In this document: positions 1 to 64,000 of the stretch, in pieces | Layout of the letters: every line of letters begins with the position of its first letter | Position numbering within the stretch: position 1 is the first letter of the stretch | From: Patescibacteria group bacterium | GTDB taxonomy: Bacteria; Patescibacteriota; Minisyncoccia; Phycocordibacterales; Phycocordibacteraceae | Length of the DNA: 64,000 bases | Reading direction: 5' to 3' | Assembly (NCBI GenBank): GCA_018969385.1 | Contig: JAGWYL010000002.1 | Span: 289 to 64,288 of the forward strand | Position numbers and translations under genes: made by a program | The notes under the pieces: model-generated | The model's input: the letters and a program-made list of their open reading frames with translations, nothing else | Database searches by the model: none | Told to the model about the DNA's origin: nothing

Positions 1-2064
1 CTCGGCGAACAGTCCATGAAGAGCATGCGCGGCAAGCGCAGCGAAGACCTCATCTTCGCGGGCTCTCATTCGACGCCGCGCTCGAACCGCGCGGCCGTGG
101 CCATCGTCTTCGATAATGCGAAACGCCAGTTCAAGGTTGATTTCGACGAGGTGGCCATCGAGCGCGCGGTCTTCCGCGACGGCACGAGCGAATACTCCAT
201 CAACGGCTCGCGGGTGCGCTTGCGCGATATCGAAGAACTCCTCGCGGGTGCGAACATCGGCGACACCGGCCACCACATCATCTCCCAGGGCGAGGCGGAC
301 CGCATACTGCTCGCGTCTCCGAAGGACAGGCGCGAGATACTCGAGGACGCGCTCGGCCTCAAGATATACGAATTCAAGAAACAGGAGGCGGAGAAGAAGC
401 TCACGAAGACCGAAGAGAACATCGCGCAGGTGAATGCGCTGCGCCGCGAACTCGCGCCGCATCTGCGGTTCCTTGAAAAGCAGGTGGAGAAGCTCGAACG
501 CGCGGACGAGCTGCGCCGCGAGCTTACCGCGAGCGCGGGCACGTATTTCGCCATCGAGGACGCGTACCTCGCCGCCGAGCGCGAAGCGATGCGGAAGCAC
601 CAGGCGTCATCCGCCGAGCGGCTCCGCGCCGCGTCCGCGGAACTCGCCGACCTCGAAGAACGCGCGACGACCGATGCGGAAGGTACGAAGCGCCTCGAGC
701 TCGTCCGCGCCGCCGAGCGCGAACTCGAACGCGCGACGAACGCGCGCGCGGCCCTTTCGCGCGAGATAGGCCGCGTCGAAGGCTCGCTTTCCGCCGCGAA
801 GCGTAGGAGCGCGGAGGTGGCGCGCGAGCCGTACGTGAAGGTGCCGCGCGAGGACCTCGCCGCGCTTCGCGACGAGATAGCGCGCCAAGGGGAGCAGTCG
901 TCTTCGGATTCGCTTGAGGCGCTCCGCTCCGCACTTCGCGCCGTGGCCCGCGTCGCGCAGGTATTCTTCGACCGGTTCGCGTCGCCTTCGGACGACGTGC
1001 TCGCGGACGAAGAGCAGGCGGTGTACGCGCTCGAGAACGAGCGCGGCGGCCTGCTCGGGAAGGACGCGGAACTCGAGAAGGCCGTGGAAGAAGCGAAGTC
1101 CGCGCTCGCGCGAGCGCGCGAGGCGCTCGTGGCGCACGACGAGACCGGCAAGGAATTGCGGCAGCGCGTCCTCGCGCTCGCGCAGACGAAGGCGCATGAA
1201 GAAGGAGAGGTGGCGCGCATGGCCGGGCGCGAACGCGAACTCGCGCTCCTCGCGGAAGAGCTCGAACGGGACAAGGCGGAGACGCTCGCGGTGGGCGGCG
1301 CGGCCGCGGTCTCGTACGCCGCGCTTCCCGCGCCGCCCGCGGAGGAGCGGCGCGTCCAGGAAGACCGCAAGCGCGCGCTCACGCGTCTCAAGATCCGCCT
1401 CGAAGAAGCGGGCGGCGCGGGCGAAGACATCCGCACGGAGTTCAAGGAAGTGTCCGAACGCGAGACTTTCCTCGCGGGAGAGCTTGAAGACCTCGCCAAT
1501 TCCGCCGCGGGTCTGCGGGAACTCATCAAGGACCTTGAGACGGAGCTCGGCAAGAGTTTCGCGGAAGGGCTCGCGAAGGTGAACGCTTCGTTCGGCGAAT
1601 TCTTCGCGCTCATGTTCGGCGGCGGCGGCGCGCGCCTCGCGCTCGAAGAAGCTTCGGACGACGAGGATGAGGAAGAAGAGGATGACTCCGCGCCGAAGGA
1701 GAACGCGCGTCCGGGCATCGAGATTTCCGTACACCTCCCGAAGAAGCGCGTGCAGTCCTTGGTGCAGCTTTCGGGCGGCGAGCGCGCGCTCACCTCCATC
1801 GCGCTCATCTTCGCCATGAGCCAGGTGAATCCGCCGCCGTTCCTCATCCTCGACGAGACGGACGCCGCCTTGGACGAAGCGAACTCCCGCCGCTACGGCG
1901 ACATGATAGAGAACCTAGCGAGAAAGTCGCAGCTCATCGTCATCACGCACAACCGCGAAACCATGAGCCGCGCGGGAATCCTCTACGGCGTCACCATGGG
2001 CGGGGACGGCGTCAGTAAGCTCCTTTCCGTCAAATTCGAAGAGGCCGTTGCGGTGGCGAAATAG
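1..2064 (+). CDS. smc: SMC-family chromosome segregation ATPase, 5'-truncated by window edge
   Basis: Frame open from nt 1. SMC N-lobe motifs (YSINGSRVRLRDIEELL, IISQGEADRIL), long Ala/Glu/Arg-rich coiled coil, C-terminal ABC signature LSGGERALTSIALIFA and Walker B PFLILDETDAALD. Confidence 0.85.
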   Translation, partial: LGEQSMKSMRGKRSEDLIFAGSHSTPRSNRAAVAIVFDNAKRQFKVDFDEVAIERAVFRDGTSEYSINGSRVRLRDIEELLAGANIGDTGHHIISQGEADRILLASPKDRREILEDALGLKIYEFKKQEAEKKLTKTEENIAQVNALRRELAPHLRFLEKQVEKLERADELRRELTASAGTYFAIEDAYLAAEREAMRKHQASSAERLRAASAELADLEERATTDAEGTKRLELVRAAERELERATNARAALSREIGRVEGSLSAAKRRSAEVAREPYVKVPREDLAALRDEIARQGEQSSSDSLEALRSALRAVARVAQVFFDRFASPSDDVLADEEQAVYALENERGGLLGKDAELEKAVEEAKSALARAREALVAHDETGKELRQRVLALAQTKAHEEGEVARMAGRERELALLAEELERDKAETLAVGGAAAVSYAALPAPPAEERRVQEDRKRALTRLKIRLEEAGGAGEDIRTEFKEVSERETFLAGELEDLANSAAGLRELIKDLETELGKSFAEGLAKVNASFGEFFALMFGGGGARLALEEASDDEDEEEEDDSAPKENARPGIEISVHLPKKRVQSLVQLSGGERALTSIALIFAMSQVNPPPFLILDETDAALDEANSRRYGDMIENLARKSQLIVITHNRETMSRAGILYGVTMGGDGVSKLLSVKFEEAVAVAK

Positions 2065-2092
2065 CTTGCTTCCGCCTGCCTAGGGTGAGGTG

Positions 2093-2150
2093 CTCACAGA
2101 AAGTCTGATTCGTAAGCGAAAGCGCTTAGCCTTCCGAACCGGACTTTCTG
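2093..2150. repeat. possible decayed remnant of the ~95-bp palindromic element family, just 3' of smc
   Basis: Nested inverted repeats (cagaaagtc...gactttctg; taagcg/cgctta) plus the motif gccttccgaaccgg shared with elements at 25919, 33207 and 49377. Confidence 0.2.
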
Positions 2151-2255
2151 CTCGCTCCGCGCAGTTATCCCCACCTCGGCTTTCGGGAGGGGAGTAACAT
2201 TTCTGTGAGGCAGGTGTATCTCCTGTGTACGCCATTACCCCTTCATGCCACCCTC

Positions 2256-3395
2256 ATGTCCGCATTCAACTATTTCAAAGAGAACGTCAGCCGCGCCGCA
2301 GACCTGCTCGCGCTCGGCGAAGCGGAACGGGGAGCGTTCCTCAAACCGGACCGCGTCCTGAAGGCGGACCTCGCTGTTCCGCTTGACGACGGCGGGAGCG
2401 CGACTTTCCCCGCGTACCGCATCCAGTTCAACAATGCGCGCGGACCCTATAAGGGCGGCATCCGTTTCCATCCCGACGCCGACGAAGACGAAGTCGAAGC
2501 GCTCGCGGCGATGATGGCGGTAAAATGCGCGGTGGTCGGCATCCCGCTTGGCGGAGCGAAGGGCGGCATCGCCGTCGACCCGAAGAAACTCTCCCGCGCC
2601 GAAATCCACCGGCTTTCCCGCGCGTACGTCCGCGCGTTCGCCGAGCACCTCGGTCCGGATATCGACATCCCCGCGCCGGACGTGTACACCACGCCGGAAA
2701 TCATGGCGGTGATGCTCGACGAGTACGAACGGATTACCGGCAGAAGCGCGCCGGGCATGATAACGGGAAAGCCGCTTTCCGTAGGCGGCAGCGAGGGGCG
2801 CGATACCACGAGCGTCGTGGCGTTCGCGGACTCGAAGGGAACGCTCCAAAGCGCGCGCGGACTCGACGTGGAGGTGGTGCTCGCCGCGAAGGAGGCGAAG
2901 GGTTCCGTGCGCGGCATGTACTGCGACGGTTCCGTCTGCGACGCGGAGCGTCTCGCGAAGGACGGAGCGGAAATCCTCGAGGGCGGCGCGGTCATCTCCG
3001 CGAAGGCGGACATCTTCGTTCCCGCCGCGCTCGAGGAGCAGGTCACCGGGGAGAATGCGGACAGCGTGTCCGCGGGCATCGTGCTCGAGATCGCGAACGG
3101 TCCCGTGACGCCTGAAGCGGATGCGCTCCTTGCCGCGAGAGGCGTCGCCGTGATTCCGGACGTGCTCGCGAACGCGGGCGGCGTCACGGTCTCCTATTTC
3201 GAATGGATACAAAACCGCACCGGGGAACGCTGGACGCGGCCTGACGTGGAAACGAAGATGCGCGCGGTGATGCGAAACGCGTACCGCGAAGTCGCGGACT
3301 TCGCGGGAGAACGCGGCGTCACGCTCCGTCAAGCGGCGTATGCGCTCGCGCTGCGGAGAATCACTGACGCGATGGAAGCTCGGGGACGCGTATAG
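2256..3395 (+). CDS. Glu/Leu/Phe/Val-family (glutamate) dehydrogenase, short form
   Basis: GDH hallmark KGGIRFHPDADEDEVEALAAMMAVKCAVVGIPLGGAKGGIAVDP. Start moved to ATG at 2256 (MSAFNYF), matching GDH N-termini; the track ORF started at an upstream GTG. Confidence 0.9.
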   Translation: MSAFNYFKENVSRAADLLALGEAERGAFLKPDRVLKADLAVPLDDGGSATFPAYRIQFNNARGPYKGGIRFHPDADEDEVEALAAMMAVKCAVVGIPLGGAKGGIAVDPKKLSRAEIHRLSRAYVRAFAEHLGPDIDIPAPDVYTTPEIMAVMLDEYERITGRSAPGMITGKPLSVGGSEGRDTTSVVAFADSKGTLQSARGLDVEVVLAAKEAKGSVRGMYCDGSVCDAERLAKDGAEILEGGAVISAKADIFVPAALEEQVTGENADSVSAGIVLEIANGPVTPEADALLAARGVAVIPDVLANAGGVTVSYFEWIQNRTGERWTRPDVETKMRAVMRNAYREVADFAGERGVTLRQAAYALALRRITDAMEARGRV

Positions 3396-3627
3396 GGCGC
3401 TGCCGCATCTTCTGGTATGCGAGCGCGAGCCACTGGAAACCGACGATGCCTTGGCTCGCCGCCGCAAGCCACAGGTGCAGCGTAAAGAACGTGACCGCTC
3501 CCACGAGAAGCGCGAGGCCGGTCGTGACGCTCGACGAAAGCGGCGGCTTCTCCTTGGCGAGCAGCATCGGGATGAGCGTCACGCAGAACAGTATCTGCAC
3601 GGCGGTGAGTACGTAGTCCTGCCACAT
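3361..3627 (-). CDS. small hypothetical membrane protein (2 predicted TM helices)
   Basis: 88-aa ORF with two hydrophobic stretches in the convergent gap between GDH and RNase R; no homology recognised. Confidence 0.3.
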   Translation of the reverse strand: MWQDYVLTAVQILFCVTLIPMLLAKEKPPLSSSVTTGLALLVGAVTFFTLHLWLAAASQGIVGFQWLALAYQKMRQRPIRVPELPSRQ

Positions 3628-3668
3628 GCAAGGCAGTATACCCTGTGAACGACACGTTCAGCATAGGA

Positions 3669-3763
3669 CTCGTTTCAAAACCGGCTCGGGGTGCGCGGTT
3701 TGAAAGCGAACTCCCCTTAGGCTTTCAAACCGCGCACCCGCTCGCCGGAGATTTTGAAACGAG
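3669..3763. repeat. palindromic MITE/REP-like element, copy E1, immediately 3' of RNase R
   Basis: Outer inverted repeat ctcgtttcaaaa / ttttgaaacgag; inner stem ccggctcggggtgcgcggtttgaaagc / gctttcaaaccgcgcacccgctcgccgg; 13-nt loop. About 80% identical to copies at 25919, 33207 and 49377. Confidence 0.8.
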
Positions 3764-3765
3764 CT

Positions 3766-5724
3766 CTATTCAGAGGCCGGCACGAAATCCAGCTCCTTCT
3801 CCGGCACGCGCGCAGCGGCAAGCGTGACGCGGATAGGGTCGCCGATGCGGTACTGCTTCTTCGTGCGCCGGCCTACGAGCCGGTATCCCTTCTCATCGTA
3901 ATCGAAATAGTCGTCGCCGAGGTCGCGGATGCGTATCATGCCGTCCGCATGCGTGGTCTGCTCCTCCACATACATGCCGCGGTCGGAGACGCCGGAAATG
4001 ACCGCGTCGAACGCATCGCCCACGCGTCCCGCGAGGTACTCCACCTGCTTCATCTTGATGGAGTCGCGCTCCGCTTCCGTCGCGGCAACTTCGCGTTCGG
4101 AACAATGGATGGCGAGCTGCTCGAAGCCTTCTACCTCGCGGTCGCTCATCGGTTCGCGTCCCGCGTGGTGTTTCAGCAAGCGGTGCACCACGAGGTCCGG
4201 ATACCGGCGGATGGGCGAGGTGAAATGCGTGTAGTGCGTGAAGGCGAGTCCGTAGTGGCCGATATTCTTAGTGGAGTACACGGCTTTCGCCATGGAACGC
4301 AGGGTCGCGGTCTTGATGAGGTATTCTTCCGGCTTTCCTTTCACCTTCTCGAGAAGCTCGTTGATGGCCACGCCCTTCACGTTGCCCGCATGGGTCTCAA
4401 GGTCGTAGCCGAGCACGCGCAGGAACAGGGAGAGATTCTCGATGCGGTCCGCGTCCGGCGCGTCGTGGATGCGGTAGAGGTAGCCGTGGCGCAGGTTCTT
4501 CGAAAGGTCGGCCAGGTGCTCGGCGACGGACTCGTTCGCGAGCAGCATGAAGTCTTCGATGAGCAGGTTCGTGTCCTTGCGCTCCTTGAGATGCACGGCC
4601 ACCGGCTTCCCCGCGTCATCGAGCTCGATCTTCACCTCCGCCGTGTCGAATTCGATAGCGCCGTTCGCCTGCCGCTTCTTCCGGAGCAGCTTCGCGAGCG
4701 TCCGCAGCGTGGAGAGTTCCGCGTGCAGGTCGCCCGCGCCCGCCTCAAGCGTCTTCTGGGCGTCTTCGTACGTGTAGCGGCGGTCGGAATGTATGACCGT
4801 CTCGCCGAACCACCGGTCAAGCACCTTCGCGTTCGCGTCGAGCGTGAACACCGCGGAAACGGCGAGACGGTCTTCGCCCTGCCGGAGCGAACAGAGGTCG
4901 TTCGAGAGCACTTCCGGAAGCATCGGGATGGTGCGGTCCACCAGGTAGACGGAGGTCGCGCGCTGGTACGCTTCCTTGTCGAGTTCGCCTCCTTGCTTCA
5001 CGAAGAACGATACGTCCGCGATGTGTATGCCCACTTCGAACGTGCCGTCGCCCTTGTCCTTGAAGGAGAGCGCATCGTCGAAATCTTTCGCGTCGGCGGG
5101 GTCGATGGTACAGGTCGGCACGTCGCGGAAATCGCGGCGCTCGCCGCTCGCCACGGCGCGTGCGGCTTCCTCGGCAATCATCGCGTGGCCTTCATGCTGC
5201 AGGACTTCCGCCGCCTTCACGACGGCGGGCGGGAAGGCCGCTTCGAATCCCTGTCCGAGCGCGAGCGCGCGCATCTCCGTCTCGTGAACGCCCGCGGGAC
5301 CGATGACCTGCTCGACGACGCCCCACGGAAAATCCGAACCCTCGTCCCAGCCTTTCATGCGGACGAGCACCTTGTAGCCGAGCGGACAGGGAAGCTCGCC
5401 GCGTATGTCGAGCGGCACGTACATCTTCTTGAGGTCGGGAATGAGGAGCGGGCCCTTGTCGTCCATCAGGGTGCCGACGAACGTTTCGCGCGCGCGGGCG
5501 ACGACGCGGACGACCTTCGCGGCCGCGCGCTTCTCACCGGTGCGGGCGTCCGTCTCGAAACCGTCGGGAGCGACCGTCACGACGTCATGATTGAGCGCAT
5601 GATTGAGCGACTCCTTCGGGATGATGAAATCCTCCTTCTCTTCGTCGTATGTGAAAAAGCCCGTGCCTTTGCGGGTTATGGTGATGACGCCTTCGTAGGT
5701 CTGCGCCTGCGATTCCTTGTCCAC
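3766..5724 (-). CDS. rnr: ribonuclease R (RNB-family 3'-5' exoribonuclease)
   Basis: N-terminal cold-shock/OB region, RNB catalytic motif IDPADAKDFDDALS, C-terminal S1-like domain. Confidence 0.9.
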   Translation of the reverse strand: MDKESQAQTYEGVITITRKGTGFFTYDEEKEDFIIPKESLNHALNHDVVTVAPDGFETDARTGEKRAAAKVVRVVARARETFVGTLMDDKGPLLIPDLKKMYVPLDIRGELPCPLGYKVLVRMKGWDEGSDFPWGVVEQVIGPAGVHETEMRALALGQGFEAAFPPAVVKAAEVLQHEGHAMIAEEAARAVASGERRDFRDVPTCTIDPADAKDFDDALSFKDKGDGTFEVGIHIADVSFFVKQGGELDKEAYQRATSVYLVDRTIPMLPEVLSNDLCSLRQGEDRLAVSAVFTLDANAKVLDRWFGETVIHSDRRYTYEDAQKTLEAGAGDLHAELSTLRTLAKLLRKKRQANGAIEFDTAEVKIELDDAGKPVAVHLKERKDTNLLIEDFMLLANESVAEHLADLSKNLRHGYLYRIHDAPDADRIENLSLFLRVLGYDLETHAGNVKGVAINELLEKVKGKPEEYLIKTATLRSMAKAVYSTKNIGHYGLAFTHYTHFTSPIRRYPDLVVHRLLKHHAGREPMSDREVEGFEQLAIHCSEREVAATEAERDSIKMKQVEYLAGRVGDAFDAVISGVSDRGMYVEEQTTHADGMIRIRDLGDDYFDYDEKGYRLVGRRTKKQYRIGDPIRVTLAAARVPEKELDFVPASE

Positions 5725-5838
5725 CTACGCACTCTAGCAGATTGGGCGCGATTCGCTACGCTTAAGGGTGCCGGTTCCACCCCCTTGGTTCCCGGCAGCT
5801 CAAGCCGCGAGCACTCCCCACAGTGGCGGCCTGACTTC

Positions 5839-5866
5839 GGGACTCGCTTGCGAGTCCCTCTTTTTG
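5839..5866 (+). terminator. plus-strand hairpin plus U-tract (intrinsic-terminator-like) in the rnr/rpsP divergent intergenic region
   Basis: gggactcgc-ttg-cgagtccc followed by tctttttgt. No plus-strand CDS precedes it, so it may be an sRNA or leader terminator. Confidence 0.35.
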
Positions 5867-5871
5867 TCCGG

Positions 5872-5900
5872 TGATTGACCGGGCGGGGCCGTTCTGGTAT
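5872..5900 (+). promoter_or_regulatory. candidate sigma70-like promoter for rpsP
   Basis: -35 TTGACC, 17-bp spacer, then TGgTATCGT (extended -10-like), about 11 nt before the rpsP ATG (near-leaderless). Confidence 0.35.
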
Positions 5901-5911
5901 CGTGCGCGGAC

Positions 5912-6313
5912 ATGTTGATGATCCGATTTCAGCGCATAGGCCGCAAGAACGACCCCGCGTTCCGCATGGTCGTCCTTGAGAAAGCCAGGAGCCCCAAGGC
6001 GGGCCGCCCGCTCGCGCAGCTGGGCTCCTATAATCCGAAGACCAAGGCTTTTTCGGCTGACACTGACGCCATAAAGGACTGGATGAAGAAAGGCGCGCAA
6101 CTCTCTCCTTCGCTCCACAACCTCTTGCTCGCGAAAGGTCTCATCGAAGGCAAGAAGATAAACGTTCTTCCGAAGAAGACTCCTCCCAAGAAGGAAGAGG
6201 AGGCTTCCGCCGCGCCGAAGGCCGAAGAGACCGTCGCCGCTGCGGCGCCTGAAGCTCCCGCGCAGTCGCCCGTCGAAGAGGAGGCCGCGACACCCGCAGA
6301 AGCAGCGGCGTAG
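5912..6313 (+). CDS. rpsP: 30S ribosomal protein S16 with Ala/Glu/Pro-rich C-terminal extension
   Basis: MLMIRFQRIGRKNDPAFRMVVLEKARSPKAGRPLAQLGSYNP matches the S16 family; low-complexity tail. Confidence 0.9.
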   Translation: MLMIRFQRIGRKNDPAFRMVVLEKARSPKAGRPLAQLGSYNPKTKAFSADTDAIKDWMKKGAQLSPSLHNLLLAKGLIEGKKINVLPKKTPPKKEEEASAAPKAEETVAAAAPEAPAQSPVEEEAATPAEAAA

Positions 6314-6402
6314 CGTTCGCACGCCGCCACGCTGGTATACTTACCGCGGCGGGGAGGACGGCTTACTGCTAACCGCTTCTTGTCTCCTGCCTACTATTTA
6401 TT

Positions 6403-6732
6403 ATGGAACCGGACCAGCAATTTCTCGATTACGTCGTGAAGGCCATCGTCGACCATCCGGACGATGTCGTCATCGAGCGCACCGTGGACAACATGGGCGT
6501 TCTCCTTACGCTCACCGTCCACCCGGACGATATGGGCAAGGTCATCGGCAAGCAGGGAAAGATAGCGCAGGAAGCGCTTCGTCCGCTCTTGCGCATCGTG
6601 GGCATGAAGCATAATGCGCGCGTAAACCTGAAGATAAACGAGCCCGTCGGCGGCAAGCGCCTTGAAGGAGGCATGACCACGGGCGGGGTGCTCGACGAGA
6701 TGGATAAGACCATCGAAGACCTGAAGGGATAG
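6403..6732 (+). CDS. KH-domain RNA-binding protein (YlqC/KhpA-like)
   Basis: KH core VIGKQGKIAQEALRPLL; conserved position between rpsP and trmD. Confidence 0.8.
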   Translation: MEPDQQFLDYVVKAIVDHPDDVVIERTVDNMGVLLTLTVHPDDMGKVIGKQGKIAQEALRPLLRIVGMKHNARVNLKINEPVGGKRLEGGMTTGGVLDEMDKTIEDLKG

Positions 6733-6806
6733 CTGACAGCGTACAGCTGACAGGCCATACGTCGAACATGAAACAAATCAAAGCTGTACGCTGCAAGCTG
6801 TAAGCT
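6732..6806. repeat. inverted-repeat pair of the short CAGCGTACAGCTG / CAGCTGTAAGCT motif family
   Basis: cagcgtacagct (6737-6748) and its exact reverse complement agctgtacgctg (6782-6793) flank a 33-nt spacer. Related copies at 38303-38333 and 41106-41138. Confidence 0.5.
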
Positions 6807-6812
6807 TCTCTC

Positions 6813-7502
6813 ATGCCGCGATTTCATCTCATAACCCTTTTTCCTGAAGCGTGCGACGCGTACCTCTCCGCGTCCATCATCGGCCGCGCGCGGAAGGAAA
6901 AGAAGATTTCCGTAGACTATACGAACCCGCGCGATTTCGTAACGAACAGATGGGGCAAGGTGGACGAACGTCCGTACGGCGGCGGTCCCGGCATGGTGAT
7001 GCAAGCGCTGCCGATAGTGAAGGCGACCGAGAAGGCGCTCGGAAAGCGCGCGGGGAAGAAAGCCATCGTCTGGTTCCAGCCGGAAGCGAAGCAGTTCACG
7101 AACAAGGATGCGGACGCGCTCGGGAAGTACGACGAAGTCGCATTCGTCTGCGGACGCTATGAAGGCATAGACGAACGCGCGAAAAAGATCCTGAAGGCTT
7201 TCAAAACTAGGACATCCGATGTCCTAGTTTTGAAAGCCTACGCGGTCGGCGAAGCGGTCTATACCGGCGGGGAAGTGCCGGCGATGGCGATGATAGACGC
7301 CATCACCAGGCGGCTTCCGGGCGTGCTCGGCAAGGACGCGTCCGTCGAGGAGCGCCGCGTGTCCTCGCACGAGGTCTACACGCGGCCGGAGACCATCGAA
7401 TACAGGAAGAAGAGATACAAGGTCCCGCCGGTGCTGCGCACCGGCGACCACGCGAAGATGGAGGCGTGGAAACGTAAGAAGAACGGCGCGAAAAAGAGTT
7501 AG
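6813..7502 (+). CDS. trmD: tRNA (guanine37-N1)-methyltransferase TrmD carrying a 15-codon palindromic in-frame insertion
   Basis: TrmD motifs GRYEGIDER and TGGEVPAMAMIDAITRRLPGVLG. The segment KAFKTRTSDVLVLKA between them is encoded by the 45-bp palindrome. Confidence 0.9.
   Translation: MPRFHLITLFPEACDAYLSASIIGRARKEKKISVDYTNPRDFVTNRWGKVDERPYGGGPGMVMQALPIVKATEKALGKRAGKKAIVWFQPEAKQFTNKDADALGKYDEVAFVCGRYEGIDERAKKILKAFKTRTSDVLVLKAYAVGEAVYTGGEVPAMAMIDAITRRLPGVLGKDASVEERRVSSHEVYTRPETIEYRKKRYKVPPVLRTGDHAKMEAWKRKKNGAKKS
7196..7240. repeat. 45-bp perfect palindrome (21-bp arms, 3-nt centre) inside trmD, in frame
   Basis: aggctttcaaaactaggacat-ccg-atgtcctagttttgaaagcct. Core TAGGACATnnnATGTCCTA is shared with 14730 and 55283; outer GCTTTCAAAAC arms resemble the large element family. 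Confidence 0.85.
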
Positions 7503-7623
7503 ACGGCCGAGGTTCTCCGACCCGCCACGCGCTCGATCTGTCCCCGCGAAAGAGGGTCCGATTCTAGTCTTTCGCATGAACAGCTCTTCGCGCGTGGCGG
7601 GTCTTGAAACGGATTCTAGTATT

Positions 7624-7660
7624 CCAAAAAAGAGAAGGCCGCCTTCATGGGGCGGCCTTT
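7624..7660 (-). terminator. intrinsic terminator for the minus-strand histidine phosphatase gene
   Basis: Plus strand reads aaaaaaga-aaggccgcc-ttcatgg-ggcggcctt; on the minus strand this is a hairpin followed by TCTCTTTTTT. Confidence 0.6.
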
Positions 7661-7681
7661 CGCACTGATAGGACTGGAAGA

Positions 7682-8338
7682 TCAATCGAAGTCGTCGAGG
7701 CCGATGACCTCGAGATTCCCGACGTCGGATTCCTCGCCATCACCGATTGCGAATCGGAACCCGTCGGTCTCGCCGAGAATCGTATACTCGATCGTATGGC
7801 CTTCAATCGAACCCGGGAATCCTCCGGCGAAGAGTACCATCGCTGGAATCAGGCTGCCGTGGCCGACAACGAGGATTTCGGTGCTCTCGTCGGGAAGCTT
7901 TGCGAGCTCCCTGAAGAGCGCATCCGCCGCATACAACCCGTAGCAGTTGAGCGCGGCTTTGAAAGCCGGATCTTTACAGTAGGTCGCAAGCGACGCGACG
8001 CCGTATTTCACGTACGCGTCGTCGAGCGTCTTGCCGAGCGTGGTAGACGGGTCGACGATGCCGAACGCGTCGACGCGGATGATATGCGTCTCGCTGATGC
8101 CGCTCACATATGATGCCGTCTGAACGGCGCGTTTGGCAGGCGACGCGAAGGCCGCGTGATACTTCGGCGACAAAAGCGCCTCCCGGCGGTCGGTCGATTG
8201 CCTCGCGCCGAGGAAAGACATGCTGCGAGCGTTATCCATCTCGTATGCGCTCATCCTTTCGGAGAGCGCCTTTTTCAGTTCTTCCGTCAGCGTGACGGCA
8301 TTTGCATGCCGCAGCGCGGTAATGCGACGTGTTGTCAT
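7682..8338 (-). CDS. histidine phosphatase family protein (phosphoglycerate mutase-like / SixA-like)
   Basis: N-terminal RHANA variant of the RHG motif and C-terminal VVGHGSLI. Start moved to the internal ATG (MTTRRITALRH) at 8338. Confidence 0.75.
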   Translation of the reverse strand: MTTRRITALRHANAVTLTEELKKALSERMSAYEMDNARSMSFLGARQSTDRREALLSPKYHAAFASPAKRAVQTASYVSGISETHIIRVDAFGIVDPSTTLGKTLDDAYVKYGVASLATYCKDPAFKAALNCYGLYAADALFRELAKLPDESTEILVVGHGSLIPAMVLFAGGFPGSIEGHTIEYTILGETDGFRFAIGDGEESDVGNLEVIGLDDFD

Positions 8339-8471
8339 CGGAACACTCCATATGTCAGAGGGCGCGCCGCGCCCGTTCGTCCCTACGGCCCCAGCGGCTT
8401 TCGGTCTGATTTCAACATAGCACGAAAAATTGGTATTGTCAAAATAGGGCGGAAATGCTAGCGTTTGCCGC

Positions 8472-10538
8472 ATGGAACTCATCCGTTCGTTCGCACGGAT
8501 TGGGAAGGATGATGCCGCTCTCGCCGGCGGGAAGGGCGCGTCCTTGGGAGAGATGACACGGGTCGGCATACCGGTGCCGCCCGGATTTGTCATCCTCGCG
8601 GGCGCGTTCGAGCGGTTCATCGAGGAGACGGATGTCAATGTGGAAATAGACGCGCTCCTTAGCACCGTGGATACGCGAGACATGCACACGGTGGAAGAAG
8701 CGTCCGGCAAGATTCAGTCGCTCATCCAGCAAGCGACGATGCCCGAAGACATCCGCACGGCAATCATGCAGAGCTTCACGGAGCTCGGCGCGGAATTCGT
8801 CGCGGTACGCTCAAGCGCGACCGCAGAGGACAGCGCGTCGGACGCGTGGGCCGGCCAGCTCGACACGTACCTCAACACCACGGAAGCGGATGTGGTCGCG
8901 AACGTGCAGCGGTGCTGGGCGTCCCTCTTCACGCCGCGCGCCATCTTCTATCGTTTCGAGAAGGGACTCGACGCGACGAAGATATCGGTGGCGGTCGTCG
9001 TGCAGAAGATGGTGCAGTCGGACGCAGCCGGCATCGCATTCTCCGTGCATCCGGTTACGGAGGATTACAACCAGCTCATCATCGAAGGCGGCTGGGGACT
9101 CGGCGAAGCAGTCGTTTCCGGACAGATAACGCCGGACTCGTACGTGGTCACGAAAGAACCGCGCGTCATCATCGACAAGAACATCTCCGAACAAGGTCGC
9201 GGACTGTTCCGCAAGGAAGGGGGCGGAAACGAATGGAAAGAGCTCGGCGCGAAAGGGAACGAGCAGGTGCTCTCTGACGAACAGATTCTCGCGCTTGCCG
9301 ATATCGTCATCGGCATCGAAGGGCACTACGGTTTCCCGGTGGATGTCGAATGGGCGATGGAGGACGGTACGTTCTACATAACGCAGAGCCGGCCCATCAC
9401 CACGCTCACCCCGCCGGTCGCGAAGGAGCCGCCCGATGGTGAAGAAGAACGCGCGAAAAGTGATTCTGAATCATCAACGGAGCGCGGAAACACAGCCGCA
9501 TACGTGAGAGAGATTAAAGCGCTCGATTGGTACCAGGACTGGTCCGGCCTCTATTCGCAGATAGAAGCATCGCTCGACGCCGACGCGTACTTCGGTCATT
9601 TTGAGAACGCGTGCGGCATGCAGTTCTCTCACGCGCTCGTGACTCTCATCGGGGAGACGGCTATCGGGTGGCTTCCGACGAGCGAAGGGGAAGCGATAGG
9701 TGCGCACCTCGTGCGCAAGCTTCAAGAGCCCGCGTTCTTGAAAGAGTGGACGGAGAATTTCCGCAACTATTTCGATCAGGTCAGCGCATTCCTGAAACTG
9801 CCTCGAGAAGAGCTCCTCGCCCGTTACCGGGAATATGCAGACTTATATCCGCAACTGGCTCCCTATACCATCGGCACGAAGCTTGCGTTCAATGCGCTCC
9901 CGCTCGGAAGCGAGCCTATAGCGGCGGAACTGGAGAAGGTCAGGAAATATACGGAACGAATCTATAAGGATTCGGCACTCATGACGAGCGAGCTTTGTCG
10001 CACCATAGCGGAGCGTAGCGGGTATCCGACGGGTGCGGTCCGTACGCTGACGGTCGACGAGATTTCACGATACGGGACGAACGGCACGCTTCCTTCGCAA
10101 TCTACGCTCGAAGCGCGCGCACTAGCCGGTGCCGTGTATCTCATGCCGGGCAAGAGCGTTCTTCTCTCTCGCGACGAAACTGAAGACATCCTCGCGTCAT
10201 TTACGTCCGGCGTGATGAAGGACGGCGCGCTTGTCGGGACGTCCGCGCATCCGGGTATCGTGCAGGGCACGTGCCGCATCGTCTTCGATTTTCGGGACGC
10301 GGTCATGCACGACGGCGACATCCTGGTCACGCCCATGACCAATCCGTACTTCGTCCCGCTCATGAAGAAAGCGGGCGCCATCGTCACGGACGGTGGCGGG
10401 ATGCTCTCGCACGCGGCAATCGTCGCGCGGGAACTCGGCAAGCCCTGCATTATCGGCACGAAGGTCGCGACGCAGGTACTCAAAGACGGCGACATGGTGG
10501 AAGTGGATGCGGAGAAGGGGGTCGTACGGAAGGTATGA
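8472..10538 (+). CDS. PEP-utilizing enzyme: PpsA/rifampin-phosphotransferase-like ATP-grasp + central domain + swivel phospho-His domain, no PEP/pyruvate-binding TIM barrel
   Basis: N-terminal GGKGASLGEMTRVGIPVPPGF (PPDK_N ATP-grasp); C-terminal GGMLSHAAIVARELGKPCIIGT (mobile His domain). 688 aa, so no room for a C-terminal PEP-binding domain. Confidence 0.85.
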   Translation: MELIRSFARIGKDDAALAGGKGASLGEMTRVGIPVPPGFVILAGAFERFIEETDVNVEIDALLSTVDTRDMHTVEEASGKIQSLIQQATMPEDIRTAIMQSFTELGAEFVAVRSSATAEDSASDAWAGQLDTYLNTTEADVVANVQRCWASLFTPRAIFYRFEKGLDATKISVAVVVQKMVQSDAAGIAFSVHPVTEDYNQLIIEGGWGLGEAVVSGQITPDSYVVTKEPRVIIDKNISEQGRGLFRKEGGGNEWKELGAKGNEQVLSDEQILALADIVIGIEGHYGFPVDVEWAMEDGTFYITQSRPITTLTPPVAKEPPDGEEERAKSDSESSTERGNTAAYVREIKALDWYQDWSGLYSQIEASLDADAYFGHFENACGMQFSHALVTLIGETAIGWLPTSEGEAIGAHLVRKLQEPAFLKEWTENFRNYFDQVSAFLKLPREELLARYREYADLYPQLAPYTIGTKLAFNALPLGSEPIAAELEKVRKYTERIYKDSALMTSELCRTIAERSGYPTGAVRTLTVDEISRYGTNGTLPSQSTLEARALAGAVYLMPGKSVLLSRDETEDILASFTSGVMKDGALVGTSAHPGIVQGTCRIVFDFRDAVMHDGDILVTPMTNPYFVPLMKKAGAIVTDGGGMLSHAAIVARELGKPCIIGTKVATQVLKDGDMVEVDAEKGVVRKV

Positions 10539-11986
10539 AGCTGCGCGAACGAGTGGAGGCGGTGCAGGACTGGGCAATCCTTAACAGCAGCGGAGTGCCG
10601 TACATACTAGGCGTCGCGCTCCGTCAATTCACAGAAGAAGTACGGAAGCGCTATCCCGACAATACCGTCATGCCGATGTGCGGTGCGCATTTCACGAAAG
10701 CGGGTTCGGTCATCCAGTTCCTTGCAGCCGCAGAACCGTATGGCCGCTCCTTCGAGAAGATAATCGCTGAGCCGGAGATGCTCGCTCGCGCGTATGCGGA
10801 CTTCGAAGCAGCCGAAGAATCGCTTAAGGCGTTTGCTGTGAAGTCGCAAGAGGACGAAGAGTATCGCGAGTTCCAGTACCCGGCATTCATACGGGCGTAT
10901 GATGCTATGTACGCTTCCGGACTACTGGTCGACGGCACGCTCATTTCCGGAGAGAAGGTATTCTCGTCCGTCTTGGAGCGGTACCCGGCTCATGCGCAGG
11001 CACTCCGCTCTTTCGCGCAATCCGAAGGGCTTACATTCAATGCACGATATCGCCGTGCTGAGTTGCGCTTCGCGAAAGAGATTGAAGAGGGAAGCGTGAG
11101 TCAAGCCGAAGCCGCCGTCTCGCTCGCACGGGACTTCTACTGGATGCACAACAATTACAAGAACGTTTCGGCGCTGCCCGTCTCATTCTTCGCAGGACAG
11201 CTTGAGGAAGCGCGCAAAGAGTCATCGGATAGCCGTGACACGGAGCTTGCGGAACTTGATACGTATGCGGAGCATCGCGCCGCCTTATGTGCGTCGCTCC
11301 GGCGCGAAGCTGCTCTCTCAGACGCAGACTACGAGACGCTCACGTGGTTCGGACGCATCACCTGGTGGGTCGATAGGCGCAAGGAGTGCAACCTCATCGC
11401 GAATCACCTCATAGGTAAGCATCTCACCCGTGTAGCGGCACAGCACGACATTCCTTACGAGGACGCCGCTTTTCTTCTCCCGTGGGAACTGGAAGCCGTT
11501 TTCAGCGGCAAGCGTACGATTGACTCCTTCAATCTGTCTGCGCGAAGAGAGGAGAGCATATACTTCCACGACGAAGACGGCGAAGGATTCTTCGTCACTG
11601 GAACAGAGTCCAAGGAGCTTTGGCGTAAGATATCGCCGCCTGTCTCTTCCGAGGATGCGGAAATCAAGGGCACGGTAGCCCAAAAGGGCGTGGCGCGCGG
11701 CATCGCGCGTATCGTGCCGGTCGCGCACCATCCAGGCACGTTCAATTCTGGCGATATCCTCGTCACCGGCATGACGCGGCCGGATTTCCTCGGGCTCATG
11801 AAGAAGGCCGCCGCTTTCGTCACGGACGAAGGCGGCATAACCTGCCACGCCGCCATCGTCGCCCGCGAGATGAAGAAGCCGTGCGTCATCGGGACGAAGG
11901 TCGCGACGCAAGTCCTGAAGGACGGTGACCTCGTGGAAGTGGATGCGGAGAAGGGAGCCGTGCGCATCATCGAGCGTGCGGCATAA
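10535..11986 (+). CDS. PEP-utilizing swivel-domain protein, paralog 2 (distinct N-terminal region, no ATP-grasp)
   Basis: ATGA overlap with the upstream stop; C-terminal GGITCHAAIVAREMKKPCVIGTKVATQVLKDGDLVEVDAEKG is nearly identical to genes 1 and 3. Confidence 0.75.
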   Translation: MKLRERVEAVQDWAILNSSGVPYILGVALRQFTEEVRKRYPDNTVMPMCGAHFTKAGSVIQFLAAAEPYGRSFEKIIAEPEMLARAYADFEAAEESLKAFAVKSQEDEEYREFQYPAFIRAYDAMYASGLLVDGTLISGEKVFSSVLERYPAHAQALRSFAQSEGLTFNARYRRAELRFAKEIEEGSVSQAEAAVSLARDFYWMHNNYKNVSALPVSFFAGQLEEARKESSDSRDTELAELDTYAEHRAALCASLRREAALSDADYETLTWFGRITWWVDRRKECNLIANHLIGKHLTRVAAQHDIPYEDAAFLLPWELEAVFSGKRTIDSFNLSARREESIYFHDEDGEGFFVTGTESKELWRKISPPVSSEDAEIKGTVAQKGVARGIARIVPVAHHPGTFNSGDILVTGMTRPDFLGLMKKAAAFVTDEGGITCHAAIVAREMKKPCVIGTKVATQVLKDGDLVEVDAEKGAVRIIERAA

Positions 11987-11993
11987 TAGCTGT

Positions 11994-13010
11994 ATGGAAC
12001 CCATGCATCTGACGAAAGAATACGAACGCGATATATCCGTCGTACTCGAGGAATGGTGGACACGCGGATTCGTCGACCTCATTCCTAAGCGATACGGACT
12101 TACGAATCCGGACCAGCCGTACGTCGTCTTCTATTCGACAGGAGAGAATCTCCAGATATGGGAGCATAAAGCGGCGTTCGATCGGTTCAAGGATTGGCTC
12201 CTTGGGAAGAACCAGGAAAGCCCGGCCTTCCTTGAATCCGTTATCGCCGCGTACCGTCCTGTCGCAGAGAAGGCAGCGGCTCATTTCGCGCGCGGTGCAG
12301 AAACCGAGCTGGACGCGGTCAAGGAGTACGCCGAACTCGCGCGTGAGGGCATCATGCTTTTCTCGATTTGGTATTACAGCGGGTATGACGAGCGGACACC
12401 GGAGGAGGTCCGGAAACTCGCGATAGCGCTTCGCGCGACTGACGAATTCTTCGCGCGGAACGATAAGCACATAAAGGACTCGCTCATCGCCCGCGGCGTT
12501 CCTGCGGAGTACGCCGGACTCGTCTTCCATGAAGAGTTCATTAGTCCGCCGCCGCGCGAGGTGCTTGCTACGCGCGCGGGCGGCATGGTGTCCATAGATG
12601 GCGATGTGCGTTTCAATATGACACTTACGGATTTTGCGGCTGCGCATCCCGGATATTCGTTCGAAGGACTGCACGCAGCAGGCGCTCCGGTGACGGAACT
12701 CAAGGGACAGGTGGCGCAGAAAGGGAAGGTGAGAGGTGCCGTGCGCATCGTAAAGAACAAGCGGCAGATGGAGAACGTCGCGGAAGGGGATATCCTCGTC
12801 TCGCCCATGACCACGCCTGATTTTCTTCCTGCGATGAAGAAAGCGGCGGCATTCGTGACCGATGAAGGCGGCATCATGTGCCACGCCGCCATCGTCGCGC
12901 GCGAGATGAAGAAGCCGTGCGTGATAGGGACGAAAATCGCTACGCAGGTGTTGAAAGACGGCGATCTCGTGGAAGTGGATGCGGAGAAGGGAATCGTGCG
13001 GAAGCTCTAG
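11994..13010 (+). CDS. PEP-utilizing swivel-domain protein, paralog 3 (distinct N-terminal region, no ATP-grasp)
   Basis: C-terminal GGIMCHAAIVAREMKKPCVIGTKIATQVLKDGDLVEVDAEKG; start at internal ATG (MEPMHL) 8 nt after the gene-2 stop. Confidence 0.75.
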   Translation: MEPMHLTKEYERDISVVLEEWWTRGFVDLIPKRYGLTNPDQPYVVFYSTGENLQIWEHKAAFDRFKDWLLGKNQESPAFLESVIAAYRPVAEKAAAHFARGAETELDAVKEYAELAREGIMLFSIWYYSGYDERTPEEVRKLAIALRATDEFFARNDKHIKDSLIARGVPAEYAGLVFHEEFISPPPREVLATRAGGMVSIDGDVRFNMTLTDFAAAHPGYSFEGLHAAGAPVTELKGQVAQKGKVRGAVRIVKNKRQMENVAEGDILVSPMTTPDFLPAMKKAAAFVTDEGGIMCHAAIVAREMKKPCVIGTKIATQVLKDGDLVEVDAEKGIVRKL

Positions 13011-13119
13011 GATGTCGCGACGCCTCCTTTCCTTAGTAGTTTTTGCATCGTAGTTTCGCGTTTCCCATCAGGCTGGATGCCTAGGCGGTAGCGCGGGCGA
13101 AAGTGGTACACTGGCAGGC

Positions 13120-13476
13120 ATGGAGATCCTGGTGACGCGCGAGCCGACTGATGAGAAGACGCTTCGCGCGCTCGCGGATGCGTGGTTCGGCGACATGGTG
13201 AAGGGCGCGATAGACATCGCGCGCGGCACCCTTGCGCTCGGCGGCGACTGGCACATGGATGCGAACGTAAAGCTCATAGAGGACGGCTCGTCGCAGGAGG
13301 ACGTATGGGGATTCAACGTCTATCCGGAGAAGCGCGGCGATGACGCCATCGAATACATATCGCTCATCAACATCCGTCCGCGGCAGGGGAATCGCGATAT
13401 GGAACTACAGGATCCGACCCTGCGCAGGAAGGTGCGGGAGACGGTCGCGCACGCGATACCCTTCCTCGGCCTATGA
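13120..13476 (+). CDS. hypothetical protein
   Basis: 118-aa ORF in the same orientation as neighbours; compact soluble-looking composition; no motif recognised. Confidence 0.5.
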   Translation: MEILVTREPTDEKTLRALADAWFGDMVKGAIDIARGTLALGGDWHMDANVKLIEDGSSQEDVWGFNVYPEKRGDDAIEYISLINIRPRQGNRDMELQDPTLRRKVRETVAHAIPFLGL

Positions 13477-13754
13477 ATCGCGACGCGCGCTTTTATTTCA
13501 TGAATCTGTGCGCGGACGTCGCGCGCTCGACCGCCGCGGCCGAGCGCGGGGATGAAAACGCGCTTATCAATTCGCGCGCGCGGATAGGGAAGACGCTCGA
13601 ATACCTGCGCCGCGAAAAGAATCCGGCGGCGTATGAAGAAGGACTGCTGCTCGTGCGCGGTTTCGAGCTTGCTCGCGCATCCGGAGCGCTTCCATCTTTC
13701 GGTTCGAACATGAGCGTGCTCATGCGTCCGCTCTCGTCGCGCGAACTCGTTTGA
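13473..13754 (+). CDS. hypothetical protein
   Basis: 93-aa ORF with ATGA start/stop overlap to the upstream ORF (translational coupling). Confidence 0.4.
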   Translation: MNRDARFYFMNLCADVARSTAAAERGDENALINSRARIGKTLEYLRREKNPAAYEEGLLLVRGFELARASGALPSFGSNMSVLMRPLSSRELV

Positions 13755-13930
13755 ACGCGGGACGGATTTGCGAACGCAGCGAGTCGTTGCATACTTGTCG
13801 TATCGCCCGCCTCCCTTAGGGCGGACGAGGGATGATGCAGTGTCACGGTGCGGGACTATGCGCGCGGTGACGGGGTACTGGCACTCCCATCATCCGGCCA
13901 GGACAGGCCATAACGGTAAGGAGAAGGTCT

Positions 13931-14599
13931 TTGAAGATGATAGACGTGAACAAACTCCTTGTGACGGGACAGGTGCCCGCGTACCTGGTGGCGAAGTGGG
14001 AAGAGAGGTGGGGTGTGAACCCCACGGTCATCGCGGCGAAGGTTTTCCGGAATCAGCGCATCGTTGACCGGACGAACCTCATTGCGTTCGGCATTACGGG
14101 TGCGGTTCTTATGCTGACTATCCTCTATGGCACGGCGAAGCTCATCTGGTCCCACCTGTCGCCGGATGACGTGACGTACCTGATGGCGTCGGACCTCGCT
14201 GTCGTTTTCATCTGCGGGTCCGTGGGCATGACGGCAATGATGCGGTTCAAGACGCTGGACTTCGAGCTGTTTCCGCGTGAAGCATGCGGGTTCGACGTCC
14301 TCTACAGCTGGTTCGTCTCCGCAAGCGGAAAGACCGCAGAGGAGCTTGCGCCGCAGGACGGCACCCGGCTTCGCGCCATCGCGAAGCAGATACTCGTGGA
14401 CCTCGCGCTCATGGTACTCAAGGCGGAAGCCAAGACGAGAAGCGCGGACGGGAGCGAACCCGACACGAAGCTCAAAGAAGCCGAGGTCGCGTGTCGCCGC
14501 ACCTTCGACAAGGGTCTCATCGAGATGCAGCGTCTCTTGCCCATTGATGCGGACAAGAACGTCTACTACCGCGAAGCGAGAAAGCAATTCGCTTCGTGA
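13931..14599 (+). CDS. hypothetical membrane protein (2 TM), distant paralog of 14990..15625
   Basis: AAGGAG-like RBS upstream; two hydrophobic helices; C-terminal helical region with weak similarity (ELAPQDG..LRAIAKQILVDLA vs ELPKDSE..LRMLADKVLFDAA). Likely true start is the ATG (MIDVN) 6 nt downstream of the track TTG. Confidence 0.55.
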   Translation: MKMIDVNKLLVTGQVPAYLVAKWEERWGVNPTVIAAKVFRNQRIVDRTNLIAFGITGAVLMLTILYGTAKLIWSHLSPDDVTYLMASDLAVVFICGSVGMTAMMRFKTLDFELFPREACGFDVLYSWFVSASGKTAEELAPQDGTRLRAIAKQILVDLALMVLKAEAKTRSADGSEPDTKLKEAEVACRRTFDKGLIEMQRLLPIDADKNVYYREARKQFAS

Positions 14600-14613
14600 G
14601 CCCTCATAGGGCG

Positions 14614-14647
14614 GGGCGGACCATCAATGGCCCGCCTTTCTTTTTAT
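14614..14647 (+). terminator. intrinsic terminator (GC hairpin + TTTCTTTTT), near-identical to the one at 15646
   Basis: ggggcggaccatcaatggcccgcc followed by tttctttttatt, immediately after the stop at 14599. Confidence 0.6.
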
Positions 14648-14729
14648 TCCGAAGTCCGGCCGCGCGACTGAAAGAGCAGGGAAATTGCGGGCAAGATGTT
14701 AACGACTCACCGCGTTCGCAAATCCGTCC

Positions 14730-14764
14730 CATAACGCTAGGACATCGGATGTCCTAGCGTTATG
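14730..14764. repeat. 35-bp palindrome with TAGGACAT-N3-ATGTCCTA core
   Basis: cataacgctaggacat-cgg-atgtcctagcgttatg; same 19-bp core as in trmD (7196) and at 55283. Confidence 0.7.
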
Positions 14765-14827
14765 TCCTCACTGATTGCGCTCGCGCGTTCGCGGTCATGC
14801 GAGCAGGTAAGCGGCAAGGCACAGAAG

Positions 14828-14856
14828 TTGCGTCCGTGCTAATTTTATGGTATAGA
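14828..14856 (+). promoter_or_regulatory. candidate sigma70-like promoter for the 14990 gene
   Basis: -35 TTGCGT, 17-bp spacer, -10 TATAGA preceded by TGg (TGGTATAGA); then a structured leader (ccacctc...gaggtgg, ccgcagc...gctgcgg). Confidence 0.4.
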
Positions 14857-14989
14857 TTTTCCACCTCGTGTCTTGCCTTAGACAGAGGTGGATGTTGAAA
14901 GTTCCGCAGCTTCCTTGAAGCCTGCTGCGGATGAGGGTTGAATCCTCGATACGTCCGGCGGTTGAACGCCTATAGGCTTGGAGTGAACC

Positions 14990-15625
14990 TTGATGAAACT
15001 GAGATATCTCGTCCACTGTGCGGACAGACGGGAGATTCCCGAAACGCTCGAACTGAACTGGGCGAAACGTACCGGTTTCATGCCGGTGAAAGACGCTATC
15101 AGGCTCGAGCACGGCTGTGCGAACTACCGGCTCGTCGGCTATGTGCTCTGCTTCCTGCTTGCGACACAGCTCATCACGCTGTTCGGCCTGCGGCAAGAAG
15201 ATATGTATCTGTCTTCCGGCGTTGCTCACTTCATCGGCATATCCGTGGGAGTTCTCATCGCGAGCATCGTCTTAGCTTTCGTCTGGGGCTACGGCCGGAT
15301 AGCGGAAGTCGGCGACAAGGCGAGGTATGAAGACGCGAAAGCATTTGCCGCAGCGTTCGCTGCGTTCCTCGAGTGGACCTGCAAGTGGCCACAGGAGTTG
15401 CCGAAGGATTCCGAGGAACTCCGCATGCTTGCGGACAAAGTGCTCTTCGACGCTGCGGGACAGCTTCAGGAACACGAAGCGAGCGACCACACGGCAAAAG
15501 GCTACCTTGCGCACCACGGCGCGCTCCATGCGGAGTTCACGAAGCGGCACACGGCGCTCGTCATGATGGGGCTTGCCGTCCCAGACTGGTCTGACTATTT
15601 CAAGAGCGGCGCAAAGGCCGCGTAA
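14990..15625 (+). CDS. hypothetical membrane protein (2 TM), distant paralog of 13931..14599
   Basis: Same architecture (short N-terminal region, 2 TM, ~110-aa helical C-terminus) and weak sequence similarity to the upstream gene. Confidence 0.55.
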   Translation: MMKLRYLVHCADRREIPETLELNWAKRTGFMPVKDAIRLEHGCANYRLVGYVLCFLLATQLITLFGLRQEDMYLSSGVAHFIGISVGVLIASIVLAFVWGYGRIAEVGDKARYEDAKAFAAAFAAFLEWTCKWPQELPKDSEELRMLADKVLFDAAGQLQEHEASDHTAKGYLAHHGALHAEFTKRHTALVMMGLAVPDWSDYFKSGAKAA

Positions 15626-15645
15626 ACGGTTTCTTTCGCTTTTTT

Positions 15646-15680
15646 GGGGCGGACCAGCGATGGCCCGCCTTTCTTTTTGT
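15646..15680 (+). terminator. intrinsic terminator, near-identical copy of 14614..14647
   Basis: ggggcggaccagcgatggcccgcc followed by tttctttttgtt; 3 mismatches over 38 nt versus the copy after the upstream paralog. Confidence 0.6.
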
Positions 15681-15939
15681 TCCCAGCACCCTTGCCCACG
15701 CCGCTTGCGCATCGGCCCTTGGCCGTGAGCGTTGTCCACAACGCGGAAGCGGGTGTGGGGGCTTGCGCCTATGCACGGAGGCTGGTATCTTTAGGACTAC
15801 CAGAGCGGATTGAGTAACGGTGGGGCATCTGGGGGCCACATTTTAATTACCAAGAAGCGTCTCGATATGACGAGAGACGTCCTCCGTACCTGCGCGGAGC
15901 TTTCGTTATTTTCCGACCTTCTCTAAGGACCTTTCCTCT

Positions 15940-18900
15940 ATGCAGAACAAGCCCCTTACCCAGAAGACCTTCGGCGCATACCGCGCGCCGCGCGTCGAGT
16001 TCCCGGACCTCGTCGGCCACCAGCGCGAGTCTTTCGCGTGGTTCCTCAAGGAAGGAATCGGCGAGCTCCTCAAGGAGTTTTCGCCGATTCAGGACTATTC
16101 CGGCAAGAAATTCTCCCTCTCGTTCGAAGGATTCGAGCTCGGAGAACCCAAGTATGACGAGCAGTTCGCGCGCGAGAACCTCCGCACGTACGAGGCGCCC
16201 CTCAAGGTTTCCGTGAAGCTCCTTAATAAGACGCTCGGCACCGAGAAGACGCAGGACATCTTCTTGGCCGATATACCCGTGATGACCCCGCACGGCTCGT
16301 TCATCGTATCCGGCGTCGAGCGCGCCATCGTCCCCCAGCTCGCGCGCTCCTTCGGCGTCTTCTTCCAGTCCGAGCTCATCCGCGGCAAGCAGTACTTCGG
16401 CGCGAAGATAATCCCCGCACGCGGCGCGTGGATAGAGATAGATTCCGAAGCCGACGGCGCCATCTCCGTGAAGCTCGACCGCAAGCGCAAGTTCCCCATA
16501 ACCTCGCTCCTGCGCGTGTTCGGCGCGGAGACGGATGCCGCCATCCTGAAGCTGTTCGCGGGCAACGACGCCGTGCTCTCTTCGATGAAGGCCATGCTCG
16601 AGCACGACCCCGCGAAGACCGTCGAGGAGGCGTACGTCGAGATACACCGCCGCATGCGCGACGGCGACCTCGCCACCGCGGATAACGCGAAGACGTACGT
16701 GAACAGCCTCTTCGCCCCCGAACGCTACGACCTCTCCAAGGTGGGACGCTTCCGCCTGAACCAGCGCTTCGGCCTTTCGACGGCGGAGAAGGACCTCAAG
16801 AAGAAGTCGCTTTCCATCGAGGACCTCGTCCGCATCATCGCGGAGATGGTCCGGCTCAACATCGACCCGTCCGCCGAAGCCGACGACATCGACCACCTCG
16901 GCTTCCGCCGCGTCCGCTTCGTGGGCGAACTCATCCAGCAGCGCCTGCGGGTCGGCATGTCGCGCATGAAGCGCAATATCCAGGACCGCATGAGCACAAT
17001 CGAGAGCGACACCACGCTCCCGATGTCGTTCGTGAACCCGCGTCCGTTCGCCGCGTCCGTGAAGGAATTCTTCACGGCGAACCAGCTTTCGCAGTTCATG
17101 GACCAGCAGAACATCCTCGCGGAACTCGAGAACATGCGCACCCTCTCCGCGCTCGGCCCCGGCGGCCTCACGAGAGAGCGCGCGGGCTTCGAGGTGCGCG
17201 ACGTCCATCCCTCGCACTACGGGCGCCTCTGTCCAATCCATACGCCGGAAGGACAGAACATCGGCCTCATCCTGCGCCTTGCGACGCACGCGCGCACGAA
17301 CGACTTCGGCGTCATCGAGACGCCGTATGCCAGGGTCAAGAACGGCAAGGTCACCGAAGAGATCGAATACCTGAACGCGCTCGACGAAGCGAACGAGATA
17401 ATCGCGCACGGCGCGACGGAAGTCGACGAGAAGGGACGCATCGTCCCCGAGACGCTCGAAGCGCGCCGCGGCGGCGAACCGGCGGTGGTGGCCCGCGAAG
17501 AGGTCACGTTCATCGACGCCTCCACCTACCAGATGTTCTCCGCGGCGACCGCCATGATCCCGTTCGTCGACCACGACGACGCGAACCGCGCGCTCATGGG
17601 TTCGAACATGCAGAAGCAGGCGACCCCGTGCCTCATCCCCGAGGCTCCCTTGGTCGCGACCGGCATCGAAGGGCATGCGGCCCGGAACACCGGACGCCTC
17701 ATCACCGCCGAGGAAGCGGGCGAAGTGTCGTTCGTCGACGCGCGCCGCATCGCGGTGAAGAACAAGGACGGGAAGGCGAAAGAGTACCGCCTCCAGGGAC
17801 TCACGCAGACGAACCAGAACTCCGCATTTAGCCAGCGCCCGTCCGTGCGCCTCGGCGACAAGGTGAAGAAGGGCGATGTCATCGCGGACGCCTCTTCGAG
17901 CGATCGCGGACAGATGGCGCTCGGCCAGAACGCGCGCGTGGCGTTCATGAGCTGGTCCGGCGCGAACTACGAGGACGCCATCATCATCAGCGAGCGGCTC
18001 GTGGAGCAGAGCAAGTTCACGACGGTCCATATCGAAGATTTCGACTGCGTCGTGCGCGACACGAAACTCGGCAGCGAAGTCACGACGCACGACATCCCGA
18101 ACGTCGGCGAGATGCGCCTCAAGAACCTCGATGAGGAGGGCGTCGTGCGCATCGGCGCGGAAGTGCGTCCCGGCGACATACTCGTCGGCAAGGTGACGCC
18201 GAAAGGCGAGACCCAGCTTACGCCGGAAGAGCGGCTCCTCCGCTCCATCTTCGGCGACAAAGCGAAGGACGTGAAGGACACGTCGCTCAGGATGGAAGGC
18301 GGCAAGCGCGGCCGCGTCATCGGCGTCCGGGTGTTTTCGAGGGAAAAGGGCGATCAGCTCGAGAGCGGCACCATCAAGAAGATAGTCGTCACCGTGGCGC
18401 AGGTGCGAAACGTATCCGTGGGCGACAAGCTCGCGGGACGCCACGGCAACAAGGGCGTCATCTCCCGCGTGCTTCCGGTGGAAGACATGCCGTACGACAA
18501 GGACGGCAATCCCATCGACGTCATCCTGACGCCGCTCGGCGTCCCGTCCCGCATGAACCTGGGACAGATACTCGAACTCCACCTCGGGCTTGCGGCGCAT
18601 ACGCTCGACTATCAGGCCGTCGTGCCGCCGTTCGCCGGACCCACCGCGGACGAGATTCACGGCGAGCTCGAGAAGGCGGGCTTCCCGCGTTCCGGAAAGA
18701 TGACGCTCTATGACGGCCGCACGGGCGTCGCGTTCGGCCAGCCTATAGCCGTCGGCTACATGTACATCCTGAAGCTCCATCACATGGTGGAGGACAAGAT
18801 TCACATGCGCTCCATCGGTCCATACTCGCTCATCACGCAGCAGCCCTTGGGCGGCAAGGCGCAGAACGGCGGCCAGCGCTTCGGAGAAATGGAAGTCTGG

Positions 18901-19131
18901 GCTCTCCTCGGCTACGGAAGCGCGTACACGCTCCGCGAGATGCTCACCATCAAGTCCGACGACATCCCGGGACGCTCCGCCGCGTTCGATGCCATCGTGA
19001 AGAAGGAGCCCATCAGCCACACCGGCACGCCGGCGTCGTTCTCCGTTCTCACCAACCAGATACGCGGCCTCGCGCTCGACGTCGACCTCATGGAGACCGC
19101 TCCCGACGAGGACGAGCACTTTAACTCTTAA
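15940..19131 (+). CDS. rpoB: DNA-directed RNA polymerase subunit beta (compact, 1063 aa)
   Basis: Full-length match to RpoB conserved blocks, including the rifampicin cluster region and the C-terminal clamp. Confidence 0.95.
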   Translation: MQNKPLTQKTFGAYRAPRVEFPDLVGHQRESFAWFLKEGIGELLKEFSPIQDYSGKKFSLSFEGFELGEPKYDEQFARENLRTYEAPLKVSVKLLNKTLGTEKTQDIFLADIPVMTPHGSFIVSGVERAIVPQLARSFGVFFQSELIRGKQYFGAKIIPARGAWIEIDSEADGAISVKLDRKRKFPITSLLRVFGAETDAAILKLFAGNDAVLSSMKAMLEHDPAKTVEEAYVEIHRRMRDGDLATADNAKTYVNSLFAPERYDLSKVGRFRLNQRFGLSTAEKDLKKKSLSIEDLVRIIAEMVRLNIDPSAEADDIDHLGFRRVRFVGELIQQRLRVGMSRMKRNIQDRMSTIESDTTLPMSFVNPRPFAASVKEFFTANQLSQFMDQQNILAELENMRTLSALGPGGLTRERAGFEVRDVHPSHYGRLCPIHTPEGQNIGLILRLATHARTNDFGVIETPYARVKNGKVTEEIEYLNALDEANEIIAHGATEVDEKGRIVPETLEARRGGEPAVVAREEVTFIDASTYQMFSAATAMIPFVDHDDANRALMGSNMQKQATPCLIPEAPLVATGIEGHAARNTGRLITAEEAGEVSFVDARRIAVKNKDGKAKEYRLQGLTQTNQNSAFSQRPSVRLGDKVKKGDVIADASSSDRGQMALGQNARVAFMSWSGANYEDAIIISERLVEQSKFTTVHIEDFDCVVRDTKLGSEVTTHDIPNVGEMRLKNLDEEGVVRIGAEVRPGDILVGKVTPKGETQLTPEERLLRSIFGDKAKDVKDTSLRMEGGKRGRVIGVRVFSREKGDQLESGTIKKIVVTVAQVRNVSVGDKLAGRHGNKGVISRVLPVEDMPYDKDGNPIDVILTPLGVPSRMNLGQILELHLGLAAHTLDYQAVVPPFAGPTADEIHGELEKAGFPRSGKMTLYDGRTGVAFGQPIAVGYMYILKLHHMVEDKIHMRSIGPYSLITQQPLGGKAQNGGQRFGEMEVWALLGYGSAYTLREMLTIKSDDIPGRSAAFDAIVKKEPISHTGTPASFSVLTNQIRGLALDVDLMETAPDEDEHFNS

Positions 19132-19141
19132 TCGCACCACC

Positions 19142-22100
19142 ATGGCTTTCACACCGATGACCCCCCGCAAGCGCCTGCCCTCCGGCCCCGACTGGAACGC
19201 GCTCCGGCTCACGCTCGCGAGCCCGGAACGCATCCTCGCGTGGTCCCATGGCGAGGTGACGAAACCCGAGACCATCAACTACCGTACGCAGCGTTCGGAG
19301 AAGCACGGCCTCTTCGACGAGAAGATATTCGGTCCCGAGAAGGACTACGAATGCTACTGCGGCAAATACAAAGGCATCCGCTACAAAGGCATCGTCTGCG
19401 ACAAGTGCGGCGTGGAAATCACCCGTTCCATCGTGCGCCGCGAACGCATGGGCCACATCGAGCTCACGAGCCCGGTGGCGCACATCTGGTTCCTCCGCTC
19501 CGTGCCCTCCCGCATGGCGCTCGTCCTCGGGACGAGCGCGGCCGACCTCGAGAAGGTCGTGTACTTCGCGGGCTACATCGTGACGAAAGTGGACGAAGCG
19601 ATGAAGAAGCGCTTCCTTTCGGAACTCGAGAGCGAGTACAAGACGAAGTACAAGTCCGTGAACACGGACGCCGAGCGCGACGCGCTCAAGGAGAAGATGA
19701 CGCATGCGCGCCAGGAGATCGAGAACGTCGTGTCCGGCCGCGTCTTCGACGAGATAGAGTACCACCGGCACTCCGTGAAATACGGCTCGCTCTTCGAGGC
19801 GCGCACGGGCGCGGAAGCCATCTACGATATCTTCCGCACGCTCGACCTTTCCGCGCTGAAGGCGACGCTCGAAGCGCGCTATGAGCACGCGGGCGCCGCG
19901 GAACGCGAGAAGCTCGCGAAGCGCATCTCGCTCATCTCCGGCATGCTCGCCGCGAACGTCCGCCCCGAGTGGATGTTCCTCACGCGCATCCCGGTCATCC
20001 CGCCGGCGCTCCGGCCCATGGTCGCTCTTGAAGGCGGCCGCCACGCCACCTCCGACGTGAACGACCTCTACCGCCGCGTCATCAACCGCAATAACCGCTT
20101 GAAGAAGCTGAAGGACATCCACGCGCCGGAAGTGATTCTCAGGAACGAGAAGCGCATCCTCCAGGAAGCGGTGGACGCCTTGCTCGACAATTCCATCCGG
20201 AAGGGCGGCGCATCCGCCGGCGCCATGACGCCCGCGCAGCGCCGGCCTCTGAAGAGCCTTGCGGACTACCTGAAGGGCAAGCAGGGCTACTTCCGCCAGA
20301 ACCTGCTCGGCAAGCGCGTGGACTATTCTGGCCGTTCCGTCATCGTCGTCGGTCCGGACCTCGAGCTCGACGAGTGCGGTCTTCCGAAGCACATGGCGCT
20401 CGAGCTCTTCCGCCCGTTCGTCATCGCGGAACTGCTCGCGCGCGAATTCGCGTTCAACATCCGCGGCGCCGGCCGTCTCATCGAAGACGGCGTGCCTGAG
20501 GTGTGGGAAATCCTCGAAGAGGTCATCAAGGGCAAGCACGTGCTCCTCAACCGCGCGCCTACGCTTCACCGCCAGGGCATCCAGGCGTTCCGTCCGCGGC
20601 TCATCGAAGGCGACGCCATCCAGCTGCACCCCTTGGTGTGTCCGGCGTTCAACGCGGACTTCGACGGCGACCAGATGGCCGTGCACGTCCCGCTCTCCGA
20701 AGAGGCGCAGTGGGAGGCGGCGAACATCATGAGCGCGAACAAGAACATCCTGAAGCCGGGTTCCGGCGAGATGATCGTGCTCACCCAGAAGCCGCTCGAC
20801 ATCGTGCTCGGCTGCTACTGGCTCACGAAGGAGATTACGGGCGCGAAGGGCGAAGGCAACTACTTCCCGAATCCGAACGCGGCCATACTCGCGTACGAGT
20901 ACGCGGGCATCGACCTGCGCGCGAAAGTCTTCGTCATGCCGACCGCGGATAAGGCGAAGTACGCGCACTTCGAAGGGAAGCCCTTCGAGACGACGGTCGG
21001 CCGGCTCCTCTTCAACACCGTCCTCCCGTCGGACTATCCGTTCGTGAACGACGCCATCACGAAGAAGGTGCTCTCGAAGATCGTGAACGATTCCATCGAG
21101 CGCTACGGACTCGACCGCGTGCCTTCCATCGTGAACAAGGTGAAGCGCTTCGGCTTCGAGTATGCGACGCGTTCCGGCATCACGTGGGGCATCGACGACG
21201 TGTCGGTTCCCCCCGGCAAGGAAGCGGTCATCGGCGCGGCGCGCGGGAAAGTGCTCGCCATCGACGAAGACTTCAAGAACGGCCTCCTTTCGGCGGATGA
21301 GAAGCGCCGCATGGTCATCGAGATATGGCACGGCGCGCGCCAGGAGGTGGAGAAGCTCGTTGAAGAGACGCTCGACCCCTTGGGTTCCGTATCCGACATG
21401 GTGCGCTCGGGAGCCCGCGGTTCCGTGGGTAACCTCACGCAGATGGTGGGCATGAAGGGGCTCATCCAGTCCACCTCCGGCGACACCATCGAAGTGCCTA
21501 TCACGTCCTCCATGAGCGAGGGCTTGAATCCCATCGAGTACTTCATGTCGACGCACGGCTCCCGCAAGGGTCTCACGGACACGGCGCTCGGCACCGCGAA
21601 GGCGGGATACCTCACGCGCCGCCTCTTCGACGTCGCGCAGGATTCCATCATCACGGAGCAGGATTGCGCCACGAAGCGCGGCATCTCCATCAACCGCACG
21701 TCCGCATCGGGCATCCACATAAACTTCGCCGAAGCGGTGCGCGGGCGCTACCTCGCCGCGGACGCGGTCGCCAAGGACGGCGCCGTCGTCGCGAAGAAGG
21801 GAACGTACCTTGAGGCGGAAATCGCGAAGCAGCTCGCCGATTCGGATATCCAGACGGTCACCGTCCGCTCCCCGATGTCGTGCGAGACGCGCTTCGGCAT
21901 CTGCGCGCACTGCTACGGCATGGACCTGACGACGCAGCGGCTCGTCGACCTCGGCGAAGCCGTCGGCACCGTGGCCGCGCAGGCCATCGGCGAACCGGGC
22001 ACCCAGCTCACGATGCGTACCTTCCACGCGGGCGGTACGGCATCGGTGGGCGGCGACATCACGCAGGGTCTCCCGCGCGTGGAAGAAGTGTTCGAGAAGC

Positions 22101-22870
22101 GCTCGCCGAAGAACTCGGCGGTCGTCTCGAAGTCCGACGGCATCGTCGTCGAGATACGGGAGGAAAGCCGCGAGAAAGTCATCGTCGTCGCTCCTGCGGC
22201 GGGCCAGGGCAAGAAGGACGGCTCGTCGTTCGAGTATCTCGCGCACTATCCGCGCCAGTCGCTCGTGAAGCCGGGGCAGGAGGTCAAGAAGGGCCAGATA
22301 CTCACGGACGGTTCCGCCGACCTCGACGAGCTGTTCGAGCACGCCGGCCGCGCCGCGACGCAGGAGTACATCATCGCGGAAGCGAGCAAGATCTACGAGC
22401 TCCAGGGCGCATCCGTCTCGCGCAAGCACCTCGAGGTCATCGTGAAGCAGATGTTCTCCCGCGCGCGCATCACGGAGCCCGGAGACACGGACTACTCCGT
22501 CGGCGATGTCGTCGAGGACTGGGAATTCAATGATGCGGTGAAGGCGCTCGCGGATGCCGGCAAGATAGAACCGAAAGCGAAGTCCATCGTGCTCGGCATC
22601 AAGGAGTCCGCGCTTTCGCGCCGCTCCTTCCTCTCCGCGGCGTCCTTCGAACAGACGACGAAGATACTCATCAACGCCGCGCTCAAGGGAAGCGTGGACC
22701 GGCTGAAGGGACTCAAGGAGAACGTCATTCTGGGGCGGCTCATCCCCGCCGGCACCGGCTTCCCGGGAAGCCGGAAGTTCGCGGATGTCGCCGTCCTCGC
22801 GGAGAGGCGCCGCCGCGACCGCGAAGCATCCGAAGTGGCGCTGCCGGTCCAGAAGGCGCGGGCGGTTTAG
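19142..22870 (+). CDS. rpoC: DNA-directed RNA polymerase subunit beta-prime
   Basis: N-terminal zinc finger CYCGKYKG...CDKCG, catalytic NADFDGDQMAVH, C-terminal Zn site SCETRFGICAHCYG. Confidence 0.95.
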   Translation: MAFTPMTPRKRLPSGPDWNALRLTLASPERILAWSHGEVTKPETINYRTQRSEKHGLFDEKIFGPEKDYECYCGKYKGIRYKGIVCDKCGVEITRSIVRRERMGHIELTSPVAHIWFLRSVPSRMALVLGTSAADLEKVVYFAGYIVTKVDEAMKKRFLSELESEYKTKYKSVNTDAERDALKEKMTHARQEIENVVSGRVFDEIEYHRHSVKYGSLFEARTGAEAIYDIFRTLDLSALKATLEARYEHAGAAEREKLAKRISLISGMLAANVRPEWMFLTRIPVIPPALRPMVALEGGRHATSDVNDLYRRVINRNNRLKKLKDIHAPEVILRNEKRILQEAVDALLDNSIRKGGASAGAMTPAQRRPLKSLADYLKGKQGYFRQNLLGKRVDYSGRSVIVVGPDLELDECGLPKHMALELFRPFVIAELLAREFAFNIRGAGRLIEDGVPEVWEILEEVIKGKHVLLNRAPTLHRQGIQAFRPRLIEGDAIQLHPLVCPAFNADFDGDQMAVHVPLSEEAQWEAANIMSANKNILKPGSGEMIVLTQKPLDIVLGCYWLTKEITGAKGEGNYFPNPNAAILAYEYAGIDLRAKVFVMPTADKAKYAHFEGKPFETTVGRLLFNTVLPSDYPFVNDAITKKVLSKIVNDSIERYGLDRVPSIVNKVKRFGFEYATRSGITWGIDDVSVPPGKEAVIGAARGKVLAIDEDFKNGLLSADEKRRMVIEIWHGARQEVEKLVEETLDPLGSVSDMVRSGARGSVGNLTQMVGMKGLIQSTSGDTIEVPITSSMSEGLNPIEYFMSTHGSRKGLTDTALGTAKAGYLTRRLFDVAQDSIITEQDCATKRGISINRTSASGIHINFAEAVRGRYLAADAVAKDGAVVAKKGTYLEAEIAKQLADSDIQTVTVRSPMSCETRFGICAHCYGMDLTTQRLVDLGEAVGTVAAQAIGEPGTQLTMRTFHAGGTASVGGDITQGLPRVEEVFEKRSPKNSAVVSKSDGIVVEIREESREKVIVVAPAAGQGKKDGSSFEYLAHYPRQSLVKPGQEVKKGQILTDGSADLDELFEHAGRAATQEYIIAEASKIYELQGASVSRKHLEVIVKQMFSRARITEPGDTDYSVGDVVEDWEFNDAVKALADAGKIEPKAKSIVLGIKESALSRRSFLSAASFEQTTKILINAALKGSVDRLKGLKENVILGRLIPAGTGFPGSRKFADVAVLAERRRRDREASEVALPVQKARAV

Positions 22871-22875
22871 GGCGC

Positions 22876-22902
22876 GCGGCGGCCCCGCTGCGGGGCCGCC
22901 GC
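22876..22902 (+). terminator. GC-rich perfect 27-nt palindrome immediately after the rpoC stop (U-tract-less terminator candidate)
   Basis: gcggcggccccgc-t-gcggggccgccgc; no downstream U-run, as in I-shaped terminators of high-GC bacteria. Confidence 0.35.
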
Positions 22903-22938
22903 TTACGTGCCGGTCGAACGCGATAAAACTTCACACTA

Positions 22939-24636
22939 ATGGCAACCGACACCGTACAGAAGATAAAAGACAGGCTGTCGATTATCGATGTGGTGACGCC
23001 GTATGTGAAATTGACGAAAGCGGGACGGTACCATAAGGGACTCTCGCCGTTCAACAAGGAGAAGACGCCGTCGTTTTTCGTATCTCCTGACCGCGGTTCG
23101 TACTACTGCTTCTCAAGCGGGCAGGGAGGCGACATGTTCACGTTCATCGAGAAGATGGAGGGCGTTGATTTCAAGGGCGCGCTCGCGATTCTCGCGGAGA
23201 AGGCGGGCGTGGAGCTCGTCTACGAGCGCGGCGCCGACCGTTCGAAGAACGACCGGCTCTTCGAAGCCGTCGCGCGAGCCGAGCAATCCTTCGCGCGCGG
23301 CCTCACCCCGGAAAGCGGCGCATACGCGTACGCCCGCTCGCGCGGCCTCACGGACGCGACGATTCGCGCGTGGAATCTCGGCGTCGCGCCGGACGCCTGG
23401 CGCGCGCTCCTCGAAGAGGAGACGGGACTCGGGTTCTCGGTTCCGGAGCTGGTCGCCGCAGGCCTCGTGAAGGAAGCGGACGGCAAGCCGGGAACGTTCT
23501 ATGACCGCTTCCGGAACCGTCTCATGTTCCCGATACGGGATACGGCGGGACGCGCCGTCGCGTTCACGGGACGCGCGCTCGATGCGGGAAACGAAGCGAA
23601 GTACCTTAACAGTCCGGAGACGGACCTGTTCAAGAAATCGGAGGTGCTCTTCGGCATGCACGCGGCCAAGGATGCGATACGCACGCGCGGCTTCGCGCTC
23701 CTCGTCGAGGGTCAGATGGACCTCCTGCATGCGCACCAGGCGGGATTCGCGAACACCGTCGCGCTCTCCGGGACGGCGCTCTCCGAGCGGCACATAGCGC
23801 TCATCATGCGCTATAGCGAGAATCTCATGCTCGCGCTCGACGCGGACCGCGCGGGCATCACTGCAGCCGGCAAGAGTGCCGTGCTCGCGCTCCGGAAGGG
23901 CATGCGCGTGAAAGCGGTGCGCCTGCCGAAAGGGCAGGACCCCGCGGACGTCATCGGTAAGGACCCGGAAGATTTCGCGCGGCGCGTGCGGGACGCGAAG
24001 CCCATCGTCGAGTTCTACCTCGACACGCTCGTCGAGAGCGAAGGGGACCCGCACCGGCTCGTGCTCGCCGCGGAGCGGCTCGTGCTCCCTCTCGTGCGCG
24101 CGATGCAAAGCCCGATGGAGCGCGAACATTTCATCGGCGTCATCGCGCGGAGGCTCGGCATCGCGGAAACCGGCGTGCGCGGCGCGCTCGCCCGGCTTCC
24201 GGAAGATGCCGTGCCTATAGGACGAGCGCCGGAGGCGGCGGCGCTTCCGGAAGCGGACGAAGACCCCGCCGCGCTCATGCTCGCCGCCGCCGCGCGCGCA
24301 TATCCGGGTACCGCGCTTGAAAAGCACGTGAAAAGTGAGTACGCTCGTATTACCGGGATGCCGCTTGATGATGCGGCGAACATTCCCGAACGCTATCTCT
24401 TCGAGGCCGAGGCGGTCATCGGGGAGGCGCCGGAGCCCGCGAGCGCGGCTGACCTCGTGCTTCGGTTCGAGCGCGCCTACGTGCGGAGCCTCCTCAAGGC
24501 CGCGGGCAAGAGCATCGCGCTTTCGGAAGCGGCGGGCGACGCGAACGAGCTCGCCGCGGCGACCGCGCGGTGGAGCGAGCTCGCGAAACGCGTCAAGGAA
24601 ACGGAGGCGCAGCCGAGCCCGAAGCCGCATCACTAG
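22939..24636 (+). CDS. dnaG: DNA primase DnaG with degenerate zinc-ribbon ligands
   Basis: TOPRIM region [20 protein letters not shown]...EGQMDL present. N-terminal ZBD reads SPFN...CFSSGQGG instead of CPFH...CFGCG. Confidence 0.9.
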
Positions 24637-24655
24637 CAATTACTATCACACGCAT

Positions 24656-25915
24656 ATGGCAAAAGCCGCACGAACCAAAGCGAAGAGACGTCCGTCCGCA
24701 CGCAGCGCGAAGCCGGCTGCCCGGCGGAGCTCGCATAAGCCCGCTCCGAAGAAGTCGAAACGGCCGGTGAAAAAGACGAGAGCCGCCGCGAAGCCCAAGA
24801 AGGCGGCGCATCCCGCCGTGAAGCCTTCCGCGAAGAAGGCGCCGCGCGGCGGGGACCGCAACGCGCTCGCGGACGCGCTCATTGCGAAGGGGAAAGAGCG
24901 CGGCTACATCACCTATAACGAGATACTGAAGGAGTTCCCGACCATCGAGAACGACATCTCGTTCCTCGACACGCTCTACGAGCGTTTTTCCACGGCCGGC
25001 ATCGACATCCTCGAAGGCGGCATGCTCGAAGATAACGCCGACGAATACCTCGCGACCCGCAACATAAAGAGCCGCGAATCGTCCGGATACGATTCCATTC
25101 AGATCTATCTGCGCGAGATAGGCCAGTATCCGCTCCTCACCGCGGCGGAAGAGCGCGAGCTCGCACAGCGCATCGCGGCGGGCGACGACGAGGCGAGGAA
25201 CATCCTCGCGCGCTCGAACCTGCGCCTCGTGGTTTCCATAGCGAAGAAATACGTAGGCCGCTCTCCGGACCTCACGCTTCTCGACCTCATCCAGGAAGGG
25301 AACCTCGGCCTCTTCAAGGCGGTCGACAAGTTCGACTGGAAGAAGGGATACAAGTTTTCCACGTACGCGACGTGGTGGATACGCCAGGCCATCACCCGCG
25401 CGCTCGCGGACCAGTCCCGTACCATCCGCATCCCCGTGCACATGGTGGAGACCATCGCGAAGTACAAGCAGGTGTCCCGCCGCCTCGCGCAGGCCTTGGG
25501 CCGCGACCCGCAGCCCGAAGAGATAGCGGTGGAGATGGGCGTCGAGCCGGAGAAGATATACCAGATCGAGAAGATAAATCAGGACACGCTTTCGCTCGAG
25601 AATCCGGTCGGTTCGGACGACGACGAGAAGTCCACGCTCGGCGACTTCATCGCGGACGACAAGATTCCCTCGCCCGTGCAGGAATCCTCGGAGCGCATCC
25701 TCGGCGAACAGGTGCGCGACATCCTCGGCGACCTCTCGCCCAAGGAGCGCAAGATACTCGAGATGCGCCACGGGCTCCAAGACGGCGTCTACCACACGCT
25801 CGAAGAAGTGGGGAAGGAGTTCGGCGTGACTAGGGAGCGCATCCGGCAGATCGAAGCGAAGGCGCTCGAGAAGATACGCACGCACGACAAGTCCCGCCGG
25901 CTGAAGAGCTACTAG
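24656..25915 (+). CDS. rpoD: RNA polymerase sigma-70 factor, primary-like
   Basis: Lys/Ala-rich N-terminus; region 2 ([45 protein letters not shown]) and region 4 ([24 protein letters not shown]). Start moved to ATG at 24656. Confidence 0.9.
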
Positions 25916-25918
25916 AAC

Positions 25919-26005
25919 CCGTTTCAAAAACCGGCTCGGGGTGCACGGTTCGGAAGCGAACTCTCTTCAGGCTTCCGAACCGTGCACCCCGAGCCGGACG
26001 TTTTG
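25919..26005. repeat. palindromic MITE/REP-like element, copy E2, immediately 3' of rpoD and 5' of the hydrogenase-like cluster
   Basis: cgtttcaaaaaccggctcggggtgcacggttcggaagc - gaactctcttcag - gcttccgaaccgtgcaccccgagccgg - acgttttg; perfect 28-bp stem. Confidence 0.8.
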
Positions 26006-26062
26006 CACACGGTACGCCCTGGACATTCGCTTCGCGCAGGCATAGAGTACTCCGCATCCGTC

Positions 26063-26584
26063 ATGCTTTCGCTTCTCGCCAAGATAGTCGCGACCGGCTC
26101 GATTACCGAGCCGGTTTCGACATTCCCCGAACCGGAACTCGGGGAAACGGGAGAGAACCTGAAGGCGGCCATAGGAGCGCTCTACGGCGGCCGCTCGCTC
26201 CATATCCGGCATGTGGACGCCGGCTCGAACAACGGGGAAGAGTACGAGATGACGGCGCTCGGGAACGCCTTCTATGACGTCGAGCGCTTCGGGCTCTCAT
26301 TCGTGGCATCGCCGCGGCACGCGGACATCCTTACCGTTTCCGGTCCGGTGACGCGCAACATGGAACACGCGCTCCGTACCGCGTATGAACTCATGCCCGC
26401 GCCGCGCATCGTGGTCGCGGTGGGCGACGGCGCCGTGACGGGCGGCATCTGGAAAGGCTCGTACGCCGTCGTCGGCCCCGTGGACTTGGTGATACCGGTG
26501 GACGTGCGCATCCCGGGCGACCCGCCCGCGCCCGCCGACATCCTCGCGGGCCTTCTCGCCGCGGTGCGCAAGGGGCGCTCCTGA
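26063..26584 (+). CDS. NuoB/HycG-like small subunit homolog lacking all [4Fe-4S] cysteine ligands (Ehr-type)
   Basis: Conserved NuoB blocks FVASPRHADILTVSGPVT and IPVDVRIPG present. The Cys motifs CNGCE / GSCA / PGCPP read SNNGEE / GDGA / PGDPP. Start set at ATG 26063 (the track GTG start lies inside element E2). Confidence 0.8.
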   Translation: MLSLLAKIVATGSITEPVSTFPEPELGETGENLKAAIGALYGGRSLHIRHVDAGSNNGEEYEMTALGNAFYDVERFGLSFVASPRHADILTVSGPVTRNMEHALRTAYELMPAPRIVVAVGDGAVTGGIWKGSYAVVGPVDLVIPVDVRIPGDPPAPADILAGLLAAVRKGRS

Positions 26585-26594
26585 CGATTCGCGT

Positions 26595-28583
26595 ATGGCT
26601 CCCTCCGTTTTCGGACTGCTGTTCGTCGCTGCGCTCGTGCTGCCGCTTCTCGGGAGCGCCGCGGCGCTCCTTGCGCGCCGCGCGGGGTGGGGCAATGCGC
26701 TTTCCCAATACCTTTTCATGCTTTCGGGCGTCCTAGGACTCGCCGCGCTCGCCGGCTACTTCACGGCGCTTCACGCCGCATCCTCGGTCGTGCTTCTTAG
26801 TTCGCCCGTCCTCGCGTTTTCGGTGACGCCGCTTAGCGCGTTCTTCCTCCTCATCGTGTACCTCGGGACGTTCATCACGTCGCTCTACGCGCTCGGCTAT
26901 CTGCCGCTCTATGCGGACGCGTATTCGGTGCCGCTTACGAACGCGGTGTCCGGCGTATTCCTCTTCGCGCTCGCCGCGGTGCTTCTTTCGACGACGGTAT
27001 TCACCTTCCTCCTGTCCTGGGAACTCATGTCGCTTTCGGCATACTTCCTCGTCATCGCCGACCGGAGCCCCGAGTCGCTTTCCGCCGGCTTCCTGTACCT
27101 CGTGATGACGCACATCGGGTTCGCCTGCCTTTCCGCCGGCTTCCTGCTCCTTAGCGGAGGCCACGCGTTCATCTCGTTCGACGGCGTGCGCGAGGTGGCG
27201 CGGCAGCTGAATCCGGCCGCGCTCGCCGCAGCGTTCGCGCTCCTCTTCATAGGATTCGGCTCGAAGGCGGGTCTCGTGCCGCTCCATCAGTGGCTCCCGT
27301 ACGCGCATCCGCAAGCGCCGAGCCACAGCTCCGCACTCCTTTCCGGAACCATGCTCAAGGTCGCGCTCTACGGCTTCCTTCTCGCGCTCACGCTCTTTCC
27401 CGGCATACCGGCATCCTGGGCGTTTACGGTCGCGGCGGTCGGCCTCATCTCCGCCTTCTTCGGCGCTCTGTCCGCCGCCGTCGAGCATGACGCGAAGCGG
27501 CTCCTCGCGTGGAGCAGCGTCGAGAACATGGGGCTCATCTTTTCCGGCGTCGGCATAGCGCTCGTCCTCCACGGCCTTTCCATGCCGCTTTCGGGCGCGC
27601 TCGCCGCCGCGTTCGCGCTCTTCGTCGCGTTCCATGTCCTCAATCATTTCGCGTTCAAGACCGGACTCTTCCTCGCGACCGGCGCGATGGTCGCGAAGAC
27701 GCATACGCGCGACCTCGACCTCTACGGCGGGCTCGCGGGGAAGTGGCCGGCGTTTTCCGGCGTCTTCCTCGTGCTCGTCATCGCCGCCGCCGCGCTCCCG
27801 CCTTCGGGGACCTTCTTCGGCGAATGGCTCTACCTGCAATCGCTCGCTGCGGCGCTCCGCTTCTCGTCGCCGCTTCTCGTCGCTTCGGCCGCCGCGGCGC
27901 TCGGCCTTGCGGCGCTCGTCGGCGGCCTCGCGCTCTTCGCGTTCGTGAAGTTCTTCAGTGCCGCGTTCCTCGGCAGAGCGCGGAGCGAACATGCGGAAGC
28001 GGCGGAACCGATGCCCGTCCTGCTCCTCGTCCCGCCGCTCCTATGCGCCGCGTTCTCGGTCCTGCTCGGCCTGTTCGGCCTGCCCGTACTTTCCGCTGCG
28101 ACTGCGGGGTTCGGTTCACTCGTCCCCGTCACCACGGTCGTACCCGGCGCGTCGATGAGCGCCTGGTTCGTGTTCGCGCTTCTCGCCTTCGCGTCCGCTT
28201 TCGCGTTCATCGCTTATCGCGTCTTCGCCCGGAACCGGACCGTGCGCCGGACTGAAACCTGGGACTGCGGTACGCCGCTTACGCCGCGCATGGAGTACAC
28301 GGCGACCGGGTTCTCGGCGCCCATGCGCTTCTTCTTCCGCGGGCTGGTCATGGCGCAGAAGGAGATACTCGCGGAAGCGGTCGTGCCCGGGAATCCGTGG
28401 ATCGCGAACCGGCGCATCGAGTGGAGCATCGCTTCCGTCTGGGAGGCGTGGCTGTACCGGCGCATCGCTCGCGGCATCGTATCCGTCGCCGCGTTCGTGA
28501 AGCGGCTTCAGAACGGCGTCATCCAGCTCTACCTCTTATTCGTGCTCCTCGCGCTCATCATCGTCGTACTCGTCGCCCTATGA
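26595..28583 (+). CDS. NuoL/HyfB/MrpA-like antiporter-type membrane subunit
   Basis: 662-aa polytopic membrane protein with the complex-I antiporter-like fold (LPYAHPQAPSHSSALLSGTMLKVALYG). Confidence 0.85.
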   Translation: MAPSVFGLLFVAALVLPLLGSAAALLARRAGWGNALSQYLFMLSGVLGLAALAGYFTALHAASSVVLLSSPVLAFSVTPLSAFFLLIVYLGTFITSLYALGYLPLYADAYSVPLTNAVSGVFLFALAAVLLSTTVFTFLLSWELMSLSAYFLVIADRSPESLSAGFLYLVMTHIGFACLSAGFLLLSGGHAFISFDGVREVARQLNPAALAAAFALLFIGFGSKAGLVPLHQWLPYAHPQAPSHSSALLSGTMLKVALYGFLLALTLFPGIPASWAFTVAAVGLISAFFGALSAAVEHDAKRLLAWSSVENMGLIFSGVGIALVLHGLSMPLSGALAAAFALFVAFHVLNHFAFKTGLFLATGAMVAKTHTRDLDLYGGLAGKWPAFSGVFLVLVIAAAALPPSGTFFGEWLYLQSLAAALRFSSPLLVASAAAALGLAALVGGLALFAFVKFFSAAFLGRARSEHAEAAEPMPVLLLVPPLLCAAFSVLLGLFGLPVLSAATAGFGSLVPVTTVVPGASMSAWFVFALLAFASAFAFIAYRVFARNRTVRRTETWDCGTPLTPRMEYTATGFSAPMRFFFRGLVMAQKEILAEAVVPGNPWIANRRIEWSIASVWEAWLYRRIARGIVSVAAFVKRLQNGVIQLYLLFVLLALIIVVLVAL

Positions 28584-29527
28584 CCTTCTTCCTCGCCATC
28601 CTTGACGGGCTCATCGTCCTCCTTCTCGCGCCGCTTACGGTCGGCTTCGTCCGGCTCGCGAAAGCGCGTTTCCAGAACCGCCGCGGCGCGCCCGTCTACC
28701 TTCCGTACCTCACGCTCCTCTCTCTCATGCGCAAGGAGATGACCGTGACGAAGCACAGCTCATGGGTATTCGCCGCCGCGCCGTTTTTCGTACTCGCCTC
28801 CGCTATCGCGCTCGCGTTCATCGTTCCGACCGCCGCCGCGGGCGTTCTTCCCGATTTCGCGAGCAACCTGTTCCTCGTCGGCGGCATCGCGGCGTTCGGC
28901 TCCGTCTTCCTCGCCATGGGCGGCATGGACGCGGCGAGCACGTTCGGCAACATGGGCGCAAGCCGCGAGATGACGCTCGCGGCGTTCGTCGAGCCGGCGT
29001 TCTATATGGGATTCTCGGCGCTCGCGCTCGTCGGCGGGACGTGGAGCCTCGACGGCATCCTCCGGCATCTCGCGTCGCTCCCGTGGAGCGCGGGCGTTCC
29101 CGCCGCGAGCATCGCGCTCGTGGCGCTCGTGTTCGTCACGCTCGCGGAGAACGCGCGCTATCCGGTCGATAATCCGGCGACGCATCTCGAGCTCACGATG
29201 GTGCACGAAGCGATGCTGCTCGAATATTCCGGACCGTCGCTCGCGCTCCTCGAATACGCGTCGGCGGTGAAGCTCACGGTGATGCTCGGGCTCGTCGCGA
29301 GCCTCTCCCTGCCGTTCTTCCTCATACAGCCGCCGGTCACCGCGCTCGGCCTCGTGCTCGGCGTTCTCGCGCTCATCGCGAAACTCGCGCTCGCCGCGTT
29401 CGTGCTCGCGTTCATCGAGTCCACGTTCGTGAAGATGCGCTTCTACCGCATGCAGGAATACTTCTCGCTCGCGTTCATCGTCGCGCTCGCCGGACTCCTG
29501 CTCGCGCTCATAAGCATGACCCGCTGA
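28580..29527 (+). CDS. NuoH/HyfC/HycD-like membrane subunit
   Basis: ATGA overlap with the upstream stop; MTFFLAILDGL N-terminus and polytopic profile typical of formate hydrogenlyase subunit 4. Confidence 0.8.
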   Translation: MTFFLAILDGLIVLLLAPLTVGFVRLAKARFQNRRGAPVYLPYLTLLSLMRKEMTVTKHSSWVFAAAPFFVLASAIALAFIVPTAAAGVLPDFASNLFLVGGIAAFGSVFLAMGGMDAASTFGNMGASREMTLAAFVEPAFYMGFSALALVGGTWSLDGILRHLASLPWSAGVPAASIALVALVFVTLAENARYPVDNPATHLELTMVHEAMLLEYSGPSLALLEYASAVKLTVMLGLVASLSLPFFLIQPPVTALGLVLGVLALIAKLALAAFVLAFIESTFVKMRFYRMQEYFSLAFIVALAGLLLALISMTR

Positions 29528-29530
29528 CCT

Positions 29531-30172
29531 ATGACTCCCACCGTCCTATCCGCTTCCTTGCTCGGCGCCATGCTGGTCGCGTCTTTGCTCATGGAAAGCC
29601 GCATGCGCCTCACGTCCTTGGTCACGCTCTTCCGCGTGCAGTCGGCGTTCCTCGGTTTCTACGCGCTCTTGCTCGCGTATGCGGAAGGAGCGATACATCT
29701 TGCGGTCATCGCGCTCCTCATACTCGCCTTGAAGGCGTTCGTCATACCGGAATTCCTGCTCAGGGTCGCGCGCGCGAGCGGCGCGTCCGAGCGGCTCGAG
29801 GCGTACGTGCGCCCGACGACGCTCTCGTTCGCAGGCCTCCTCGTCGTCGGACTCGCGTTCGCGGCTACGAACCTGCTCCTGCCGGACGGCCACTACTTCG
29901 CCGCCGCCGTGTCCCTCTCGCTCGTGATGCTCGGGTTCTTGCTCCTCGTTTCCCGCAAGGACATGTTCGGGCAGGGAATCGGTTTCCTCGGCATGGAGAA
30001 CGGCATCTTCATATTCGGGCTCGCGCTCACGGGCGGCATGCCGCTTCTGGTGGAGCTCTCCGCGCTGTTCGACCTGCTCATCCTCTTCATCCTCGTCGCC
30101 GCGCTCGTGCGCCGCGCGCAGCACGAGCACTCCTCCGTGGGGACGGACCTCTTGCGGACGCTTACCGACTAA
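29531..30172 (+). CDS. HyfE-like small membrane subunit
   Basis: 213-aa polytopic protein in the position and size of hydrogenase-4 component E. Confidence 0.7.
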   Translation: MTPTVLSASLLGAMLVASLLMESRMRLTSLVTLFRVQSAFLGFYALLLAYAEGAIHLAVIALLILALKAFVIPEFLLRVARASGASERLEAYVRPTTLSFAGLLVVGLAFAATNLLLPDGHYFAAAVSLSLVMLGFLLLVSRKDMFGQGIGFLGMENGIFIFGLALTGGMPLLVELSALFDLLILFILVAALVRRAQHEHSSVGTDLLRTLTD

Positions 30173-30185
30173 TCGCGATTTCCGT

Positions 30186-31658
30186 ATGACGATACTCGCG
30201 CTCATCCTCCTCTCGATACTCTCCGGCGTCCTGCCGTTCTTCGCGCGGCGCTTCGAGACCGTTACGGCGCTCGCGCTTCTCGGCAGCTCCGGCGTCGCCG
30301 CGCTGTCCGCCGTCGTCGGCATGCCGGCGCTGCTCGGCGCCTCGGCGCTTTCGGGCGGCGGCCTCTGGTACGTCGATCCGTTCGGCGGCCTCCTGGTGCT
30401 CCTCATCGGATTCATGCAGTGGACCGCGACGATGGCGAGCGTGCCGTACCTCGGCGAGGAAGTCCGGAAGGGCATCACGTCTCTTGCGCGCACGAAGCGC
30501 TATTTCGCGCTTCTCGCGCTCTTCGTCCTTTCGATGCTCGTCACCGTCGTCTCGAACAACCTCGGCTTCATGTGGGTGGCGCTCGAAGCGACGACGCTCA
30601 CGACGACGCTCCTCGTCGCGTTCTACGACCGCAAGGGTTCGGTGGAAGCGGCCTGGAAGTATCTCATCCTGTGTTCGACCGGCATCTCCCTCGGTCTCAT
30701 CGGCCTCCTCATGACCTACTACGCCGCATCCTCCGTGATGGCCGGCGGCGCGACGCTCGACTGGACGACGCTTGCCGCTTCTGCGCACGCGTTCCCGGCG
30801 AGCATCATGCGCATCGCGTTCGCGTTCATCCTCATAGGCTTCGGCACGAAAGCCGGCCTCGTGCCGATGCATGCCTGGCTCCCCGACGCGCACTCGAGCG
30901 CGCCGTCGCCCGTGTCGGGCCTGCTTTCGGGCGTGCTCCTCAACGCCGCGCTCTTCGCCGTGCTCCGCTACAAGGCGCTCGCCGACCTTTCCGCCGGGGG
31001 AAGCGGATGGACGAACGGCCTCCTCCTCGGGTTCGGCGTGCTTACCGTGGCGGTACCGGCGGCGTTCATCATCTTCCAGGCGGACTACAAGCGGCTCCTC
31101 GCGTACTCGAGCGTCGAGCACATGGGACTCATCACGTTCTCGACCGGTCTCGGCGTCGCGGGCCCTCTGATAGCGGTCATCCACATCATCGGCCACGCGC
31201 TCACGAAATCGATGCTCTTCATCGGTGCGGGGAACATCCTGCATCGCTATGAGAGCACGAAGTTCGCGAATGTCGGCGCGGTCATGCGGGTGCTTCCGTA
31301 CACCGGCGCGTTCTTCCTCGCGGGCATACTGCTCCTCCTTGCCGCGCCGCTCTCTCCGCTCTTCGTGAGCGAGTACTTCATAGTGTCCGCCGCCGTCGCG
31401 ACGCATCCGCTCTACACGCTCATCATCCTCTTCGCGCTCTCCGTCATCTTTGCCGGGTTCCTGCATCTTTTCGCGCCGCTCCTCTTCACCGCGCCTTCGC
31501 GCGGCGCCGAAGCGCTCGCGGAAAAGACGGGAGAGCGCTGGAATATCTCCCACACCGCCATGCTGCTCCACATCGTGCTCCTGCTCGCGTTCGGCGCGTT
31601 CCTCCTCACGGGCGCGGCGTACCCGCTCCTTGAGCATGTCGCCGCTTCCATAACCTGA
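30186..31658 (+). CDS. NuoN/NuoM/HyfF-like antiporter-type membrane subunit
   Basis: 490 aa; LVPMHAWLPDAHSSAPSPVSGLLSGVLLNAALF matches the NuoM/N conserved core. Confidence 0.85.
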   Translation: MTILALILLSILSGVLPFFARRFETVTALALLGSSGVAALSAVVGMPALLGASALSGGGLWYVDPFGGLLVLLIGFMQWTATMASVPYLGEEVRKGITSLARTKRYFALLALFVLSMLVTVVSNNLGFMWVALEATTLTTTLLVAFYDRKGSVEAAWKYLILCSTGISLGLIGLLMTYYAASSVMAGGATLDWTTLAASAHAFPASIMRIAFAFILIGFGTKAGLVPMHAWLPDAHSSAPSPVSGLLSGVLLNAALFAVLRYKALADLSAGGSGWTNGLLLGFGVLTVAVPAAFIIFQADYKRLLAYSSVEHMGLITFSTGLGVAGPLIAVIHIIGHALTKSMLFIGAGNILHRYESTKFANVGAVMRVLPYTGAFFLAGILLLLAAPLSPLFVSEYFIVSAAVATHPLYTLIILFALSVIFAGFLHLFAPLLFTAPSRGAEALAEKTGERWNISHTAMLLHIVLLLAFGAFLLTGAAYPLLEHVAASIT

Positions 31659-31664
31659 TCCGCC

Positions 31665-33206
31665 ATGACCATCGACTCGCTGCGTTCTTCGCTCCGGCTT
31701 CCCGCGCTTACGCTCTTCGGCGCGACCGTCGTCCCCTCGGCCGAACTTCCGGCCTACGCCGACGCCTGCGCGGCGCACGGCGCGCCGCTCGTGTTCATGT
31801 ACGGGACGGACGAGCGCGCGGCGGGAATCGGATTCGCGGTGCATGCGGTCTTCGCGCTTCCCGGAAGCGGCTTCGTGACGCTCCGCAGCGTGCTTCCCGC
31901 CGAGAAACCATCCTATCCTTCGCTCACGCGCACCATAATGGCGGCGCACTGGTTCGAGCGGCTCATGCAGGACCAGTTCGGCATCATCGCCGAGGGACAT
32001 CCGGACCCGCGCCGTCTCATCCATCACGAGAACGTGCCGGAAGGAACGTATCCGCTCCGGAAGGATTTCGCCTGGGATGCGAAGCTTCCGCACGCGGACG
32101 TCCCGTATCCCATGCACCGGGTCGAGGGGCGCGGCGTCTACGAGATTCCGGTCGGACCGATACACGCGGGAGTCATCGAGCCCGGCCACTTCCGTTTCAA
32201 CGTACGCGGCGAGCGCATCCTCTCGCTCGAAGGGAAGCTCTTCTTCACGCATAAGGGGGTCGAGAAGCTCGTCGAAGGGAAGACGCCCGCCGAGGCGCTC
32301 CCGTTCATTGAGCGTATCTCGGGCGACATGCCGGTAGCGCATACGCTCGCGTTCGCCGAAGCGGTCGAACGGGCAAGCTGCATCAGTGTGCCGAAGCGCG
32401 CGCGCATGCTCCGCGTCGTCTGGAGCGAGCTCGAGCGCATCACCATGCATCTTTTCGATATGGGAAATATGGGCGGGAACGGGACCGGGTTCACCTTCAT
32501 GGCTGCGCAAGGATTCCGCATGGTGGAGGAGATGCGGCGGATGCACGCGTCGCTTGCCGGACATCGGTACCTCCGCGGCGCGGTGACGCCGGGAGGCGCG
32601 CACGACCTTTCGCAGGAGGCCGCGGCAGGCATGCTTAGGACGCTCGCGCGTATCGAGCGGGACATGAAGGACGTGCTCAAGATCGCGTACGGGACGGACG
32701 GTCTCATGGAGCGGTTCGAGACGACCGGCGTCCTGTCGCGCGCCGCCGCGCTGGCCTACGGCGCGCGCGGCATAGCCGCGCGCGCATCCGGCGTCGACAC
32801 GGATGCTAGGCGCGATTACCCCTACGCGGCCTACGACGAGCTCGCGGTGAACGTCGTCACCGAGAAAGCGGGCGACGTGGCCGCGCGCTTCAAGGTCCGC
32901 GCGCGCGAATTCGAAGAATCGCTCCGGCTCGTCCGCGCCGCGCTCGCCGCGCTCCCGGAAGGGAAGGCGCAAGCCCCGGCCATCGCCAAGGAAGGCGCCG
33001 CGCTTGCCGCCGTCGAAAGCTGGCGCGGCACGATATACGACTGGGTGCGCATCGGCGCGGACGGGCGCATCGACCGCGCTGCGATTTCGGATCCCTCGTT
33101 CTCGAACTGGCCGCTATTCGGCGAGATAGGTCCCGGCAATATCGTCCCTGATTTCCCGCTCTGCAACAAGAGCCTCAACCTCTCTTACTCAGGCACGGAC
33201 TTGTAA
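31665..33206 (+). CDS. NuoC-NuoD fused / HycE-like large subunit homolog lacking NiFe-binding cysteines (Ehr-type)
   Basis: N-terminal NuoC-like AAHWFERLMQDQFGIIAEGHPDPRRLI. L1 motif region reads RISGDMPVAH (canonical RxCGxCxxxH) and the C-terminal L2 region reads SLNLSYSGTDL (canonical DPCxxCxxR). Confidence 0.85.
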   Translation: MTIDSLRSSLRLPALTLFGATVVPSAELPAYADACAAHGAPLVFMYGTDERAAGIGFAVHAVFALPGSGFVTLRSVLPAEKPSYPSLTRTIMAAHWFERLMQDQFGIIAEGHPDPRRLIHHENVPEGTYPLRKDFAWDAKLPHADVPYPMHRVEGRGVYEIPVGPIHAGVIEPGHFRFNVRGERILSLEGKLFFTHKGVEKLVEGKTPAEALPFIERISGDMPVAHTLAFAEAVERASCISVPKRARMLRVVWSELERITMHLFDMGNMGGNGTGFTFMAAQGFRMVEEMRRMHASLAGHRYLRGAVTPGGAHDLSQEAAAGMLRTLARIERDMKDVLKIAYGTDGLMERFETTGVLSRAAALAYGARGIAARASGVDTDARRDYPYAAYDELAVNVVTEKAGDVAARFKVRAREFEESLRLVRAALAALPEGKAQAPAIAKEGAALAAVESWRGTIYDWVRIGADGRIDRAAISDPSFSNWPLFGEIGPGNIVPDFPLCNKSLNLSYSGTDL

Positions 33207-33298
33207 GATTCCGGAACTCGCCGCGGGATGCGCGGTTCGGAAGCCTGAAGAGAGTTCGCTTCCGAACCGCGCATCCCTGGCCGAAGGCTTGAAATACG
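33207..33298. repeat. palindromic MITE/REP-like element, copy E3, immediately 3' of the hydrogenase-like cluster, inverted relative to E2
   Basis: Stem gggatgcgcggttcggaagc / gcttccgaaccgcgcatccc; loop ctgaagagagttc is the reverse complement of the E2 loop. Confidence 0.8.
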
Positions 33299-33312
33299 CT
33301 TCCGTCTGCTTA

Positions 33313-33356
33313 TAAAAAACTCGTGCCTCCTCCCGAACATTCGGAGAGGAGGCACG
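33313..33356 (-). terminator. intrinsic terminator for the minus-strand gene 33375..34058
   Basis: 11-bp stem cgtgcctcctc / gaggaggcacg with loop ccgaacattcgg, preceded on plus by aaaaaa (U-tract on the minus strand). Confidence 0.6.
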
Positions 33357-33374
33357 TATGCTTTGAGGGGTCGC

Positions 33375-34058
33375 TCAAGCGGCTTTCGCCTTCTCGAACG
33401 CCCCGCCGACGTACTGTTTGATCTCGCTTTTCTTCTTGGCCAGCGACCAGGAAGTCGCGAGGCGCAACGGGACGTGCTGTCCGGTATTCGGGTCGTAGTA
33501 GTGCTTCATCACCGTCTGTTCGTTGTTCACGAACCTGACGACGATGTCGCGCTCGCCGACCCGGCGATGCCGCATGCAGATGGTGTCCACGTCGGGCTGC
33601 GGCGGGATGATGTAATACGGAGGTACGAGGTACCCGGCCTTCTTGAGTTCCTTCACCATGGAGTGATGGACCCCGAGTACGGCCAGGATTTCCTCTTCGC
33701 TCATGCATGCGGCACAAGCGTTCAACGCTACATCAAGCCCGTTCCCTAGCGTGACGGGAATCTCTCCCGCCGCCAGGCATTCGAGTATGCGCTTCCAGAG
33801 CAGCACGTAGTGGCCCCACGCCTTGTAGAGTGCGGGAATGGGCTCTAGGTCCCACTCGCCGCGGTCCTCCGCAAGCGGGTGCGGTATCGGTTCGCAGGCG
33901 GCGCCCAGAAACCTAAAAGTATTCTGAGGAAAGGCTTCCTCAAGGATAGGTCTAAGTTCCTGGTCGTAGAATGTCCGGCGGCCGGAGTTGCGCGGTCCGC
34001 CGACGGACAGTACTACCGCCCCGTTCAAAAGATCATTTCCAAACGTCATTCGTCTCAT
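33375..34058 (-). CDS. hypothetical protein
   Basis: Start moved to the internal ATG (MRRMTF) preceded by a purine-rich RBS (gagggtgaagg); followed by a terminator; no motif recognised. Confidence 0.5.
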   Translation of the reverse strand: MRRMTFGNDLLNGAVVLSVGGPRNSGRRTFYDQELRPILEEAFPQNTFRFLGAACEPIPHPLAEDRGEWDLEPIPALYKAWGHYVLLWKRILECLAAGEIPVTLGNGLDVALNACAACMSEEEILAVLGVHHSMVKELKKAGYLVPPYYIIPPQPDVDTICMRHRRVGERDIVVRFVNNEQTVMKHYYDPNTGQHVPLRLATSWSLAKKKSEIKQYVGGAFEKAKAA

Positions 34059-34162
34059 TACCTTCACCCTCACTTGATTGACGTACTCGGGAGTATGCCT
34101 CAAATGCGGCCAGAAATCAACGGTTTCGGCCTGGATATCCCGTGCGGTACACTCATAGGGAC

Positions 34163-36991
34163 ATGCCCACCACTCCCGCATTCGAAGAAGCGTACGCGAA
34201 GCTCAACGCCAAGCAGAAGGAGGCCGTCGATACGGTCGAAGGGCCGGTGATGGTGCTCGCGGGTCCCGGCACGGGGAAGACGAGCATCCTCACGGTCCGC
34301 GTCGCGAACATACTCGCGAAGACGGGCGCGAAGCCGGACGAGCTCCTCGTGCTCACGTTCACCGATTCCGCCGCGCGCACGGTCGCCGCGCGGCTCGCGG
34401 GACTCATCGGCGAAGAGGTCGCGCGCAAGGTGAACGTGTACACGTTCCATAGCTTCGCGAACGAGGTCATCCGCACGCATCCTGAAGCGTTCCCGGAACA
34501 TGTCGACCGGCGCCAGATGAACGAGCTCGAACAGGTGCTCGTGTGGCGCGCCGTGCTCGAGAAGCACGGGGACCCGCTCCTCTCGACGCCGAAGTCGCCG
34601 TTCCACTACCTCAAGGACCTGAAGCAGCTTGAGGACGAGATGACGCGCGAATGCTTCTCGACGGACGCGTACCGCGCGTGGCTCGATGCGGAAGAGGAAC
34701 GCATCAAGGAGGACCCCGCTTCCCGGTACGCGAAAGGCGGGAAGGGCGGTGCCGCGGGAGAACTCAATCCGAAGGGTCGTGAGAGGCTCGCGCGGCTCGC
34801 GAAGGGACGTGCGGCCGCGAAGCTCATCGACGCGTACCGCGCGGAAAAGGACGCGCGCGGGCTCTACGGCTACACCGATGTCCTTCGCGTCGTCGTCGAC
34901 GCCATCGCTTCCGACGAGGCCTTGCGCGCGGAACTGCAGGAACAGTACCAGTACGTGCTCGCCGACGAGCACCAGGATGCGAACGCGCTGCAGCATGCGC
35001 TCGTCGACGCGCTCGCGTTCGACGACCATCCGAACCTCTTCATCGTGGGTGACGAGAAGCAGGCGATATTCGGTTTTCAGGGCGCGGACGTCTCGCACTT
35101 CGGGTCGTTCCTTGAGCGCTATCCGCGCACCGCGCGGATAGCGCTTTCCGAGAATTACCGTTCGTACCAGGAAGTGCTCGACGTGGCCGAAGGGCTCCTC
35201 GCGGAATTGCCGAGCGCAGTCGGCGCGCATGCGCCGCTTACGGCTACGCGCGGCGCGGGCGGCCGCATCCGCCTCCTCGCCGCACCCGACCCGCTCGCCG
35301 AGCGCGACCAGGTGGCGACGCTGGTGGAAGAGGCTATAGCCGAAGGCGTGCCGCCGCACGAGCTTGCGGTCATCACGCTCAAGAATAAGACCGCGGACCT
35401 TTTCGCATTGCACCTACGCGCGCGCGGGATTCCCGTGCTTCGCGCAGGCGATATCGACCTCGACGGGAGGCCCCTCGTACGCACGCTCTTCGCGCTCATG
35501 CGCGCGACGGGCGACCCGACCGACGCGAGCGCGCTTCGCGAAGCGCTCCTTGCGCCGTGGTGGAACGTGCCGCTCGCCGAGCGCGCCCGGTTCTTGCGCA
35601 CCACGAATGACCGGGAACTGGAAACGGTCCTTGAGGAAGCGTTCCCGGCTGTCGCGGGAATCATCGCCGCCTTGCGCGAGGAAGCGCTCGCCGTGCCGCC
35701 CGCGAACTTCTTCTCGCTCCTCCTCGCGCAGTCGGGAGCGCGCGACTACCTGCTTTCGCATGCCGATGCGCTTACTGAAGACGTACCTCTCGTACGGAAA
35801 GTCATGCAGTACGTGGAAGAGCTCGTGCGCCGCGCGCCGAGCGCGACGTTCGCGGAAGTGGTCGCCGAGTTCGAGCAGGCGCGCGAGCATGAGGTCGGCG
35901 CGCTAACCACGTCGCGCACGCGCGCGGAAGGCGCGGTAACGGTCATTACCGCGCACAAGGCGAAGGGCATGGAATTCGCGCGCGTGTTCGTGACCGCGCT
36001 TACGAAGAGCGAGTGGGAAGGGCGGGGGAAAAGCGCGCTCGTGCCGTCGCCCTTCGACGGCAAGCGCGAGCACGACGAGCTCATCCGCCTGTTCTATGTG
36101 GCGACGACGCGCGCGAAAGACGCGCTCGTGCTCTCCTATGCCGCGGAGAACGGCGACGGGAAAGAGCAGCCGCCGTTCTCTCTCATGCCGGCCGGGCTCG
36201 AGACCCTCTCTGTCCCGTCCGATCCGCTTCCGAAGCTCTTCACGGTCGTCGAGCCGACCGCGCTCCTACGCGAACTCACGGAGCGTTACCTCGTGCATGA
36301 CGGCCTTTCGCCCTCGGCGTACAACGAATATCTCGAGAGTCCGCCCGCCTTCTTCGCGAAGCGCGTGCTGCGCCTTTCCGAGCCTGAGACGCGCGCCATC
36401 GCGGCGGGGAATGCGGTGCACGCGGCGCTCGCGCGATTCCTCAAGACGCGGGATGCGGACGAGGCGCACGCCGAACTCGCCCGCGCGTTCCGCCAATCGC
36501 TCCTGCCGCGCGGCGATACGTTCGATGCGCTCGTCCGTCACGGGTCGGCGCTCCTTCGCGCGGCGCTTGCCGACCCGTTCTTCGCAGGGGAGGCGCTCGC
36601 TATCGAGGAAACGTTCAAGGCGAAACGCGTCGTACGCGGCACGGAGGTGGCGCTCAAGGGGAAGATAGACGCGCTCATGCGGACGGATGAAGGCCTCTGC
36701 ATCGTGGATTTCAAGACGTCGAGCTCGATAGAGAAGGAAGAGAAGGAGCGGTTCGCGCGGCAGATAGCCTTCTATGACCTCTTGCTGCGCGCGAACGGAC
36801 ACGAACCGGTCTCCGGGCGCATCGTGCGCCTTTCCGAGGAAGGCATCGAAGAGCACCGCGTGCTGCTCGCGAAGGAGATGCGCACGGAGCTCGAAGCGAC
36901 GCTCGATGCCGTGCTCGAAGAGCTCCTTACGGGCCGGTGGCGCGCGGGCGCTCCTTCCGACTACGACGCGCTCTTTCGCCTCTTGGCGTGA
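34163..36991 (+). CDS. UvrD/PcrA-family helicase with C-terminal PD-(D/E)xK (RecB/Cas4-like) nuclease domain
   Basis: Walker A VLAGPGTGKTS, helicase motifs YQYVLADEHQDANALQ and VTVITAHKAKGMEF; C-terminal GKIDAL...CIVDFKTS...QIAFYDLL nuclease motifs. Confidence 0.85.
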   Translation: MPTTPAFEEAYAKLNAKQKEAVDTVEGPVMVLAGPGTGKTSILTVRVANILAKTGAKPDELLVLTFTDSAARTVAARLAGLIGEEVARKVNVYTFHSFANEVIRTHPEAFPEHVDRRQMNELEQVLVWRAVLEKHGDPLLSTPKSPFHYLKDLKQLEDEMTRECFSTDAYRAWLDAEEERIKEDPASRYAKGGKGGAAGELNPKGRERLARLAKGRAAAKLIDAYRAEKDARGLYGYTDVLRVVVDAIASDEALRAELQEQYQYVLADEHQDANALQHALVDALAFDDHPNLFIVGDEKQAIFGFQGADVSHFGSFLERYPRTARIALSENYRSYQEVLDVAEGLLAELPSAVGAHAPLTATRGAGGRIRLLAAPDPLAERDQVATLVEEAIAEGVPPHELAVITLKNKTADLFALHLRARGIPVLRAGDIDLDGRPLVRTLFALMRATGDPTDASALREALLAPWWNVPLAERARFLRTTNDRELETVLEEAFPAVAGIIAALREEALAVPPANFFSLLLAQSGARDYLLSHADALTEDVPLVRKVMQYVEELVRRAPSATFAEVVAEFEQAREHEVGALTTSRTRAEGAVTVITAHKAKGMEFARVFVTALTKSEWEGRGKSALVPSPFDGKREHDELIRLFYVATTRAKDALVLSYAAENGDGKEQPPFSLMPAGLETLSVPSDPLPKLFTVVEPTALLRELTERYLVHDGLSPSAYNEYLESPPAFFAKRVLRLSEPETRAIAAGNAVHAALARFLKTRDADEAHAELARAFRQSLLPRGDTFDALVRHGSALLRAALADPFFAGEALAIEETFKAKRVVRGTEVALKGKIDALMRTDEGLCIVDFKTSSSIEKEEKERFARQIAFYDLLLRANGHEPVSGRIVRLSEEGIEEHRVLLAKEMRTELEATLDAVLEELLTGRWRAGAPSDYDALFRLLA

Positions 36992-37007
36992 CCACTTTCC
37001 ATGCGCG

Positions 37008-37688
37008 CTATTTCGTCGACTGGATGGCGTTATCGACGAGCGTCTTCAGCTGGTCGAGGGGAAGCGCGCCCGGAATCGCGACGGGCGTATGGCCTTTGAC
37101 GAGGAGGACGCTGAAGGGCGTGCCTTGCGCACCCGCGGAAAGCGCATCCTGCCGCTCGCCGGCCACGAGCGTCGCGGTGTCGCCCTGGCTCATGCAGGCA
37201 TCGAATTGCGAGGAGTCGACGCCGACCTTCGCGAGGAGCGCGGGATACGCGCTCGGGTTCGTGGGCTGTCCGCCGAAGAGAAGGTCGCCGAATTTCCAGA
37301 AGGCGTCGCTGCCGCCGACGCGCGCGACGCACTCGGCGGCTTCGGCGTGCTTCGCCGCATTCGGGTGGAGTTCCGTGAGCGGGAACTCGCGCATCACCCA
37401 CGCCACGTCCCCGTTCGTCCCGTAGGACGCCATGAGTTGGTGCAGGGTGTCATGGAATTGCTTGCAGAACGGGCAGTCAAAATCGGAATACTCGATAATG
37501 ACGACGGGAGCGGCGGGATTCCCGAGGATATGGTCCGCCGAAGTGACCGGAGGTATGAGGCTCAAGTCCGCCGTCGGCGAAACCGTGGAGGGTTCCTGGC
37601 CGGCCTGCATGCGCAGGTGGATGTACACGCCGCCTGCGATGAGTATGCCCGCAACCGCTATCGCGCCCGGAATGATGAAGTCTCGCAT
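37008..37688 (-). CDS. DsbA-like thiol:disulfide oxidoreductase, membrane-anchored
   Basis: N-terminal TM segment; thioredoxin-fold active site DCPFCKQFH. Confidence 0.8.
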   Translation of the reverse strand: MRDFIIPGAIAVAGILIAGGVYIHLRMQAGQEPSTVSPTADLSLIPPVTSADHILGNPAAPVVIIEYSDFDCPFCKQFHDTLHQLMASYGTNGDVAWVMREFPLTELHPNAAKHAEAAECVARVGGSDAFWKFGDLLFGGQPTNPSAYPALLAKVGVDSSQFDACMSQGDTATLVAGERQDALSAGAQGTPFSVLLVKGHTPVAIPGALPLDQLKTLVDNAIQSTK

Positions 37689-37717
37689 AGGATTCCAGTA
37701 TACCGCGCGTTGTACCG

Positions 37718-38296
37718 CTAGAGCGGCAGGGTGTGCGTCAGCGCGGTCTGCCCGCCGCGCTTCTTCCAGGAACCGACCTCGAGCTTGATATCGCGGACTT
37801 CGGAGAGGTCCTTGTAGCGGAGCTTCTTGTTCTCGCGCGCGTAGTCATACAGTTCTTTCGTGATGCGCACGTCCTCGATGCAGTACTCGCGCACCTTGTC
37901 GACGAGCCCTTCCTTCCACCACTCCACGGATTCGAGCCCGCTGCCTTTCTTGCTCTTGCCGAGCGTCGCTTCCGCGAGCGACTGCAAGCGGATGCGCCGG
38001 CCGAGCACCTTCTGTACCTCGACGAGCAGGTCGAGGCTCGGTATCTTCGTCAGGTCGCCCGGATAGTAGCGGTCGAGGAGCGGAATATCGAACGTGTCGG
38101 AATTGAAGCCGACGAGAAGTTCCGCGCGCTCGAGGATGGGCCAGAGCGCGGGAAGCTCTTCCTTCACGTAGGACGTGTACGCGTCGGTTTCGGAATCGTA
38201 GATGGCGACGAGCGCGAGTTCGAGCCGTCCGATGTCCGAACGGGCGAGAGTAGGGAATGTGTTCGCGGTCTCGATGTCAAAAACGATGGTTCGCAT
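37718..38296 (-). CDS. DEDD-family 3'-5' exonuclease (DnaQ/RNase T-like)
   Basis: Exo I FDIETAN, Exo III YCIEDV; RNase H-like fold. Confidence 0.7.
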   Translation of the reverse strand: MRTIVFDIETANTFPTLARSDIGRLELALVAIYDSETDAYTSYVKEELPALWPILERAELLVGFNSDTFDIPLLDRYYPGDLTKIPSLDLLVEVQKVLGRRIRLQSLAEATLGKSKKGSGLESVEWWKEGLVDKVREYCIEDVRITKELYDYARENKKLRYKDLSEVRDIKLEVGSWKKRGGQTALTHTLPL

Positions 38297-38302
38297 GGAA
38301 AT

Positions 38303-38333
38303 AGCTTACAGGTTACAGCTGCGCTGACAGCAG
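38303..38333. repeat. copy of the short AGCTTACAGCTG / GCTGTCAGC motif family
   Basis: agcttacaggttacagctgcgctgacagcag; related to the inverted copies at 6732-6806 and 41106-41138. Confidence 0.35.
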
Positions 38334-38338
38334 ATACG

Positions 38339-39640
38339 TCAGGAAAGAATGCGGGAAGCGACGTCGTCGACCGGAAGGGACTCTTCCGCGCCCGTAAAGA
38401 GCGTTTTCAGCTTGAGCATGCCGCTCTTCGCTTCTTCGCTCCCGACCGCGGCGAAGTACGGGATGCCGCGCTTCACCGCATCCTTGATCTGGTCGCTAAG
38501 CGACTTGTCCGTGAGGTTCACGAAGACGCGGACGCCCTGCTCGCGAAGCGCGCGCGCGAAATCCTGCGCGGCCGTGCGGTCCGCCGTCGGCGTGCCGAGG
38601 TAGAGGTCGGCTTGCGCGCCGGCGAATCCGGGCAGGAGGCCATGCGTCTCCAGGAAGTCGATGAAGGTGACGTCGCCGAACGCGAAGCCGACCGCGGGGA
38701 TGGGGTCTCCGCCGAAGAGCGCGACCAGGCCGTCATAGCGCCCGCCGCCGAAAAGCGCGCGCGGATTCTTGATGTCGGTATCGAACACCTCGAAGATGAC
38801 GCCGGTGTAGTAGTCGAAGCCGCGCACGATGCCCGGGTCGTATACCGCATTGCCGACGCCGCCCGCGGCGAGCGCATCGATGAGGGCGTCGAGCTTCCGC
38901 TTTTCCTCCGCCACCGCCGGCTCGGTCCCGTCCTCGACTATCTTGAGCGGGTCGCCCGGCATGCTTCGCCGCGCTTCCTCGAACGCCTCGGGCGTCATCT
39001 TCGATCGCTTGTCGAGAAGCTGCCAGTACACCCGCAGGCTCTCGTCGTCGAGCCCGGCCGCCTTCGAGGCGGCGGCAAGGAGCTTGCGCGAGTTTATCCG
39101 GATGATGAAATCCGTCTCCTTCGCGCCGAAGGTCTTCAGGATAGCCGATGCGAGCGACACTATCTCGATGTCGGCATCGCCCTCCGGAAGGCCGACGAGG
39201 TCTATGTCCGTCTGGAAGAATTCGCGAAGCCGTCCGCGCTGCGGACGCTCGTAGCGGAAACGGTTGCCGATGTTGTACCACCGGAGCGGGAAGGGAAGCT
39301 CGCGCCGCTTCGCGGACACCATCCGCGCCAAGGTCGGGGTCATCTCAGGGCGGAGCGTGACGCGGCGGTCTCCCCGGTCCGTGAACGTGTAGGTCTGCTC
39401 GTTGATGATTTCCTCGTTTCCCTTGCTCTCATAGAGTTCCGAACGCTCCAAGGGCGAAGCGTTGTACTCCTCGTAGCCGTACGATTCGAGGAGGCCGCGC
39501 ACCTTCTTGAAGACGCCCGCAAGCCGCCGCCAGTCCGCGGGATAGAAGTCGCGCACGCCCTTATACGGTTCGGTAGACGGAGTATCGGCCATCAGGCCGA
39601 TTTTATCATGAGTTCCGCTATGAAAAGAGCGCGTGGCCAT
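38339..39640 (-). CDS. hisS: histidine--tRNA ligase
   Basis: Class II motif 2 FRYERPQRGRLREFFQTDID; C-terminal anticodon-binding domain. Confidence 0.9.
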   Translation of the reverse strand: MATRSFHSGTHDKIGLMADTPSTEPYKGVRDFYPADWRRLAGVFKKVRGLLESYGYEEYNASPLERSELYESKGNEEIINEQTYTFTDRGDRRVTLRPEMTPTLARMVSAKRRELPFPLRWYNIGNRFRYERPQRGRLREFFQTDIDLVGLPEGDADIEIVSLASAILKTFGAKETDFIIRINSRKLLAAASKAAGLDDESLRVYWQLLDKRSKMTPEAFEEARRSMPGDPLKIVEDGTEPAVAEEKRKLDALIDALAAGGVGNAVYDPGIVRGFDYYTGVIFEVFDTDIKNPRALFGGGRYDGLVALFGGDPIPAVGFAFGDVTFIDFLETHGLLPGFAGAQADLYLGTPTADRTAAQDFARALREQGVRVFVNLTDKSLSDQIKDAVKRGIPYFAAVGSEEAKSGMLKLKTLFTGAEESLPVDDVASRILS

Positions 39641-39766
39641 CCTGTGGTACGCCGCCCCGCCTCCGCCGTCGCGGAATCATAGTCGCCTCACCGTGCCGCC
39701 GAACGGAATACTTTGCTGAAGACAGTCTCACGTTCCATTCGGCGCTCTCTGTAAAACCAGGCGAAG

Positions 39767-40351
39767 CTACACCCCGCCGGTCGCGTTCGGATTCAGCTTC
39801 TGCACGCGCGCCACTTCCTGGAGGATGACGTCGCGGAGCGCTTTCGGGTTCGGCACGCCGCGCATATGGAAGCGTTCGATGGTGCCCGCGGTCTGGACGT
39901 GGATGTTCCCGAAATCGATGAGGGTCGCCAGCACGCCGTTCACGTCCGTCGTCACGTCCTGTACGCGGTCAAGCAGGAGCGAGGAAACCTCGCGCCGGAA
40001 GAAGCCGTGCTGGTCGATGTCGACGATGCGCTCGTTCGTGATGAGCCACGCCTTGAGGAAGTAGTTCGTGAAGAGGTTGAACGCGGCAAGCCAGACGAAA
40101 AGCCACCAGGTGCCTACCATGAGCCGCATGAGCGGCGAACCGAAGAGTCCCGCGCGCGCGAAATCGACGAGCGGCGCGTAGAGCGGCGCGCCCGCGGGCG
40201 TGTTCGCCATGAGGAACTTCGCGAGCGGCACGAGCAGGAACGGGAGCGCGGCGAGGATGAGGAACGGGATGAATTGCAGGACGAAGACGAACCAGTGCTT
40301 GCGCACCAGCCGCAGTATCTTCTCTCCCGGCTCAAGTTCGAAGTCTTCCAT
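39767..40351 (-). CDS. bacterial PH-domain (bPH_2/YdbS-like) membrane protein
   Basis: Two N-terminal TM helices followed by a PH-like domain (WLITNERIVDIDQHGFF). Confidence 0.7.
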   Translation of the reverse strand: MEDFELEPGEKILRLVRKHWFVFVLQFIPFLILAALPFLLVPLAKFLMANTPAGAPLYAPLVDFARAGLFGSPLMRLMVGTWWLFVWLAAFNLFTNYFLKAWLITNERIVDIDQHGFFRREVSSLLLDRVQDVTTDVNGVLATLIDFGNIHVQTAGTIERFHMRGVPNPKALRDVILQEVARVQKLNPNATGGV

Positions 40352-40354
40352 GCG

Positions 40355-40597
40355 CTAATGCAGGAGCGCGCCCGCGCCCGCGAGTATGAGCAGGAAGCTC
40401 GAGACGAAGAGGTGGGCGACGATAGCCGGGATGATGACGATGGAATGCCGGCTGTAGCGGAACCAGTGGTAGAAATTTATGAGCGTATAGAGCACCCAGA
40501 GGAACAACACGGCGAGGAGCACGTAGCCGGAAATCACCGCTACGCTCGGAAGCGCGAACGAGAGCGCGGGTCCCGCAAACGGTTGGACGGGCTGCAT
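40355..40597 (-). CDS. small hypothetical membrane protein (2 TM)
   Basis: 80-aa hydrophobic ORF tightly packed between prmC and the bPH gene. Confidence 0.45.
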   Translation of the reverse strand: MQPVQPFAGPALSFALPSVAVISGYVLLAVLFLWVLYTLINFYHWFRYSRHSIVIIPAIVAHLFVSSFLLILAGAGALLH

Positions 40598-40599
40598 GC

Positions 40600-41337
40600 T
40601 TAAAAATATGACACGACCAGGCGCTTGCGGCCATACGGGTCGGTGCGCAACTCGCTTCGTTTCGCTCCGCTCCGACGGGCGAGCGTAAGCGCCTGATCCG
40701 CGTTCGATTCATCGCACTCGAGCCAAAGCTCGCCGCCTTCATTCATGTGCGTCGCAGCGTCCGCGCATATCCGACGGATGAGGTCGAGCCCATCCGTGCC
40801 GGAGAAGAGCGCCCCGTTCGGCTCGTAGTCCGTAACGTTCGCGTCGAGGGTGCGGCCCGCGGGGACGTATGGCGGGTTCGCGGCGATGATGTCGAACCGC
40901 TCGTCCTTAAACGGCGCGAAGAGGTCGCCGATGCCGATGGATGCGCGCGAAGCGTCGAGTCCGTTCTCGCGGATGTTTTTCCGGATGGTGTCCTCGTGCG
41001 CAGGGTCGAGTTCGCCGAAACGGACTTTCGCATGGGGAAGACGCGCGAGCGCGGCGCAGCCGATGGCGCCCGAACCCGCGCACAGGTCGAGAAAAGAAAG
41101 AGGAGTGTCTGTACGCTGTACGCTGTCAGCTGTAAGCTCTTCTGCCCACCATTCCGTTTCGGGGCGGGGGATAAGCGGCCGTGAGTCGAGGTGGATGCGA
41201 AGTCCGAGGAACGGCTGCCACCCGATGACATAGGCAAGCGGCTCGCCGCGGGCGAGCCGCTTGCGATCGGCGTCGAATGCATCGCATTCGACGCCGCCGT
41301 ATTTCTCGTTCACCAGCCACCGCTCGTCCTTCTCCAT
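40600..41337 (-). CDS. prmC: release factor glutamine N5-methyltransferase (HemK/PrmC)
   Basis: LDLCAGSGAIG SAM-binding motif and catalytic NPPY (IIAANPPYV). Confidence 0.85.
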   Translation of the reverse strand: MEKDERWLVNEKYGGVECDAFDADRKRLARGEPLAYVIGWQPFLGLRIHLDSRPLIPRPETEWWAEELTADSVQRTDTPLSFLDLCAGSGAIGCAALARLPHAKVRFGELDPAHEDTIRKNIRENGLDASRASIGIGDLFAPFKDERFDIIAANPPYVPAGRTLDANVTDYEPNGALFSGTDGLDLIRRICADAATHMNEGGELWLECDESNADQALTLARRSGAKRSELRTDPYGRKRLVVSYF

Positions 41338-41547
41338 GCGCGTACGCTACCACGGCGCGCGCGATGCGGATTCTCGACACTCTGTATTTTGCGTGGTATA
41401 ATACACAGGAAAGTACGCCAGGACTCGTTTCAAGGCGTACGGCGAGCGACAGGTGTGCGATTCGGAAGCCTTGTATGGGCTCGCTTCCGCATCGCATGCC
41501 TGGAGCAAGCCGTTCTTGAGACGAGTCCAAGAAAATATGGGTAATGC

Positions 41548-42225
41548 GTGGGGCTCATCCGGAAAAACTGGAGGGTTCCCATGATGCAGACATTCACGAA
41601 TGACAACAAGCCGGACCGCCCGCTTGCATCGAGCAGGCTCGGCAGCCCCGAACGCGCATCCGAGTTCATCGGGCTCCTCTTGCGCGGGTATTCGTATTCG
41701 CAGATAGCGAAGCGTATGCCGGACGTGCTGCCGACTATCGGTACGGTCGCAGCGCTCTGTCGCGACCACAAGGACGAGATAGAGCATGCGAAGAAAGCCT
41801 ATGTCGCGCAGTACGGCATGCCGGCGAAAGAGGGACGGAGCTGCAGCTTCAAAGCGGGAACCGCGCGCTTTGTTACCGACTCGCACTGGTATCTCGGTGA
41901 CGAGACCGACGTGTCGTCGCTCTCACGTGCACCCGAACCGGGTCCGGAACTTCCGCCGAGGGATGCGTTGCCAAAGATGCTCGCCGAACTCATCGACGCC
42001 TGCGGTCCGAATGGCAACGTGTACGAACATGCTGCGCGAGGTCTCAAGGTCCTGAAGGGCGGACGTAATGATATGGACGCGGAAGCGATCAGGCGGTACG
42101 TCGCAACGTCAGGCGGACTTGAACGGCTCCTCGTTGCTCACGGATGTTCGGCTGTACGGGCGGTGGGAATCGGCAAGCACATGCGACAGTTGCTGCATGG
42201 CTCGCCGCCACCGCGCGACCGGTGA
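41548..42225 (+). CDS. hypothetical protein with possible HTH (GYSYSQIAKRM)
   Basis: 225-aa ORF followed by a strong terminator; the true start may be the internal ATG at ~41581. Confidence 0.5.
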   Translation: MGLIRKNWRVPMMQTFTNDNKPDRPLASSRLGSPERASEFIGLLLRGYSYSQIAKRMPDVLPTIGTVAALCRDHKDEIEHAKKAYVAQYGMPAKEGRSCSFKAGTARFVTDSHWYLGDETDVSSLSRAPEPGPELPPRDALPKMLAELIDACGPNGNVYEHAARGLKVLKGGRNDMDAEAIRRYVATSGGLERLLVAHGCSAVRAVGIGKHMRQLLHGSPPPRDR

Positions 42226-42252
42226 CGGACATGCTTGAGAATCGTCTCAATG

Positions 42253-42290
42253 GGCGGCATCACTGGTGATGCCGCCCATCTCTCTTTTTA
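42253..42290 (+). terminator. intrinsic terminator for 41548..42225
   Basis: Perfect 12-bp stem gggcggcatcac / gtgatgccgccc followed by atctctcttttta. Confidence 0.7.
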
Positions 42291-42312
42291 TGCGTGCATG
42301 AGAATGGATACA

Positions 42313-42351
42313 GAGAAACCGCCGCGCCCCGTAGGGGCGCGGCGGTTTCTC
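42313..42351 (-). terminator. 18-bp perfect GC hairpin downstream of the minus-strand RRM gene (convergent terminator)
   Basis: gagaaaccgccgcgcccc-gta-ggggcgcggcggtttctc. Confidence 0.5.
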
Positions 42352-42464
42352 CAAACGGAGCGAGGGATCAGTATCCGCCGCGGCCGTAAGCTTTGCTTGC
42401 AAGCTTTCTAGCTACACTCGCCTCGGATAAGCGCATGGTATGCGCTTATCGCTCGGCTCGCTTG

Positions 42465-42803
42465 CTAGTAGCCGCCGCGGCCGTAGCCGCCGCCGAAACC
42501 TCCGCGATCACCGCCGCCGCTTCGTTCGCGGCGCTCACCCTGCGGGCGAGCGAGCGAGACCGAAAGCGTGCGGCCGTCGAACTCCTTGCCGTCCCAGCGC
42601 TCGATTGCCGCCTGGGCCTCCGCTTCGGAAGACATCTCGACGAAGCCGAAGCCGCGCGAACGGCCCGTCATGCGGTCGCTGATAATGCTCACCGACGTCA
42701 CCGTGCCGGCCTCCTCAAAGGCCTTGCGGATATCATCTTCGGTCGAGCGATAAGGGATGCCGCCCACGTAGAGCTTGGCTCCCGAAACACCTGCATTGTC
42801 CAT
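42465..42803 (-). CDS. RRM-type RNA-binding protein with Gly/Arg-rich tail
   Basis: RNP-2 LYVGGI, RNP-1 RGFGFVEM; C-terminal GGGDRGGFGGGYGRGGY. Confidence 0.85.
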   Translation of the reverse strand: MDNAGVSGAKLYVGGIPYRSTEDDIRKAFEEAGTVTSVSIISDRMTGRSRGFGFVEMSSEAEAQAAIERWDGKEFDGRTLSVSLARPQGERRERSGGGDRGGFGGGYGRGGY

Positions 42804-42982
42804 GCTGTTCTCGATGACTTGAATAACCCTCGCCGATGCCGAACACTACGGGTCTTCTGGGACGCACGGAGTTTCTTCACAACCTGCGAGTAACATAACC
42901 ATACTACCGATTACCGGGTATGACAAGGGCGCTGTGGATTACGCTCGCGCACGTCCGTGCGCGACGAAATGGCAGGGCGGGC

Positions 42983-43066
42983 TCTAGCCGAAGAGGGCGG
43001 GCAGGAGCACCGCAATCATGCCGATGATGAGCAGTACCGTTATGGCTATGGCGACCGCACGTTTCA
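42983..43066 (-). CDS. candidate 27-aa hydrophobic small protein (below the ORF-track size cutoff)
   Basis: MKRAVAIAITVLLIIGMIAVLLPALFG: one TM helix with basic N-terminus, in an otherwise empty intergenic stretch between two minus-strand genes. Confidence 0.2.
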
Positions 43067-43137
43067 TTGCTTCTTGTATAGCACACGTGCGCAGCCGTGG
43101 AAACGGCCGCGCACGAAAGCCGAGCCCGTACGCGCTA

Positions 43138-43626
43138 TTATCCGCCCGCAGCCGGCATCATCGGCGCATTCGCGCCCGCCGGACGTATCTGGATGAGCGT
43201 CGCGGTGATGCTCCCGTCGCTGTTCGTCGTGCCGCTTACTATGACGTCGCTCCCTGCCGAAAGGTCTGAAAGAGAACCCGTGACGCTCTTCGCGACCGTG
43301 GTCGAGGGGCTCATAAGCACGACGTGCGAGTTCCCGTCACGCGTATTTACCGTGATGGAGGTCGCGCTCGCCTGCGCGACGGTGCCGCTCACGAATCCGC
43401 CGCCCGCCTGCGCGCCCGCGCCGCCGCGCGTGAACATGACGCCGCCCGCGCCGCCTTGCGAGAGATTTCTTCCGAACGAAGGGGTCGGCTTCGCGAATGC
43501 GGTCGCTCCCCAATAGCCCGCGCCGAGCCCCACGATGAGGGCGACGACTCCCGTGATGATGCTGTGCTTAGTCATGTGACGTGAAAGATGAGTATGTAGG
43601 TAGTACGCGTCCGCGCGCTTTTTCAT
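43138..43626 (-). CDS. exported/periplasmic Gly/Ser/Thr-rich protein, last gene of the ABC efflux operon
   Basis: ATGA overlap with the FtsX permease stop; signal-anchor-like hydrophobic segment IITGVVALIVGLGAG. Confidence 0.55.
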   Translation of the reverse strand: MKKRADAYYLHTHLSRHMTKHSIITGVVALIVGLGAGYWGATAFAKPTPSFGRNLSQGGAGGVMFTRGGAGAQAGGGFVSGTVAQASATSITVNTRDGNSHVVLMSPSTTVAKSVTGSLSDLSAGSDVIVSGTTNSDGSITATLIQIRPAGANAPMMPAAGG

Positions 43627-44858
43627 TCATAGCGCAACGCGTCGATGGGGTTCAGGTTCGCCGCGCGCCGCGCCGGGTACCAGCCGAAGGCGATGCCGAT
43701 GGCGGCGGAAACGCCGAAGGCGAGCACCACCGAAGAGAGCGTCACCTGCGCGGCCACGATGCCCATCGCGGTCACCGCGTATGCGGCGGACCAGCCGAGC
43801 GCGACGCCCGCCGCGCCGCCGATGAACGTGAGCGCGACGGCTTCGGCGAGGAACTGCCGGTTTATGTCCGCCTTCGTCGCGCCGATGGCCTTCCGGAGCC
43901 CGATCTCGCGCATGCGCTCCGTCACGTTCGTGAGCATCATGTTCATGATGCCGATGCCGCCGACGAGGAGCGAGATGCCGGCGACGGCCGCAAGGAGCGT
44001 GGTGAACGTTCCGGTCACGCTCGAAGCCGCGGAGACCAGGTCCTGCTGATTGAGGATGCTGAAGTCAGCTTTCGCGGGGTCGCTCACCCCGTGGCGGGAA
44101 AGCAGGAGCGCGGTGACGTCGCTTTGCACCTGCGACATCGACTGCTGCGTCGCCGCCTGTATGTCTATCGTCGAGAGGAACTGATTGCCCGTTCCGGCGA
44201 AATACTGGAGCGCGGTCCCGAGCGGTATGAATATCTCGTTGTCCTGGCTGCCGAAGCCCGAACCGCCCTTCGTCGCCATGAGGCCGATGACGGTGAACTG
44301 CATGTTGTTCACGCGGATGTTTTTTCCGACCAGGTTCGTGGAGGTGGCGTCCGTACCGAAGAGGTCGGTGGCGACCGTGGAGCCGATGACGGCGACTTTC
44401 GAAAGGGAGAGCGACTGGCTGTCCGTGATGAACGCTCCTTGGTCCATGGAAATGTTCCGGATGCCCGCATAGCTCCCGTTCACGCCGTCGACGGTGGTGT
44501 TCGTATTCGCGCCGGCGACGGTGACCTGGTAGCGGGAGGAGTATTCGCCGGAAACCGCCGCGACGTTCGCGACGCCCATGATGGCGGTCTCGTCGCCCGG
44601 CGTAAGCGACTTCGCGGAGCCGCGGCCGCTTGAAGCGCCGAAACCTATCATGCGCACCGCGCCGGGCATCACCTCGAGCAGGTTCGAACCGAGCGAGTCT
44701 ATCGAGGCGGAGATGGAGTTCTGCGCGCCCTGGCCTATGGCGGTGAGCGCGATGACCGACGCGATGCCGATGACGATGCCGAGTATGGTGAGGCCCGAGC
44801 GGGTCTTGTTCGCGGAAAGCGCCGCGTGGGTCTCTTCGAAGAGGTCGCGCGTGGTCAT
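43623..44858 (-). CDS. ABC transporter permease, FtsX/MacB-type
   Basis: 4 TM helices with a large periplasmic loop; start moved to the ATG (MTTRDL) 4 nt after the ATPase stop. Confidence 0.85.
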   Translation of the reverse strand: MTTRDLFEETHAALSANKTRSGLTILGIVIGIASVIALTAIGQGAQNSISASIDSLGSNLLEVMPGAVRMIGFGASSGRGSAKSLTPGDETAIMGVANVAAVSGEYSSRYQVTVAGANTNTTVDGVNGSYAGIRNISMDQGAFITDSQSLSLSKVAVIGSTVATDLFGTDATSTNLVGKNIRVNNMQFTVIGLMATKGGSGFGSQDNEIFIPLGTALQYFAGTGNQFLSTIDIQAATQQSMSQVQSDVTALLLSRHGVSDPAKADFSILNQQDLVSAASSVTGTFTTLLAAVAGISLLVGGIGIMNMMLTNVTERMREIGLRKAIGATKADINRQFLAEAVALTFIGGAAGVALGWSAAYAVTAMGIVAAQVTLSSVVLAFGVSAAIGIAFGWYPARRAANLNPIDALRYE

Positions 44859-44862
44859 ACGG

Positions 44863-45597
44863 TCATACGGTGGCGTCGTCGTAGAGCGCGGTTTCCCGCG
44901 TCGCGTCGCGCGGCGCGGGATTCTTCTCGTCGGAGATGATGCGGCCGTCCTTGAGCCGTATGATGCGGCCCGCGTGTAGGGCGATATCCGGCTCATGCGT
45001 GATGAGCACGATGGTGCGTCCGTGCGTACGGTTCAGCGTCTGGAGCGTACCGAGGACGACGAGGCTCGTCTTGCTATCGAGGTTGCCCGTCGGTTCGTCC
45101 GCGAGGATGAGCGCGGGGTCGTTCACCAAAGCGCGCGCGATGGCGACGCGCTGGATCTGGCCCCCTGAAAGCTGGTTCGAGAGGTGGCCGAAATGGTCTT
45201 CGGGGAGTCCGGCTGCGAGAAGCGCGGCGGTCGCGCGCTTCTCGCGCTCATGCGGCTCGACATCCGCATACACGAGCGGCAGGACGACATTCCGGAGCAC
45301 GGTGGTGCGCGGGAGGAGATTGAAAGCCTGGAAGACGAATCCTATCTTGTCCTTGCGGATTTCCGCGAGCTCGTCGTCCGTCATCGTCGAGACGTCCCGG
45401 CCGTCGAGCACGTACGTGCCCGAGGTCGGCGTATCGAGGCAGCCGACGATGTGCATCAGGGTCGACTTGCCGCTTCCGGAAGGGCCCATGATGGCGACGA
45501 ATTCGCCCTCGTCGACCGAGAAGCTGATGCCCTTGAGCGCGGTGTACGCCTCGGGTCCCGATCCGTACGTCTTCTCGATATCCTTGAGCTCTATCAT
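44863..45597 (-). CDS. ABC transporter ATP-binding protein (MacB/LolD-type)
   Basis: Walker A GPSGSGKST, signature LSGGQIQRVAIARAL, Walker B ILADEPTGNLD. Confidence 0.9.
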   Translation of the reverse strand: MIELKDIEKTYGSGPEAYTALKGISFSVDEGEFVAIMGPSGSGKSTLMHIVGCLDTPTSGTYVLDGRDVSTMTDDELAEIRKDKIGFVFQAFNLLPRTTVLRNVVLPLVYADVEPHEREKRATAALLAAGLPEDHFGHLSNQLSGGQIQRVAIARALVNDPALILADEPTGNLDSKTSLVVLGTLQTLNRTHGRTIVLITHEPDIALHAGRIIRLKDGRIISDEKNPAPRDATRETALYDDATV

Positions 45598-45602
45598 GAC
45601 GG

Positions 45603-47414
45603 TTATCCGCCGACGGCGCGGAACACCGCTCCGCCGCCGCCCGCGCGCACCGCGCCGCCGCGGGCGCCGGCGGCGTTGAAGATGGACGGCGCTGCCGATG
45701 CGGACGTTTGCGCCGTCCCCGCTATTGTCGAGGTCACCACCTGCTCGCCGGCCGAAAGCCCGGCGGTGATGAGGGTCTCGGTATTGTCGGTAAGGCCGGC
45801 GGTCACCATGACGCGCGAAGGCGGAACCGGACTCTCCGCGCCGCCCGGCGCAAAACTTCCGGAAAGCGGGGGAGTGAAGACCTCCACGTAACTCTGCGTG
45901 CCCGCCGTCTTCACCGCGCTTGCCGGGACGACGAGTCCCGTCCCGCTATCGACGATGACGTTCGCGGTCGCGCTCATGCCGGGCTTCACCGCCGCATTCG
46001 CCGTGTCGAAAGTGATGGTCGCATCGTAGGAGACCACGCCCTGCGAGACGGTGCCGAGCGTGTCTATCTCGCTTACCGTGCCCGCGAGCGTCACGCCGGG
46101 AAGCGCGTCGAACGTGACCGTCGCCTTCTGTCCCGTCTTGAGCTTCGACGCGTCCACCTCGTTCACGGATATCGTGAGCGTGTTCTGGTCCGTGATGAGC
46201 GTAGCCATCGTCGTGCCGGACGAAGCTTGGTCGTACACCTTCACGGGAACCGACGCGACGGTGCCGGAGAACGGCGCGACGACCGTGTAGTCAGAAAGAT
46301 TCTGCTTAGCGGTCGTGACCGCTTCCTGCGCTTTCTTGAGCGTGAGCGCCGCGGACTGGAGCGTGAGCGCGTTCGCGCCGCCCTCCGTCATGTCGAGCGT
46401 GTTTTGCGCCACCGCCACCGCTTGCTCCGCGGAAATGATATCCGTCTTCACCGTGAGCGCGTTCGAAAGGTCGGTCGTGACCGTCGCGGTGTAGCCGTTC
46501 ACGGACGTGATGAGCCCCGCGAGTACGGAGGAAGACTGATAGTTGTACAGCGTGTAATCCGTGCTTACGCGGTCGAAAAAGTCATGCGCGTCCTTCACGG
46601 CGTCGGCGACGGTCTCGGTCGCCGCGTAGGTCTGCTGCGCGAGCGTCGTGAGCTCTTCGTCCGTCGCGGAGCGCGGCGTGGCCTTGTACGCCAGGACCGC
46701 CGTATCATATGCGGCGACCGCGGCGTCATAGGACGACTGCGCGGAGGTCTGGAAAGGATTGATGTTCGTATCGTTCGCGGAAACGATGTCCCGGTACGCG
46801 TTGAGGTTCGTCTGGCTCGTGCGGCCGGTCACGTTGTAGCCGTGGAGCACGGTATCAAGGCCATTCAGGACCGTGGCGAGGTCCGTGTAGACGCTCGCGA
46901 TGGAAGCGTACGAGCTGTCGCGGGTCTTGGCGAGCGACGTCTCGGCATTCGTGACGCCGTTTTGCGCCGTGAGCAGGTTGAGCGAAAGCGTCGAGGTAGC
47001 CGTGTCTTGCGCGTACGTAAGTTCCGCGGTCTGCAGCGAAAGTTCCGCGTCGGCAAGCGCCTGCTTCGCGTCGGTCGCGTCGAGCTGCCCGATGACCTGT
47101 CCGGCGCTCACATGCTCTCCGGGCGTGACGTACATCCCGACGATTTCTCCCGACGCCTGCGGCGTAAGCGCGAGTTCGCGCGACGCGCTCACCTGGCCTG
47201 TCTCGGAAAGCGTGGCGACGACCGTGCCCGTGGCGACCGTCGTCGTCACATAGCGCGTCGCCGTTGAAGGCGCGGTCACCATTCCGTACGCAGACCAGCC
47301 GCCCCAGAGCACCGCGACGAGAACGATGCCGCTTACGAGCTTGTGTGCGGCCGCGTATGCGCGAAGCGCGGCGACCTTTGCGCCAAGCGAGGCGCGTAGA
47401 GGAGCGGGTTCCAT
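45603..47414 (-). CDS. HlyD/MacA-family periplasmic adaptor with long coiled-coil region
   Basis: N-terminal membrane anchor, biotinyl-lipoyl-like hairpin (VSAGQVIGQLD), long helical middle, beta-barrel C-terminus. Confidence 0.75.
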   Translation of the reverse strand: MEPAPLRASLGAKVAALRAYAAAHKLVSGIVLVAVLWGGWSAYGMVTAPSTATRYVTTTVATGTVVATLSETGQVSASRELALTPQASGEIVGMYVTPGEHVSAGQVIGQLDATDAKQALADAELSLQTAELTYAQDTATSTLSLNLLTAQNGVTNAETSLAKTRDSSYASIASVYTDLATVLNGLDTVLHGYNVTGRTSQTNLNAYRDIVSANDTNINPFQTSAQSSYDAAVAAYDTAVLAYKATPRSATDEELTTLAQQTYAATETVADAVKDAHDFFDRVSTDYTLYNYQSSSVLAGLITSVNGYTATVTTDLSNALTVKTDIISAEQAVAVAQNTLDMTEGGANALTLQSAALTLKKAQEAVTTAKQNLSDYTVVAPFSGTVASVPVKVYDQASSGTTMATLITDQNTLTISVNEVDASKLKTGQKATVTFDALPGVTLAGTVSEIDTLGTVSQGVVSYDATITFDTANAAVKPGMSATANVIVDSGTGLVVPASAVKTAGTQSYVEVFTPPLSGSFAPGGAESPVPPSRVMVTAGLTDNTETLITAGLSAGEQVVTSTIAGTAQTSASAAPSIFNAAGARGGAVRAGGGGAVFRAVGG

Positions 47415-47527
47415 GGAAGCAAGGGTGGTGAGGGGATAGGTGATAAGGCCGCGGAAGCGGTATGCCTCTTAGTACGCGGTATGGCCGGATTTGTTTGGAG
47501 GACGCGGGCAGGCGGAGGAACGAAAGA

Positions 47528-47569
47528 GCGGCGGCTTCCTTGCACCCGAAGGTGCATGGAAGCCGCCGC
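47528..47569. other. nested hairpin between two minus-strand genes
   Basis: 12-bp stem gcggcggcttcc / ggaagccgccgc enclosing inner stem tgcacc / ggtgca. Confidence 0.4.
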
Positions 47570-47580
47570 ATCGGGACCGC

Positions 47581-47883
47581 CTAGTCGACGAATCCCCATC
47601 GCTGCGCCTTGTAGCCCTTCCCCTTCATGTTCGGAAAGGCGACGAGCACGACGAGGTCGCCCTCTAGCGGCCTGCGGCGCTGCGGCCGGTTCGTTATGTA
47701 CGGCCTGTCGTGCCCTTCTTTCGGCGCTTCGACCACCTTGCAACGGTCGAAGAAGCACTTCACGTCCCGCTCCTCGTCGCGTCCGTTTATCGGACGCACG
47801 AAGCAGAAAGACGAATCTGCGCCCGCGTCGTCGTATATCCTCGCGACCCTTCCGTACGCGAATAGGTACTCGGTGCTGGCCAT
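47581..47883 (-). CDS. hypothetical protein
   Basis: Start moved to internal ATG (MASTEYLFAYGRV); ~100 aa; no motif recognised. Confidence 0.4.
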   Translation of the reverse strand: MASTEYLFAYGRVARIYDDAGADSSFCFVRPINGRDEERDVKCFFDRCKVVEAPKEGHDRPYITNRPQRRRPLEGDLVVLVAFPNMKGKGYKAQRWGFVD

Positions 47884-47987
47884 CGGCGTTCCCTCCGTCA
47901 GGCTGATGAAAAAAGATTCCGTGCGCACACTAGCATACCGCGCGCGCGGAACAAGACGCGCGCGGTGCGCGAAGCGCCCGTCCGGAC

Positions 47988-49796
47988 TCACTCGCTCGCC
48001 GTGAGCATGTACCGCTTGATGTCTTCGAAGGTGCCGCCGACTTTCTTGCCGGGGTTGAGGATGTTCTCGGGATCGAACGCCTTCTTCACTTCTTCGAACA
48101 GCGCGACCATCTCCGCGCCGAAGAGCATGGGGAGGTACGGCGTGCGGATGATGCCGTCATTATGCTCGCCGGTCGTCGTGCCGCCGTACTTGATGACGAG
48201 CTCGTAGACTTTCGGCGCGAGTTCGAGGATGGTCTCGCGGGAAATGGGCTTCGAGAGGTCCATGAGCGGGATGATGTGGAAGTTCCCGTTGCCGATGTGG
48301 CCGGCGATGGTGTAGATGAAGCGGTCCTGATACTGCGCAAGGAGCGCGGATAGTTCCGGCAGGAATTTCGGGTATGACGCAGGCGGCACGACGAAGTCGT
48401 CGATGAAGGGGGAGGCGTAGTAGCCGTGGAGCGACTTGCGCAGGAGCGCGAAGCTCTCGCGCCGGACTATCCAATATTTCTCGCTCTCGGCCTCATTTTT
48501 CTCTATCTTCGTCTCGAGATGGAACTCGGCGAGCGCGTCCTGCGCCGCCTTCGCCTTCGCGTCCGCTTCTTCGATGGTGTTCTCCGCGAACTCGGCCATG
48601 AGGATGAGCTTCGGCACGCCGCCTACGAGCACCGTTTCCACTTCCGGCAAGAACTCGATGCCGAGGTGCACGGCCTTCGCGAGCCCCATCTGCTTGAGGA
48701 GGTCGAAGAGGAACCGCGTCGCGAACGTGAAGGTCTTGTCGTCGTAGCTTTCGAACGATTCGGGATTGAGCGGCAGCACCTTCGCGACGATGTCCGGCAA
48801 CGGCGCGAGGTCATGGAGGAAGATGACGAGCATGGCGCGGTGCGGCTTGTCCTTCACGAGCCCGAGCCGCGCGCGCGTCCACAGCGCGAGCGTGCCCTGG
48901 CTGCCGCAGATGAGCTTCGCGAGGTTCACGCCGCCGTCCGGCGTGCGCACGTTCCAGAGCGCGTAGCCCGCGGAGTTCTTCGAAACCTCCGGCTTCTTTT
49001 CGGCGATAAGGTCGGCGTTCTTCGTGATGACCTCATCGACCGTGCGATAGATGGAACCTTCGAGCGTCTCGAGTTTCTTCTTCTCGTCGAGCTCGGCGCT
49101 CGTGAGCGCTTTGAATGTCGCCTTCGAGCCGTCCGAAAGCACGACCTCCATCTCCTCTATATAGTCTTCCGTCTTGCCGTACTCGAGCGTGCGCTCGCCG
49201 CCGGAATTATTCGCGACGATGCCGCCCATGGCGCAGAGCTCGCGGCTTGCGGGGTAGGAGGGGAGTATGAGGTCCTGCTTGAGGGTCTCCTTCTCGAAGT
49301 CGCGGTAGAAGACGCCGGGTTCCGTGATGGCGTATCCGGCGACATGCGCGCTTTGCAGTCCGTTCGCGTTCAAAGCGGAACTCGTTTCAATACCGGCTCG
49401 CGGTGCATGGTTCGGAAGAAGCCCATTCAAGTCTTCCGAACCATGCACTCCCTCGCCGGAAGTTTTGAAATGAGTTCCGTCGGCAGCGCCGACCTCGCCC
49501 ATGTGATTCATATATCTGGTGAATGAGATGACGACGCCGTCCGTGAGCGGGCCGCCGGACATGTCCGTGCCGGCCGAGCGCGCGGCGAGCGCTACCTGCG
49601 CGCCGCCCTCCCGGGCGGCGCGCACCACCCTTACCGCCGCCGCCACGTCATCCGCATCCTTCGGAAATACCACCAGCTTCGGCATCCGCATGAAAAGGGA
49701 CGTGTCCCTGCTCGCCTTCGCGAGGTCCTCCGGCGCGTCCGACACGTCGCCTTTCACTACGTCTGTCAATCTCGATTTCAGTTCTTGTACATCCAT
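47988..49796 (-). CDS. FAD-linked oxidase (GlcD / D-lactate dehydrogenase family) carrying an in-frame 34-codon palindromic-element insertion
   Basis: FAD-binding PCMH region (FPKDADDVAAAVRVV...GTDMSGG) and C-terminal FAD-oxidase domain (HIGNGNFHI). Continuous 602-aa ORF spans element E4. Confidence 0.85.
   Translation of the reverse strand: MDVQELKSRLTDVVKGDVSDAPEDLAKASRDTSLFMRMPKLVVFPKDADDVAAAVRVVRAAREGGAQVALAARSAGTDMSGGPLTDGVVISFTRYMNHMGEVGAADGTHFKTSGEGVHGSEDLNGLLPNHAPRAGIETSSALNANGLQSAHVAGYAITEPGVFYRDFEKETLKQDLILPSYPASRELCAMGGIVANNSGGERTLEYGKTEDYIEEMEVVLSDGSKATFKALTSAELDEKKKLETLEGSIYRTVDEVITKNADLIAEKKPEVSKNSAGYALWNVRTPDGGVNLAKLICGSQGTLALWTRARLGLVKDKPHRAMLVIFLHDLAPLPDIVAKVLPLNPESFESYDDKTFTFATRFLFDLLKQMGLAKAVHLGIEFLPEVETVLVGGVPKLILMAEFAENTIEEADAKAKAAQDALAEFHLETKIEKNEAESEKYWIVRRESFALLRKSLHGYYASPFIDDFVVPPASYPKFLPELSALLAQYQDRFIYTIAGHIGNGNFHIIPLMDLSKPISRETILELAPKVYELVIKYGGTTTGEHNDGIIRTPYLPMLFGAEMVALFEEVKKAFDPENILNPGKKVGGTFEDIKRYMLTASE
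49377..49478. repeat. palindromic MITE/REP-like element, copy E4, inserted in frame within the FAD-linked oxidase CDS
   Basis: gaactcgtttcaataccggctcgcggtgcatggttcggaaga...tcttccgaaccatgcactccctcgccggaagttttgaaatgagttc. 102 nt; the minus strand reads GTHFKTSGEGVHGSEDLNGLLPNHAPRAGIETSS with no stop. Confidence 0.8.
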
Positions 49797-50044
49797 GGAG
49801 CCAGTATACCCCTTACGCTACGCTATACTGAGTGCATAGTATGCCGTTCTCCGAACGACCGGCAAGGCAGAGCGATATTCCTTGGTTCTTTTCTTGCGCG
49901 TCCTCGCTCGCCATACTCGCGGCTAAGGAAGTGCGCTTGAGCGAGAGTTCGACCGACGGTTCTCATCTAGAGCTCATGCCGAGAGACCCTGCGCCTCAAG
50001 GACCGGAAACGACGGAACCAGGCCCCTTGCCCGAGCCTTCGCAC

Positions 50045-50078
50045 CTGCCGTGACGGATTTGCATTGGTATAGAATAGG
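50045..50078 (+). promoter_or_regulatory. candidate promoter with TGGTATAGA extended -10 giving a near-leaderless transcript for the 50082 gene
   Basis: gtgacg...TTGCAT...TGGTATAGAAT ends ~6-10 nt before the ATG. Confidence 0.3.
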
Positions 50079-50081
50079 AAT

Positions 50082-50786
50082 ATGAGTACGAACGAGAACC
50101 TCACTAGGCAGGTGATTGCGGGTATAGGGGCGCTCCTCCTCGTGCTTATAATCTTTGTCTGGGCCGCGGATGCGAATATGCGTAAGACAGCGACGCCGGC
50201 GTCGCCGACGACGACGCCCGAGGGTGCCTACGGAGGACAGACCGTCACCACGCCGGGCGGCATCACGTTCGCCTATGGCGGTTCGTACGGGCTTGCGGTG
50301 ACCGAAGACCAGGTGCTCACGAAGGCGTACATTCCCCCGTGCGACCCCGGGTTCGACTACTGCCTCTACCGAACCGGCGAGGCCTATGCGAATACGAATT
50401 TCGAAAGCGCGGGACTGCGCATCGAAGAGCGCAAGGACCTGACGACGGAAAGCGCCTGCCTTAGCACGCCGCCAGCGGGCTATGCGGATTTCACGCCGAC
50501 CATACAGACGCACAGCGACTATTCGACGAGCGTTTTCTCGCCGCTCGGCGACGCGGGCGCGGGACACTATGCGCAGGGCGCGCTCTACCGGCTCTATTTC
50601 GGTACGACCTGCTACGAATTCGAGACGCGCATCGGGCAGACGCAGTTCGCGAACTATCCGCCGGGCGCGATACAGGAGTTCACGAAGGACGACCTCGCCG
50701 CCGTTTCCGCGGAACTCGCGGGCATGCTGGATTCCGTGACCATAGCCGCCACCGGCGAGCGCGTCGCGTTTCCTGAAACTCCGTAA
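50082..50786 (+). CDS. hypothetical exported protein (N-terminal signal anchor)
   Basis: TM/signal segment VIAGIGALLLVLIIFVWA; Thr/Pro-rich linker; Cys-containing globular part. Confidence 0.55.
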   Translation: MSTNENLTRQVIAGIGALLLVLIIFVWAADANMRKTATPASPTTTPEGAYGGQTVTTPGGITFAYGGSYGLAVTEDQVLTKAYIPPCDPGFDYCLYRTGEAYANTNFESAGLRIEERKDLTTESACLSTPPAGYADFTPTIQTHSDYSTSVFSPLGDAGAGHYAQGALYRLYFGTTCYEFETRIGQTQFANYPPGAIQEFTKDDLAAVSAELAGMLDSVTIAATGERVAFPETP

Positions 50787-50809
50787 GCCTTCGCGCGGTT
50801 ATTCCCGGT

Positions 50810-51430
50810 ATGAGGAATAGTAATCGCGCTTCGCGCGTCCTGTGGAAATTCCTGCCGCTTGCGCTTATCGCCACGGGCGCGGTGGGATACGCGATGCTCG
50901 CAACGCAGCAGGTATACCGGCAATCCCTGAACGACCCGCAGGTTGAGATGGCGGAAGACGCCGCCGCATACCTCGCGAAAGACTACGCGCCCGCCGCGCT
51001 CTTCACGCGCGGCGCGGCACCGGTGGACATTTCCACGAGCCTCGCGCCGTGGCTCGCCGTGTATGACGCTTCCGGCACGCCGCTCGAATCGGACGGCGTC
51101 TACCAGGGCGCGCCGCCGCGGCTTCCGCAGGGCGTCTTCGATACGTCGAAGTGGAACGCGCGCATCATCGGGCATCACATGAACAATGCGCCCGCGAATG
51201 AAAACCGTTTCAGCTGGCAGACCGCCTCCGGCGTGCGGGAAGCGGTAGTGCTCGTCGCGTTCACGGATGCGAACGGGAATCCCGCGTACGTCGCCGCGGG
51301 CCGCAACATGCGCGAAGCGGAAAATAGGGAAGCGGCGGTGCAAGCGCTCGGATTCGCGGCGCTTGGCGCCATCCTCATCGCGCTCCTTGCGCTCCTCACC
51401 GTCCTCGATTTCATCCGTCACCGCGCCTAA
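50810..51430 (+). CDS. hypothetical membrane protein (N- and C-terminal TM helices)
   Basis: Hydrophobic segments at both ends flanking a ~140-aa extracytoplasmic domain. Confidence 0.5.
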   Translation: MRNSNRASRVLWKFLPLALIATGAVGYAMLATQQVYRQSLNDPQVEMAEDAAAYLAKDYAPAALFTRGAAPVDISTSLAPWLAVYDASGTPLESDGVYQGAPPRLPQGVFDTSKWNARIIGHHMNNAPANENRFSWQTASGVREAVVLVAFTDANGNPAYVAAGRNMREAENREAAVQALGFAALGAILIALLALLTVLDFIRHRA

Positions 51431-51458
51431 GGCAGCCGCGGCGCGGTATACTTTCCCG

Positions 51459-52244
51459 ATGACCGACGCGTTCGCCGCGAAAGTGTTCGCTATCGTGCGC
51501 GGCACGCGCGCGCTTTCCTTGCCGCAGTGGGGAACCGCTGCCGTGAAGGAGAAGAAGGGCGAGCGCGGGGACAGCATCGTTACGGAAGCCGACCTTGCCG
51601 TCGAGCGGCAGCTTGCGGACGAGCTCGGCAAGCTGGATTCAGGCGTCAGCTTCGCGGGCGAAGAGTACGGCGGCAGCCGGGACGCGGCGCGGCTCTGGCT
51701 CGCGGACCCTATCGACGGAACCGCGCACTACGCGCGCGGCCTGCCATTCTGCACAACCATGCTCGCGTACATCGAGGACGGGGAAGTGCGGCTCGCCGCG
51801 ATATACGATTTCCTGAACGACGCGCTCTACCACGCGGTCAAGGGCGGCGGCGCTTTCCGGAACGGCGAACCTATCCGCGTCTCCGAACGGCCGTACGACA
51901 GCGCATACGTGGGATGGGAATCGCATCTCGCGAAACCGGAAAACCTCGCCCGCTATTTCGCGATGTTCGGACGGGCGCTTCCGTTCAAGACCATCTGCGC
52001 GGGTTACGAATTCGCGCTCATCGCTTCGGGAAAGCTCGAGGGCCGCGTGCAGTTCGACCCGCACGGGAAAGATTATGACTTCGCGCCCGGCTCGCTCCTG
52101 GTAAAGGAAGCGGGCGGCGTCGTCGCGAATCTGGGGAAGCGCACGTACGACTATCGCGAACTCGATTTCATCGCCGCGAACCCGCACGTTTTCGCCGCGC
52201 TTACCGAAGGCGCGGACGCTGCGTTTCCGATAACGGAAGGCTAG
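51459..52244 (+). CDS. inositol monophosphatase family protein (SuhB/IMPase-like)
   Basis: Metal-binding motifs FAGEE..., WLADPIDGT and WDFAPG-like region; start moved to internal ATG (MTDAF). Confidence 0.85.
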   Translation: MTDAFAAKVFAIVRGTRALSLPQWGTAAVKEKKGERGDSIVTEADLAVERQLADELGKLDSGVSFAGEEYGGSRDAARLWLADPIDGTAHYARGLPFCTTMLAYIEDGEVRLAAIYDFLNDALYHAVKGGGAFRNGEPIRVSERPYDSAYVGWESHLAKPENLARYFAMFGRALPFKTICAGYEFALIASGKLEGRVQFDPHGKDYDFAPGSLLVKEAGGVVANLGKRTYDYRELDFIAANPHVFAALTEGADAAFPITEG

Positions 52245-52297
52245 GAGCGCGGTAAGGGCCGCGCAGGTCCCGAACCGCCATTTGCTATACTGGACGC

Positions 52298-52864
52298 ATG
52301 AAAGCATACGTCGTCGCCGGTCTCGTCGCGGCCGTCATCATCGGCGGCGCGGCGGGCTACCTCCTCGTTCGCGCGAATCCGCCGGCCGCGGGAGGAACCG
52401 CCACCTCGACCGATGCAGGCGCGCCCGTAGCCGGAGCGGGCGAGCACTGCGGCGGATTCATCCGGAATGCGCCCGTCTGCGCCGCGGGCTTCCACTGCGA
52501 GCTTGCCGCTCTCCGACCGGACACCGGCGGAACCTGCGTCGCGGATACGGCTACGTCGACTACGGGCGTGAACGGAACCGTCCTACTTGGACCGACCTGT
52601 CCGGTCGAGCGTTTTCCGCCCGACCCTGCGTGCGCGCCGAAACCGTATCCGTCCACCGTGCGCGTGTACCGCGCGGGGTTGACGGACGCATTCGCGTTCA
52701 CGATGTCCGCCGATGGCACGTATTCGTTCCCGCTTCCGCCCGGAACGTACACGCTCACTGCGACGGGCGGAAATCCGTATCCGCGCTGTACGGAGGCGAG
52801 CGTAGAGGTGCCGGAAAGCGGCTACGTCACGGCGAATATCTCCTGCGATAGCGGCATCCGCTAG
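52298..52864 (+). CDS. secreted Cys-rich protein with C-terminal carboxypeptidase-regulatory-like beta domain
   Basis: Signal/TM anchor then CGGFIRNAPVCAAGFHCE, TCVAD, CPVERFPPDPAC; C-terminal YSFPLPPGTYTLTATG. Confidence 0.55.
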   Translation: MKAYVVAGLVAAVIIGGAAGYLLVRANPPAAGGTATSTDAGAPVAGAGEHCGGFIRNAPVCAAGFHCELAALRPDTGGTCVADTATSTTGVNGTVLLGPTCPVERFPPDPACAPKPYPSTVRVYRAGLTDAFAFTMSADGTYSFPLPPGTYTLTATGGNPYPRCTEASVEVPESGYVTANISCDSGIR

Positions 52865-52999
52865 GGATGCGTCCGCAGAAAACGGAAAGGGAAATATCCG
52901 TGCCCGCATGAACGGACGGCGAACGCCTGCGCTGCAAGCGACTGCTCGGATTTCGCCTCATATTTTTTTCATGTTCGCGCGGGCATGTATAATCGGCGG

Positions 53000-54688
53000 A
53001 TGACGCAGGCCGACGCACTCTCCATACTGAAGACCGGCGCGAACGTATTCCTCACCGGCGAACCCGGAAGCGGGAAGACGCACACCGTGAACGCGTACAT
53101 CGCGTGGCTCCGCTCTTGCGGCATCGAACCGGCGGTGACGGCGGCAACCGGCATCGCGGCGACGCACGTGGGAGGGGCCACCATCCACTCGTGGAGTGGC
53201 ATCGGCATCAAGGAATATCTTTCGCCCGCGGATGTCGATGCCATCGCCTCGAAGGAGCATGTCGCGCGCCGCATCCGGAAGGCGAAGGTGCTCATCATCG
53301 AAGAGGTTTCCATGCTGTCCGCGGCGACCTTCGGCATGGCGGACGCGGTGTGCCGCGAGGTGCATCAGCGGGACGCGCCGTTCGGCGGCATGCAGGTGAT
53401 TCTCGTCGGGGATTTCTTCCAGCTTCCGCCCGTCTCGCGCGGGAAGGAGGTCCTGTTCTGCTACGCTTCGCCCGTATGGCGGGAACTCTCCCCGCTCGTC
53501 TGCTATCTCGAAGAACAGTACCGCCAAGAGGATGGCGCATTCCTCGGTGTGCTCTCCGCCATCCGCGCGAATGCGGTGGAGGACGAGCACTATGAGACGC
53601 TCGCCGAAAGACGCACGGATGCGGATGCGATTCCGGAAAACGTACCGAAGCTGTTCTCGCACAATGCGGACGTGGACCGGATAAACGCGGCGGAGCTCGC
53701 CAAGCTGCCGGGATTCGCCATGCGGTTCCTCATGAAAAGCGCGGGCGGCGCGTCGTCCGTCGAAGGCCTCATCCGCGGCTGCCTTTCTCCCGAGACGCTC
53801 GAACTCAAGAAGGGGGCGGCGGTCATGTTCACGAAGAACGACCCGGCGGGCCGGTTCGTGAACGGCACGCTCGGCGTCGTCGTCGATTTCGCGAAGGCGG
53901 ACAATACGCCGGTGGTGGAGACGCGGGACGGCAAGCGCGTGTACGTGGAGCCTGCGGATTGGAAATTGGAAACGGACGGGAAGGTGCGCGCGAGCATCAC
54001 GCAGCATCCGCTGCGGCTCGCATGGGCCATGACGGTGCATAAGAGCCAGGGGCAGAGCCTCGATGCGGCGGTCATCGACCTCTCCCGCGCGTTCGAGTAC
54101 GGGCAGGGATACGTCGCGCTCTCGCGCGTGCGGACGCTTTCAGGGCTGTATCTTCTCGGGCTCAATAATCGCGCGCTTTCCGTGCATCCTGAAATCATCG
54201 AGAAAGACGCGGACTTCCGCGCATCAAGCCGCGCGGCCGCGGCGGCGTTCACGGACATGCCCCGGGATGAGCTTCAGGACATGCAGAAGCGTTTCGTGAA
54301 GGCGGCGGGCGGCGCGTGGATGGACGAGGAGCAGGGAAGCGACGCGGGGAGCCGGCATGAATCCCGCGGCGGCTTTGCCGCCGCGGGATTCATGCCGGGC
54401 AGGCTCGCGGAGACGCTCGAGGCCGTCCGCGACGCCCGCACACTTTCCGAAGCGGCGGATGCGCGCGGCCTTGCCGTTTCCACCATCGTGCATCACCTTG
54501 AGGAACTCTCCGCGCTCGGCGTGCTCGCGAAAAAGGATTACGAACACCTGCTTCCGGAAGACGAAGCGCTCGAAGAGATTCGCGCAGCGCTTGCGGAATC
54601 GGAGGACGAAAAGCTCGCACCGGTCTTCCGCGCCCTCGGCGGCCGCCACTCGTTCGAGGTCATCCGCCTCGCGCGTCTCGCGAAGTAG
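53000..54688 (+). CDS. Pif1/RecD-family 5'-3' DNA helicase
   Basis: Walker A LTGEPGSGKT, Walker B LIIEEVSM, motif VI AMTVHKSQGQSLD. A perfect TATAAT lies 8 nt upstream of the ATG at 53000, giving a leaderless-like start. Confidence 0.85.
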   Translation: MTQADALSILKTGANVFLTGEPGSGKTHTVNAYIAWLRSCGIEPAVTAATGIAATHVGGATIHSWSGIGIKEYLSPADVDAIASKEHVARRIRKAKVLIIEEVSMLSAATFGMADAVCREVHQRDAPFGGMQVILVGDFFQLPPVSRGKEVLFCYASPVWRELSPLVCYLEEQYRQEDGAFLGVLSAIRANAVEDEHYETLAERRTDADAIPENVPKLFSHNADVDRINAAELAKLPGFAMRFLMKSAGGASSVEGLIRGCLSPETLELKKGAAVMFTKNDPAGRFVNGTLGVVVDFAKADNTPVVETRDGKRVYVEPADWKLETDGKVRASITQHPLRLAWAMTVHKSQGQSLDAAVIDLSRAFEYGQGYVALSRVRTLSGLYLLGLNNRALSVHPEIIEKDADFRASSRAAAAAFTDMPRDELQDMQKRFVKAAGGAWMDEEQGSDAGSRHESRGGFAAAGFMPGRLAETLEAVRDARTLSEAADARGLAVSTIVHHLEELSALGVLAKKDYEHLLPEDEALEEIRAALAESEDEKLAPVFRALGGRHSFEVIRLARLAK

Positions 54689-54754
54689 GAAAAAGAAATC
54701 GGCGTCGGATGTGTTCATCCGGCGCCGATTGATTGCGCGTTCGCTGGCGGCAGC

Positions 54755-55093
54755 TCACGCGGCCAGCAGGAGTCGCTTGAAAAGGTAGATGATTCCGCGG
54801 ATCAGGAGCGCTGTGAGGCACCCCAGCCCGAACGTGAAAGAAACGGCCAGCGCGACGACGAGAACGCGGGCCATTCCGTTCACCGCTACCAGATACCACG
54901 CATAGTCAGGCGCGTGATAGCCGACGGTGCACGTAGCTGCAAAGAGCAGCACTTCCGTGAACCGAAGGTTGTCCTCGCTCCATCTCGGCTTAACCCCGAA
55001 GTGCCCGTGATGATACAAGGAGACAAGCGTGGTGGCGATAAGCAGGGTCACGGAGACCCACTCTATTGGCGTGTGCATAAAGAACTCCTCCAT
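54755..55093 (-). CDS. small hypothetical membrane protein (3 TM)
   Basis: Hydrophobic 112-aa ORF preceded by a strong sigma70-like promoter; alternative start MHTPIEW at 55078. Confidence 0.5.
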   Translation of the reverse strand: MEEFFMHTPIEWVSVTLLIATTLVSLYHHGHFGVKPRWSEDNLRFTEVLLFAATCTVGYHAPDYAWYLVAVNGMARVLVVALAVSFTFGLGCLTALLIRGIIYLFKRLLLAA

Positions 55094-55108
55094 TTCGCAC
55101 GTAGACGC

Positions 55109-55137
55109 ATCATACTACATATGACATGGTATGTCAA
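55109..55137 (-). promoter_or_regulatory. sigma70-like promoter (TTGACA-17-TATGAT) with overlapping TGACAT-N3-ATGTCA palindromic operator
   Basis: Minus strand reads TTGACAtaccatgtcatatgtagTATGAT, 15 nt before the ATG at 55093; the palindrome tgacatggtatgtca overlaps the -35 and spacer. Confidence 0.55.
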
Positions 55138-55282
55138 TACCCGTGTCGGATACGCGCGCTCTAGGAAAAACCGTATATACGCGGCCTTTTGGACTGCGGA
55201 ACGAGAAAATAAAAAGCCGCCCTATTATGAAGCCGGGGCGGCGCGGCTGTTGGAACGGACTTCCCAAGTACGACACACTTAT

Positions 55283-55307
55283 ACGTAGGACATAGTATGT
55301 CCTACGT
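55283..55307. repeat. 25-bp palindrome with TAGGACAT-N3-ATGTCCTA core, 24 nt 3' of the P-type ATPase stop
   Basis: acgtaggacat-agt-atgtcctacgt; shares its core with 7196 and 14730. Confidence 0.6.
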
Positions 55308-55330
55308 AACATGCTGGGTGTGCCGCCGCG

Positions 55331-57730
55331 CTACGCGGAAGCGTGCGCGAGCGGCGGCGCGTTCGGCTTCACGCCCGGTTTCGGGCTCATCATCTTGAAT
55401 ATCTCGGCTATCTGCATCCAGAAGAAGGACCAGACCCAGACGAACGCGATAAGCCACAAGGGAAGCGGCGCGGTGAAGATGCCGAAGAAGGCCCACGCGG
55501 TGGCGAGCAGCTGCGTGAAGGTGACGGCGCTCACGACCGGAAGGCTCGGGAGGAAGCGGAACCAGCGGGAGGACGTGTGCGCGACGTACACGAGCAGGTG
55601 TCCCGAAACGACGAGCTTCAGGAAGAAGAGCGTCTGGATTTCCGCCCACGGAAGGCGCAGGTATCCGTACGCGAACATGAGCATGAAGATGCTGTTCGCG
55701 ATTCCCGAGAGTCCGTAGAGTATGGAAAGCTTCGCGCGGCGGCGGCCGTCGATGCTCGAAGGCGCATGCGGAACGTGCACGCGGTCGAACGCGATGGAGA
55801 TGATAGGGACGTCGTTCAGGAAGGCGAGCAGGAGCACCTGGATAGGCGTGAGCGGATAGTTCCCGATGGAGACGCCGATGATGGCGATGGTGAGGATGAG
55901 CCGGAAGCTTTCCGACATGCGGTAGACGGAGTAGTGGTAGAGGCGGACGAAGACCTTGCGCGCTTCCGTGATGGCGGTGGCGATGACCGAGAGCCCGTTC
56001 GAGAGGAGGACGATGTCCGCGGTCTCCCGCAAGGCGTCGACCGAACCCGCGACCGCGATGCCGACGTCCGCGTCCGCGACGGACGGCACGTCATTCACGC
56101 CGTCGCCGGTGACGGCGACGCGCGATACCTTCTTCGCCGCTTCGACCGCGGCATACTTATCTTTCGGCAGCACTTCCGCGAAGGCGGCCGTGTGCGGGAG
56201 CGCGGCCGCAAGCTTCGCCGGGTCGTCGAAGATGTCGCGCGTGTACACGTCGCCGACGAGCCCGAGCTCGTCGGACACCTCGTGCGCGATGGCGTCATCG
56301 TCGCCCGTGAGCATCGTCACCTTGATGCCTTCCTCGCGCATCGTCTCTACGGTCGCCTTCGCGTCTTCCCGCAGCGTGTCCGCGAGGAACAATAGGCCGA
56401 CGGGCTCGAGACCCTCCTCCTTTTCCGAACCTTTGCGGACGGATACGGCAAGCGTGCGGTCGCCGCGCTTCGCCGCGCCGAGGACGGCGTCCGTGAACGC
56501 CGTGCGCTCCCCGGCGGAGAATTCGGAGCGGCTCTCGAGCACGGACGGGGAACCGAGCACGACCATCCAGGACTCGCCATCCCTCGTCACCGTCGCGGTC
56601 GCGCGCTTGCGTTCCGAGTCGCCCGGGATGAACGCTGACTGCGGATACATGGGCGCGCCCGCATCCTTCGCCGCATCGCGCACGGCCTCCTCAAGCGGAT
56701 TATTGTCCGCGGGGTCCGTGGCGGACGCGCCGAACGAGAGGAGGTCGGCCTTCGCGTACGCGCCGAAGAGCTGCACCTCCGCGACCCGTATGTGATTTTC
56801 CGTGAGCGTGCCGGTCTTGTCGGAAAGGAGCAGGTTCACGTTCGCGAGGTCCTCAAGCGAAGAGAGACGCCGCACCACGGCTCCGCTTCTCGCGAGGACC
56901 AGCACGCCGGCGCTGATGATGAGGCTCATGACGGTGGGAAGCGCCACCGGGATGCCCGCGATGAGGAGCGATATGTCGAGCGTGGCGATGTCCGCATATG
57001 AGTTCGAGTGGAGCAGGAGCGCGCCCGTGAGGACGACCATCGCGCCGATGGCGAAGAAGGACAGGTAGCGGGAGATGGCGAGGATGTCATGCTCGAGCGC
57101 GGAACGCTTGCGCGCCATCTCCACGGTCTTCACCGTGGTGCCGAAGTACGTCCGCGCGCCCGTTGCGGTGACGAGCGCGTTCGCGGACCCCGTCACCACG
57201 AACGAGCCGGAGTAGAGGATGTCGTCCTTCGCCTTCTCTTTCGGGAGCGATTCTCCCGTGAGCATGGACTCGTTAATCGAGAGGTTCGAGCCCGAAAGCA
57301 CCTTCGCGTCCGCGGGGACGATGGAGCCGACGCGAAGCGCGATGAGGTCGTCGGGAACGAGTTCCGCCGCCGGTACGGTCTTCCACGCGCCGCCGCGCAG
57401 CACGTTCGCGGAAACGGCAAGGTGCTCTTCGAGCTTCGCGACCGCCTGGTCGGCCTTATGCTCGTGCCAGAGCTGCACGCCGTAGTTAGCGAGCAGGAGG
57501 AAGAGGATTATCCAGCCGTCCGGAATCTTGCCGCTCGCGAACGAGAGCGCCGCCGCCGCGACGAGCATGAGCGGGATAGGGGAGAAGAACCACTTGATGA
57601 ACTTCTCGATGCCGCTCTTCTTCTTCGCAGCGATGGCATTTTCTCCCACGCGCGCGCGGACGCGCGCGGCTTCCTCGTCGGTGAGACCGGCGAGTACGCG
57701 AGGCGCGTCCGCTAGAGGGGCATCGCTCAT
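55331..57730 (-). CDS. cation-transporting P-type ATPase (P2/P3-like; no heavy-metal CPC motif)
   Basis: Phosphorylation site LLSDKTGTLTEN, hinge TGDGVNDVPSVADADVGIAV, ~10 TM helices. Confidence 0.9.
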   Translation of the reverse strand: MSDAPLADAPRVLAGLTDEEAARVRARVGENAIAAKKKSGIEKFIKWFFSPIPLMLVAAAALSFASGKIPDGWIILFLLLANYGVQLWHEHKADQAVAKLEEHLAVSANVLRGGAWKTVPAAELVPDDLIALRVGSIVPADAKVLSGSNLSINESMLTGESLPKEKAKDDILYSGSFVVTGSANALVTATGARTYFGTTVKTVEMARKRSALEHDILAISRYLSFFAIGAMVVLTGALLLHSNSYADIATLDISLLIAGIPVALPTVMSLIISAGVLVLARSGAVVRRLSSLEDLANVNLLLSDKTGTLTENHIRVAEVQLFGAYAKADLLSFGASATDPADNNPLEEAVRDAAKDAGAPMYPQSAFIPGDSERKRATATVTRDGESWMVVLGSPSVLESRSEFSAGERTAFTDAVLGAAKRGDRTLAVSVRKGSEKEEGLEPVGLLFLADTLREDAKATVETMREEGIKVTMLTGDDDAIAHEVSDELGLVGDVYTRDIFDDPAKLAAALPHTAAFAEVLPKDKYAAVEAAKKVSRVAVTGDGVNDVPSVADADVGIAVAGSVDALRETADIVLLSNGLSVIATAITEARKVFVRLYHYSVYRMSESFRLILTIAIIGVSIGNYPLTPIQVLLLAFLNDVPIISIAFDRVHVPHAPSSIDGRRRAKLSILYGLSGIANSIFMLMFAYGYLRLPWAEIQTLFFLKLVVSGHLLVYVAHTSSRWFRFLPSLPVVSAVTFTQLLATAWAFFGIFTAPLPLWLIAFVWVWSFFWMQIAEIFKMMSPKPGVKPNAPPLAHASA

Positions 57731-57822
57731 ATGCTCATACTAACAGCCATCCCGCATCATGCGGGAGGGGATACGCGTTTGCGGCGAGGCTTCTCCGGTA
57801 TCGCGAATCGAACCGAGCACGT

Positions 57823-58311
57823 TCAGCGTTTCGTCTTAAGCGCGAAGTGGAAGCTGGTATAGGAGAGGTAGCCGGTGATGATGACGCCGATCCAGGACAG
57901 CCACATCGGCACCTCGAACGTCCCGAGCGCGACGTCCACGTTGAACGCGAGGCGCATCAGGTGGACGATGGCGACCGCGGCGAAGACGATGCCCGCGATA
58001 TAGAGGAGGTTGCGCTCGCTCGGCGACTCGAGCGGAAGCTTCATGCTCCAGCCGTAATGGACGAGGAGGATGAGGAGCGCGCCGTCAAGCACGATGATGG
58101 GCAGGATGGCATCCGCGGTCCACGTGACGCCGAGGATGGTGAGCGGGAAGAAACCCGCTGCGCCGAGCCAGAGCGCGCTGATGAGGTCCGCGGCGACGAG
58201 GCCGGACGCGAACTTCGCGATTTCCCGAAGGGTACGATGATTCATAGGACGAACGTAATGGTTACGGAAGGATAACGTCCTCATTATGGCGCGCAACGCG
58301 CGCCTGTACAC
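57823..58311 (-). CDS. hypothetical integral membrane protein (4 TM)
   Basis: Hydrophobic profile; probable start at the internal ATG (MNHRTLREIAKF) at ~58245. Confidence 0.5.
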   Translation of the reverse strand: MYRRALRAIMRTLSFRNHYVRPMNHRTLREIAKFASGLVAADLISALWLGAAGFFPLTILGVTWTADAILPIIVLDGALLILLVHYGWSMKLPLESPSERNLLYIAGIVFAAVAIVHLMRLAFNVDVALGTFEVPMWLSWIGVIITGYLSYTSFHFALKTKR

Positions 58312-58339
58312 GGGATATGCACAGGGGTGCGGCCGCGGG

Positions 58340-58368
58340 TTGACAGGCGCAGCCGCATCCGTTAATAT
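58340..58368 (+). promoter_or_regulatory. sigma70-like promoter for the HlyD-HlyD-MFS-MarR efflux operon
   Basis: -35 TTGACA, 17-bp spacer ggcgcagccgcatccgt, -10 TAATAT, ~30 nt upstream of the ATG at 58398. Confidence 0.5.
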
Positions 58369-58381
58369 TTAGGTAACCTAA
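58369..58381. promoter_or_regulatory. 13-bp palindrome TTAGGT-A-ACCTAA abutting the -10, candidate MarR operator
   Basis: Perfect 6-bp arms; lies between the -10 and the start codon of an operon whose last gene encodes a MarR regulator. Confidence 0.4.
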
Positions 58382-58397
58382 CTAATAGACGTCTTGC

Positions 58398-59933
58398 ATG
58401 CCGAAACGACTTATCGCATCCCTAGCCGCGCATCCCGTGACCTCGGTGGTCTCGGTGGCCGCCGTCGCGCTCGCCATCACCGGCGGCATCGCGCTCCATA
58501 CGCTCGTCCGGCCGACCGTCACGGCGGTTCGCGTCGCTCTCGGGCCGCTCACGGAAGTCGTGAGCGCTGACGGGGTCGTGCGCGCCTCGGAGGCGGCCGA
58601 CCTTTCGCTCCAGACGAGCGGCCGCGTGACGGCAATACCGGCGAGCGTCGGCGAGCACGTGTACGCGGGACAGACGCTCCTCCTTACGGATGACGCGAGC
58701 GCCGCAGCGGCGCTCGCGTCCGCGAAGGCCGCGCTCGCCGTCCAGGAGGCGAAGCTCGCTTCCCTTGAGACCGGCACCCGTCCCGAACAGCTCGCGCTCG
58801 ACCGGACGGCGGTGACCGACGACCAAGCCGCGCTTCGCGACGCGATCCGGAGCGCCTATGTCTATGCGGACGACGCCGTGCACGTGCGCGCCGACGCGCT
58901 CTTCACGAACCCGCGCACGAACGCGCCGACGCTCGCGTTCACGGTTTCCGACTCCGTACTCGCGAATACGATACAGACCGACCGCGTCACGATCGAGTCG
59001 ACGCTCGCGAAGCTCGCGGCGCTCGTGAACGCGCCTTCGTTCGCGACGGACGATCCGCGCAGTACGGCTTTTGCCGCGAGCGCCTCGCTTTCGTCCGTAG
59101 TCTCGTTCCTCGACGAGCTCGCGAAGGCGCTCACGGCGGCGCCGACCGGCGCGACGCTTTCGTCCGCCGCTCTCGCGGCGGACCAGGCGAGCATAAACAC
59201 GGGACGGCTGAACGTCTCCGCCGCGCTCACCGCGCTCACGTCCGCCACGACCGCACTCTCCAATGCCGAAGGAACCCTCACGCTCGCGTCTTCCGGCGCG
59301 ACGGCCGAAGACCTCGCCGCGCAGAAGGCGCAGGTGGATGTCGCCGCCGCCGCGGTGGACAGCGCCCAAGCGGAGCTCGACAAGACCGCGCTTGCGGCGC
59401 CGTTTGCCGGCACCGTCTCGCGGCAGGATGCCCAGGTCGGGGACACGCTTTCGCCCGGACAATCCGTCATCTCCGTCGTTTCGGACGCGCACTACCGCAT
59501 GGACGCCTACGTGTCCGAAGCGGACATCGGCAAGATCGCCGTCGGCGACGCGGCAAGCGTCACGCTTGCCGCGTATCCGGACTCCGCGCCTCTTCCGGCG
59601 ACGGTGTCTGCGGTCGCTCCGGCCGCGGAGCAGGTGGGAGGCATCCTCGCCTACAAGGTCACGGCCGTCCTCACGGATAACGACCCGCGCGTGAAAGCCG
59701 GGCTCTCCGGTTCGCTTTCGGTGACGACGAAGCATCTCGATTCGGTCCTCCAGGTTCCGGCAAGCGCGGTCATCCGCAACGGCACGGACCATTTCGTCAT
59801 GCGCGTTCTCGCGAACGGCTCCGCCCTCCAGGTTCCGGTCACCGTGGGAGCCACGGGGTCGAACGGGAACACGGCAATCCTCTCCGGGCTTTCCGAGAAC
59901 GATTCGGTAGAAACTTTCGGCAGCGCCAAATGA
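58398..59933 (+). CDS. HlyD-family periplasmic adaptor / membrane fusion protein (long form)
   Basis: N-terminal anchor, lipoyl-like hairpins (VYAGQTLLLTDD, VGDTLSPGQSVISVV), extended Ala-rich coiled coil. Confidence 0.8.
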   Translation: MPKRLIASLAAHPVTSVVSVAAVALAITGGIALHTLVRPTVTAVRVALGPLTEVVSADGVVRASEAADLSLQTSGRVTAIPASVGEHVYAGQTLLLTDDASAAAALASAKAALAVQEAKLASLETGTRPEQLALDRTAVTDDQAALRDAIRSAYVYADDAVHVRADALFTNPRTNAPTLAFTVSDSVLANTIQTDRVTIESTLAKLAALVNAPSFATDDPRSTAFAASASLSSVVSFLDELAKALTAAPTGATLSSAALAADQASINTGRLNVSAALTALTSATTALSNAEGTLTLASSGATAEDLAAQKAQVDVAAAAVDSAQAELDKTALAAPFAGTVSRQDAQVGDTLSPGQSVISVVSDAHYRMDAYVSEADIGKIAVGDAASVTLAAYPDSAPLPATVSAVAPAAEQVGGILAYKVTAVLTDNDPRVKAGLSGSLSVTTKHLDSVLQVPASAVIRNGTDHFVMRVLANGSALQVPVTVGATGSNGNTAILSGLSENDSVETFGSAK

Positions 59934-60619
59934 CCGCACCTATGACTACACCTATGACCGCACCCGCTACCATGCAATCACAAGACGCTCGTCCCGGCAT
60001 ACCGCGCACGTTCTTCATCGCGGGCGGCCTCATCGTGCTCATCATCCTCGCCGCAGGCGTCGCTTCGTATCTCCTCATCACCGGAGGACAGGTGTATACG
60101 GACAAGGCGCAGATAACCGCGCCTCTCATCAACCTCGCGCCCGCGACGGGCGGCACGCTGAATCGCGTGTACGTGAACCCGGGGGATAGCGTGCCTGCGG
60201 GCGCGCCCGTGGCGCTCGTGGGGAACGAGCTCGTGAAGACGCAGATTGCCGGAACCGTCGCCTCGACGGAAACGAACATCGGCGAGCTCGTGAATCCCGG
60301 ACAGGCCGTCGTCACCATGCTCGATCCCGCCGCGCTGCGCCTCGTCGCGCAGGTCGATGAGAACAAGGGACTGTCGTCCCTGCGGGTCGGCGACCGCGCC
60401 ACGTTCACGGTCGATGCGTTCGGCGGCGAGACCTTCACGGGCGTCGTCGACGAGGTGAGTCCCACTTCGCACGCTTCGGGCGTCGTCTTCAATATCAGCG
60501 GAGAGCGGCAGACGCAGACCTTCGACGTGAAGATACGCTACGACGTCACCGCGCATCCGGAACTCAAGAACGGCATGAGCGCGCGGCTGACCGTGTACAC
60601 GGGGAATAGTCAGCAGTAA
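59930..60619 (+). CDS. HlyD/EmrA-family membrane fusion protein (short form)
   Basis: ATGA overlap with the upstream stop; TM anchor then YTDKAQITAPLINLAPATGGTLNRVYVNPGDSV and a beta-barrel C-terminus. Confidence 0.75.
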   Translation: MTAPMTTPMTAPATMQSQDARPGIPRTFFIAGGLIVLIILAAGVASYLLITGGQVYTDKAQITAPLINLAPATGGTLNRVYVNPGDSVPAGAPVALVGNELVKTQIAGTVASTETNIGELVNPGQAVVTMLDPAALRLVAQVDENKGLSSLRVGDRATFTVDAFGGETFTGVVDEVSPTSHASGVVFNISGERQTQTFDVKIRYDVTAHPELKNGMSARLTVYTGNSQQ

Positions 60620-60656
60620 GCGGTAGGCAGTCAGCGGAAGCGCGAAGACTTCACCC

Positions 60657-62165
60657 ATGCGTGAGAACGGAGAAAGCAGACTCGGGAAGCCCTGGCTCGT
60701 CCTCGTGACGGTCATGGTGGGGACGCTCCTCATCGGCCTCGACCGGACGGTCGTGAACCTTGCCGTCCCGAGCGTCATCAGCGACTTCGGCATCACCGTC
60801 ACCACGGCCGCGTGGATAGCGACCTCCTACATCATCACGAACGCGGTGTTCGTGCCGGTGTTCGGGAAGCTCGGCGACCTCTACGGCAATCGCATCATCT
60901 ACGTGTGGAGCTTCATCGGCTTCATCGTCATGTCGGTCCTGACCGGACTCTCCTGGAATTTCCCGTCGCTCATCTTCTTCCGCGCGGCGCAGGGGCTCGT
61001 GGGCGCGGCCATCTATCCGACCGCCATGTCGCTCATCGCGAAATCGTTCACGAAGCCCAAGGACCGCGCGCAGGCGCTCGGCATCTGGTCGTCCTCTTTC
61101 GCGGTTTCCGCCATCATCGGCCCCTTGCTCGGAGGCTTCCTCATCGACAATTTCTCCTGGCGGATGATTTTCTATATCAACCTGCCCATCGGCATCGCGG
61201 GACTCATCATGACGCTCATCTTCCTGCCGCATGACCGCCCGGAAGAGCGCGGCTCGTTCGACTGGTTCGGTTCCGTCCTCTTGGCGGGCGCCATCACGAG
61301 CATGGTGCTCGTCCTCGACCAGGGTCAGACGTGGGGCTGGACGTCCGCGGCGTCGCTCGCGTGCTACGCGGGCGCGGTGGTCTTCGGCTGGCTGACCTAC
61401 GTATGGGAGACGCGGCATACGCATCCCATCATCGACTTCAAGCTCTTCAAGAATCCCACCATCGTCTCGGTGCTCATCGTCTCGTTCATCTCCTTCGGCG
61501 GCATGATGGGCGCGATGTTCCTCCTGCCGGTCTTCACGCAGACGTTCCTCGGGTACGACGCTATCCAGACGGGGCTCCTGTTCGTGCCGATGGGCCTCGC
61601 GCTCCCGTTGTTCGCGCCTCTCGGCGCGCGGCTCGCGCTTCGGTTCCATCCGCGCTACACGGTGTCGTTCGGCATGGCGGTCGCGGCGTTCTCGTTCTTC
61701 ATGCTGCGCACGCTCGACCCCGGCATGGCCTACGGCGACTTCATCATCCCGCTCGCCTTGTTCGGCGCCGGCCTCGGCCTCGGCATGGCGCCCTTGACCA
61801 CTGCCGCGACGACCGCGGTTCCGCTCCACGAGGTGGGCATGTCTTCCGGCCTCTTGAACCTCACGCGCAACATCGGCGGCGCGTTCGGCATCGCGCTCTT
61901 CGGCACCGTACTCGCGAACGCCACGAACGCGAACGTGCTCCAGGTGGCGCAGCAGTCCGTCATACGCGGCACGGGCGCCACGGCGCACGCGATAGGCACG
62001 AGCCTCATCATCCTCAAGGCCGACCTTCTCGCATACGGCACGGTGTTCGTCTGGGCTGCGGGAGCCATGCTCGCGGGCGGCATCGCGGCGCTGCTTCTGT
62101 TGCGGGCAAGCGGCGAAGAGATGGAAATCCCGCCCGAGGTGCGCGCGGAAGCGATGGCCGGCTGA
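60657..62165 (+). CDS. MFS drug:H+ antiporter, 14-TM EmrB/QacA family
   Basis: Motif A-like GKLGDLYGNR; 14 predicted TM helices. Confidence 0.9.
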   Translation: MRENGESRLGKPWLVLVTVMVGTLLIGLDRTVVNLAVPSVISDFGITVTTAAWIATSYIITNAVFVPVFGKLGDLYGNRIIYVWSFIGFIVMSVLTGLSWNFPSLIFFRAAQGLVGAAIYPTAMSLIAKSFTKPKDRAQALGIWSSSFAVSAIIGPLLGGFLIDNFSWRMIFYINLPIGIAGLIMTLIFLPHDRPEERGSFDWFGSVLLAGAITSMVLVLDQGQTWGWTSAASLACYAGAVVFGWLTYVWETRHTHPIIDFKLFKNPTIVSVLIVSFISFGGMMGAMFLLPVFTQTFLGYDAIQTGLLFVPMGLALPLFAPLGARLALRFHPRYTVSFGMAVAAFSFFMLRTLDPGMAYGDFIIPLALFGAGLGLGMAPLTTAATTAVPLHEVGMSSGLLNLTRNIGGAFGIALFGTVLANATNANVLQVAQQSVIRGTGATAHAIGTSLIILKADLLAYGTVFVWAAGAMLAGGIAALLLLRASGEEMEIPPEVRAEAMAG

Positions 62166-62653
62166 TGGCAAGACCTATGGCACGACGCGAACGCACCAAG
62201 CTCCTCGAAGAACTCCGGCCCATGCTGTTCGGCATGCGCCGCCTGATGCGTTCGCGCCTTTCGCCGGGACCTTCCCAGCATGACCCGCACGTGTGGCTGC
62301 GGCTCGAGGTGCTCTTCTATATCGCGAAGATGAACGCTCCGACGATGCACGACATCGCGCGGCAGTTCGAGATTACGCCGCCGTCCGCGACGACGCTCAT
62401 CCGGCATCTTCTCAAAGAGGGGCTCGTGGAGCGCACGCGCGGCAAGAGTGACAAGCGTGTCGTGCGGATAACGGTGACCGGCAAGGGCGCTACGACGCTT
62501 GCTGCGAAGGCGCGCCTGGCCGCGCTCGTCATCCGCAACGTCACGCGCGACCTTTCCGAGGCGGAAATCGCGAGCCTCACCCGGCTGCTCCGGAAGGTGC
62601 ACGCGGCGAACGAGACATTCGCGAAGCCGCACAAACCCTGCCGCGAGGCGTAG
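62165..62653 (+). CDS. MarR-family transcriptional regulator
   Basis: Winged-helix region MHDIARQFEITPPSATTLIRHLLKEGLVERTRGKSDKRVVRITVTGKG; start overlaps the MFS stop (TGATG). Confidence 0.85.
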   Translation: MARPMARRERTKLLEELRPMLFGMRRLMRSRLSPGPSQHDPHVWLRLEVLFYIAKMNAPTMHDIARQFEITPPSATTLIRHLLKEGLVERTRGKSDKRVVRITVTGKGATTLAAKARLAALVIRNVTRDLSEAEIASLTRLLRKVHAANETFAKPHKPCREA

Positions 62654-62661
62654 TACTCCAT

Positions 62662-63456
62662 ATGGATGCCGCGATACGCGTAGAAAACCTGGTGAAGAAG
62701 TTCGGCGATTTTACCGCCGTGGATGACGTCTCCTTTTCCGTCCGGAAGGGAGAGATATTCGCGTTCCTGGGCCCGAACGGGGCGGGGAAGTCGACGACGA
62801 TAAAGATGCTCACGACCTTGCTTGCGCCCACGTCCGGTTCCATCTCCCTGTTCGGCGCGGACCCGGTGACGGATGCGAACGCCGTGCGGCATTCCTTCGG
62901 CATCGTGTTCCAGGACCCTTCGCTCGATGACGACCTCACCGCATACGAGAACCTGGAATTCCACGGCCTCCTCTATAACGTGCCGCGCGCGCTGCTCCAT
63001 GCACGCATCGAAGAGATGCTCGCGTTCGTCGAGCTGTCCGACCGCCGCGACTCTTTCGTGCGCGACTTTTCGGGCGGGATGAAGCGGCGGCTCGAGATAG
63101 CGCGCGGACTCCTGCATCACCCTAAGGTTATCTTCCTCGACGAGCCGACCCTGGGACTCGACCCGCAGACGCGCAACCATCTCTGGAGCTACCTCAAGAA
63201 GCTGAACGAAGACGAGGGCATCACGGTTTTCTTCACGACCCACTATATGGAGGAGGCGGACCGCATCGCGGACCGCATCGCCGTCATCGACGGCGGGAAG
63301 ATCGTCGCGTCCGGCACCGGAGCGGAGCTGAAGTCGAGGACGAAGACGGAAACGCTCGAGGACGCGTTCCTCGAACTCACGGGGCACGCGATACGCGAAG
63401 AGGAAAGCTCTTCGCTCGACCGCATGCGCACCATGCGGCGCGCGCACGGACGCTAG
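62662..63456 (+). CDS. ABC transporter ATP-binding protein (ABC-2 type)
   Basis: Walker A GPNGAGKST, signature FSGGMKRRLEIARGL, Walker B IFLDEPTLGLD. Confidence 0.9.
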   Translation: MDAAIRVENLVKKFGDFTAVDDVSFSVRKGEIFAFLGPNGAGKSTTIKMLTTLLAPTSGSISLFGADPVTDANAVRHSFGIVFQDPSLDDDLTAYENLEFHGLLYNVPRALLHARIEEMLAFVELSDRRDSFVRDFSGGMKRRLEIARGLLHHPKVIFLDEPTLGLDPQTRNHLWSYLKKLNEDEGITVFFTTHYMEEADRIADRIAVIDGGKIVASGTGAELKSRTKTETLEDAFLELTGHAIREEESSSLDRMRTMRRAHGR

Positions 63457-63458
63457 GT

Positions 63459-64000
63459 ATGATGAACGCCATCTACGTGATGTGGCTCCGGGAAGTGAAG
63501 CGGTTCATCCGCTCCAAGTCCCGCATCGTGGGCTCTCTCGCGCAGCCGCTCCTGTTCCTCCTCGCGTTCGGCTACGGCTTCGGCGCGGTGTACGCGAAAG
63601 CGGGGCAGGGCAATTACATCGAGTTCCTCGGTCCCGGCATCATCGGCATGTCCATCATCTTCACGTCCATCTTCAACGGCATGCAGGTCATCTGGGACCG
63701 GCAGTTCGGATTCTTGAAGGAGACCTTGGTGGCGCCCGTGCCGCGGCTCGCCATCATGTTCGGGCGCACCTTGGGCGGCGCGACGGTCGCATCCTTGCAG
63801 GGCGTCATCGTGCTCATTGCCGTCATCGCCGTCGGCTTCCGTCCAGACTCGTGGCTCCTCGTCATTCCGGCGATATGCATCATGCTCTCCGTCGGCCTCC
63901 TCTTCAGCGCGCTCGGCATCATGGTCGCGTCACTCCTGCGCGACATGCAGGGCTTCCAGCTCATCATGAACTTTCTCGTGATGCCGCTCTTCTTCCTCTC
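63459..64000 (+). CDS. ABC-2 family transporter permease, 3'-truncated by window edge
   Basis: Starts 3 nt after the ATPase stop; hydrophobic ABC-2 permease profile (MMNAIYVMWLREVKRFIRSK...); no stop before the window end. Confidence 0.7.
   Translation, partial: MMNAIYVMWLREVKRFIRSKSRIVGSLAQPLLFLLAFGYGFGAVYAKAGQGNYIEFLGPGIIGMSIIFTSIFNGMQVIWDRQFGFLKETLVAPVPRLAIMFGRTLGGATVASLQGVIVLIAVIAVGFRPDSWLLVIPAICIMLSVGLLFSALGIMVASLLRDMQGFQLIMNFLVMPLFFL

Follow-up and report, generated by a model that had tools for sequence, protein, structure and literature searches.

Directly behind rnr in the DNA analysed here lies a palindrome of about 100 nt, and the question it raises is whether this is one copy of a mobile repeat family or a hairpin that serves its gene, and how such hairpins came to lie where they do. 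An earlier note on this DNA had described it as one of four palindromic MITE/REP-like copies in 64 kb. The window, by which we mean the whole stretch of 64,000 nt, has a GC content of 63.5%, and its FAD oxidase and TrmD are 100% identical to NCBI proteins listed as 'MAG: Patescibacteria group bacterium'; the nearest relatives of these two proteins, at 64-81% identity, are from Parcubacteria, Minisyncoccota, Paceibacterota and Kaiserbacteria. Judging from these protein matches, the host of the elements is a Patescibacteria (Parcubacteria-like) MAG.

Copies in the window

When the window was searched with the core pattern GGTTYGRAAG-N14-15-CTTYCRAACC, exactly four sites were found (E1-E4), compared to not even a single match in 100 dinucleotide-preserving shuffles. 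The four copies that had been claimed at 3669-3763, 25919-26005, 33207-33298 and 49377-49478 are all present there, and the claimed identity of roughly 80% agrees with the 76-87% measured pairwise among E1-E4, the copies overall being 13-30% diverged and 97-112 nt long. The earlier note had held that the family would fall if the copies did not align once indels were handled properly, and they still align. Its count of four is right for these copies and too low for the window, since a looser search brought up a fifth full and more diverged copy (E5, 41419-41530) and there is a probable sixth (E6, 7500-7620). An nhmmer profile built from E1-E5 recovered the five copies with E values of 1e-21 to 1e-29 (1e-24 to 1e-29 for E1-E4) and gave no other convincing match in the window beyond the weak one of a relic at 2086-2166 (E 0.005). 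In 8 kb of further sequence past the window end it found nothing. There are thus five or six copies in 72 kb (the window and the 8 kb beyond), and their flanks are unrelated, which supports the earlier description of an interspersed palindromic MITE/REP-like family. The features are as follows.

3664..3769, plus strand (orientation by the loop GAACTCCCCTTAG): E1, full element; nhmmer E 2.8e-29, dG -66/-67 kcal/mol, z -10.7/-10.0
25913..26012, plus strand: E2, full element with a perfect 27-bp inner stem; nhmmer profile and folding
33207..33303, minus strand: E3, element with the loop of E2 in the opposite orientation; nhmmer profile and folding
49375..49480, plus strand: E4, full element in frame inside the FAD-linked oxidase gene; nhmmer profile
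41419..41530, minus strand: E5, diverged full element; nhmmer E 5.5e-21, dG -72.4 on the plus strand versus -58.5 on the minus strand
7500..7620, strand not given: E6, tentative diverged member; dG -55/-61 kcal/mol, z -3.8/-6.0
2086..2166, strand not given: candidate decayed relic between the SMC and glutamate dehydrogenase genes; nhmmer E 0.005, z -2.8
47988..49796, minus strand: host gene of E4, FAD-linked oxidase (FAD_binding_4 and FAD-oxidase_C) of 602 aa; Pfam domains

That the elements are a chance similarity or an assembly artefact is practically out of the question: the shuffle control refutes chance, and the base-identical E2-E5 in the independent assembly GCA_028865695.1 refute the artefact. 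E6 is a long hairpin that begins at the stop codon TAG of trmD. Of 24 positions at its right end, 21 agree with the left end of E2, the flanking TACTAG among them; the interior of E6 (stem GACCCGCCACGCGC) is unlike that of the other copies and its E value against the profile is only about 0.5. E6 is probably a diverged sixth member of the family. The sequence at 2086-2166 holds CTTCCGAACCGG inside a weak hairpin and is a possible decayed relic of the element. A site at 13742 (CGAACTCGTTTGAA) was rejected on inspection and is not an element.

Genes around the copies

E1 occupies the whole spacer 3' of rnr, which encodes an RNB domain protein (3766-5724, minus strand), and the rnr stop TAG (3766-3768) lies within the terminal stem of E1. 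E2 begins at the rpoD stop TAG (25913-25915) and is followed by a promoter-like site at 26020-26048 and by the ATG at 26063 of a NuoB-like gene, the first of a group-4 hydrogenase-like operon. E3, which is without about 12 nt (TTTCAA-ACCGG) of its left outer repeat, comes directly after the TAA stop (33204-33206) of a fused 30k/49k group-4 hydrogenase-like subunit, and a canonical bidirectional terminator lies downstream of it at 33326-33358. The earlier placement of E1-E3 next to the stops of rnr, rpoD and the hydrogenase-like subunit holds in that all three abut a stop codon; its reading of E1 as beginning after the rnr stop has to be turned around, because rnr is on the minus strand and E1 follows the stop at its right-hand end. 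Left out of that placement were the in-frame intragenic setting of E4 and the leader copy E5. Upstream of E5 is the best sigma-70-like promoter site of the window (TCGACA-17-TGGTATAAT, 41374-41402) and downstream of it is the ATG at 41581 of a 214-aa gene, so that E5 lies in a 5' leader. With E4 inside a gene and E5 in a leader, the elements need not follow a stop codon.

TAG is the commonest stop codon of the window (21 of 50) despite a GC content of 63.5%. The TAG stops at the elements were considered as a signal in their own right and rejected, since with TAG ending 21 of 50 genes three out of three has p ~0.07. The longest NuoB-like ORF opens at a GTG at 25982, inside E2, and the start annotated in the second assembly is the ATG at 26063; with such a GTG, the element can yield spurious N-terminal extensions in gene calls, here one of 25982-26062.

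Anatomy, folding and covariation

The earlier note had proposed folding each copy, and when this was done every one of E1-E5 formed one long end-to-end hairpin with -53 to -72 kcal/mol and z of -5.5 to -10.7 on either strand. The earlier description of the outer inverted repeat and inner stem holds, the inner stem measuring 19-27 bp. The most conserved part is the 14-nt inverted termini, (TAG/CGG)-RAC-YCG-TTTCAA, also expressed as (TAG/CGG)RACYCGTTTCAA, and the interior varies. This 14-nt repeat, GGAACTCGTTTCAA or TAGRACYCGTTTCAA, is found at both ends of E1, E4 and E5 and at one end of E2, E3 and E6. The variant TAG-RAC-YCG-TTTCAA is that of E1, E2 and E6, the variant CGG-AAC-TCG-TTTCAA that of E3 and E4, and E5 has CAGGACTCG at one end and TGGGACTCG at the other. 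Inward of the termini there is a short CCGG stem, then an asymmetric conserved internal loop (CTCG on both arms in E1, E4 and E5) and then a GC-rich stem of 19-20 bp. The apical loop is of two types, GAACTCYCYTYAG in E1, E2 and E3 and AGCCCATTCAAG in E4 and E5, with the loop of E5 being that of E4 in reverse orientation. The loop length of 13 nt given earlier is correct for E1, E2 and E3, and that of E4 is 12 nt. It is this 12-13-nt loop that lends each copy its orientation.

When the 20-bp core stem was compared across the copies, 9 of the 20 pairs had been changed on both sides in a compensatory manner and 94.9% of the cells were paired. None of 500 shuffles reached this level, and every slid control gave zero double changes. 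These compensatory changes indicate that it is the hairpin itself that is maintained and not merely its sequence. E5 is strongly diverged in sequence, yet it is paired throughout. Of all copies it alone bears on which strand or molecule folds: five G.U pairs form on its plus (transcribed) strand while the minus strand forms none, a difference of 14 kcal/mol that is a single case. Identity with a known RNA was rejected: neither a tRNA nor a tmRNA explanation applies to the elements, and no Rfam 15 family matched any element at its gathering score or even at E <= 1.

E4 as an in-frame insertion

Between its terminal inverted repeats (49377-49478) E4 is 102 nt long, which is 34 codons encoding GTHFKTSGEGVHGSEDLNGLLPNHAPRAGIETSS, and it divides FAD_binding_4 into two matched stretches. 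The host FAD oxidase has 602 aa compared to about 554 aa that are typical for its orthologues, whose identity to it is 64-70% by BLAST and 69-76% in MAFFT alignments. Alignment with solved relatives puts some 47 additional residues between residues 101 and 108 of the glycolate oxidase 9qgz chain, and across 50 aligned orthologues the place is occupied by a variable loop that is 0-17 residues longer. Nothing similar to the 34 E4-encoded residues was found at the site in these 50 orthologues, and therefore the sequence was inserted. The reading frame stays open across E4 and the protein is identical in the second assembly. In an AlphaFold2 model, residues 109-148 have pLDDT <50 and form a coil between two strands while the rest of the fold is well predicted; the E4 insert is thus predicted to be a disordered surface loop of the enzyme. 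That this copy survived is explained by its having landed in frame, free of stops and in a loop that tolerates indels. Unrelated flanks and varied contexts speak for a mobile sequence that has entered sites unrelated to one another, and by these alignments one insertion, that of E4, is proven, into what they mark as a variable surface loop of a conserved enzyme.

The terminator-like core

On either strand the inner GC-rich hairpin stands between TTTCAAAA on its 5' side and TTTTGAAA on its 3' side. A core made up of an A-tract, a GC hairpin and a T-tract looks like a bidirectional intrinsic terminator, and such a putative role is plausible. The tails that follow the inner hairpin on the transcribed strand are these.

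E1, minus strand (rnr): TTTTGAAAC, T-run intact
E2, plus strand (rpoD): ACGTTTTG, T-run intact
E3, plus strand (hydrogenase-like operon): AGGCTTG, T-run broken, canonical terminator follows
E4, minus strand (inside ORF): TATTG, T-run broken
E5, plus strand (5' leader): TTCTTG, T-run broken

A consensus terminator scan flagged none of the copies, the reason being that their loop of 12-13 nt exceeds 8 nt and that the T-run is just 4-5 T long. E2 is the only hairpin between rpoD and the next promoter-like site, and in a syntenic relative it is a canonical terminator with a U-tract that stands after rpoD. As read from five copies, the pattern of the tails suggests that E1 and E2 were recruited as terminators and that the U-tract decayed in places where termination would be harmful. 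The core would then be a portable bidirectional intrinsic terminator or 3' stabiliser behind rnr and rpoD, and where termination would hurt, at E4 and E5, the T-tract of the sense strand would have decayed. Translating ribosomes suppress terminator hairpins inside ORFs, so the intragenic hairpin of E4 does not contradict the idea of a terminator.

Distribution and comparison of strains

Over much of the window a second assembly, GCA_028865695.1, is available, and its identity there is 99.3-99.9%. When E2, E3, E4 and E5, the four copies that this comparison covers, were examined in it, they were base-for-base identical, and there was no presence/absence polymorphism between the two near-identical strains and no empty site. 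The earlier suggestion that the family is active or recently active is not borne out: copies that are 13-30% diverged, together with the identity of E2-E5 in the second strain, leave it unsupported. In the part of the window from 21663 to 35023 the differences between the two assemblies are clustered at 21.7-22.9, 24.2-25.4 and 34.3-34.9 kb with near-identity between these clusters, which looks like recombination patches between strains.

When the core pattern was scanned against GTDB species representatives, a collection without the source genome, 47 loci were found, all of them unrelated hairpins or chance matches, and none has the flanking GTGCRY stem or the termini of the element. A stricter core pattern gave one match in JGI metagenome contigs, due to chance, and two scans of IMG/VR viral contigs gave zero and 22 matches, the 22 being chance as well. 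About 65 kb from three relatives, whose FAD oxidase is 69-75% identical and one of which is syntenic, contained no element and only short terminators. At the protein level, a concatenated six-frame peptide query of the element returned nothing, a weak result as the host protein itself was not returned either, and when 1.84 billion representative proteins were searched with a profile of the most common stop-free frame, only three weak and unrelated repeat proteins came up. With GTDB, JGI, IMG/VR and the relatives giving no copies, the family looks private to its lineage; in pattern-based scans of this kind, which miss diverged relatives, the element family looks lineage-specific. No transposase was found by Pfam in the window or the 8 kb beyond (72 kb in total), nor by the terminal-repeat pattern in the window, and Y1_Tnp had no match among the window ORFs scanned or annotated. 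Jatrophihabitans sp. RYN_133, an actinobacterial MAG, has an unrelated hairpin family, AATAGT-GGTTCGGAAGC-loop-GCTTCCGAACC-ACTATT, on at least 4 contigs and in a relative, and the stem GGTTCGGAAGC is probably common to it and the present element by chance.

How the elements may have spread

With a probability of roughly 0.7 the elements are palindromic mobile DNA that is non-autonomous and specific to the lineage, in the broad sense a MITE, with a terminator-like core that was probably recruited at rnr and rpoD. By analogy, the best reading is that its anatomy is closest to that of REPINs and its behaviour closest to that of the Rickettsia palindromic elements. The folded single strand, either as DNA in transposition or as RNA, would be the form under selection, and a transposase encoded elsewhere in the genome would move the element. 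In a compact genome that is poor in TA and CTAG, survival would be limited to copies that came to lie at the ends of genes, in leaders or in protein loops that tolerate them.

The mode of movement can be read from the termini in more than one way. IS630 targets CTAG and duplicates TA, and the elements could be cut-and-paste MITEs of an IS630/Tc1-mariner-like (or IS5-like) insertion sequence whose DDE transposase would read the 14-nt repeats, insert at TA, preferably at CTAG, and duplicate the TA, the interior of the hairpin being incidental. The conserved terminal inverted repeats are consistent with this, and so is the TA that flanks both ends of E1, E2 and E6, given that TA makes up 2.2% of the dinucleotides of the window; one end each of E2 and E6 lies in CTAG, which is six-fold under-represented (36 observed versus 215 expected), and the coincidence of three TAG stops with element tips fits a TA followed by the first G of the element. 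This reading stands well below even odds, because the flanking TA is absent at E3, E4 and E5, where the tips are CGG or CAG, because the whole interior is kept paired by compensatory changes, for which a transposase that recognises the terminal repeats alone has no need, and because no parental insertion sequence is seen in the 72 kb. TA is self-complementary and may itself belong to the repeat; no clear target-site duplication was found among E1-E6, and since E3-E5 read CGG or CAG where the others read TAG, the TAG is more simply a part of the inverted repeat than a duplication. Movement of a single-stranded DNA hairpin by a domesticated HUH/Y1 (RAYT-like) transposase, without target duplication, as for REPINs, is possible at well below even odds. 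Being about 100 nt long, with ends that are conserved and a spacer that varies while its pairing is compensated, the hairpin has the anatomy of a REPIN (PMC3116915), the conserved asymmetric internal loop gives it polarity, three of the six copies are without a target-site duplication and most copies are extragenic and near gene 3' ends. What speaks against it is that the GTAG/CGTC head of the known super-families (PMC3733652) is in no copy, that the ends are not themselves short REP palindromes, that there is no Y1 transposase among the window ORFs scanned or annotated and that one copy is intragenic. GTAG, CTAC and CGTC are absent from every copy, and E2, E5 and E6 have one GACG each, at unrelated positions.

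It may also be asked whether the hairpins are functional RNA of the host, such as terminators, mRNA 3' stabilisers or RNase III sites, that spread by function and not as selfish DNA. Three to four copies directly behind stop codons, the A-tract and T-tract that flank the hairpin, the restriction of the five G.U pairs of E5 to the transcribed strand and the place of E2 at the site of a relative's canonical rpoD terminator all point this way, and we still consider it unlikely as the explanation of the family. A terminator would do harm at E4, within an ORF, and at E5, in a 5' leader, the canonical terminator after E3 makes E3 redundant, other genes of the window have short canonical terminators with T-runs of 5-6, and function leaves the spread of the same 100 nt to unrelated loci unexplained. 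An extension of the mobile reading, speculative and rather improbable, is that of a mobile hairpin of one CPR lineage that insulates itself by terminal TAG stops, a bidirectional terminator core and a stop-free frame. A TAG at each of its ends (CTA on the other strand) may act as the stop codon of a host gene, and it is not the same frame that is stop-free in every copy. Landing at TA/TAG may place it at gene ends or in protein loops without killing a host that has little spare DNA, and it may supply terminators (rnr, rpoD, trmD) and new peptide loops. Two short sequences described below, the 21-nt CTAGGAC palindrome of trmD and the GGACTCG...CGAGTCC terminator at 5839-5858, may be minimal or collapsed derivatives of it.

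Other palindromes and features of the window

The trmD ORF (6813-7502, plus strand) contains a perfect palindrome of 45 nt at 7195-7239. Its central 21 nt (CTAGGACATCCGATGTCCTAG, 7207-7227) coincide with an in-frame insertion of 7 codons that ten CPR orthologues are without, and the same 21-mer with one central base different occurs in an intergenic palindrome at 14737-14757 (14730-14764), for which the chance expectation is 0.01. An independent Logan contig ends inside the trmD palindrome, and the half-site CTAGGAC of this palindrome resembles the tips of the main element (TAGGACTCG). Of the 36 CTAG sites in the window, 7 lie in palindromes or at element tips. A canonical terminator at 5839-5858 reads GGGACTCG-cttg-CGAGTCCC followed by TCTTTTTG, and its stem is identical to what E1 and E5 have at their outermost tips (GGACTCG...CGAGTCC), which may be coincidence or may mean that the terminator is a collapsed element. 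From the start of rnr to rpsP there is a spacer of 190 nt (5740-5860) that ends in this terminator and could therefore encode a small RNA; it had no match in Rfam even at E <= 1. At 8472-13010 there are three consecutive and partly overlapping ORFs, each ending in a PEP-utilizers mobile domain, with PPDK_N in the first only, which may be a tandem duplication or frameshifted copies.

Meaning and comparison with known systems

CPR/Patescibacteria have small, dense genomes in which mobile DNA is usually said to be scarce. A full-text literature search gave no paper describing MITE/REP-type repeats in them. If the family is abundant genome-wide, even genomes as streamlined as these would be shown to keep palindromic mobile repeats. 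The family would then also be a second and independent case in the manner of Rickettsia of a selfish repeat adding a peptide loop to a conserved enzyme, and it would let one test in a natural setting whether hairpins, once inserted, are recruited as terminators. Such repeats can also break assemblies and mislead gene calling, as with the GTG at 25982.

The Rickettsia palindromic elements (RPEs) are palindromic repeats in a reduced genome that lie between genes and also in frame in conserved metabolic genes, where they add a peptide loop that the protein fold tolerates (PMC10969869). The likeness is in the palindromes of about 100-150 bp, the reduced genome and the presence of both intergenic and in-frame copies, and E4 behaves likewise, being inserted in frame with the ORF of its host gene open. 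The hosts of RPEs are Alphaproteobacteria whereas the present family is in CPR, an unrelated phylum; nearly half of the RPEs are in frame compared to one case among five or six copies here, and no conserved element peptide was found elsewhere. As the host is a Patescibacteria MAG, common descent with the RPE families is unlikely and the two are likened by behaviour and not by sequence. REPINs are long imperfect hairpins with two inverted conserved ends and a compensated spacer, for which roles in termination and mRNA stability have been proposed (PMC3116915), and most REPs are defined by GTAG/CGTC heads (PMC3733652). The present family shares with REPINs and REP/BIMEs the inverted conserved ends, the paired spacer with compensatory changes and the mostly extragenic location, and differs in having no GTAG/CGTC tag, no ends that are short REP palindromes, no RAYT in 72 kb and one intragenic copy.

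Correia elements duplicate TA. Like the present family, MITEs of the Correia/NEMIS, ERIC and SPRITE type are 100-150 bp long with terminal inverted repeats, are co-transcribed with their neighbours and form stable hairpins; here TA flanks only half the copies, and similarity in sequence is neither to be expected nor was it seen to any Rfam family. SPRITE resembles a rho-independent terminator (PMC10969869). As for MITEs in general, which are small (about 50-500 bp) and without coding capacity of their own, the elements are 97-112 nt long and have terminal inverted repeats of 14 nt. With bidirectional intrinsic terminators they have in common a GC hairpin with a 5' A-tract and a 3' T-tract that is readable from both strands, but their stem of 19-27 bp and loop of 12-13 nt are far longer than those of the canonical terminators of this genome, their T-run has only 4-5 T and the unit is a repeated, inserted sequence. 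Palindromic interspersed mobile repeats of bacteria are a known class, of which the present family is a new lineage-specific example.

Follow-up and report, generated by a model that had tools for sequence, protein, structure and literature searches.

A probable REP-type hairpin of a RAYT-linked family with a net gain of seven codons in the trmD gene of a Patescibacteria bacterium

Introduction

How does a long DNA palindrome come to lie in frame inside the essential trmD gene, and to what kind of element does it belong? This question is raised by a 64-kb stretch of DNA from a Patescibacteria bacterium, the whole of which was analyzed here (hereafter the window). A first-pass annotation had described in it a perfect 45-bp palindrome with 21-bp arms at 7196–7240, and had regarded it as a clean insertion of 15 codons that was either neutral or co-opted. 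Below we compare the locus with orthologous trmD genes, with similar repeats from other genomes and with the known systems of palindromic elements.

Results

The Palindrome and Its Host Gene

The palindrome (AGGCTTTCAAAACTAGGACATCCGATGTCCTAGTTTTGAAAGCCT) proved to be real and in frame, but it occupies 7195–7239 of the window, and its arms are 22 nt long, not 21. They are separated by a central C, which is unpaired and is the only base that breaks the self-complementarity of the 45-mer. Matches to a palindrome of this length were obtained in none of 100 dinucleotide-preserving shuffles. The element codes for (K)AFKTRTSDVLVLKA, and with a GC content of 42% against 63.5% for the window it is a compositional outlier. 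The RNA hairpin predicted for it has a dG of -32.3 kcal/mol (z -11.4); an Rfam scan of positions 6300–8000 matched no known RNA family.

Several nested parts can be distinguished within these 45 nt. The canonical REP unit, CAAAAC-TAGGACATCCGATGTCCTA-GTTTTG, is 31 nt long (7202–7232), and the same 31-mer flanks Y1-transposase genes elsewhere. It encloses a conserved 19-nt core, TAGGACATC-C-GATGTCCTA (9+1+9; 7208–7226), for which a scan with TAGGACATNNNATGTCCTA, taking one genome per species, returned at least 115 loci. The central idea of the first-pass annotation, an in-frame palindromic mini-element tolerated in trmD, holds, but the repeat unit is 31 nt and not 45 nt long.

The host ORF (6813–7502, forward strand; 229 aa plus stop) comes last in an rpsP-KH-trmD cluster, downstream of the rpsP (S16) and KH-domain genes, and matches Pfam tRNA_m1G_MT (PF01746) at 124 bits. 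An interruption of trmD at this point, which the annotation had kept in view, was not found, and the ORF is intact. It stays open because the core is free of stops in two of the three frames on either strand, in which it reads RTSDVL or GHPMS; TAG occurs in one frame only.

The encoded protein is a TrmD. PDB TrmD chains match it at E ~1e-40, the GRYEGIDER and TGGEVPAM motifs are kept together with the tRNA_m1G_MT domain and the SPOUT fold, and in two alignments every invariant residue of the TrmD clade is retained. An AlphaFold (AF2) model built from 54 sequences (mean pLDDT 77) places a helix at residues 121–128, a loop at 129–137 and a strand at 138–143, with pLDDT of ~63 over residues 131–140; in this model the insert corresponds to the loop and the start of the strand. 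The top structural matches found by Foldseek were all TrmD, so that the predicted fold is still that of TrmD. Aligned to TrmD of H. influenzae, the protein has its additional residues between GRYEGIDER(L) and WSIGDYVLTGGE. In TrmD structures this position lies between two AdoMet-site loops. It belongs to the knotted portion at the C-terminal end of the SPOUT domain (PMC5372744).

Fold-back chimeras can yield perfect palindromes, and such an assembly or library artefact would give a false palindrome like the one described here. However, the DNA of the trmD region is also present in a second assembly, GCA_028865695.1 (JAGWJQ010000020.1), with 100% identity over 4,690 bp, which makes an assembly artefact very unlikely. 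In addition, two other ENA assemblies contain this insert (see below), the core is conserved at the public loci of the scan, and the ORF is in frame. We therefore give an artefact of either kind a practically negligible probability.

Net Gain of Codons Compared With Orthologs

The closest relatives of the window TrmD are Patescibacteria/Paceibacterota proteins that are 72–83% identical to it. In two homolog searches, the segment from GIDER to TGGE was 21 aa long in 241 of 246 relatives as against 28 aa in the window protein; the net gain is therefore seven codons (21 nt). Alignment with the orthologs thus revealed a gain of seven residues in place of the clean 15-residue indel that had been expected from the annotation. 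Removal of the 45 nt, which was thought to restore the normal spacing, would leave 13 residues, too few for this clade. The seven codons are added to the loop between the helix that follows GRYEGIDER and the strand that precedes TGGE.

Close orthologs read KKILKT[LM]GT[LV]K[ET][FY]AVGE at this place, and the window protein reads KKILKAFKTRTSDVLVLKAYAVGE. At the codon level, AAG ACA CTT GGG ACG CTG AAG GAA TTT of the nearest ortholog (contig L001) stands opposite AAG GCT TTC AAA ACT AGG ACA TCC GAT GTC CTA GTT TTG AAA GCC TAC of the window. In codon alignments the left outer arm, AGGCTTT (7195–7201, forward strand), lies over codons K-A-F, where orthologs have K-T-[LM], and the left arm as a whole codes for K-A-F-K-T opposite the ortholog K-T-[LM]-G-T. 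The right outer arm, AAAGCCT (7233–7239, forward strand), lies over K-A-Y and fits the ortholog pattern K-x-[FY]; the right arm codes for an ancestral-type L-K-x-Y (orthologs [LV]-K-x-[FY]). The outer arms are thus laid over ancestral trmD codons.

These alignments bear directly on the view that a discrete mini-element of 45 nt (15 codons) was cleanly inserted and that its deletion would restore the ancestral protein. Such a view accounts for the perfect palindrome and for a length that is a multiple of three, but it is contradicted by the gain of seven codons rather than 15 and by the ancestral residues encoded in the right arm. Moreover, the outermost 7 bp of each arm are present in this genome only and are absent from the second TrmD allele described below and from every other family copy among the matches listed. 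A clean 45-nt insertion is accordingly very improbable.

A plain insertion of 31 nt does not fit either, as taking out 31 nt leaves a frameshift. In both TrmD alleles that carry the element (hereafter filled alleles) the 31-mer stands in place of ~10 ancestral nt, with a net change of +21 nt; for example, GCG CCG GTC in contig L128 corresponds to AAA AC...GT TTG in contig L119. Replacement of ~10 nt of host sequence is not predicted by cut-and-paste transposition of the Y1-transposase type. The locus may have gained 21 nt, its flanks being converted to the family consensus afterwards; it may have gained 31 nt and lost 10 nt; or the element may have been copied from another family copy under the guidance of microhomology.

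In two relatives (proteins P0003 and P0006) the same TrmD loop is occupied by unrelated GC-rich palindromes of the 9+3+9 type, GCGGCCGGC-GGA-GCCGGCCGC and GCGGCTGGC-AAA-GCCAGCCGC. These were sought in the window and in all loci examined and were found only in those two trmD genes. Their presence means that the TrmD loop is permissive, or else that it is a hot spot.

A Second Filled TrmD Allele

The insert was revealed in one more TrmD allele, P0036 (contigs L119 and L120, from two ENA assemblies), which reads RALKTRTSDVLVLKEY. Comparison at the DNA level showed that a run of 36 nt (7201–7236, forward strand) is identical in the two alleles and is located at the same codon, with no synonymous drift, while the remaining trmD DNA is 74% identical. 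At the protein level the window TrmD and P0036 share only 76.7% identity (rank 99 of 119). The nearest relative of the window TrmD (P0002, 83%) lacks the insert, and so do the nearest relatives of P0036 (P0132, P0133 and P0091; 84–87%). Since each filled allele has closer insert-free relatives, the two are not sisters. It follows that there were either two entries of the element at this TrmD codon or a transfer of a short patch from one lineage to another.

Under the second option the insert arose once and was then carried between Patescibacteria lineages by homologous recombination of short patches. This scenario agrees with the shared 36 nt, the shared codon and the shared ~10-nt replacement. 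It also agrees with the structure of L119 and L128, two contigs from the same sample that are 97.4% identical over the first 272 nt and ~80% identical thereafter, from which it follows that trmD is mosaic. On the other hand, beyond the 36 nt the window and L119 show no increase in identity, so that transfer of a large patch finds no support, and the adjoining codons differ at seven of 15 positions (AAG GCT TTC/GCC TAC in the window vs CGC GCC CTC/GAG TAT). We therefore consider a single origin a serious but rather unlikely alternative to two separate insertions. When a 63-aa stretch covering the insert was used as a protein query, only short TrmD fragments lacking it were retrieved, and a trmD-anchored pattern (core + N12 + TWYKCNRTNGGNGARGC) gave no matches in metagenomes.

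The P0036 allele is palindromic over 33 nt only, and its RNA stem is weaker than that of the window allele (-20.6 vs -32.3 kcal/mol). This difference is relevant to co-option, in which the hairpin would have been kept and lengthened to 22 bp because of some function in the mRNA or DNA of trmD; conceivable functions are adjustment of TrmD levels through an RNase III or decay site and pausing of translation inside the knotted SPOUT domain. The high stability of the stem, the lack of synonymous drift over 36 nt between diverged alleles and the extension of the arms far past chance are what such a function would lead one to expect. Against it stand the 241 of 246 relatives that do without the element, its occurrence in numerous unrelated genes as well as in intergenic DNA, the long arms of intergenic copies as well, and the absence of a match in Rfam. 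Besides, the cluster ends with trmD, which leaves no downstream gene to be regulated. Co-option, one of the two options of the first-pass annotation, thus draws no support from any result obtained here, and we regard it as quite unlikely.

The Repeat Family and Its Transposase

The first-pass annotation had reported that the core (TAGGACAT-N3-ATGTCCTA) recurs at two intergenic sites, and we found it at 14738–14756 and 55286–55304, in both cases between long ORFs. According to the core scan and folding, the first of these copies is a 35-nt intergenic palindrome, CATAACGC-core-GCGTTATG with a CGG centre, at 14730–14764. The second, at 55282–55308, is a 27-nt variant with an AGT centre and TACG/CGTA flanks, situated just 3' of a 799-aa ORF (55331–57730, reverse strand). 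The trmD copy and these two are all singletons, and their flank dinucleotides differ (AC, GC and CG, respectively), whereas several other genomes are uniform in this respect; this weighs against the explanation favoured below. A search of the window for degenerate copies (GGACATCSGATGTCC, up to three mismatches) revealed none above chance beyond the three known.

Outside the window, copies with a CCG or CGG centre came almost entirely from Patescibacteria MAGs among the matches listed, the dominant sources being Kaiser-, Adler-, Paceibacterota, Nomura-, Zambryski- and Saccharibacteria. Several copies per MAG were present in other genomes, and an identical 19-nt core is common to class-level lineages of Patescibacteria. 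A scan of viral contigs for the core gave no matches.

Seventy-five copies yielded the family consensus (C)AAA-NN-TAGGACATCSGATGTCCTA-NN-TTT(G), with a length of 29–31 nt and A-rich/T-rich flanks. Flank positions 1 to 5 are paired in 95, 87, 85, 71 and 65% of these copies, respectively, and positions further out in ~30%. The NN flank pairs covary, and copies from one genome tend to share the same pair. Many copies adjoin a degenerate GGACATCSGATGTCC with a flipped centre base and so form inverted doublets (e.g., L005, L007, L010, L015 and L040).

At six loci (L020, L058, L063, L082, L096 and L118) two cores lie 688–707 bp apart around an ORF of 217–222 aa, which carries the HUH motif (HYHLL) and LWQGKY. 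The flanked ORFs match Pfam Y1_Tnp (PF01797, IS200-like) at 36.8, 29.8 and 33.0 bits (cutoff 23). Their scores with NCBIfam REP_Tyr_transpos (NF047646), 40.2 and 40.8 bits, are under the cutoff of 80, so that the transposase is a relative of this group and not an equivalog. By tblastn, a transposase homolog adjoins the core in 12 loci; a core copy is present on both sides of the gene in the six loci named above and in L127, and L123, L061, L090 and L030 have a single copy beside it. The copies around one transposase gene are inverted in five of the seven pairs. A metagenome scan for the exact trmD 31-mer (centre C or G) revealed it flanking a Y1-transposase gene, on both sides in the case of L127 and on a single side in L123.

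The family thus has the size and distribution of REP sequences: units of 29–31 nt and, in the window, three copies per 64 kb, two of them intergenic. A Y1/HUH gene flanked by the repeat, as in REPtrons, was seen in related genomes and not in the window, where tblastn found no RAYT homolog; for this reason the window copies may be relics. The GTAG/CGTC tag is not a feature of the family, whose conserved stem starts with NN-TAGGACATC, and GTAG arises only where the variable flank base is G (55285). An assignment to MITEs does not suit the data either, the flanks being inverted (AGGCTTT/AAAGCCT) and a direct duplication being absent from all three window copies.

Copies Inside Other Genes

In other genomes the core was found in frame inside Pfam-verified ORFs for RecG, TsaD, ArgRS, LeuRS, PheT, a class-V aminotransferase, Fmt, Tgt and an MTS-type methyltransferase. 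Two more hosts were assigned by eye, a GT2-like ORF, which reads VKTRTSDVLVLD in the same frame as in trmD, and a DnaE-like ORF. Some of these insertions recur at the same site, in RecG in three genomes and in PheT in two, while LeuRS carries the core in two genomes at different positions within one variable loop.

A PrmC-like ORF of the window was considered as the host of a decayed copy, located where an ORF of locus L085 carries the core, since the two peptides are similar (VQRTDTPLS vs VRTSDVLT in L085). This candidate was rejected, as its DNA proved to be another repeat, GCTGACAGCGTACAGC.

As a separate observation, short repeats of unrelated sequence occupy these TrmD and PrmC loops in other genomes.

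Origin of the Outer Arms

The outer arms of the trmD copy had been likened to the stems of a large family of elements in the window, but the shared string is ~11 nt long, which is chance level in the window. A search of the window with up to one mismatch gave five outer-arm matches against 0.59 expected; two of the five are the palindrome itself and two are both arms of a single other hairpin.

At the same time, the arms as such are longer than expected. Seven further complementary pairs have a chance probability of ~6e-5, and nine or more perfectly paired flank bases were observed in nine of 75 copies, compared with ~0.3 expected from the per-position pairing rates. The sequences of the long arms are site-specific, and long arms occur at intergenic copies too.

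In trmD, substitutions (T to A, L/M to F) are clustered in the left arm, and the right arm encodes residues of the ancestral type. Because of this asymmetry a single hairpin-templated strand switch (quasi-palindrome correction), in which one flank was copied as the complement of the other, is the simplest reading of the outer 7 bp. We propose it tentatively, judging by the sequences, as a quite possible origin of these bases.

Discussion

Taken together, the trmD palindrome is probably a REP-type hairpin that belongs to a RAYT-linked (IS200-like Y1/HUH) family widespread in Patescibacteria and that brought a net gain of seven codons to its host gene. It can be hypothesized that a RAYT acting in trans placed the hairpin in trmD as single-stranded DNA, as in the case of IS200/IS605 and of TnpA-REP in E. 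coli. Selection would then spare only those copies that are in frame, stop-free and situated in permissive surface loops of essential genes. The insert would be translated (KTRTSDVLV) and presumably roughly neutral. Later, hairpin-templated strand switching may have added 7 bp to each arm, thereby changing T-[LM] to A-F.

More broadly, a REP/RAYT system spanning the phylum might remodel protein loops again and again. Its hairpins would repeatedly hit the same permissive loops of essential genes (TrmD twice, RecG in three genomes, PheT in two, LeuRS twice within one loop), displace a few host bases and afterwards extend their arms by hairpin-templated copying at the expense of the adjoining codons. 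We consider this extension doubtful at present; if true, it would amount to a mutational mechanism specific to REPs that are perfect palindromes.

The results are of interest in several respects. They identify a REP/RAYT family in Patescibacteria (CPR) and suggest from sequence data that the knotted catalytic domain of the essential TrmD can tolerate an addition of seven residues beside the AdoMet loops. For annotation, they account for odd low-GC palindromes and for 'RTSDVL' and 'GHPMS' peptides in CPR housekeeping proteins. Finally, the pairs of filled and empty TrmD alleles raise two mechanistic questions: how RAYT-linked hairpins enter DNA, given +21 nt from a 31-nt element, and from where the long, perfect and site-specific arms of some copies originate.

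In the literature searched, the 15-mer core occurred in no paper, and there was no link of RAYT/REP to Patescibacteria (CPR). Thus, the kind of element is already known, and this REP/RAYT family, its occurrence in this phylum and trmD as its host appear to be undescribed there. That an in-frame palindrome in such a gene is unusual, as the annotation had held, is an overstatement, as both in-frame REPs in housekeeping genes (PMC3733652) and Rickettsia RPEs (PMC10969869) are documented.

REP/REPIN sequences with RAYT genes (REPtrons) are known from Pseudomonas, E. coli and Stenotrophomonas (PMC3116915; PMC3337134; PMC5581495; PMC3479197). Like them, the present elements are hairpins of ~30 nt that occur in many copies per genome, mostly in intergenic regions and near the 3' ends of genes; and like REPtrons they include a single Y1/HUH transposase gene between two copies. 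Inverted doublets are formed by many family copies in other genomes and by none of the three window copies. Differences are also evident. Unlike the classical REP, the Patescibacteria palindrome is perfect except for its central base and has no bulge to mark orientation; it also lacks the GTAG/CGTC tag (for the tag see PMC3733652). The transposase of 217–222 aa scores below the NCBIfam cutoff for RAYT. Furthermore, the same 19-nt core extends across class-level lineages, and a subset of copies possesses long site-specific arms.

Quasi-palindrome (template-switch) mutagenesis has been studied in E. coli and phage T4. In a single event it perfects an imperfect inverted repeat, one arm being copied from the other. 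The clustered changes that presumably made the outer 7 bp of the trmD palindrome perfect resemble this process; no intermediate arm allele was found, and copying may have run in either direction.

RPEs are palindromic repeats that lie in frame in many unrelated and often essential genes of a reduced genome, and the peptide segments added by them are compatible with the protein fold (PMC10969869). The Patescibacteria palindrome likewise lies in frame in unrelated and often essential genes. It is not an RPE, however: RPEs have a length of ~100–150 bp and add 30–50 residues, whereas the trmD element is 31 nt long, adds seven residues and has a Patescibacteria host. RPEs are not known to have a dedicated transposase, while the family of the trmD element has an associated Y1 transposase.

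The closest counterpart is provided by the intragenic GTAG/CGTC REPs of Di Nocera et al. (2013), which are described as single units or dimers located in frame inside housekeeping genes (PMC3733652). According to the same source, they favour replication, repair and tRNA-related genes and are read as tolerated loop decorations, and orthologous genes can hold different REPs at about the same site (PMC3733652). TrmD was not seen among the host genes named in the passages compared. The range of hosts in Patescibacteria is similar to the one given there and includes RecG, the DnaE-like ORF (assigned by eye), aminoacyl-tRNA synthetases, TrmD, Tgt and TsaD. Relative to those REPs, the elements described here belong to another sequence family and another phylum, and in trmD the net gain is shorter than the element itself, because flanking host bases have been replaced.

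Other palindromes and repeats in and around trmD

Palindromic DNA in the TrmD loop is not restricted to the REP insert. The trmD genes encoding two non-sister TrmD orthologs, P0003 and P0006, each carry a 21-nt GC-rich palindrome with 9-nt arms and a 3-nt centre (L121, 3406–3426; L122, 2111–2131) in the same loop, adding seven and six residues, respectively. Neither the window nor any of the fetched loci contained a further copy of these palindromes.

Doublets of the REP repeat were found in TsaD (L012) and RecG (L005, L040, L111). An in-frame, 22-residue doublet (…ISDIGCPTSDVGHPMSY…) lies around position 1574 of L006 (minus strand), in an ORF assigned by eye only, without a Pfam check, as DNA polymerase III alpha-like; it is absent from the ortholog in L084.

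Two trmD alleles from metagenome ERZ27236955, one with the insert (L119, 1725–2462) and a related one without it (L128, 1501–2247), are 97.4% identical over the first 272 nt and about 80% identical thereafter. This mosaic pattern points to exchange by homologous recombination among populations of related Patescibacteria.

Another short repeat, GCTGACAGCGTACAGC, forms an inverted pair between the KH-domain gene and trmD (6731–6799) and is also present within a PrmC-like ORF (41115–41130, minus strand), giving three matches in the window versus 0.01 expected. The copy in the PrmC-like ORF occupies exactly the loop that holds the REP core in PrmC of another genome (L085).

The window also contains GC-rich hairpins of a larger family, e.g., CCGGCTCGGGGTGCACGGTTCGGAAGC-N13-reverse complement, located at 2097–2150, 3658–3774, 7515–7620, 25931–25997, 33218–33284 and 49403–49448. 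This family is unrelated to the REP core. One nested member adjoins the RNase R gene, and another lies immediately 3' of trmD. In bacteria trmD is commonly followed by rplS; in the window rplS is absent from this position, and a convergent gene of the histidine phosphatase family (weak Pfam match, 23 bits) is located at 7682–8710 on the minus strand.

Look-alike sites in actinobacteria

The 8-nt half-sites of the REP core are also present in Streptomyces, Nonomuraea and Actinophytocola, but around a GGG/CCC centre (L027, L029, L031, L032, L036, L045, L055, L066, L080, L081, L087, L117). Such sites frequently have gaca/tgtc flanks and are adjoined by conserved sequence. They look like a conserved, putative protein-binding site unrelated to the Patescibacteria repeat.

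What the first reader, a model, noticed from the sequence alone, without database searches (positions are those of the whole stretch)
8472..13010. Tandem cassette of one PpsA/rifampin-phosphotransferase-like enzyme and two N-terminally divergent paralogs that keep a near-identical swivel phospho-His domain
Gene 1 (688 aa) has the PPDK_N ATP-grasp domain, a central domain and the mobile His domain (GGMLSHAAIVARELGKPCIIGT). It lacks the PEP/pyruvate-binding TIM barrel, the architecture of rifampin phosphotransferase-like kinases rather than true PEP synthase.

Genes 2 and 3 overlap or abut gene 1 (an ATGA overlap, then an 8-nt gap). They lack the ATP-grasp domain and have unrelated N-terminal/central regions. 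They end with the same swivel-His domain (GGI(T/M)CHAAIVAREMKKPCVIGTK...DAEKG).

This suggests a split phosphotransfer system. One ATP-grasp kinase could charge its own swivel His domain and, in trans, those of two different substrate-binding modules. Alternatively the cassette is a diversifying family of small-molecule phosphotransferases, e.g. for antibiotic inactivation.
Basis: partly seen in the sequence, partly recalled or inferred. Interest (0 to 1): 0.55.

Follow-up and report, generated by a model that had tools for sequence, protein, structure and literature searches.

The report
One kinase head, three swivel-histidine modules
This candidate-phyla-radiation (CPR, ultra-small bacteria) genome has a three-gene cassette with a single ATP-binding kinase domain and three divergent "substrate-pocket plus phospho-histidine arm" modules, a small example of a widespread and apparently undescribed multi-module version of rifampin-phosphotransferase-like dikinases.

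Summary

- **G1** (8472-10538) has an ATP-grasp domain, a central domain and a swivel-His domain, and no PEP/pyruvate TIM barrel.
- **G2** (10535-11986) and **G3** (11994-13010) have only a swivel-His domain plus N-terminal domains with no Pfam match.
- **Not fragments or recent copies.** Both have same-length orthologues. Their His domains are closest to those orthologues, and synonymous sites have diverged.
- **The N-domains are related.** Profile comparison links them through G1's central domain. The G2 model aligns with rifampin phosphotransferase (RPH) over 366 residues. So the cassette is one ATP-grasp plus three paralogous substrate-binding/swivel modules.
- **The arrangement is widespread.** In 48 related CPR and DPANN (ultra-small archaea) loci there is always one ATP-grasp. 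Twenty-three of them carry 2-7 His modules. Sixteen of 86 loci have a stand-alone ATP-grasp. Fusion proteins carry up to six swivel domains.
- **Modules swap position.** Each module type occurs both fused to the ATP-grasp and alone.
- **A phosphatase is usually nearby.** A His_Phos_1 or LMWPc gene abuts many arrays, including here (7682-8338, minus strand).

Best reading: G1's ATP-grasp charges its own His domain and those of G2 and G3 in trans, as in the characterised two-component dikinases HpeHI and PpsAB. Substrates are unknown.

It is a new variant of a known kind. Interest 0.6.

The parts
7682..8338 (-). Histidine-phosphatase-superfamily (His_Phos_1) gene, 218 aa, divergent from G1. It keeps the RH(A) and GHG catalytic motifs. 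It is the conserved phosphatase partner of the arrays.
   Evidence: Pfam His_Phos_1 E 7e-5, 23 bits against a cut-off of 21.7. The start at MTTRRITALRHAN was found. Homologues lie within 0-600 nt of, or inside, arrays in about 25 related loci. A promoter-like site at 8442-8414 and a terminator-like hairpin at 7659-7635 on the minus strand bracket the gene.
8472..10538 (+). G1, 688 aa: a complete single-chain dikinase (ATP-grasp + substrate-binding domain + swivel His domain) with no PEP/pyruvate TIM barrel.
   Evidence: Pfam. NCBIfam scores are below every equivalog cut-off: PEP_synth 435 against 739.75, and RIF_Ptrans_rph 379 against 999. PDB sequence hits to PEP synthase and RPH cover the ATP-grasp and His domains only.
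8520..9449 (+). ATP-grasp (PPDK_N) domain of G1, residues 17-326. It is the only ATP-binding domain in the cassette and in the 64-kb window.
   Evidence: Pfam PPDK_N E 3e-98. There is one grasp-HMM hit in the window. It is 63-77% identical to ATP-grasp domains of related arrays and 60-71% identical to those of 80 CPR/DPANN loci.
9450..10226 (+). Linker and central substrate-binding domain (SBD) of G1, residues 327-585, of the short ~240-aa type.
   Evidence: It has no BLAST match to G2 or G3. Its family profile matches the G3 N-domain profile (hhalign probability 96.9%, E 1.5e-10, 194 columns) and the G2 N-domain profile (95.6%, E 1.2e-8, 229 columns). Homologues occur behind the ATP-grasp (L072, L025), as later modules (L041, L011, L015), and as stand-alone ~355-aa proteins (L056, L053, L076).
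10227..10535 (+). Swivel phospho-His domain of G1, with catalytic H647 at 10410-10412 in GGMLSHAAIVARE.
   Evidence: Pfam PEP-utilizers E 1e-26. Motif position.
10535..11986 (+). G2, 483 aa: a long-type SBD (residues 1-372) plus a swivel His domain (373-483, H438 at 11846-11848). It has the architecture of the 'H component' of two-component dikinases. Its start overlaps the G1 stop (ATGA).
11994..13010 (+). G3, 338 aa: a short-type SBD (residues 1-233) plus a swivel His domain (234-338, H297 at 12882-12884).
13120..13476 (+). DUF5674 gene, 118 aa, just downstream of G3. Possible accessory gene; membership uncertain.
   Evidence: Pfam DUF5674 E 1e-30. Homologues lie near arrays in only 2 other loci, L027 and L053.

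Best explanation
The cassette is a three-module, 'hub-and-spoke' member of the RPH-like small-molecule dikinases. These are PEP-synthase relatives that lack the PEP/pyruvate barrel.

Proposed mechanism:
1. The ATP-grasp domain of G1 binds ATP.
2. A swivel-domain histidine attacks the beta-phosphate.
3. The gamma-phosphate is released as Pi and AMP leaves.
4. The phospho-His domain swings to the substrate-binding domain (SBD) of its own polypeptide. There it phosphorylates a hydroxyl group of the bound substrate.

G1 does this in cis. G2 and G3 have no ATP-binding domain. Their swivel domains (H438 and H297) are charged in trans by the G1 ATP-grasp, as HpeI charges HpeH and PpsB charges PpsA. 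Each of the three divergent SBDs should give a different substrate specificity. The divergently transcribed His_Phos_1 phosphatase belongs to the same system. It either removes the phosphate from a downstream product or resets the phospho-His domains.

Shown here: domain architecture, fold homology to RPH, paralogy of the three modules, and conservation of arrays with a single ATP-grasp.

Inferred: trans charging, small-molecule substrates and the role of the phosphatase.
For: (1) Architecture. There is one PPDK_N and three PEP-utilizers domains. The catalytic GGxx[S/C]H motif is intact in all three.

(2) Fold. G2 aligns with RPH over 366 residues and G3 over 170. No other PDB chain aligns beyond the ~100-residue swivel domain. 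This is the same result reported for HpeH (PMC12167813).

(3) The SBDs form one superfamily.
- hhalign gives G1c-G3n E 1.5e-10 and G1c-G2n E 1.2e-8.
- 174 of 194 SBDs from related loci form one BLAST cluster at 1e-5, and they split into 83 clusters at 1e-20.

(4) Single hub.
- Every one of 86 related loci has exactly one ATP-grasp.
- Among 48 loci with >=8 kb of downstream sequence, 23 have 2-7 contiguous His modules.
- L007 has 12.

(5) Obligate trans cases. Sixteen of the 86 loci have an ATP-grasp ORF that stops 0-8 residues after the domain and is followed by SBD-His genes.

(6) Rosetta-stone fusions (one polypeptide elsewhere joins the parts that are separate genes here) and shuffling.
- G2-type is fused to an ATP-grasp in P0017.
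- G3-type is fused in L067, L030 and L060.
- The G1-type SBD occurs as stand-alone modules.
- The central domain of L004_a is 34% identical to the stand-alone module L002_d.
- Polyproteins carry one PPDK_N and up to 6 swivel domains.

(7) Selection pattern.
- ATP-grasp domains are 60-77% identical and His domains about 55% identical across all modules and genomes, while SBDs are barely alignable.
- His domains are no more alike within genomes than between them (55.7% against 54.7%).
- The G3 His domain is closest to its orthologues (84, 79 and 74%).
- Only 54% of conserved residues share a codon between G2 and G3.
- This fits all His domains docking onto one conserved ATP-grasp surface.

(8) Tight operon. 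An ATGA overlap, then a 7-nt gap.

(9) Biochemical precedent. HpeHI, CreHI and PpsAB are two-component dikinases with a transient complex, and His-to-Gln substitution abolishes activity (PMC12167813).

(10) Phosphatase adjacency. A phosphatase abuts or lies inside the array in about 34 loci. The kinase of the Hpe/Acv pathway is likewise co-localised with a phosphatase (PMC12624787).
Against: - No experiment or complex model shows that the G1 ATP-grasp docks the G2 or G3 swivel domains.
- G1 has its own His domain, which could compete for the ATP-grasp.
- About half of the related loci have a single module, so the multi-module state is not obligatory.
- Only about 65 kb of this genome is visible. 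Another ATP-grasp or another phosphodonor elsewhere cannot be excluded.
- The substrates are unknown. The SBD models rest on shallow alignments (5 and 7 sequences), and the G3 match to the RPH SBD covers only about 70 residues beyond the swivel domain.
- The phosphatase is a weak Pfam match (23 bits), and its target is unknown.
Confidence: 0.65

Rival explanations
1. These are three independent enzymes. G1 is a self-contained RPH-like kinase. G2 and G3 do not use G1. Their His domains would be loaded by another donor, such as PEP through a PEP-utilising enzyme or PTS-like protein, or a separate ATP-grasp protein encoded elsewhere.
For: G1 has all three domains and needs no partner. Swivel domains are shared with PTS Enzyme I, PPDK and pyruvate kinase, which use PEP. 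Only one contig of the genome is visible.
Against: No PEP-binding domain is found in any of the three genes. All 86 related loci have exactly one ATP-grasp at the head of the array. Sixteen have it as a stand-alone gene, which has no function without trans-acting swivel proteins. G2-type and G3-type modules are fused to this same ATP-grasp in other genomes.
Confidence: 0.15
2. G2 and G3 are decaying remnants: N-terminally truncated or frameshifted copies of a duplicated G1-like gene, or products of recent duplication or gene conversion, with no function of their own.
For: They lack the ATP-grasp domain. They sit directly behind a full-length paralogue and share a very similar C-terminus.
Against: Both reading frames are intact. 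Same-length orthologues are 46-59% identical, and their alignments start at residue 1. The catalytic His motif is conserved. His domains group with their orthologues rather than with each other, and synonymous sites have diverged. The AlphaFold models are confident and compact (pLDDT 78 and 87). The same module types recur in dozens of CPR and DPANN genomes.
Confidence: 0.03
3. The system is a phosphorelay or regulatory device rather than a set of metabolic kinases. Phosphate would pass between swivel domains, or to a protein or polymer target. The adjacent His_Phos_1 or LMWPc phosphatase would act as a phospho-His or phosphoprotein phosphatase that resets the system.
For: A phosphatase gene sits next to or inside the array in about 34 loci. 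Two of the His_Phos_1 neighbours have SixA (phosphohistidine phosphatase) as their best NCBIfam match, though sub-threshold at 30 and 25 bits. LMWPc is a protein-phosphatase/arsenate-reductase fold. Polyproteins carry up to 6 swivel domains.
Against: The SBD fold matches the small-molecule pocket domain of RPH. All characterised members of this branch (RPH, HpeHI, CreHI, PpsAB, PigC) phosphorylate small molecules (PMC12167813, PMC4844700). No swivel-to-swivel transfer is known. The SixA matches are far below the cut-off of 74.5.
Confidence: 0.12

Closest known systems
Two-component small-molecule dikinases: HpeHI (Rhodococcus), CreHI (Corynebacterium), phenylphosphate synthase PpsAB (Thauera), AcvAB (Sphingobium)
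   Same: The ATP-grasp function is separable from an 'H' component made of an RPH-like substrate-binding domain plus a C-terminal swivel His domain. G2 has this architecture and aligns with RPH over 366 residues. The proposed mechanism is also shared: ATP beta-phosphate to His to substrate hydroxyl, yielding AMP and Pi. In the Hpe/Acv pathway the kinase is co-localised with a phosphatase.
   Different: - The known systems are 1:1 pairs. Here one ATP-grasp serves three modules, and up to 12 in relatives.
- In this window the ATP-grasp is itself fused to the first module.
- G2 and G3 (483 and 338 aa) are much smaller than HpeH (~640 aa), and no sequence similarity is detectable outside the swivel domain.
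- There are no aromatic-catabolism genes nearby.
- The hosts are CPR bacteria and DPANN archaea rather than free-living degraders.
Rifampin phosphotransferase (RPH; PDB 5hv1/5fbs)
   Same: G1 has the same three-domain order (ATP-grasp, substrate-binding domain, swivel His) and lacks the TIM barrel. RPH is the only solved structure that covers the G2 and G3 N-domains.
   Different: - The NCBIfam RIF_Ptrans_rph score is 379 against a cut-off of 999, so G1 is not an orthologue.
- The central domain is about 260 aa, against about 430 aa in RPH.
- Identity to RPH outside the ATP-grasp and His domains is 16-21% and only structural.
- There is no evidence that rifamycins are substrates.
PEP synthase (PpsA) / pyruvate phosphate dikinase
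   Same: The ATP-grasp and swivel domains are homologous and give the best sequence hits (8a8e, 9dae). The catalytic His motif has the same chemistry.
   Different: The PEP/pyruvate-binding TIM barrel (PEP-utilizers_C) is absent from all three genes. TIGR01418 scores 435 against 739.75. The annotation 'pyruvate, water dikinase' given to orthologues such as P0007 is therefore wrong.
Prodigiosin ligases PigC/RedH/HapC and glucan water dikinase
   Same: They show further uses of the ATP-grasp plus swivel-His chemistry with a non-PEP acceptor domain.
   Different: All are single-chain enzymes with one swivel domain. The NCBIfam PigC and RedH scores are far below their cut-offs. There are no carbohydrate-binding modules.

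Membership tests
RPH-like single-chain dikinase (G1) | N-terminal ATP-grasp (PPDK_N) domain | tested here: met
   Pfam PF01326 at residues 17-326, E 3e-98. PDB hits include the RPH ATP-grasp domain in 5fbs, 5hv1 and 5hv6.
RPH-like single-chain dikinase (G1) | C-terminal swivel His domain with a GGxx[S/C]H motif within about 50 residues of the C-terminus | tested here: met
   PF00391 at residues 613-683. H647 is 41 residues from the C-terminus.
RPH-like single-chain dikinase (G1) | Central substrate-binding domain with the RPH rifampin-binding-domain fold | tested here: inconclusive
The evidence is indirect. Its central domain profile matches the G2 and G3 N-domain profiles (hhalign 95.6% and 96.9%), and the G2 model aligns with the RPH substrate-binding domain.
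RPH-like single-chain dikinase (G1) | Orthology to rifamycin-inactivating Rph (NCBIfam equivalog score) | tested here: not met
   NF041857 scores 378.6 against a cut-off of 999. NF000283 scores 279.6 against 1700.
RPH-like single-chain dikinase (G1) | Phosphorylation of rifampin | not testable with these tools
   This needs an enzyme assay or a resistance assay.
PEP synthase (PpsA) | C-terminal PEP/pyruvate-binding TIM barrel (PF02896), and a score above the TIGR01418 cut-off | tested here: not met
   There is no PF02896 hit in G1, G2 or G3 at E<=1. TIGR01418 scores 435.3 against 739.75 for G1 and about 109 for G2 and G3.
Two-component small-molecule dikinase, H component (G2, G3) | RPH-like substrate-binding domain followed by a C-terminal swivel domain with catalytic His, and no ATP-grasp | tested here: met
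- There is no PPDK_N domain in either.
- H438 and H297 are present.
Two-component small-molecule dikinase, I component | Separate ATP-grasp protein without a swivel domain, encoded beside the H component | tested here: not met
   In this window the ATP-grasp is fused to its own SBD and His domain in G1. The feature is met in 16 of 86 related loci, where the ATP-grasp ORF ends 0-8 aa after the domain.
Two-component small-molecule dikinase | ATP-dependent trans phosphorylation of the H-component His by the ATP-grasp component | not testable with these tools
   This needs a labelling assay. Complex modelling was not available.
PTS Enzyme I | HPr-binding subdomain plus a C-terminal PEP-binding barrel | tested here: not met

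The most novel reading that the evidence does not exclude
Multi-module dikinase 'batteries' may be a lineage-typical invention of ultra-small episymbionts, both CPR bacteria and DPANN archaea. Each battery has one highly conserved ATP-grasp hub that charges many fast-diverging substrate-pocket/swivel modules, encoded as gene arrays or as polyproteins with up to six swivel domains, and is paired with a phosphatase. The batteries would have been exchanged between the two domains of life. Their role would be to trap, scavenge or neutralise a panel of host-derived small molecules by phosphorylation.
Probability: 0.3. Interest if true: 0.8.

Novelty: new variant of a known kind. Interest (0 to 1): 0.6.

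Why it matters
Swivel-domain dikinases are textbook single-chain machines, and two-component versions were characterised only recently, as 1:1 pairs. A system in which one ATP-binding head serves several different acceptor modules would be a new way of organising this chemistry.

It is common in CPR and DPANN organisms. Their tiny genomes would not be expected to keep 3-12 paralogues without strong need, and their dependence on hosts is poorly understood.

These genes are currently annotated as 'PEP synthase / pyruvate, water dikinase' or counted as rifampin-resistance genes. That distorts metabolic reconstructions (gluconeogenesis) and resistome surveys of these lineages.

The cassette in this window has only three modules and one phosphatase, so it is a compact candidate for biochemical testing.

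Tried and rejected
- **Recent duplication or gene conversion of the His domain: rejected.** Within-genome and between-genome identity are equal. His domains group with their orthologues. 46% of conserved residues use different codons.
- **Frameshifted single gene: rejected.** Separate same-length orthologues exist.
- **Cryptic ATP-grasp or PEP-binding domain in G2 or G3: rejected**.
- **Direct G2-G3 N-domain homology: not significant.** BLASTP finds nothing and hhalign gives E 0.02. The link exists only through the G1 central-domain family.
- **PDB sequence searches: little gained.** They returned only ATP-grasp and swivel hits. A neighbouring phosphatase had no PDB sequence hit.
- **AFDB fold search: not run.** The library was unavailable.
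- **First Pfam batch: failed** because it exceeded the residue limit.
- **Literature: no description of multi-module arrays.** Searches used phosphohistidine swiveling domain / Patescibacteria, PF00391 + CPR, two-component or small-molecule dikinase, RPH + Patescibacteria, and PEP synthase + DPANN + CPR. One resistome survey merely counts rph-like genes in CPR (PMC8651080).
- **Other neighbours as conserved partners: not supported.** DUF5674, isochorismatase, the HD gene and unnamed ORFs occur in too few loci.
- **Promoter and terminator scan: uninformative for G1-G3.** Counts over the region were close to shuffled expectation, and no promoter-like site lies upstream of G1. The only sites with a plausible reading are the two flanking the minus-strand phosphatase gene.
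Full report
**1. Observation**

The window holds three co-directional genes.
- G1 is at 8472-10538 (688 aa).
- G2 is at 10535-11986 (483 aa). Its start overlaps the G1 stop as ATGA.
- G3 is at 11994-13010 (338 aa), after a 7-nt gap.

Pfam gives the following.
- G1 has PPDK_N at residues 17-326 (E 3e-98) and the PEP-utilizers mobile domain at 613-683.
- G2 has only PEP-utilizers, at 404-474.
- G3 has only PEP-utilizers, at 263-333.
- No PEP-utilizers_C barrel is found in any of them.

NCBIfam places all three below every curated cut-off. For G1, PEP synthase TIGR01418 scores 435 against 739.75 and RIF_Ptrans_rph scores 379 against 999.

The His domains are 75% identical between G2 and G3 and 62-64% identical between G1 and either. 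BLASTP finds nothing else between the proteins. The GGxx[S/C]HAA catalytic motif is present once in each gene and nowhere else in the 64 kb. The only corrections are the 7-nt gap and that 'near-identical' applies mainly to the last ~47 residues.

**2. Organism and gene models**

G2 is 100% identical to a hypothetical protein of a Patescibacteria (CPR) MAG. NCBI calls a shorter start there (436 aa). Orthologue alignments begin at residue 1 of the 483-aa model, and the same is true for G3. The neighbouring genes are housekeeping ones: RNase R, rpsP, trmD and rpoB.

**3. G2 and G3 are real, old genes**

- G2's N-domain has full-length orthologues of ~495 aa (38-40% identical over the N-domain, 46-48% over the full length).
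- G3 has orthologues of ~340 aa (42-50% over the N-domain, 51-59% over the full length).
- All of these carry PF00391 only.

I aligned 41 His domains from related loci.
- Mean identity is 55.7% within genomes and 54.7% between genomes.
- G3's His domain is closest to those of its orthologues (84, 79 and 74%).
- G2's closest matches, all at 73%, are its orthologues and G3.

At the DNA level the G2 and G3 His domains are 71.6% identical. Only 54% of conserved residues use the same codon. The similarity therefore reflects purifying selection. It is not recent duplication or gene conversion.

**4. What the N-domains are**

The AlphaFold models are usable: G3 has pLDDT 86.7 and G2 has 77.8. Both begin with a beta-alpha-beta-beta unit followed by a helical bundle.

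The same pattern was reported for HpeH, the swivel component of a characterised two-component dikinase (PMC12167813).

Profile-profile comparison links the three substrate-binding domains (SBDs).
- G1 central domain against G3 N-domain: probability 96.9%, E 1.5e-10, 194 columns.
- G1 central domain against G2 N-domain: probability 95.6%, E 1.2e-8, 229 columns.
- G2 against G3 directly: not significant (E 0.02).

So the cassette is one ATP-grasp plus three paralogous [SBD-swivel] modules.

**5. Comparative genomics**

Orthologue contexts show larger arrays.
- Each begins with one PPDK_N protein, followed by 3 to 12 PF00391-only genes.
- L007 has a stand-alone 313-aa ATP-grasp and 12 His modules.
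- L002_a and L005_a contain two His domains each.
- L009_a contains at least five.

An exhaustive profile search with the G2 family found 6,543 cluster representatives at E<=1e-30. Many of the best are proteins of 800-2648 aa with 2-6 matched stretches. That count includes proteins scoring through multiple or very similar His domains, so it measures the array-type family rather than G2 orthologues.

Pfam on the top hits shows:
- P0015 has one PPDK_N and six PEP-utilizers domains.
- P0018 has four PEP-utilizers domains, with PPDK_N in the middle.
- P0017 (802 aa) has PPDK_N and one PEP-utilizers domain; the G2-family profile matches its residues 324-798, so it is an ATP-grasp fused to a G2-type module.

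Some of these proteins are labelled archaeal.

A scan of GTDB species genomes with the ATP-grasp alignment found at least 528 relatives. The best 80 are 60-71% identical to G1's ATP-grasp. They come from many CPR lineages and from DPANN archaea: Woesearchaeota, Nanoarchaeota, and a complete Iainarchaeum chromosome.

HMM census of these loci:
- Every one of the 86 loci that carry an ATP-grasp has exactly one.
- Of 48 loci with >=8 kb of downstream sequence, 23 have one His module, 23 have 2-7 contiguous modules, and 2 have none in range.
- Sixteen of the 86 loci have an ATP-grasp ORF that ends 0-8 residues after the domain.

Modules are interchangeable.
- G1's SBD type occurs directly behind the ATP-grasp, as a later module, and as stand-alone ~355-aa proteins.
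- G3's SBD type is fused behind the ATP-grasp in L067, L030 and L060.
- The central domain of L004_a is 34% identical to the stand-alone module L002_d.

Among 200 modules, SBD length is bimodal, at ~200-300 and ~350-450 aa. Of the 194 SBDs of at least 150 aa, 174 form one BLAST cluster at 1e-5, and the set splits into 83 clusters at 1e-20.

**6. Phosphatase partner**

The minus-strand gene at 7682-8338 is a His_Phos_1 member (E 7e-5, just above the gathering score). Homologues lie inside arrays or within ~600 nt of them in about 25 loci. An LMWPc phosphatase does so in about 9 more. Two of the His_Phos_1 neighbours have SixA as their best NCBIfam match, but far below the cut-off. The characterised Hpe/Acv pathway likewise co-localises its kinase with a phosphatase (PMC12624787).

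**7. Mechanism**

Established knowledge for RPH and for HpeHI/PpsAB is as follows (PMC4844700 abstract; PMC12167813).
- The swivel His takes the beta-phosphate of ATP bound in the ATP-grasp.
- Pi and AMP are released.
- The domain delivers the phosphate to the acceptor bound in the SBD.
- In the two-component enzymes the ATP-grasp protein works in trans through a transient complex.

I infer that G1 works in cis and also charges G2 and G3 in trans. Each SBD would confer a different, unknown specificity.

The strongest support comes from three points: the invariant single hub, the stand-alone hubs, and the fusions. The selection pattern also fits: a highly conserved hub and His domains, with fast-diverging SBDs.

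Not shown: docking, transfer, substrates and the phosphatase target. I give the trans-charging model 0.65.

**8. Rivals**

- Independent loading from another donor: 0.15.
- A regulatory or phosphorelay role involving the phosphatase: 0.12.
- Decaying fragments: 0.03.

**9. Comparison and novelty**

By architecture the system belongs to the RPH-like, two-component small-molecule dikinase branch. It is not an orthologue of RPH, PpsA, PigC or HpeHI.

The one-hub, many-module organisation was not found in any paper I could search. This covers the gene arrays, the polyproteins with up to six swivel domains, the CPR/DPANN distribution and the phosphatase pairing. I rate it a new variant of a known kind, with interest 0.6. 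The window's own instance is a modest three-module example, and its function is inferred rather than demonstrated.

Noticed in passing
P0015 (2648 aa), P0016, P0018; L009:2-7099: There are giant polyproteins with one PPDK_N and 4-6 swivel His domains. L009 holds a contig-truncated ORF with at least 5 His domains. These look like whole arrays fused into one chain, which is unprecedented for swivel-domain enzymes.
   Followed up: partly
L011, L013, L015, L023 (CP064981.1, complete Iainarchaeum chromosome), L040, L045, L061, L071 compared with window 8472-9449: The ATP-grasp domain is 62-69% identical between this CPR bacterium and DPANN archaea. That is far more than expected across domains and suggests inter-domain gene transfer among ultra-small symbionts.
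   Followed up: partly
window 10535-10675: The NCBI record for this MAG starts G2 at a downstream codon (436 aa, P0001). Orthologue alignments support the 483-aa start, which overlaps the G1 stop (ATGA).
   Followed up: yes
L007:19055-20499: An SBD-like ORF (350 aa, no His domain) is followed immediately by a 129-aa ORF that is only a swivel His domain. This is either a three-way split or a frameshift. L007 also has His-less ORFs of 180 and 347 aa right after the stand-alone ATP-grasp.
   Followed up: no
window 13120-13476: A DUF5674 gene sits directly downstream of G3. Homologues also lie near arrays in L027 and L053. The ORFs that follow (13473-13754, 13931-14599, 14990-15625) have no family match.
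   Followed up: partly
window 6001-16000: GC content is 58-59% across this stretch, against 62-67% in the rest of the window. The dip also covers rpsP, trmD and the unnamed ORFs, not only the cassette.
   Followed up: no
L017, L025, L039, L046, L063, L072, L074, L087: Several GTDB MAG records that carry this CPR/DPANN-type gene are labelled Gammaproteobacteria, Bdellovibrionales, Acidobacteria or Methanosarcinales. Most are 'TPA_asm' records, and one is on a 914-kb contig. These are probably taxonomic mislabels or mis-binned contigs.
   Followed up: no
P0007 (Parcubacteria C7867-004) and PMC8651080: G3 orthologues are annotated 'pyruvate, water dikinase', and CPR resistome surveys count such genes as rifampin phosphotransferases. 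Neither label is supported by domain content or by NCBIfam cut-offs.
   Followed up: partly
window 8442-8414 and 7659-7635, minus strand: A promoter-like site (TTGACA-17-TATGTT, with a TG extension) and a strong terminator-like hairpin with a T-run bracket the His_Phos_1 gene. This suggests it is a separate transcription unit divergent from G1-G3.
   Followed up: no

Follow-up and report, generated by a model that had tools for sequence, protein, structure and literature searches.

The short palindrome that recurs in the stretch of DNA analysed here (64 kb, hereafter the window) very probably represents a set of non-autonomous REP-like hairpins, which belong to a Patescibacteria (CPR)-specific REP/RAYT system whose RAYT is known from related genomes. 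The core of the palindrome is dispersed in CPR genomes, brackets a RAYT-like gene and has copies inside genes, and the copy in the trmD gene of the window is missing from all close homologs compared (15 of 15), all of which favours the mobile palindrome family suggested in the original prediction. A search of the literature found no published description of the element; the 15-mer was in none of the papers searched, and no link between REP/RAYT and CPR was found in them.

Palindromes in the window

With up to one mismatch allowed, GGACATNNNATGTCC has exactly three matches in the 64 kb (7210-7224, 14740-14754 and 55288-55302). The pattern GGACAT-N3-ATGTCC, starting at 7210, 14740 and 55288, was likewise observed three times against 0.12 expected from shuffles, and none of 100 shuffles reached three, which confirms the threefold recurrence claimed before. 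The core common to the three copies is the 19-mer TAGGACAT-N3-ATGTCCTA at 7208-7226, 14738-14756 and 55286-55304; all three sites had been located correctly in the original prediction, whereas its core coordinates were a few bases off. Each core is embedded in a longer perfect palindrome, the outer arms of which are locus-specific and different at each of the three sites. Copy 1 (7195..7239; 45 bp, centre CCG, 'AAAAC' subtype) lies in trmD, copy 2 (14730..14764; 35 bp, centre CGG, flank pair GC) is intergenic, and copy 3 (55282..55308; loop AGT, flank pair CG) measures 27 bp rather than the 25 bp previously proposed, the lengths of the other two being as predicted. Folding as single-stranded DNA gave a dG of -23.1 kcal/mol (z = -10.8) for copy 1, -17.1 kcal/mol (z = -9.1) for copy 2 and -11.7 kcal/mol (z = -7.1) for copy 3. 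At the gathering threshold, no Rfam family was found in the whole 64-kb window, and no tRNA, rRNA or riboswitch was detected. The copies are three singlets, each already a full palindrome, with no doublet among them, and they represent three different subtypes, whereas the subtype is uniform within a genome in other MAGs. Such a mixture without doublets could indicate relics, not an active population, and the window copies may be either relics or products of more than one enzyme.

Copy 1 was placed correctly within trmD (tRNA m1G37 methyltransferase; 6813..7502, plus strand; PF01746), an intact ORF of 229 aa as compared with 214-225 aa in most close homologs; a protein identical to the window TrmD (P0001) is recorded on two contigs. 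A codon alignment places a net insertion of 21 nt (seven codons) at 7209..7229 on the plus strand. The inserted codons, AGG ACA TCC GAT GTC CTA GTT, encode RTSDVLV (TrmD residues 133-139), and copy 1 is read in frame as K-T-RTSDVLV-L. The peptide is missing from every one of the 15 close TrmD homologs compared (72-81% identity) and the 21-nt insert from four of four orthologous DNA loci, which shows the trmD copy to be a genuine in-frame insertion. The core is read in an open frame, and the frame that starts with TAG is closed. In a TrmD model of moderate quality (mean pLDDT 71), the insert lies mostly in the loop between helix 120-131 and strand 138-144, within a block of low confidence (mean pLDDT 60).

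The outer arms of copy 1 show how the palindrome may have been extended. Its upstream arm, (A)GGCTTTCAAAAC (7195..7207, plus strand), matches the reverse complement of the downstream arm exactly and encodes A-F-K, as against T-(M/L/V/I/F)-(G/A) in all 15 homologs (consensus T-M/L-G). The downstream arm, TTG AAA GCC, retains the conserved L-K-x with native L-K-A codons. Since the upstream arm mirrors the downstream one and its length is unchanged, it seems to carry the signature of intrastrand template switching. Sequences orthologous to the trmD arms are not palindromic, which rules out a pre-existing palindrome as the insertion target at trmD; for the intergenic copies, a target of this kind is possible. 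Among the CPR copies listed that are paired through position 5, 10 of 47 reach at least eight pairs, as compared with approximately 1.6% expected. Judging from these alignments, hairpin-templated conversion at the site itself appears to be the source of the outer arms, and such locus-specific extensions of a palindrome would constitute a natural record of hairpin-templated mutagenesis.

Copy 2 is intergenic, as predicted, and is located between two hypothetical genes (ORFs 13931..14599 and 14990..15625); the promoter-like site proposed near it was not recovered, no promoter being called in its vicinity by the promoter scan. It falls within the trmD-rpoB interval (~7500-15930), which is approximately 8.4 kb long in the window and approximately 0.9 kb, with one hypothetical gene, in the relatives L117-L119. 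This block looks like a lineage-specific insertion. Two genes in it (8472..10538 and 11925..13010) resemble, by eye, genes for PEP-utilising enzymes.

Copy 3 follows the stop codon of a minus-strand P-type ATPase gene (55331..57730) at a distance of 23-24 nt, in agreement with the 24 nt given earlier. A 643-nt segment (54688-55331), on the edge of which copy 3 is situated, has no counterpart in the relative L121, where the ATPase and helicase genes are approximately 20-40 nt apart; by this comparison the segment is lineage-specific. It contains a 112-aa gene, a promoter, a hairpin followed by a T-run, and copy 3. The hairpin and T-run (~55205-55245, minus strand) were seen by eye, and the terminator scanner made no call there because the loop of the hairpin is longer than 8 nt. 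Metagenome relatives of the ATPase (49-64% identity, too distant for an empty-site comparison) conserve neither the REP nor the promoter variant described below at this place.

The promoter in this segment, TTGACA-17-TATGAT (11 of 12 matches; 55109-55137, minus strand), is that of the 112-aa membrane-protein gene (54755..55093). It was correctly noted before that a variant of the palindrome, TGACATggtATGTCA (55122-55136), overlaps the -35 box, and also the spacer, of this strong minus-strand promoter. The variant folds weakly (-3.9 kcal/mol, z = -2.0), its T..A form (TGACAT...ATGTCA) occurs once as compared with 87 G..C forms in 478 kb of element-carrying CPR DNA, and it was not found in the ATPase-linked loci of relatives; together, these results rule it out as a member of the family. 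By a rough estimate, approximately 0.05 exact matches to GACAT-N3-ATGTC would be expected by chance in 64 kb. The variant may be an operator unrelated to the family, or it may simply coincide with TTGACA.

Other palindromes are also present in the window. A second, unrelated family has arms of approximately GGGTGCGCGGTTCGGAAGC, 12-13 nt apart, at 3689-3739, 25931-25997, 33218-33284 and 49403-49448, with a degenerate copy at 2097-2150 and a half-site at 41453. One of its copies immediately precedes the RNase R gene and thus falls in the interval that holds the RAYT in relatives. None was found in the 128 loci compared; its absence from 8 kb of MAG REEB44 (L099) is uninformative on the kinship of that MAG to the window. 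In addition, a perfect 47-bp palindrome (54352-54398; 22-nt arms, 3-nt loop, CCGGCATGAATCCCGCGGCGGC...) is located inside a 567-aa helicase-like ORF (52985..54688). The part of the ORF around it could not be aligned with L121, and the palindrome may be an in-frame hairpin insertion of a different kind.

The palindrome family and its associated transposase gene

The 19-mer was scanned against one genome per species in 185,579 species, which yielded at least 115 matched loci; taxon labels of these loci are those of the database records, and copy numbers per genome are lower bounds. The matches listed are overwhelmingly from Patescibacteria (CPR). Among them, the loop is C-S-G (C-C-G or C-G-G) in 73 of 122 copies, as compared with approximately 3% by chance, and all of the 67 C-S-G loci listed are labelled as CPR or unclassified MAG, except L105. 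These labels comprise Kaiserbacteria, Paceibacterota, Adlerbacteria, Nomurabacteria, Zambryskibacteria, Saccharibacteria, 'Patescibacteria group' and unclassified MAGs. The true core of the element is thus TAGGACATC-S-GATGTCCTA, in which the central base alone is asymmetric, and the unit of the family is a 29-bp palindrome, AAA-NN-TAGGACATC-S-GATGTCCTA-NN-TTT.

Flank pairs 1 to 5 are complementary in 95, 86, 85, 70 and 64% of copies, and beyond pair 5 complementarity drops to approximately the background level (0.25-0.3). Flank positions -3 to -5 are mostly A, whereas positions -1 and -2 vary and yet stay paired; this covariation preserves pairing, which points to a hairpin rather than a recognition sequence read in duplex DNA. 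The base before TAG is T in 47%, C in 34%, G in 18% and A in 1% of copies, and the TAG itself pairs with CTA inside the stem of CPR copies. The NN pair is genome-specific, for example 'TG' in DATEBU01, 'GT' in REEB12, 'CC' in MFMT01 and 'AC' in CAIWUA01. Doublets are common in CPR loci: the 100 copies listed include 20 pairs spaced 22-66 nt apart, and in 19 of these pairs the spacing is 22-36 nt. The C-S-G 19-mer had no match in a scan of viral contigs, which gives no sign of phage carriage, and a metagenome scan for the 23-mer of the AGT-loop subtype returned no match.

Several matches deserve separate mention. L105, from a Candidatus Azotimanducaceae MAG, is a typical CPR-type REP under a gammaproteobacterial MAG label, and the RAYT-family protein P0231 bears the same taxon label; either a mis-binned CPR contig or horizontal transfer would account for this label. 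In Streptomyces, Nonomuraea and Actinophytocola, TAGGACAT-GGG/CCC-ATGTCCTA is present at L024, L026, L028, L029, L033, L042, L052, L063, L077, L078, L084 and L114, and the Streptomyces site adjoins a conserved sequence of approximately GTGAACAGGTCTATTGTGCTCGACA. This site is conserved in its own right, has no relation to the CPR element and is plausibly an actinomycete operator. A metagenome contig (L122) contains a different short palindrome, GGACGTTTAACGTCC, at 3947-3961 and 4163-4177, around a CPR-type REP at 4127; the organism in question may thus have a further family of hairpins.

In all six complete cases (L017, L055, L060, L079, L093 and L115), two copies of the palindrome bracket one gene of approximately 217 aa. 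The bracketing copies are 688-707 bp apart; one precedes the start codon by approximately 20-40 nt, and the other follows the stop codon by 0-20 nt. A homolog of this gene is present in 12 of the 115 loci listed and lies within approximately 90 nt of a copy in 10 of them, the remaining two being approximately 310 nt (L065) and 2.7 kb (L103) away. The protein passes the Pfam model Y1_Tnp (IS200-like; 30-33 bits vs a cutoff of 23). Its sole NCBIfam match is REP_Tyr_transpos (NF047646), with 40-44 bits against an equivalog cutoff of 80, which indicates that the CPR protein is a distant relative and not an equivalog. The sole match among PDB sequences is 4ER8 (E. coli TnpA-REP), with which the HUH motif and the equivalent of Tyr115 align. 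H69, H71 and Y131 are invariant in alignments of the family, and a C-terminal Y-x-W-S-S motif is invariant or nearly so. An AlphaFold2 model (pLDDT 86, pTM 0.85) had 4ER8, a structure entitled 'REP-associated tyrosine transposase bound to a REP hairpin', as its top Foldseek match (E = 1.2e-4), followed by the IS608, ISDra2 and IS200 transposases; the fold match is modest (TM 0.48-0.61). At E <= 1e-10 the family comprises 4,627 clusters, annotated only as 'transposase' or 'hypothetical', and RAYTs of different CPR lineages are approximately 50% identical. Judged by sequence and fold comparisons, the gene is predicted to encode a RAYT-type Y1/HUH tyrosine transposase, closer to RAYT than to insertion-sequence TnpA.

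Dispersed copies share the NN subtype of the copies that flank the RAYT gene of their own genome ('GT' in REEB12, 'CC' in MFMT01 and 'AC' in CAIWUA01). Similarly, the 'AC' subtype of window copy 1 is that of the RAYT-flanking copies in the related genome behind L055, a locus whose RAYT has sequence alignable to the window to its left and right, and the 'CG' flank and AGT loop of copy 3 are those of the REP beside the RAYT gene of L099. The REP-RAYT-REP unit lies beside the RNase R gene in four related genomes (L055, L060, L087 and L093); in L055, L060 and L093, the three that extend as far as the SMC gene, this gene lies on the other side of the unit. This constant position fits vertical inheritance, not a hopping insertion sequence. 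In the window, the interval that matches the RAYT site of these relatives contains a glutamate dehydrogenase gene instead, and a tblastn search with two RAYT proteins found no RAYT homolog in the 64 kb (best E = 0.79). The relatives L116-L120, which are without RAYT at that locus, have no copies of the element in approximately 35 kb.

Copies of the element are also present in frame in other CPR genes. By a lenient criterion, 28 of the 76 copies listed lie inside ORFs of at least 120 aa, several of which (e.g., L007, L012 and L060) are probably spurious antisense ORFs or upstream read-through; the evidence for genic copies was thus limited to Pfam-verified cases. In-frame copies with Pfam domains on both sides are found in RecG (L002 and L037), DnaE (L003), LeuRS (L020 and L097), PheT (L100), TsaD (L009) and the class-V aminotransferase encoded by a cysteine desulfurase gene (L057), and the peptide encoded by genic copies is RTSDVL or GH(P/R)MSY. 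The two LeuRS insertions are offset within one variable loop and are thus independent events. In RecG, a doublet occupies the same position in L002 and L037, and its two cores are identical over 21 and 15 nt, whereas the recG genes share 70% DNA identity and only 46% at third-codon positions. Core identity in spite of such divergence suggests maintenance, homogenisation or re-insertion; in this comparison the loci had been chosen by the first core, which introduces a bias, and the second core was not selected for. As for DnaE, the L003 fragment (862-3726, minus strand) is a CPR DnaE fragment that carries an intein with a LAGLIDADG domain as well as the in-frame REP doublet CPTSDVGHPMSY, that is, two kinds of selfish insertion in one essential gene.

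Proposed mechanism and alternative explanations

From the observed sequence family, hairpin covariation, association with a transposase gene, fold with catalytic residues and trmD insertion, we infer a possible sequence of events that covers catalysis, mobilisation, a template-switch step and any effect on the host. As single-stranded DNA, the 29-bp palindrome would fold into a hairpin of approximately 13 bp with a 3-nt loop. A RAYT-type enzyme may bind this hairpin, probably at replication forks, and would cut and rejoin the strand by means of its HUH metal site and catalytic tyrosine, thereby seeding copies around the chromosome. Copies that survive in essential genes would be those in frame, with the TAG frame avoided, and in tolerant protein loops, as in trmD with its seven additional amino acids, in a genome densely packed with genes. 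After insertion, intrastrand template switching on the hairpin could replace one flank by a reverse-complement copy of the opposite flank, and this would give the long locus-specific perfect palindromes of copies 1 and 2. Copy 3 sits in the 3' untranslated region of the ATPase gene, where it may incidentally stabilise the transcript.

It is extremely unlikely that the palindrome serves as an operator at which a dimeric transcription factor reads GACAT half-sites in duplex DNA, with TGACAT...ATGTCA as a weaker operator at a -35 box. Perfect dyad symmetry around a fixed 3-nt (effectively 1-nt) centre would suit such an operator, as would the variant across the -35 box of an 11/12 promoter and the position of copies approximately 35 nt upstream of RAYT start codons, where binding could repress the RAYT gene. 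However, nine or more copies are deeply buried in verified housekeeping genes, copy 3 follows a gene on its 3' side, the promoter scan made no call near copy 2, and the copies as a whole have no consistent relationship to promoters. The flanks covary for pairing and not for sequence, and the variant on which the operator argument of the original prediction relied is neither a family member (one T..A form vs 87 G..C forms in 478 kb) nor conserved at ATPase-linked loci. An adjacent regulator gene, which had been suggested as a check, was not consistently present; the conserved neighbour is the transposase gene. Host-selected structural signals in RNA or DNA, such as mRNA 3'-end stabilisers, weak bidirectional terminators or RNase III sites, with the transposase-like gene merely a carrier, are improbable too, if somewhat less so than an operator. 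The very stable stems are in keeping with them, as are the classic stabilising-REP position of copy 3, between the ATPase stop codon and the hairpin with T-run (~55205-55245), and the identity of the L002 and L037 RecG cores, which implies maintenance at the DNA level. Yet an invariant 19-nt sequence, common to lineages with RAYTs only approximately 50% identical, is more than a purely structural signal would call for. Such a signal would also leave the bracketing of RAYT in six of six cases and the matching of subtypes unexplained, and is hard to reconcile, as a terminator, with copies in essential coding regions; no matching Rfam family was found either.

About as improbable as structural signals is an ordinary autonomous IS200-like insertion sequence, of which REP-RAYT-REP would be the complete form and the solitary palindromes solo ends or excision footprints. 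The unit of approximately 700 bp with identical subterminal hairpins is like IS200, the TnpA proteins of IS608 and ISDra2 are the next-best fold matches, and the sources annotate the protein simply as 'transposase'. But the unit is fixed beside the RNase R gene in four genomes, which argues for vertical inheritance and against hopping, and hairpins are far more numerous than RAYT genes in the sampled loci (at least 100 copies vs 12 matches). Furthermore, single-strand 'peel and paste' transposition is generally known to leave no hairpin footprint, and both the doublets 22-36 nt apart and the in-frame genic copies fit independent mobilisation of hairpins. The REP/RAYT reading is therefore preferred, and the window sites are better annotated as repeat elements than as regulatory operators. 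A bolder form of it, which we put forward only tentatively and consider rather doubtful, is a vertically inherited REP/RAYT system, common to a wide range of CPR bacteria, whose perfectly symmetric hairpins are actively kept at the DNA level in essential genes, grow by templated copying, write peptide loops (RTSDVL or GH(P/R)MSY) into proteins and reshape adjacent codons. If this were true, such hairpins would be a previously unrecognised route by which peptide loops are added to the core proteins of reduced genomes.

Comparison with known systems

REP/RAYT systems (REPtrons) include E. coli TnpA-REP with REP/BIME and the REPINs of Pseudomonas (PMC3479197, PMC5581495, PMC3116915), and CPR lineages are unmentioned in a survey of RAYT groups (PMC5581495) and a survey of HuH enzymes (PMC6006769). 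The CPR system resembles them in having a short palindromic repeat with many dispersed copies that brackets a Y1/HUH transposase gene, conserved HUH and catalytic Tyr residues with 4ER8 as the best structural match, a conserved chromosomal position of RAYT consistent with vertical inheritance, TAG at the 5' foot of the hairpin, and frequent doublets. The differences are also considerable. In the E. coli REP, the 5' GTAG is unpaired and the palindrome is imperfect, with a bulge or mismatch on which binding depends (PMC3479197), whereas the CPR element is a perfect symmetric palindrome without a bulge, its TAG is base-paired in the stem and G precedes TAG in only 18% of copies. The CPR protein is longer than E. 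coli TnpA-REP (~217 vs 165 aa), its conserved C-terminal region (Y-R-W-S-S...) is longer as well, and its NF047646 score is below the NCBIfam equivalog cutoff (40-44 vs 80 bits). REPs are extragenic, whereas many CPR copies are intragenic and translated; and proteobacterial REPs differ between species, whereas the 19-nt CPR core is common to lineages labelled as different CPR classes. A system of the REP/RAYT type common to many lineages of CPR would extend 'domesticated' single-strand transposase systems well beyond the taxa in which they have been characterised, and its conserved 19-nt core and fully symmetric hairpin would offer a simple substrate for biochemistry.

With the IS200/IS605 elements (IS608, ISDra2 and IS200), the CPR system shares the Y1/HUH fold, subterminal hairpins recognised in single-stranded DNA and a unit of approximately 700 bp. 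It differs from them in that the transposase gene looks immobile, judging from its conserved synteny, the hairpins being the dispersed entity, and in that both ends are the same symmetric hairpin instead of distinct left and right ends.

Quasipalindromes can be corrected by intrastrand template switching, as described in the Ripley model and at the quasipalindrome mutation hotspots of E. coli. The upstream trmD arm looks like a product of this process, with simultaneous substitutions that turn one arm into the exact reverse complement of the other without a change in length. What would distinguish the CPR case, as read from its apparent products, is repeated action at the foot of a mobile hairpin, extending into unique flanking sequence.

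The in-frame copies recall the Rickettsia palindromic elements (RPEs), which were reportedly described by Ogata et al. in 2000 as selfish palindromic DNA inserted in frame in protein-coding genes. RPEs are approximately 100-150 bp long, and to our knowledge no cognate transposase has been identified for them. In both cases, palindromic repeats lie in frame in essential housekeeping genes of a reduced genome and contribute short peptides at tolerated positions. The analogy is one of behaviour only: the sequences are unrelated, and the CPR unit is 29 bp, adds approximately 7-10 codons and is associated with a RAYT-like gene. The genomes of CPR/Patescibacteria are small, and repeats and mobile DNA are usually said to be scarce in them. 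The in-frame copies in trmD, leuS, recG, dnaE, pheT and tsaD add peptide segments to essential proteins, and such copies matter for the annotation and alignment of CPR proteins and for the origin of insertions in reduced genomes.
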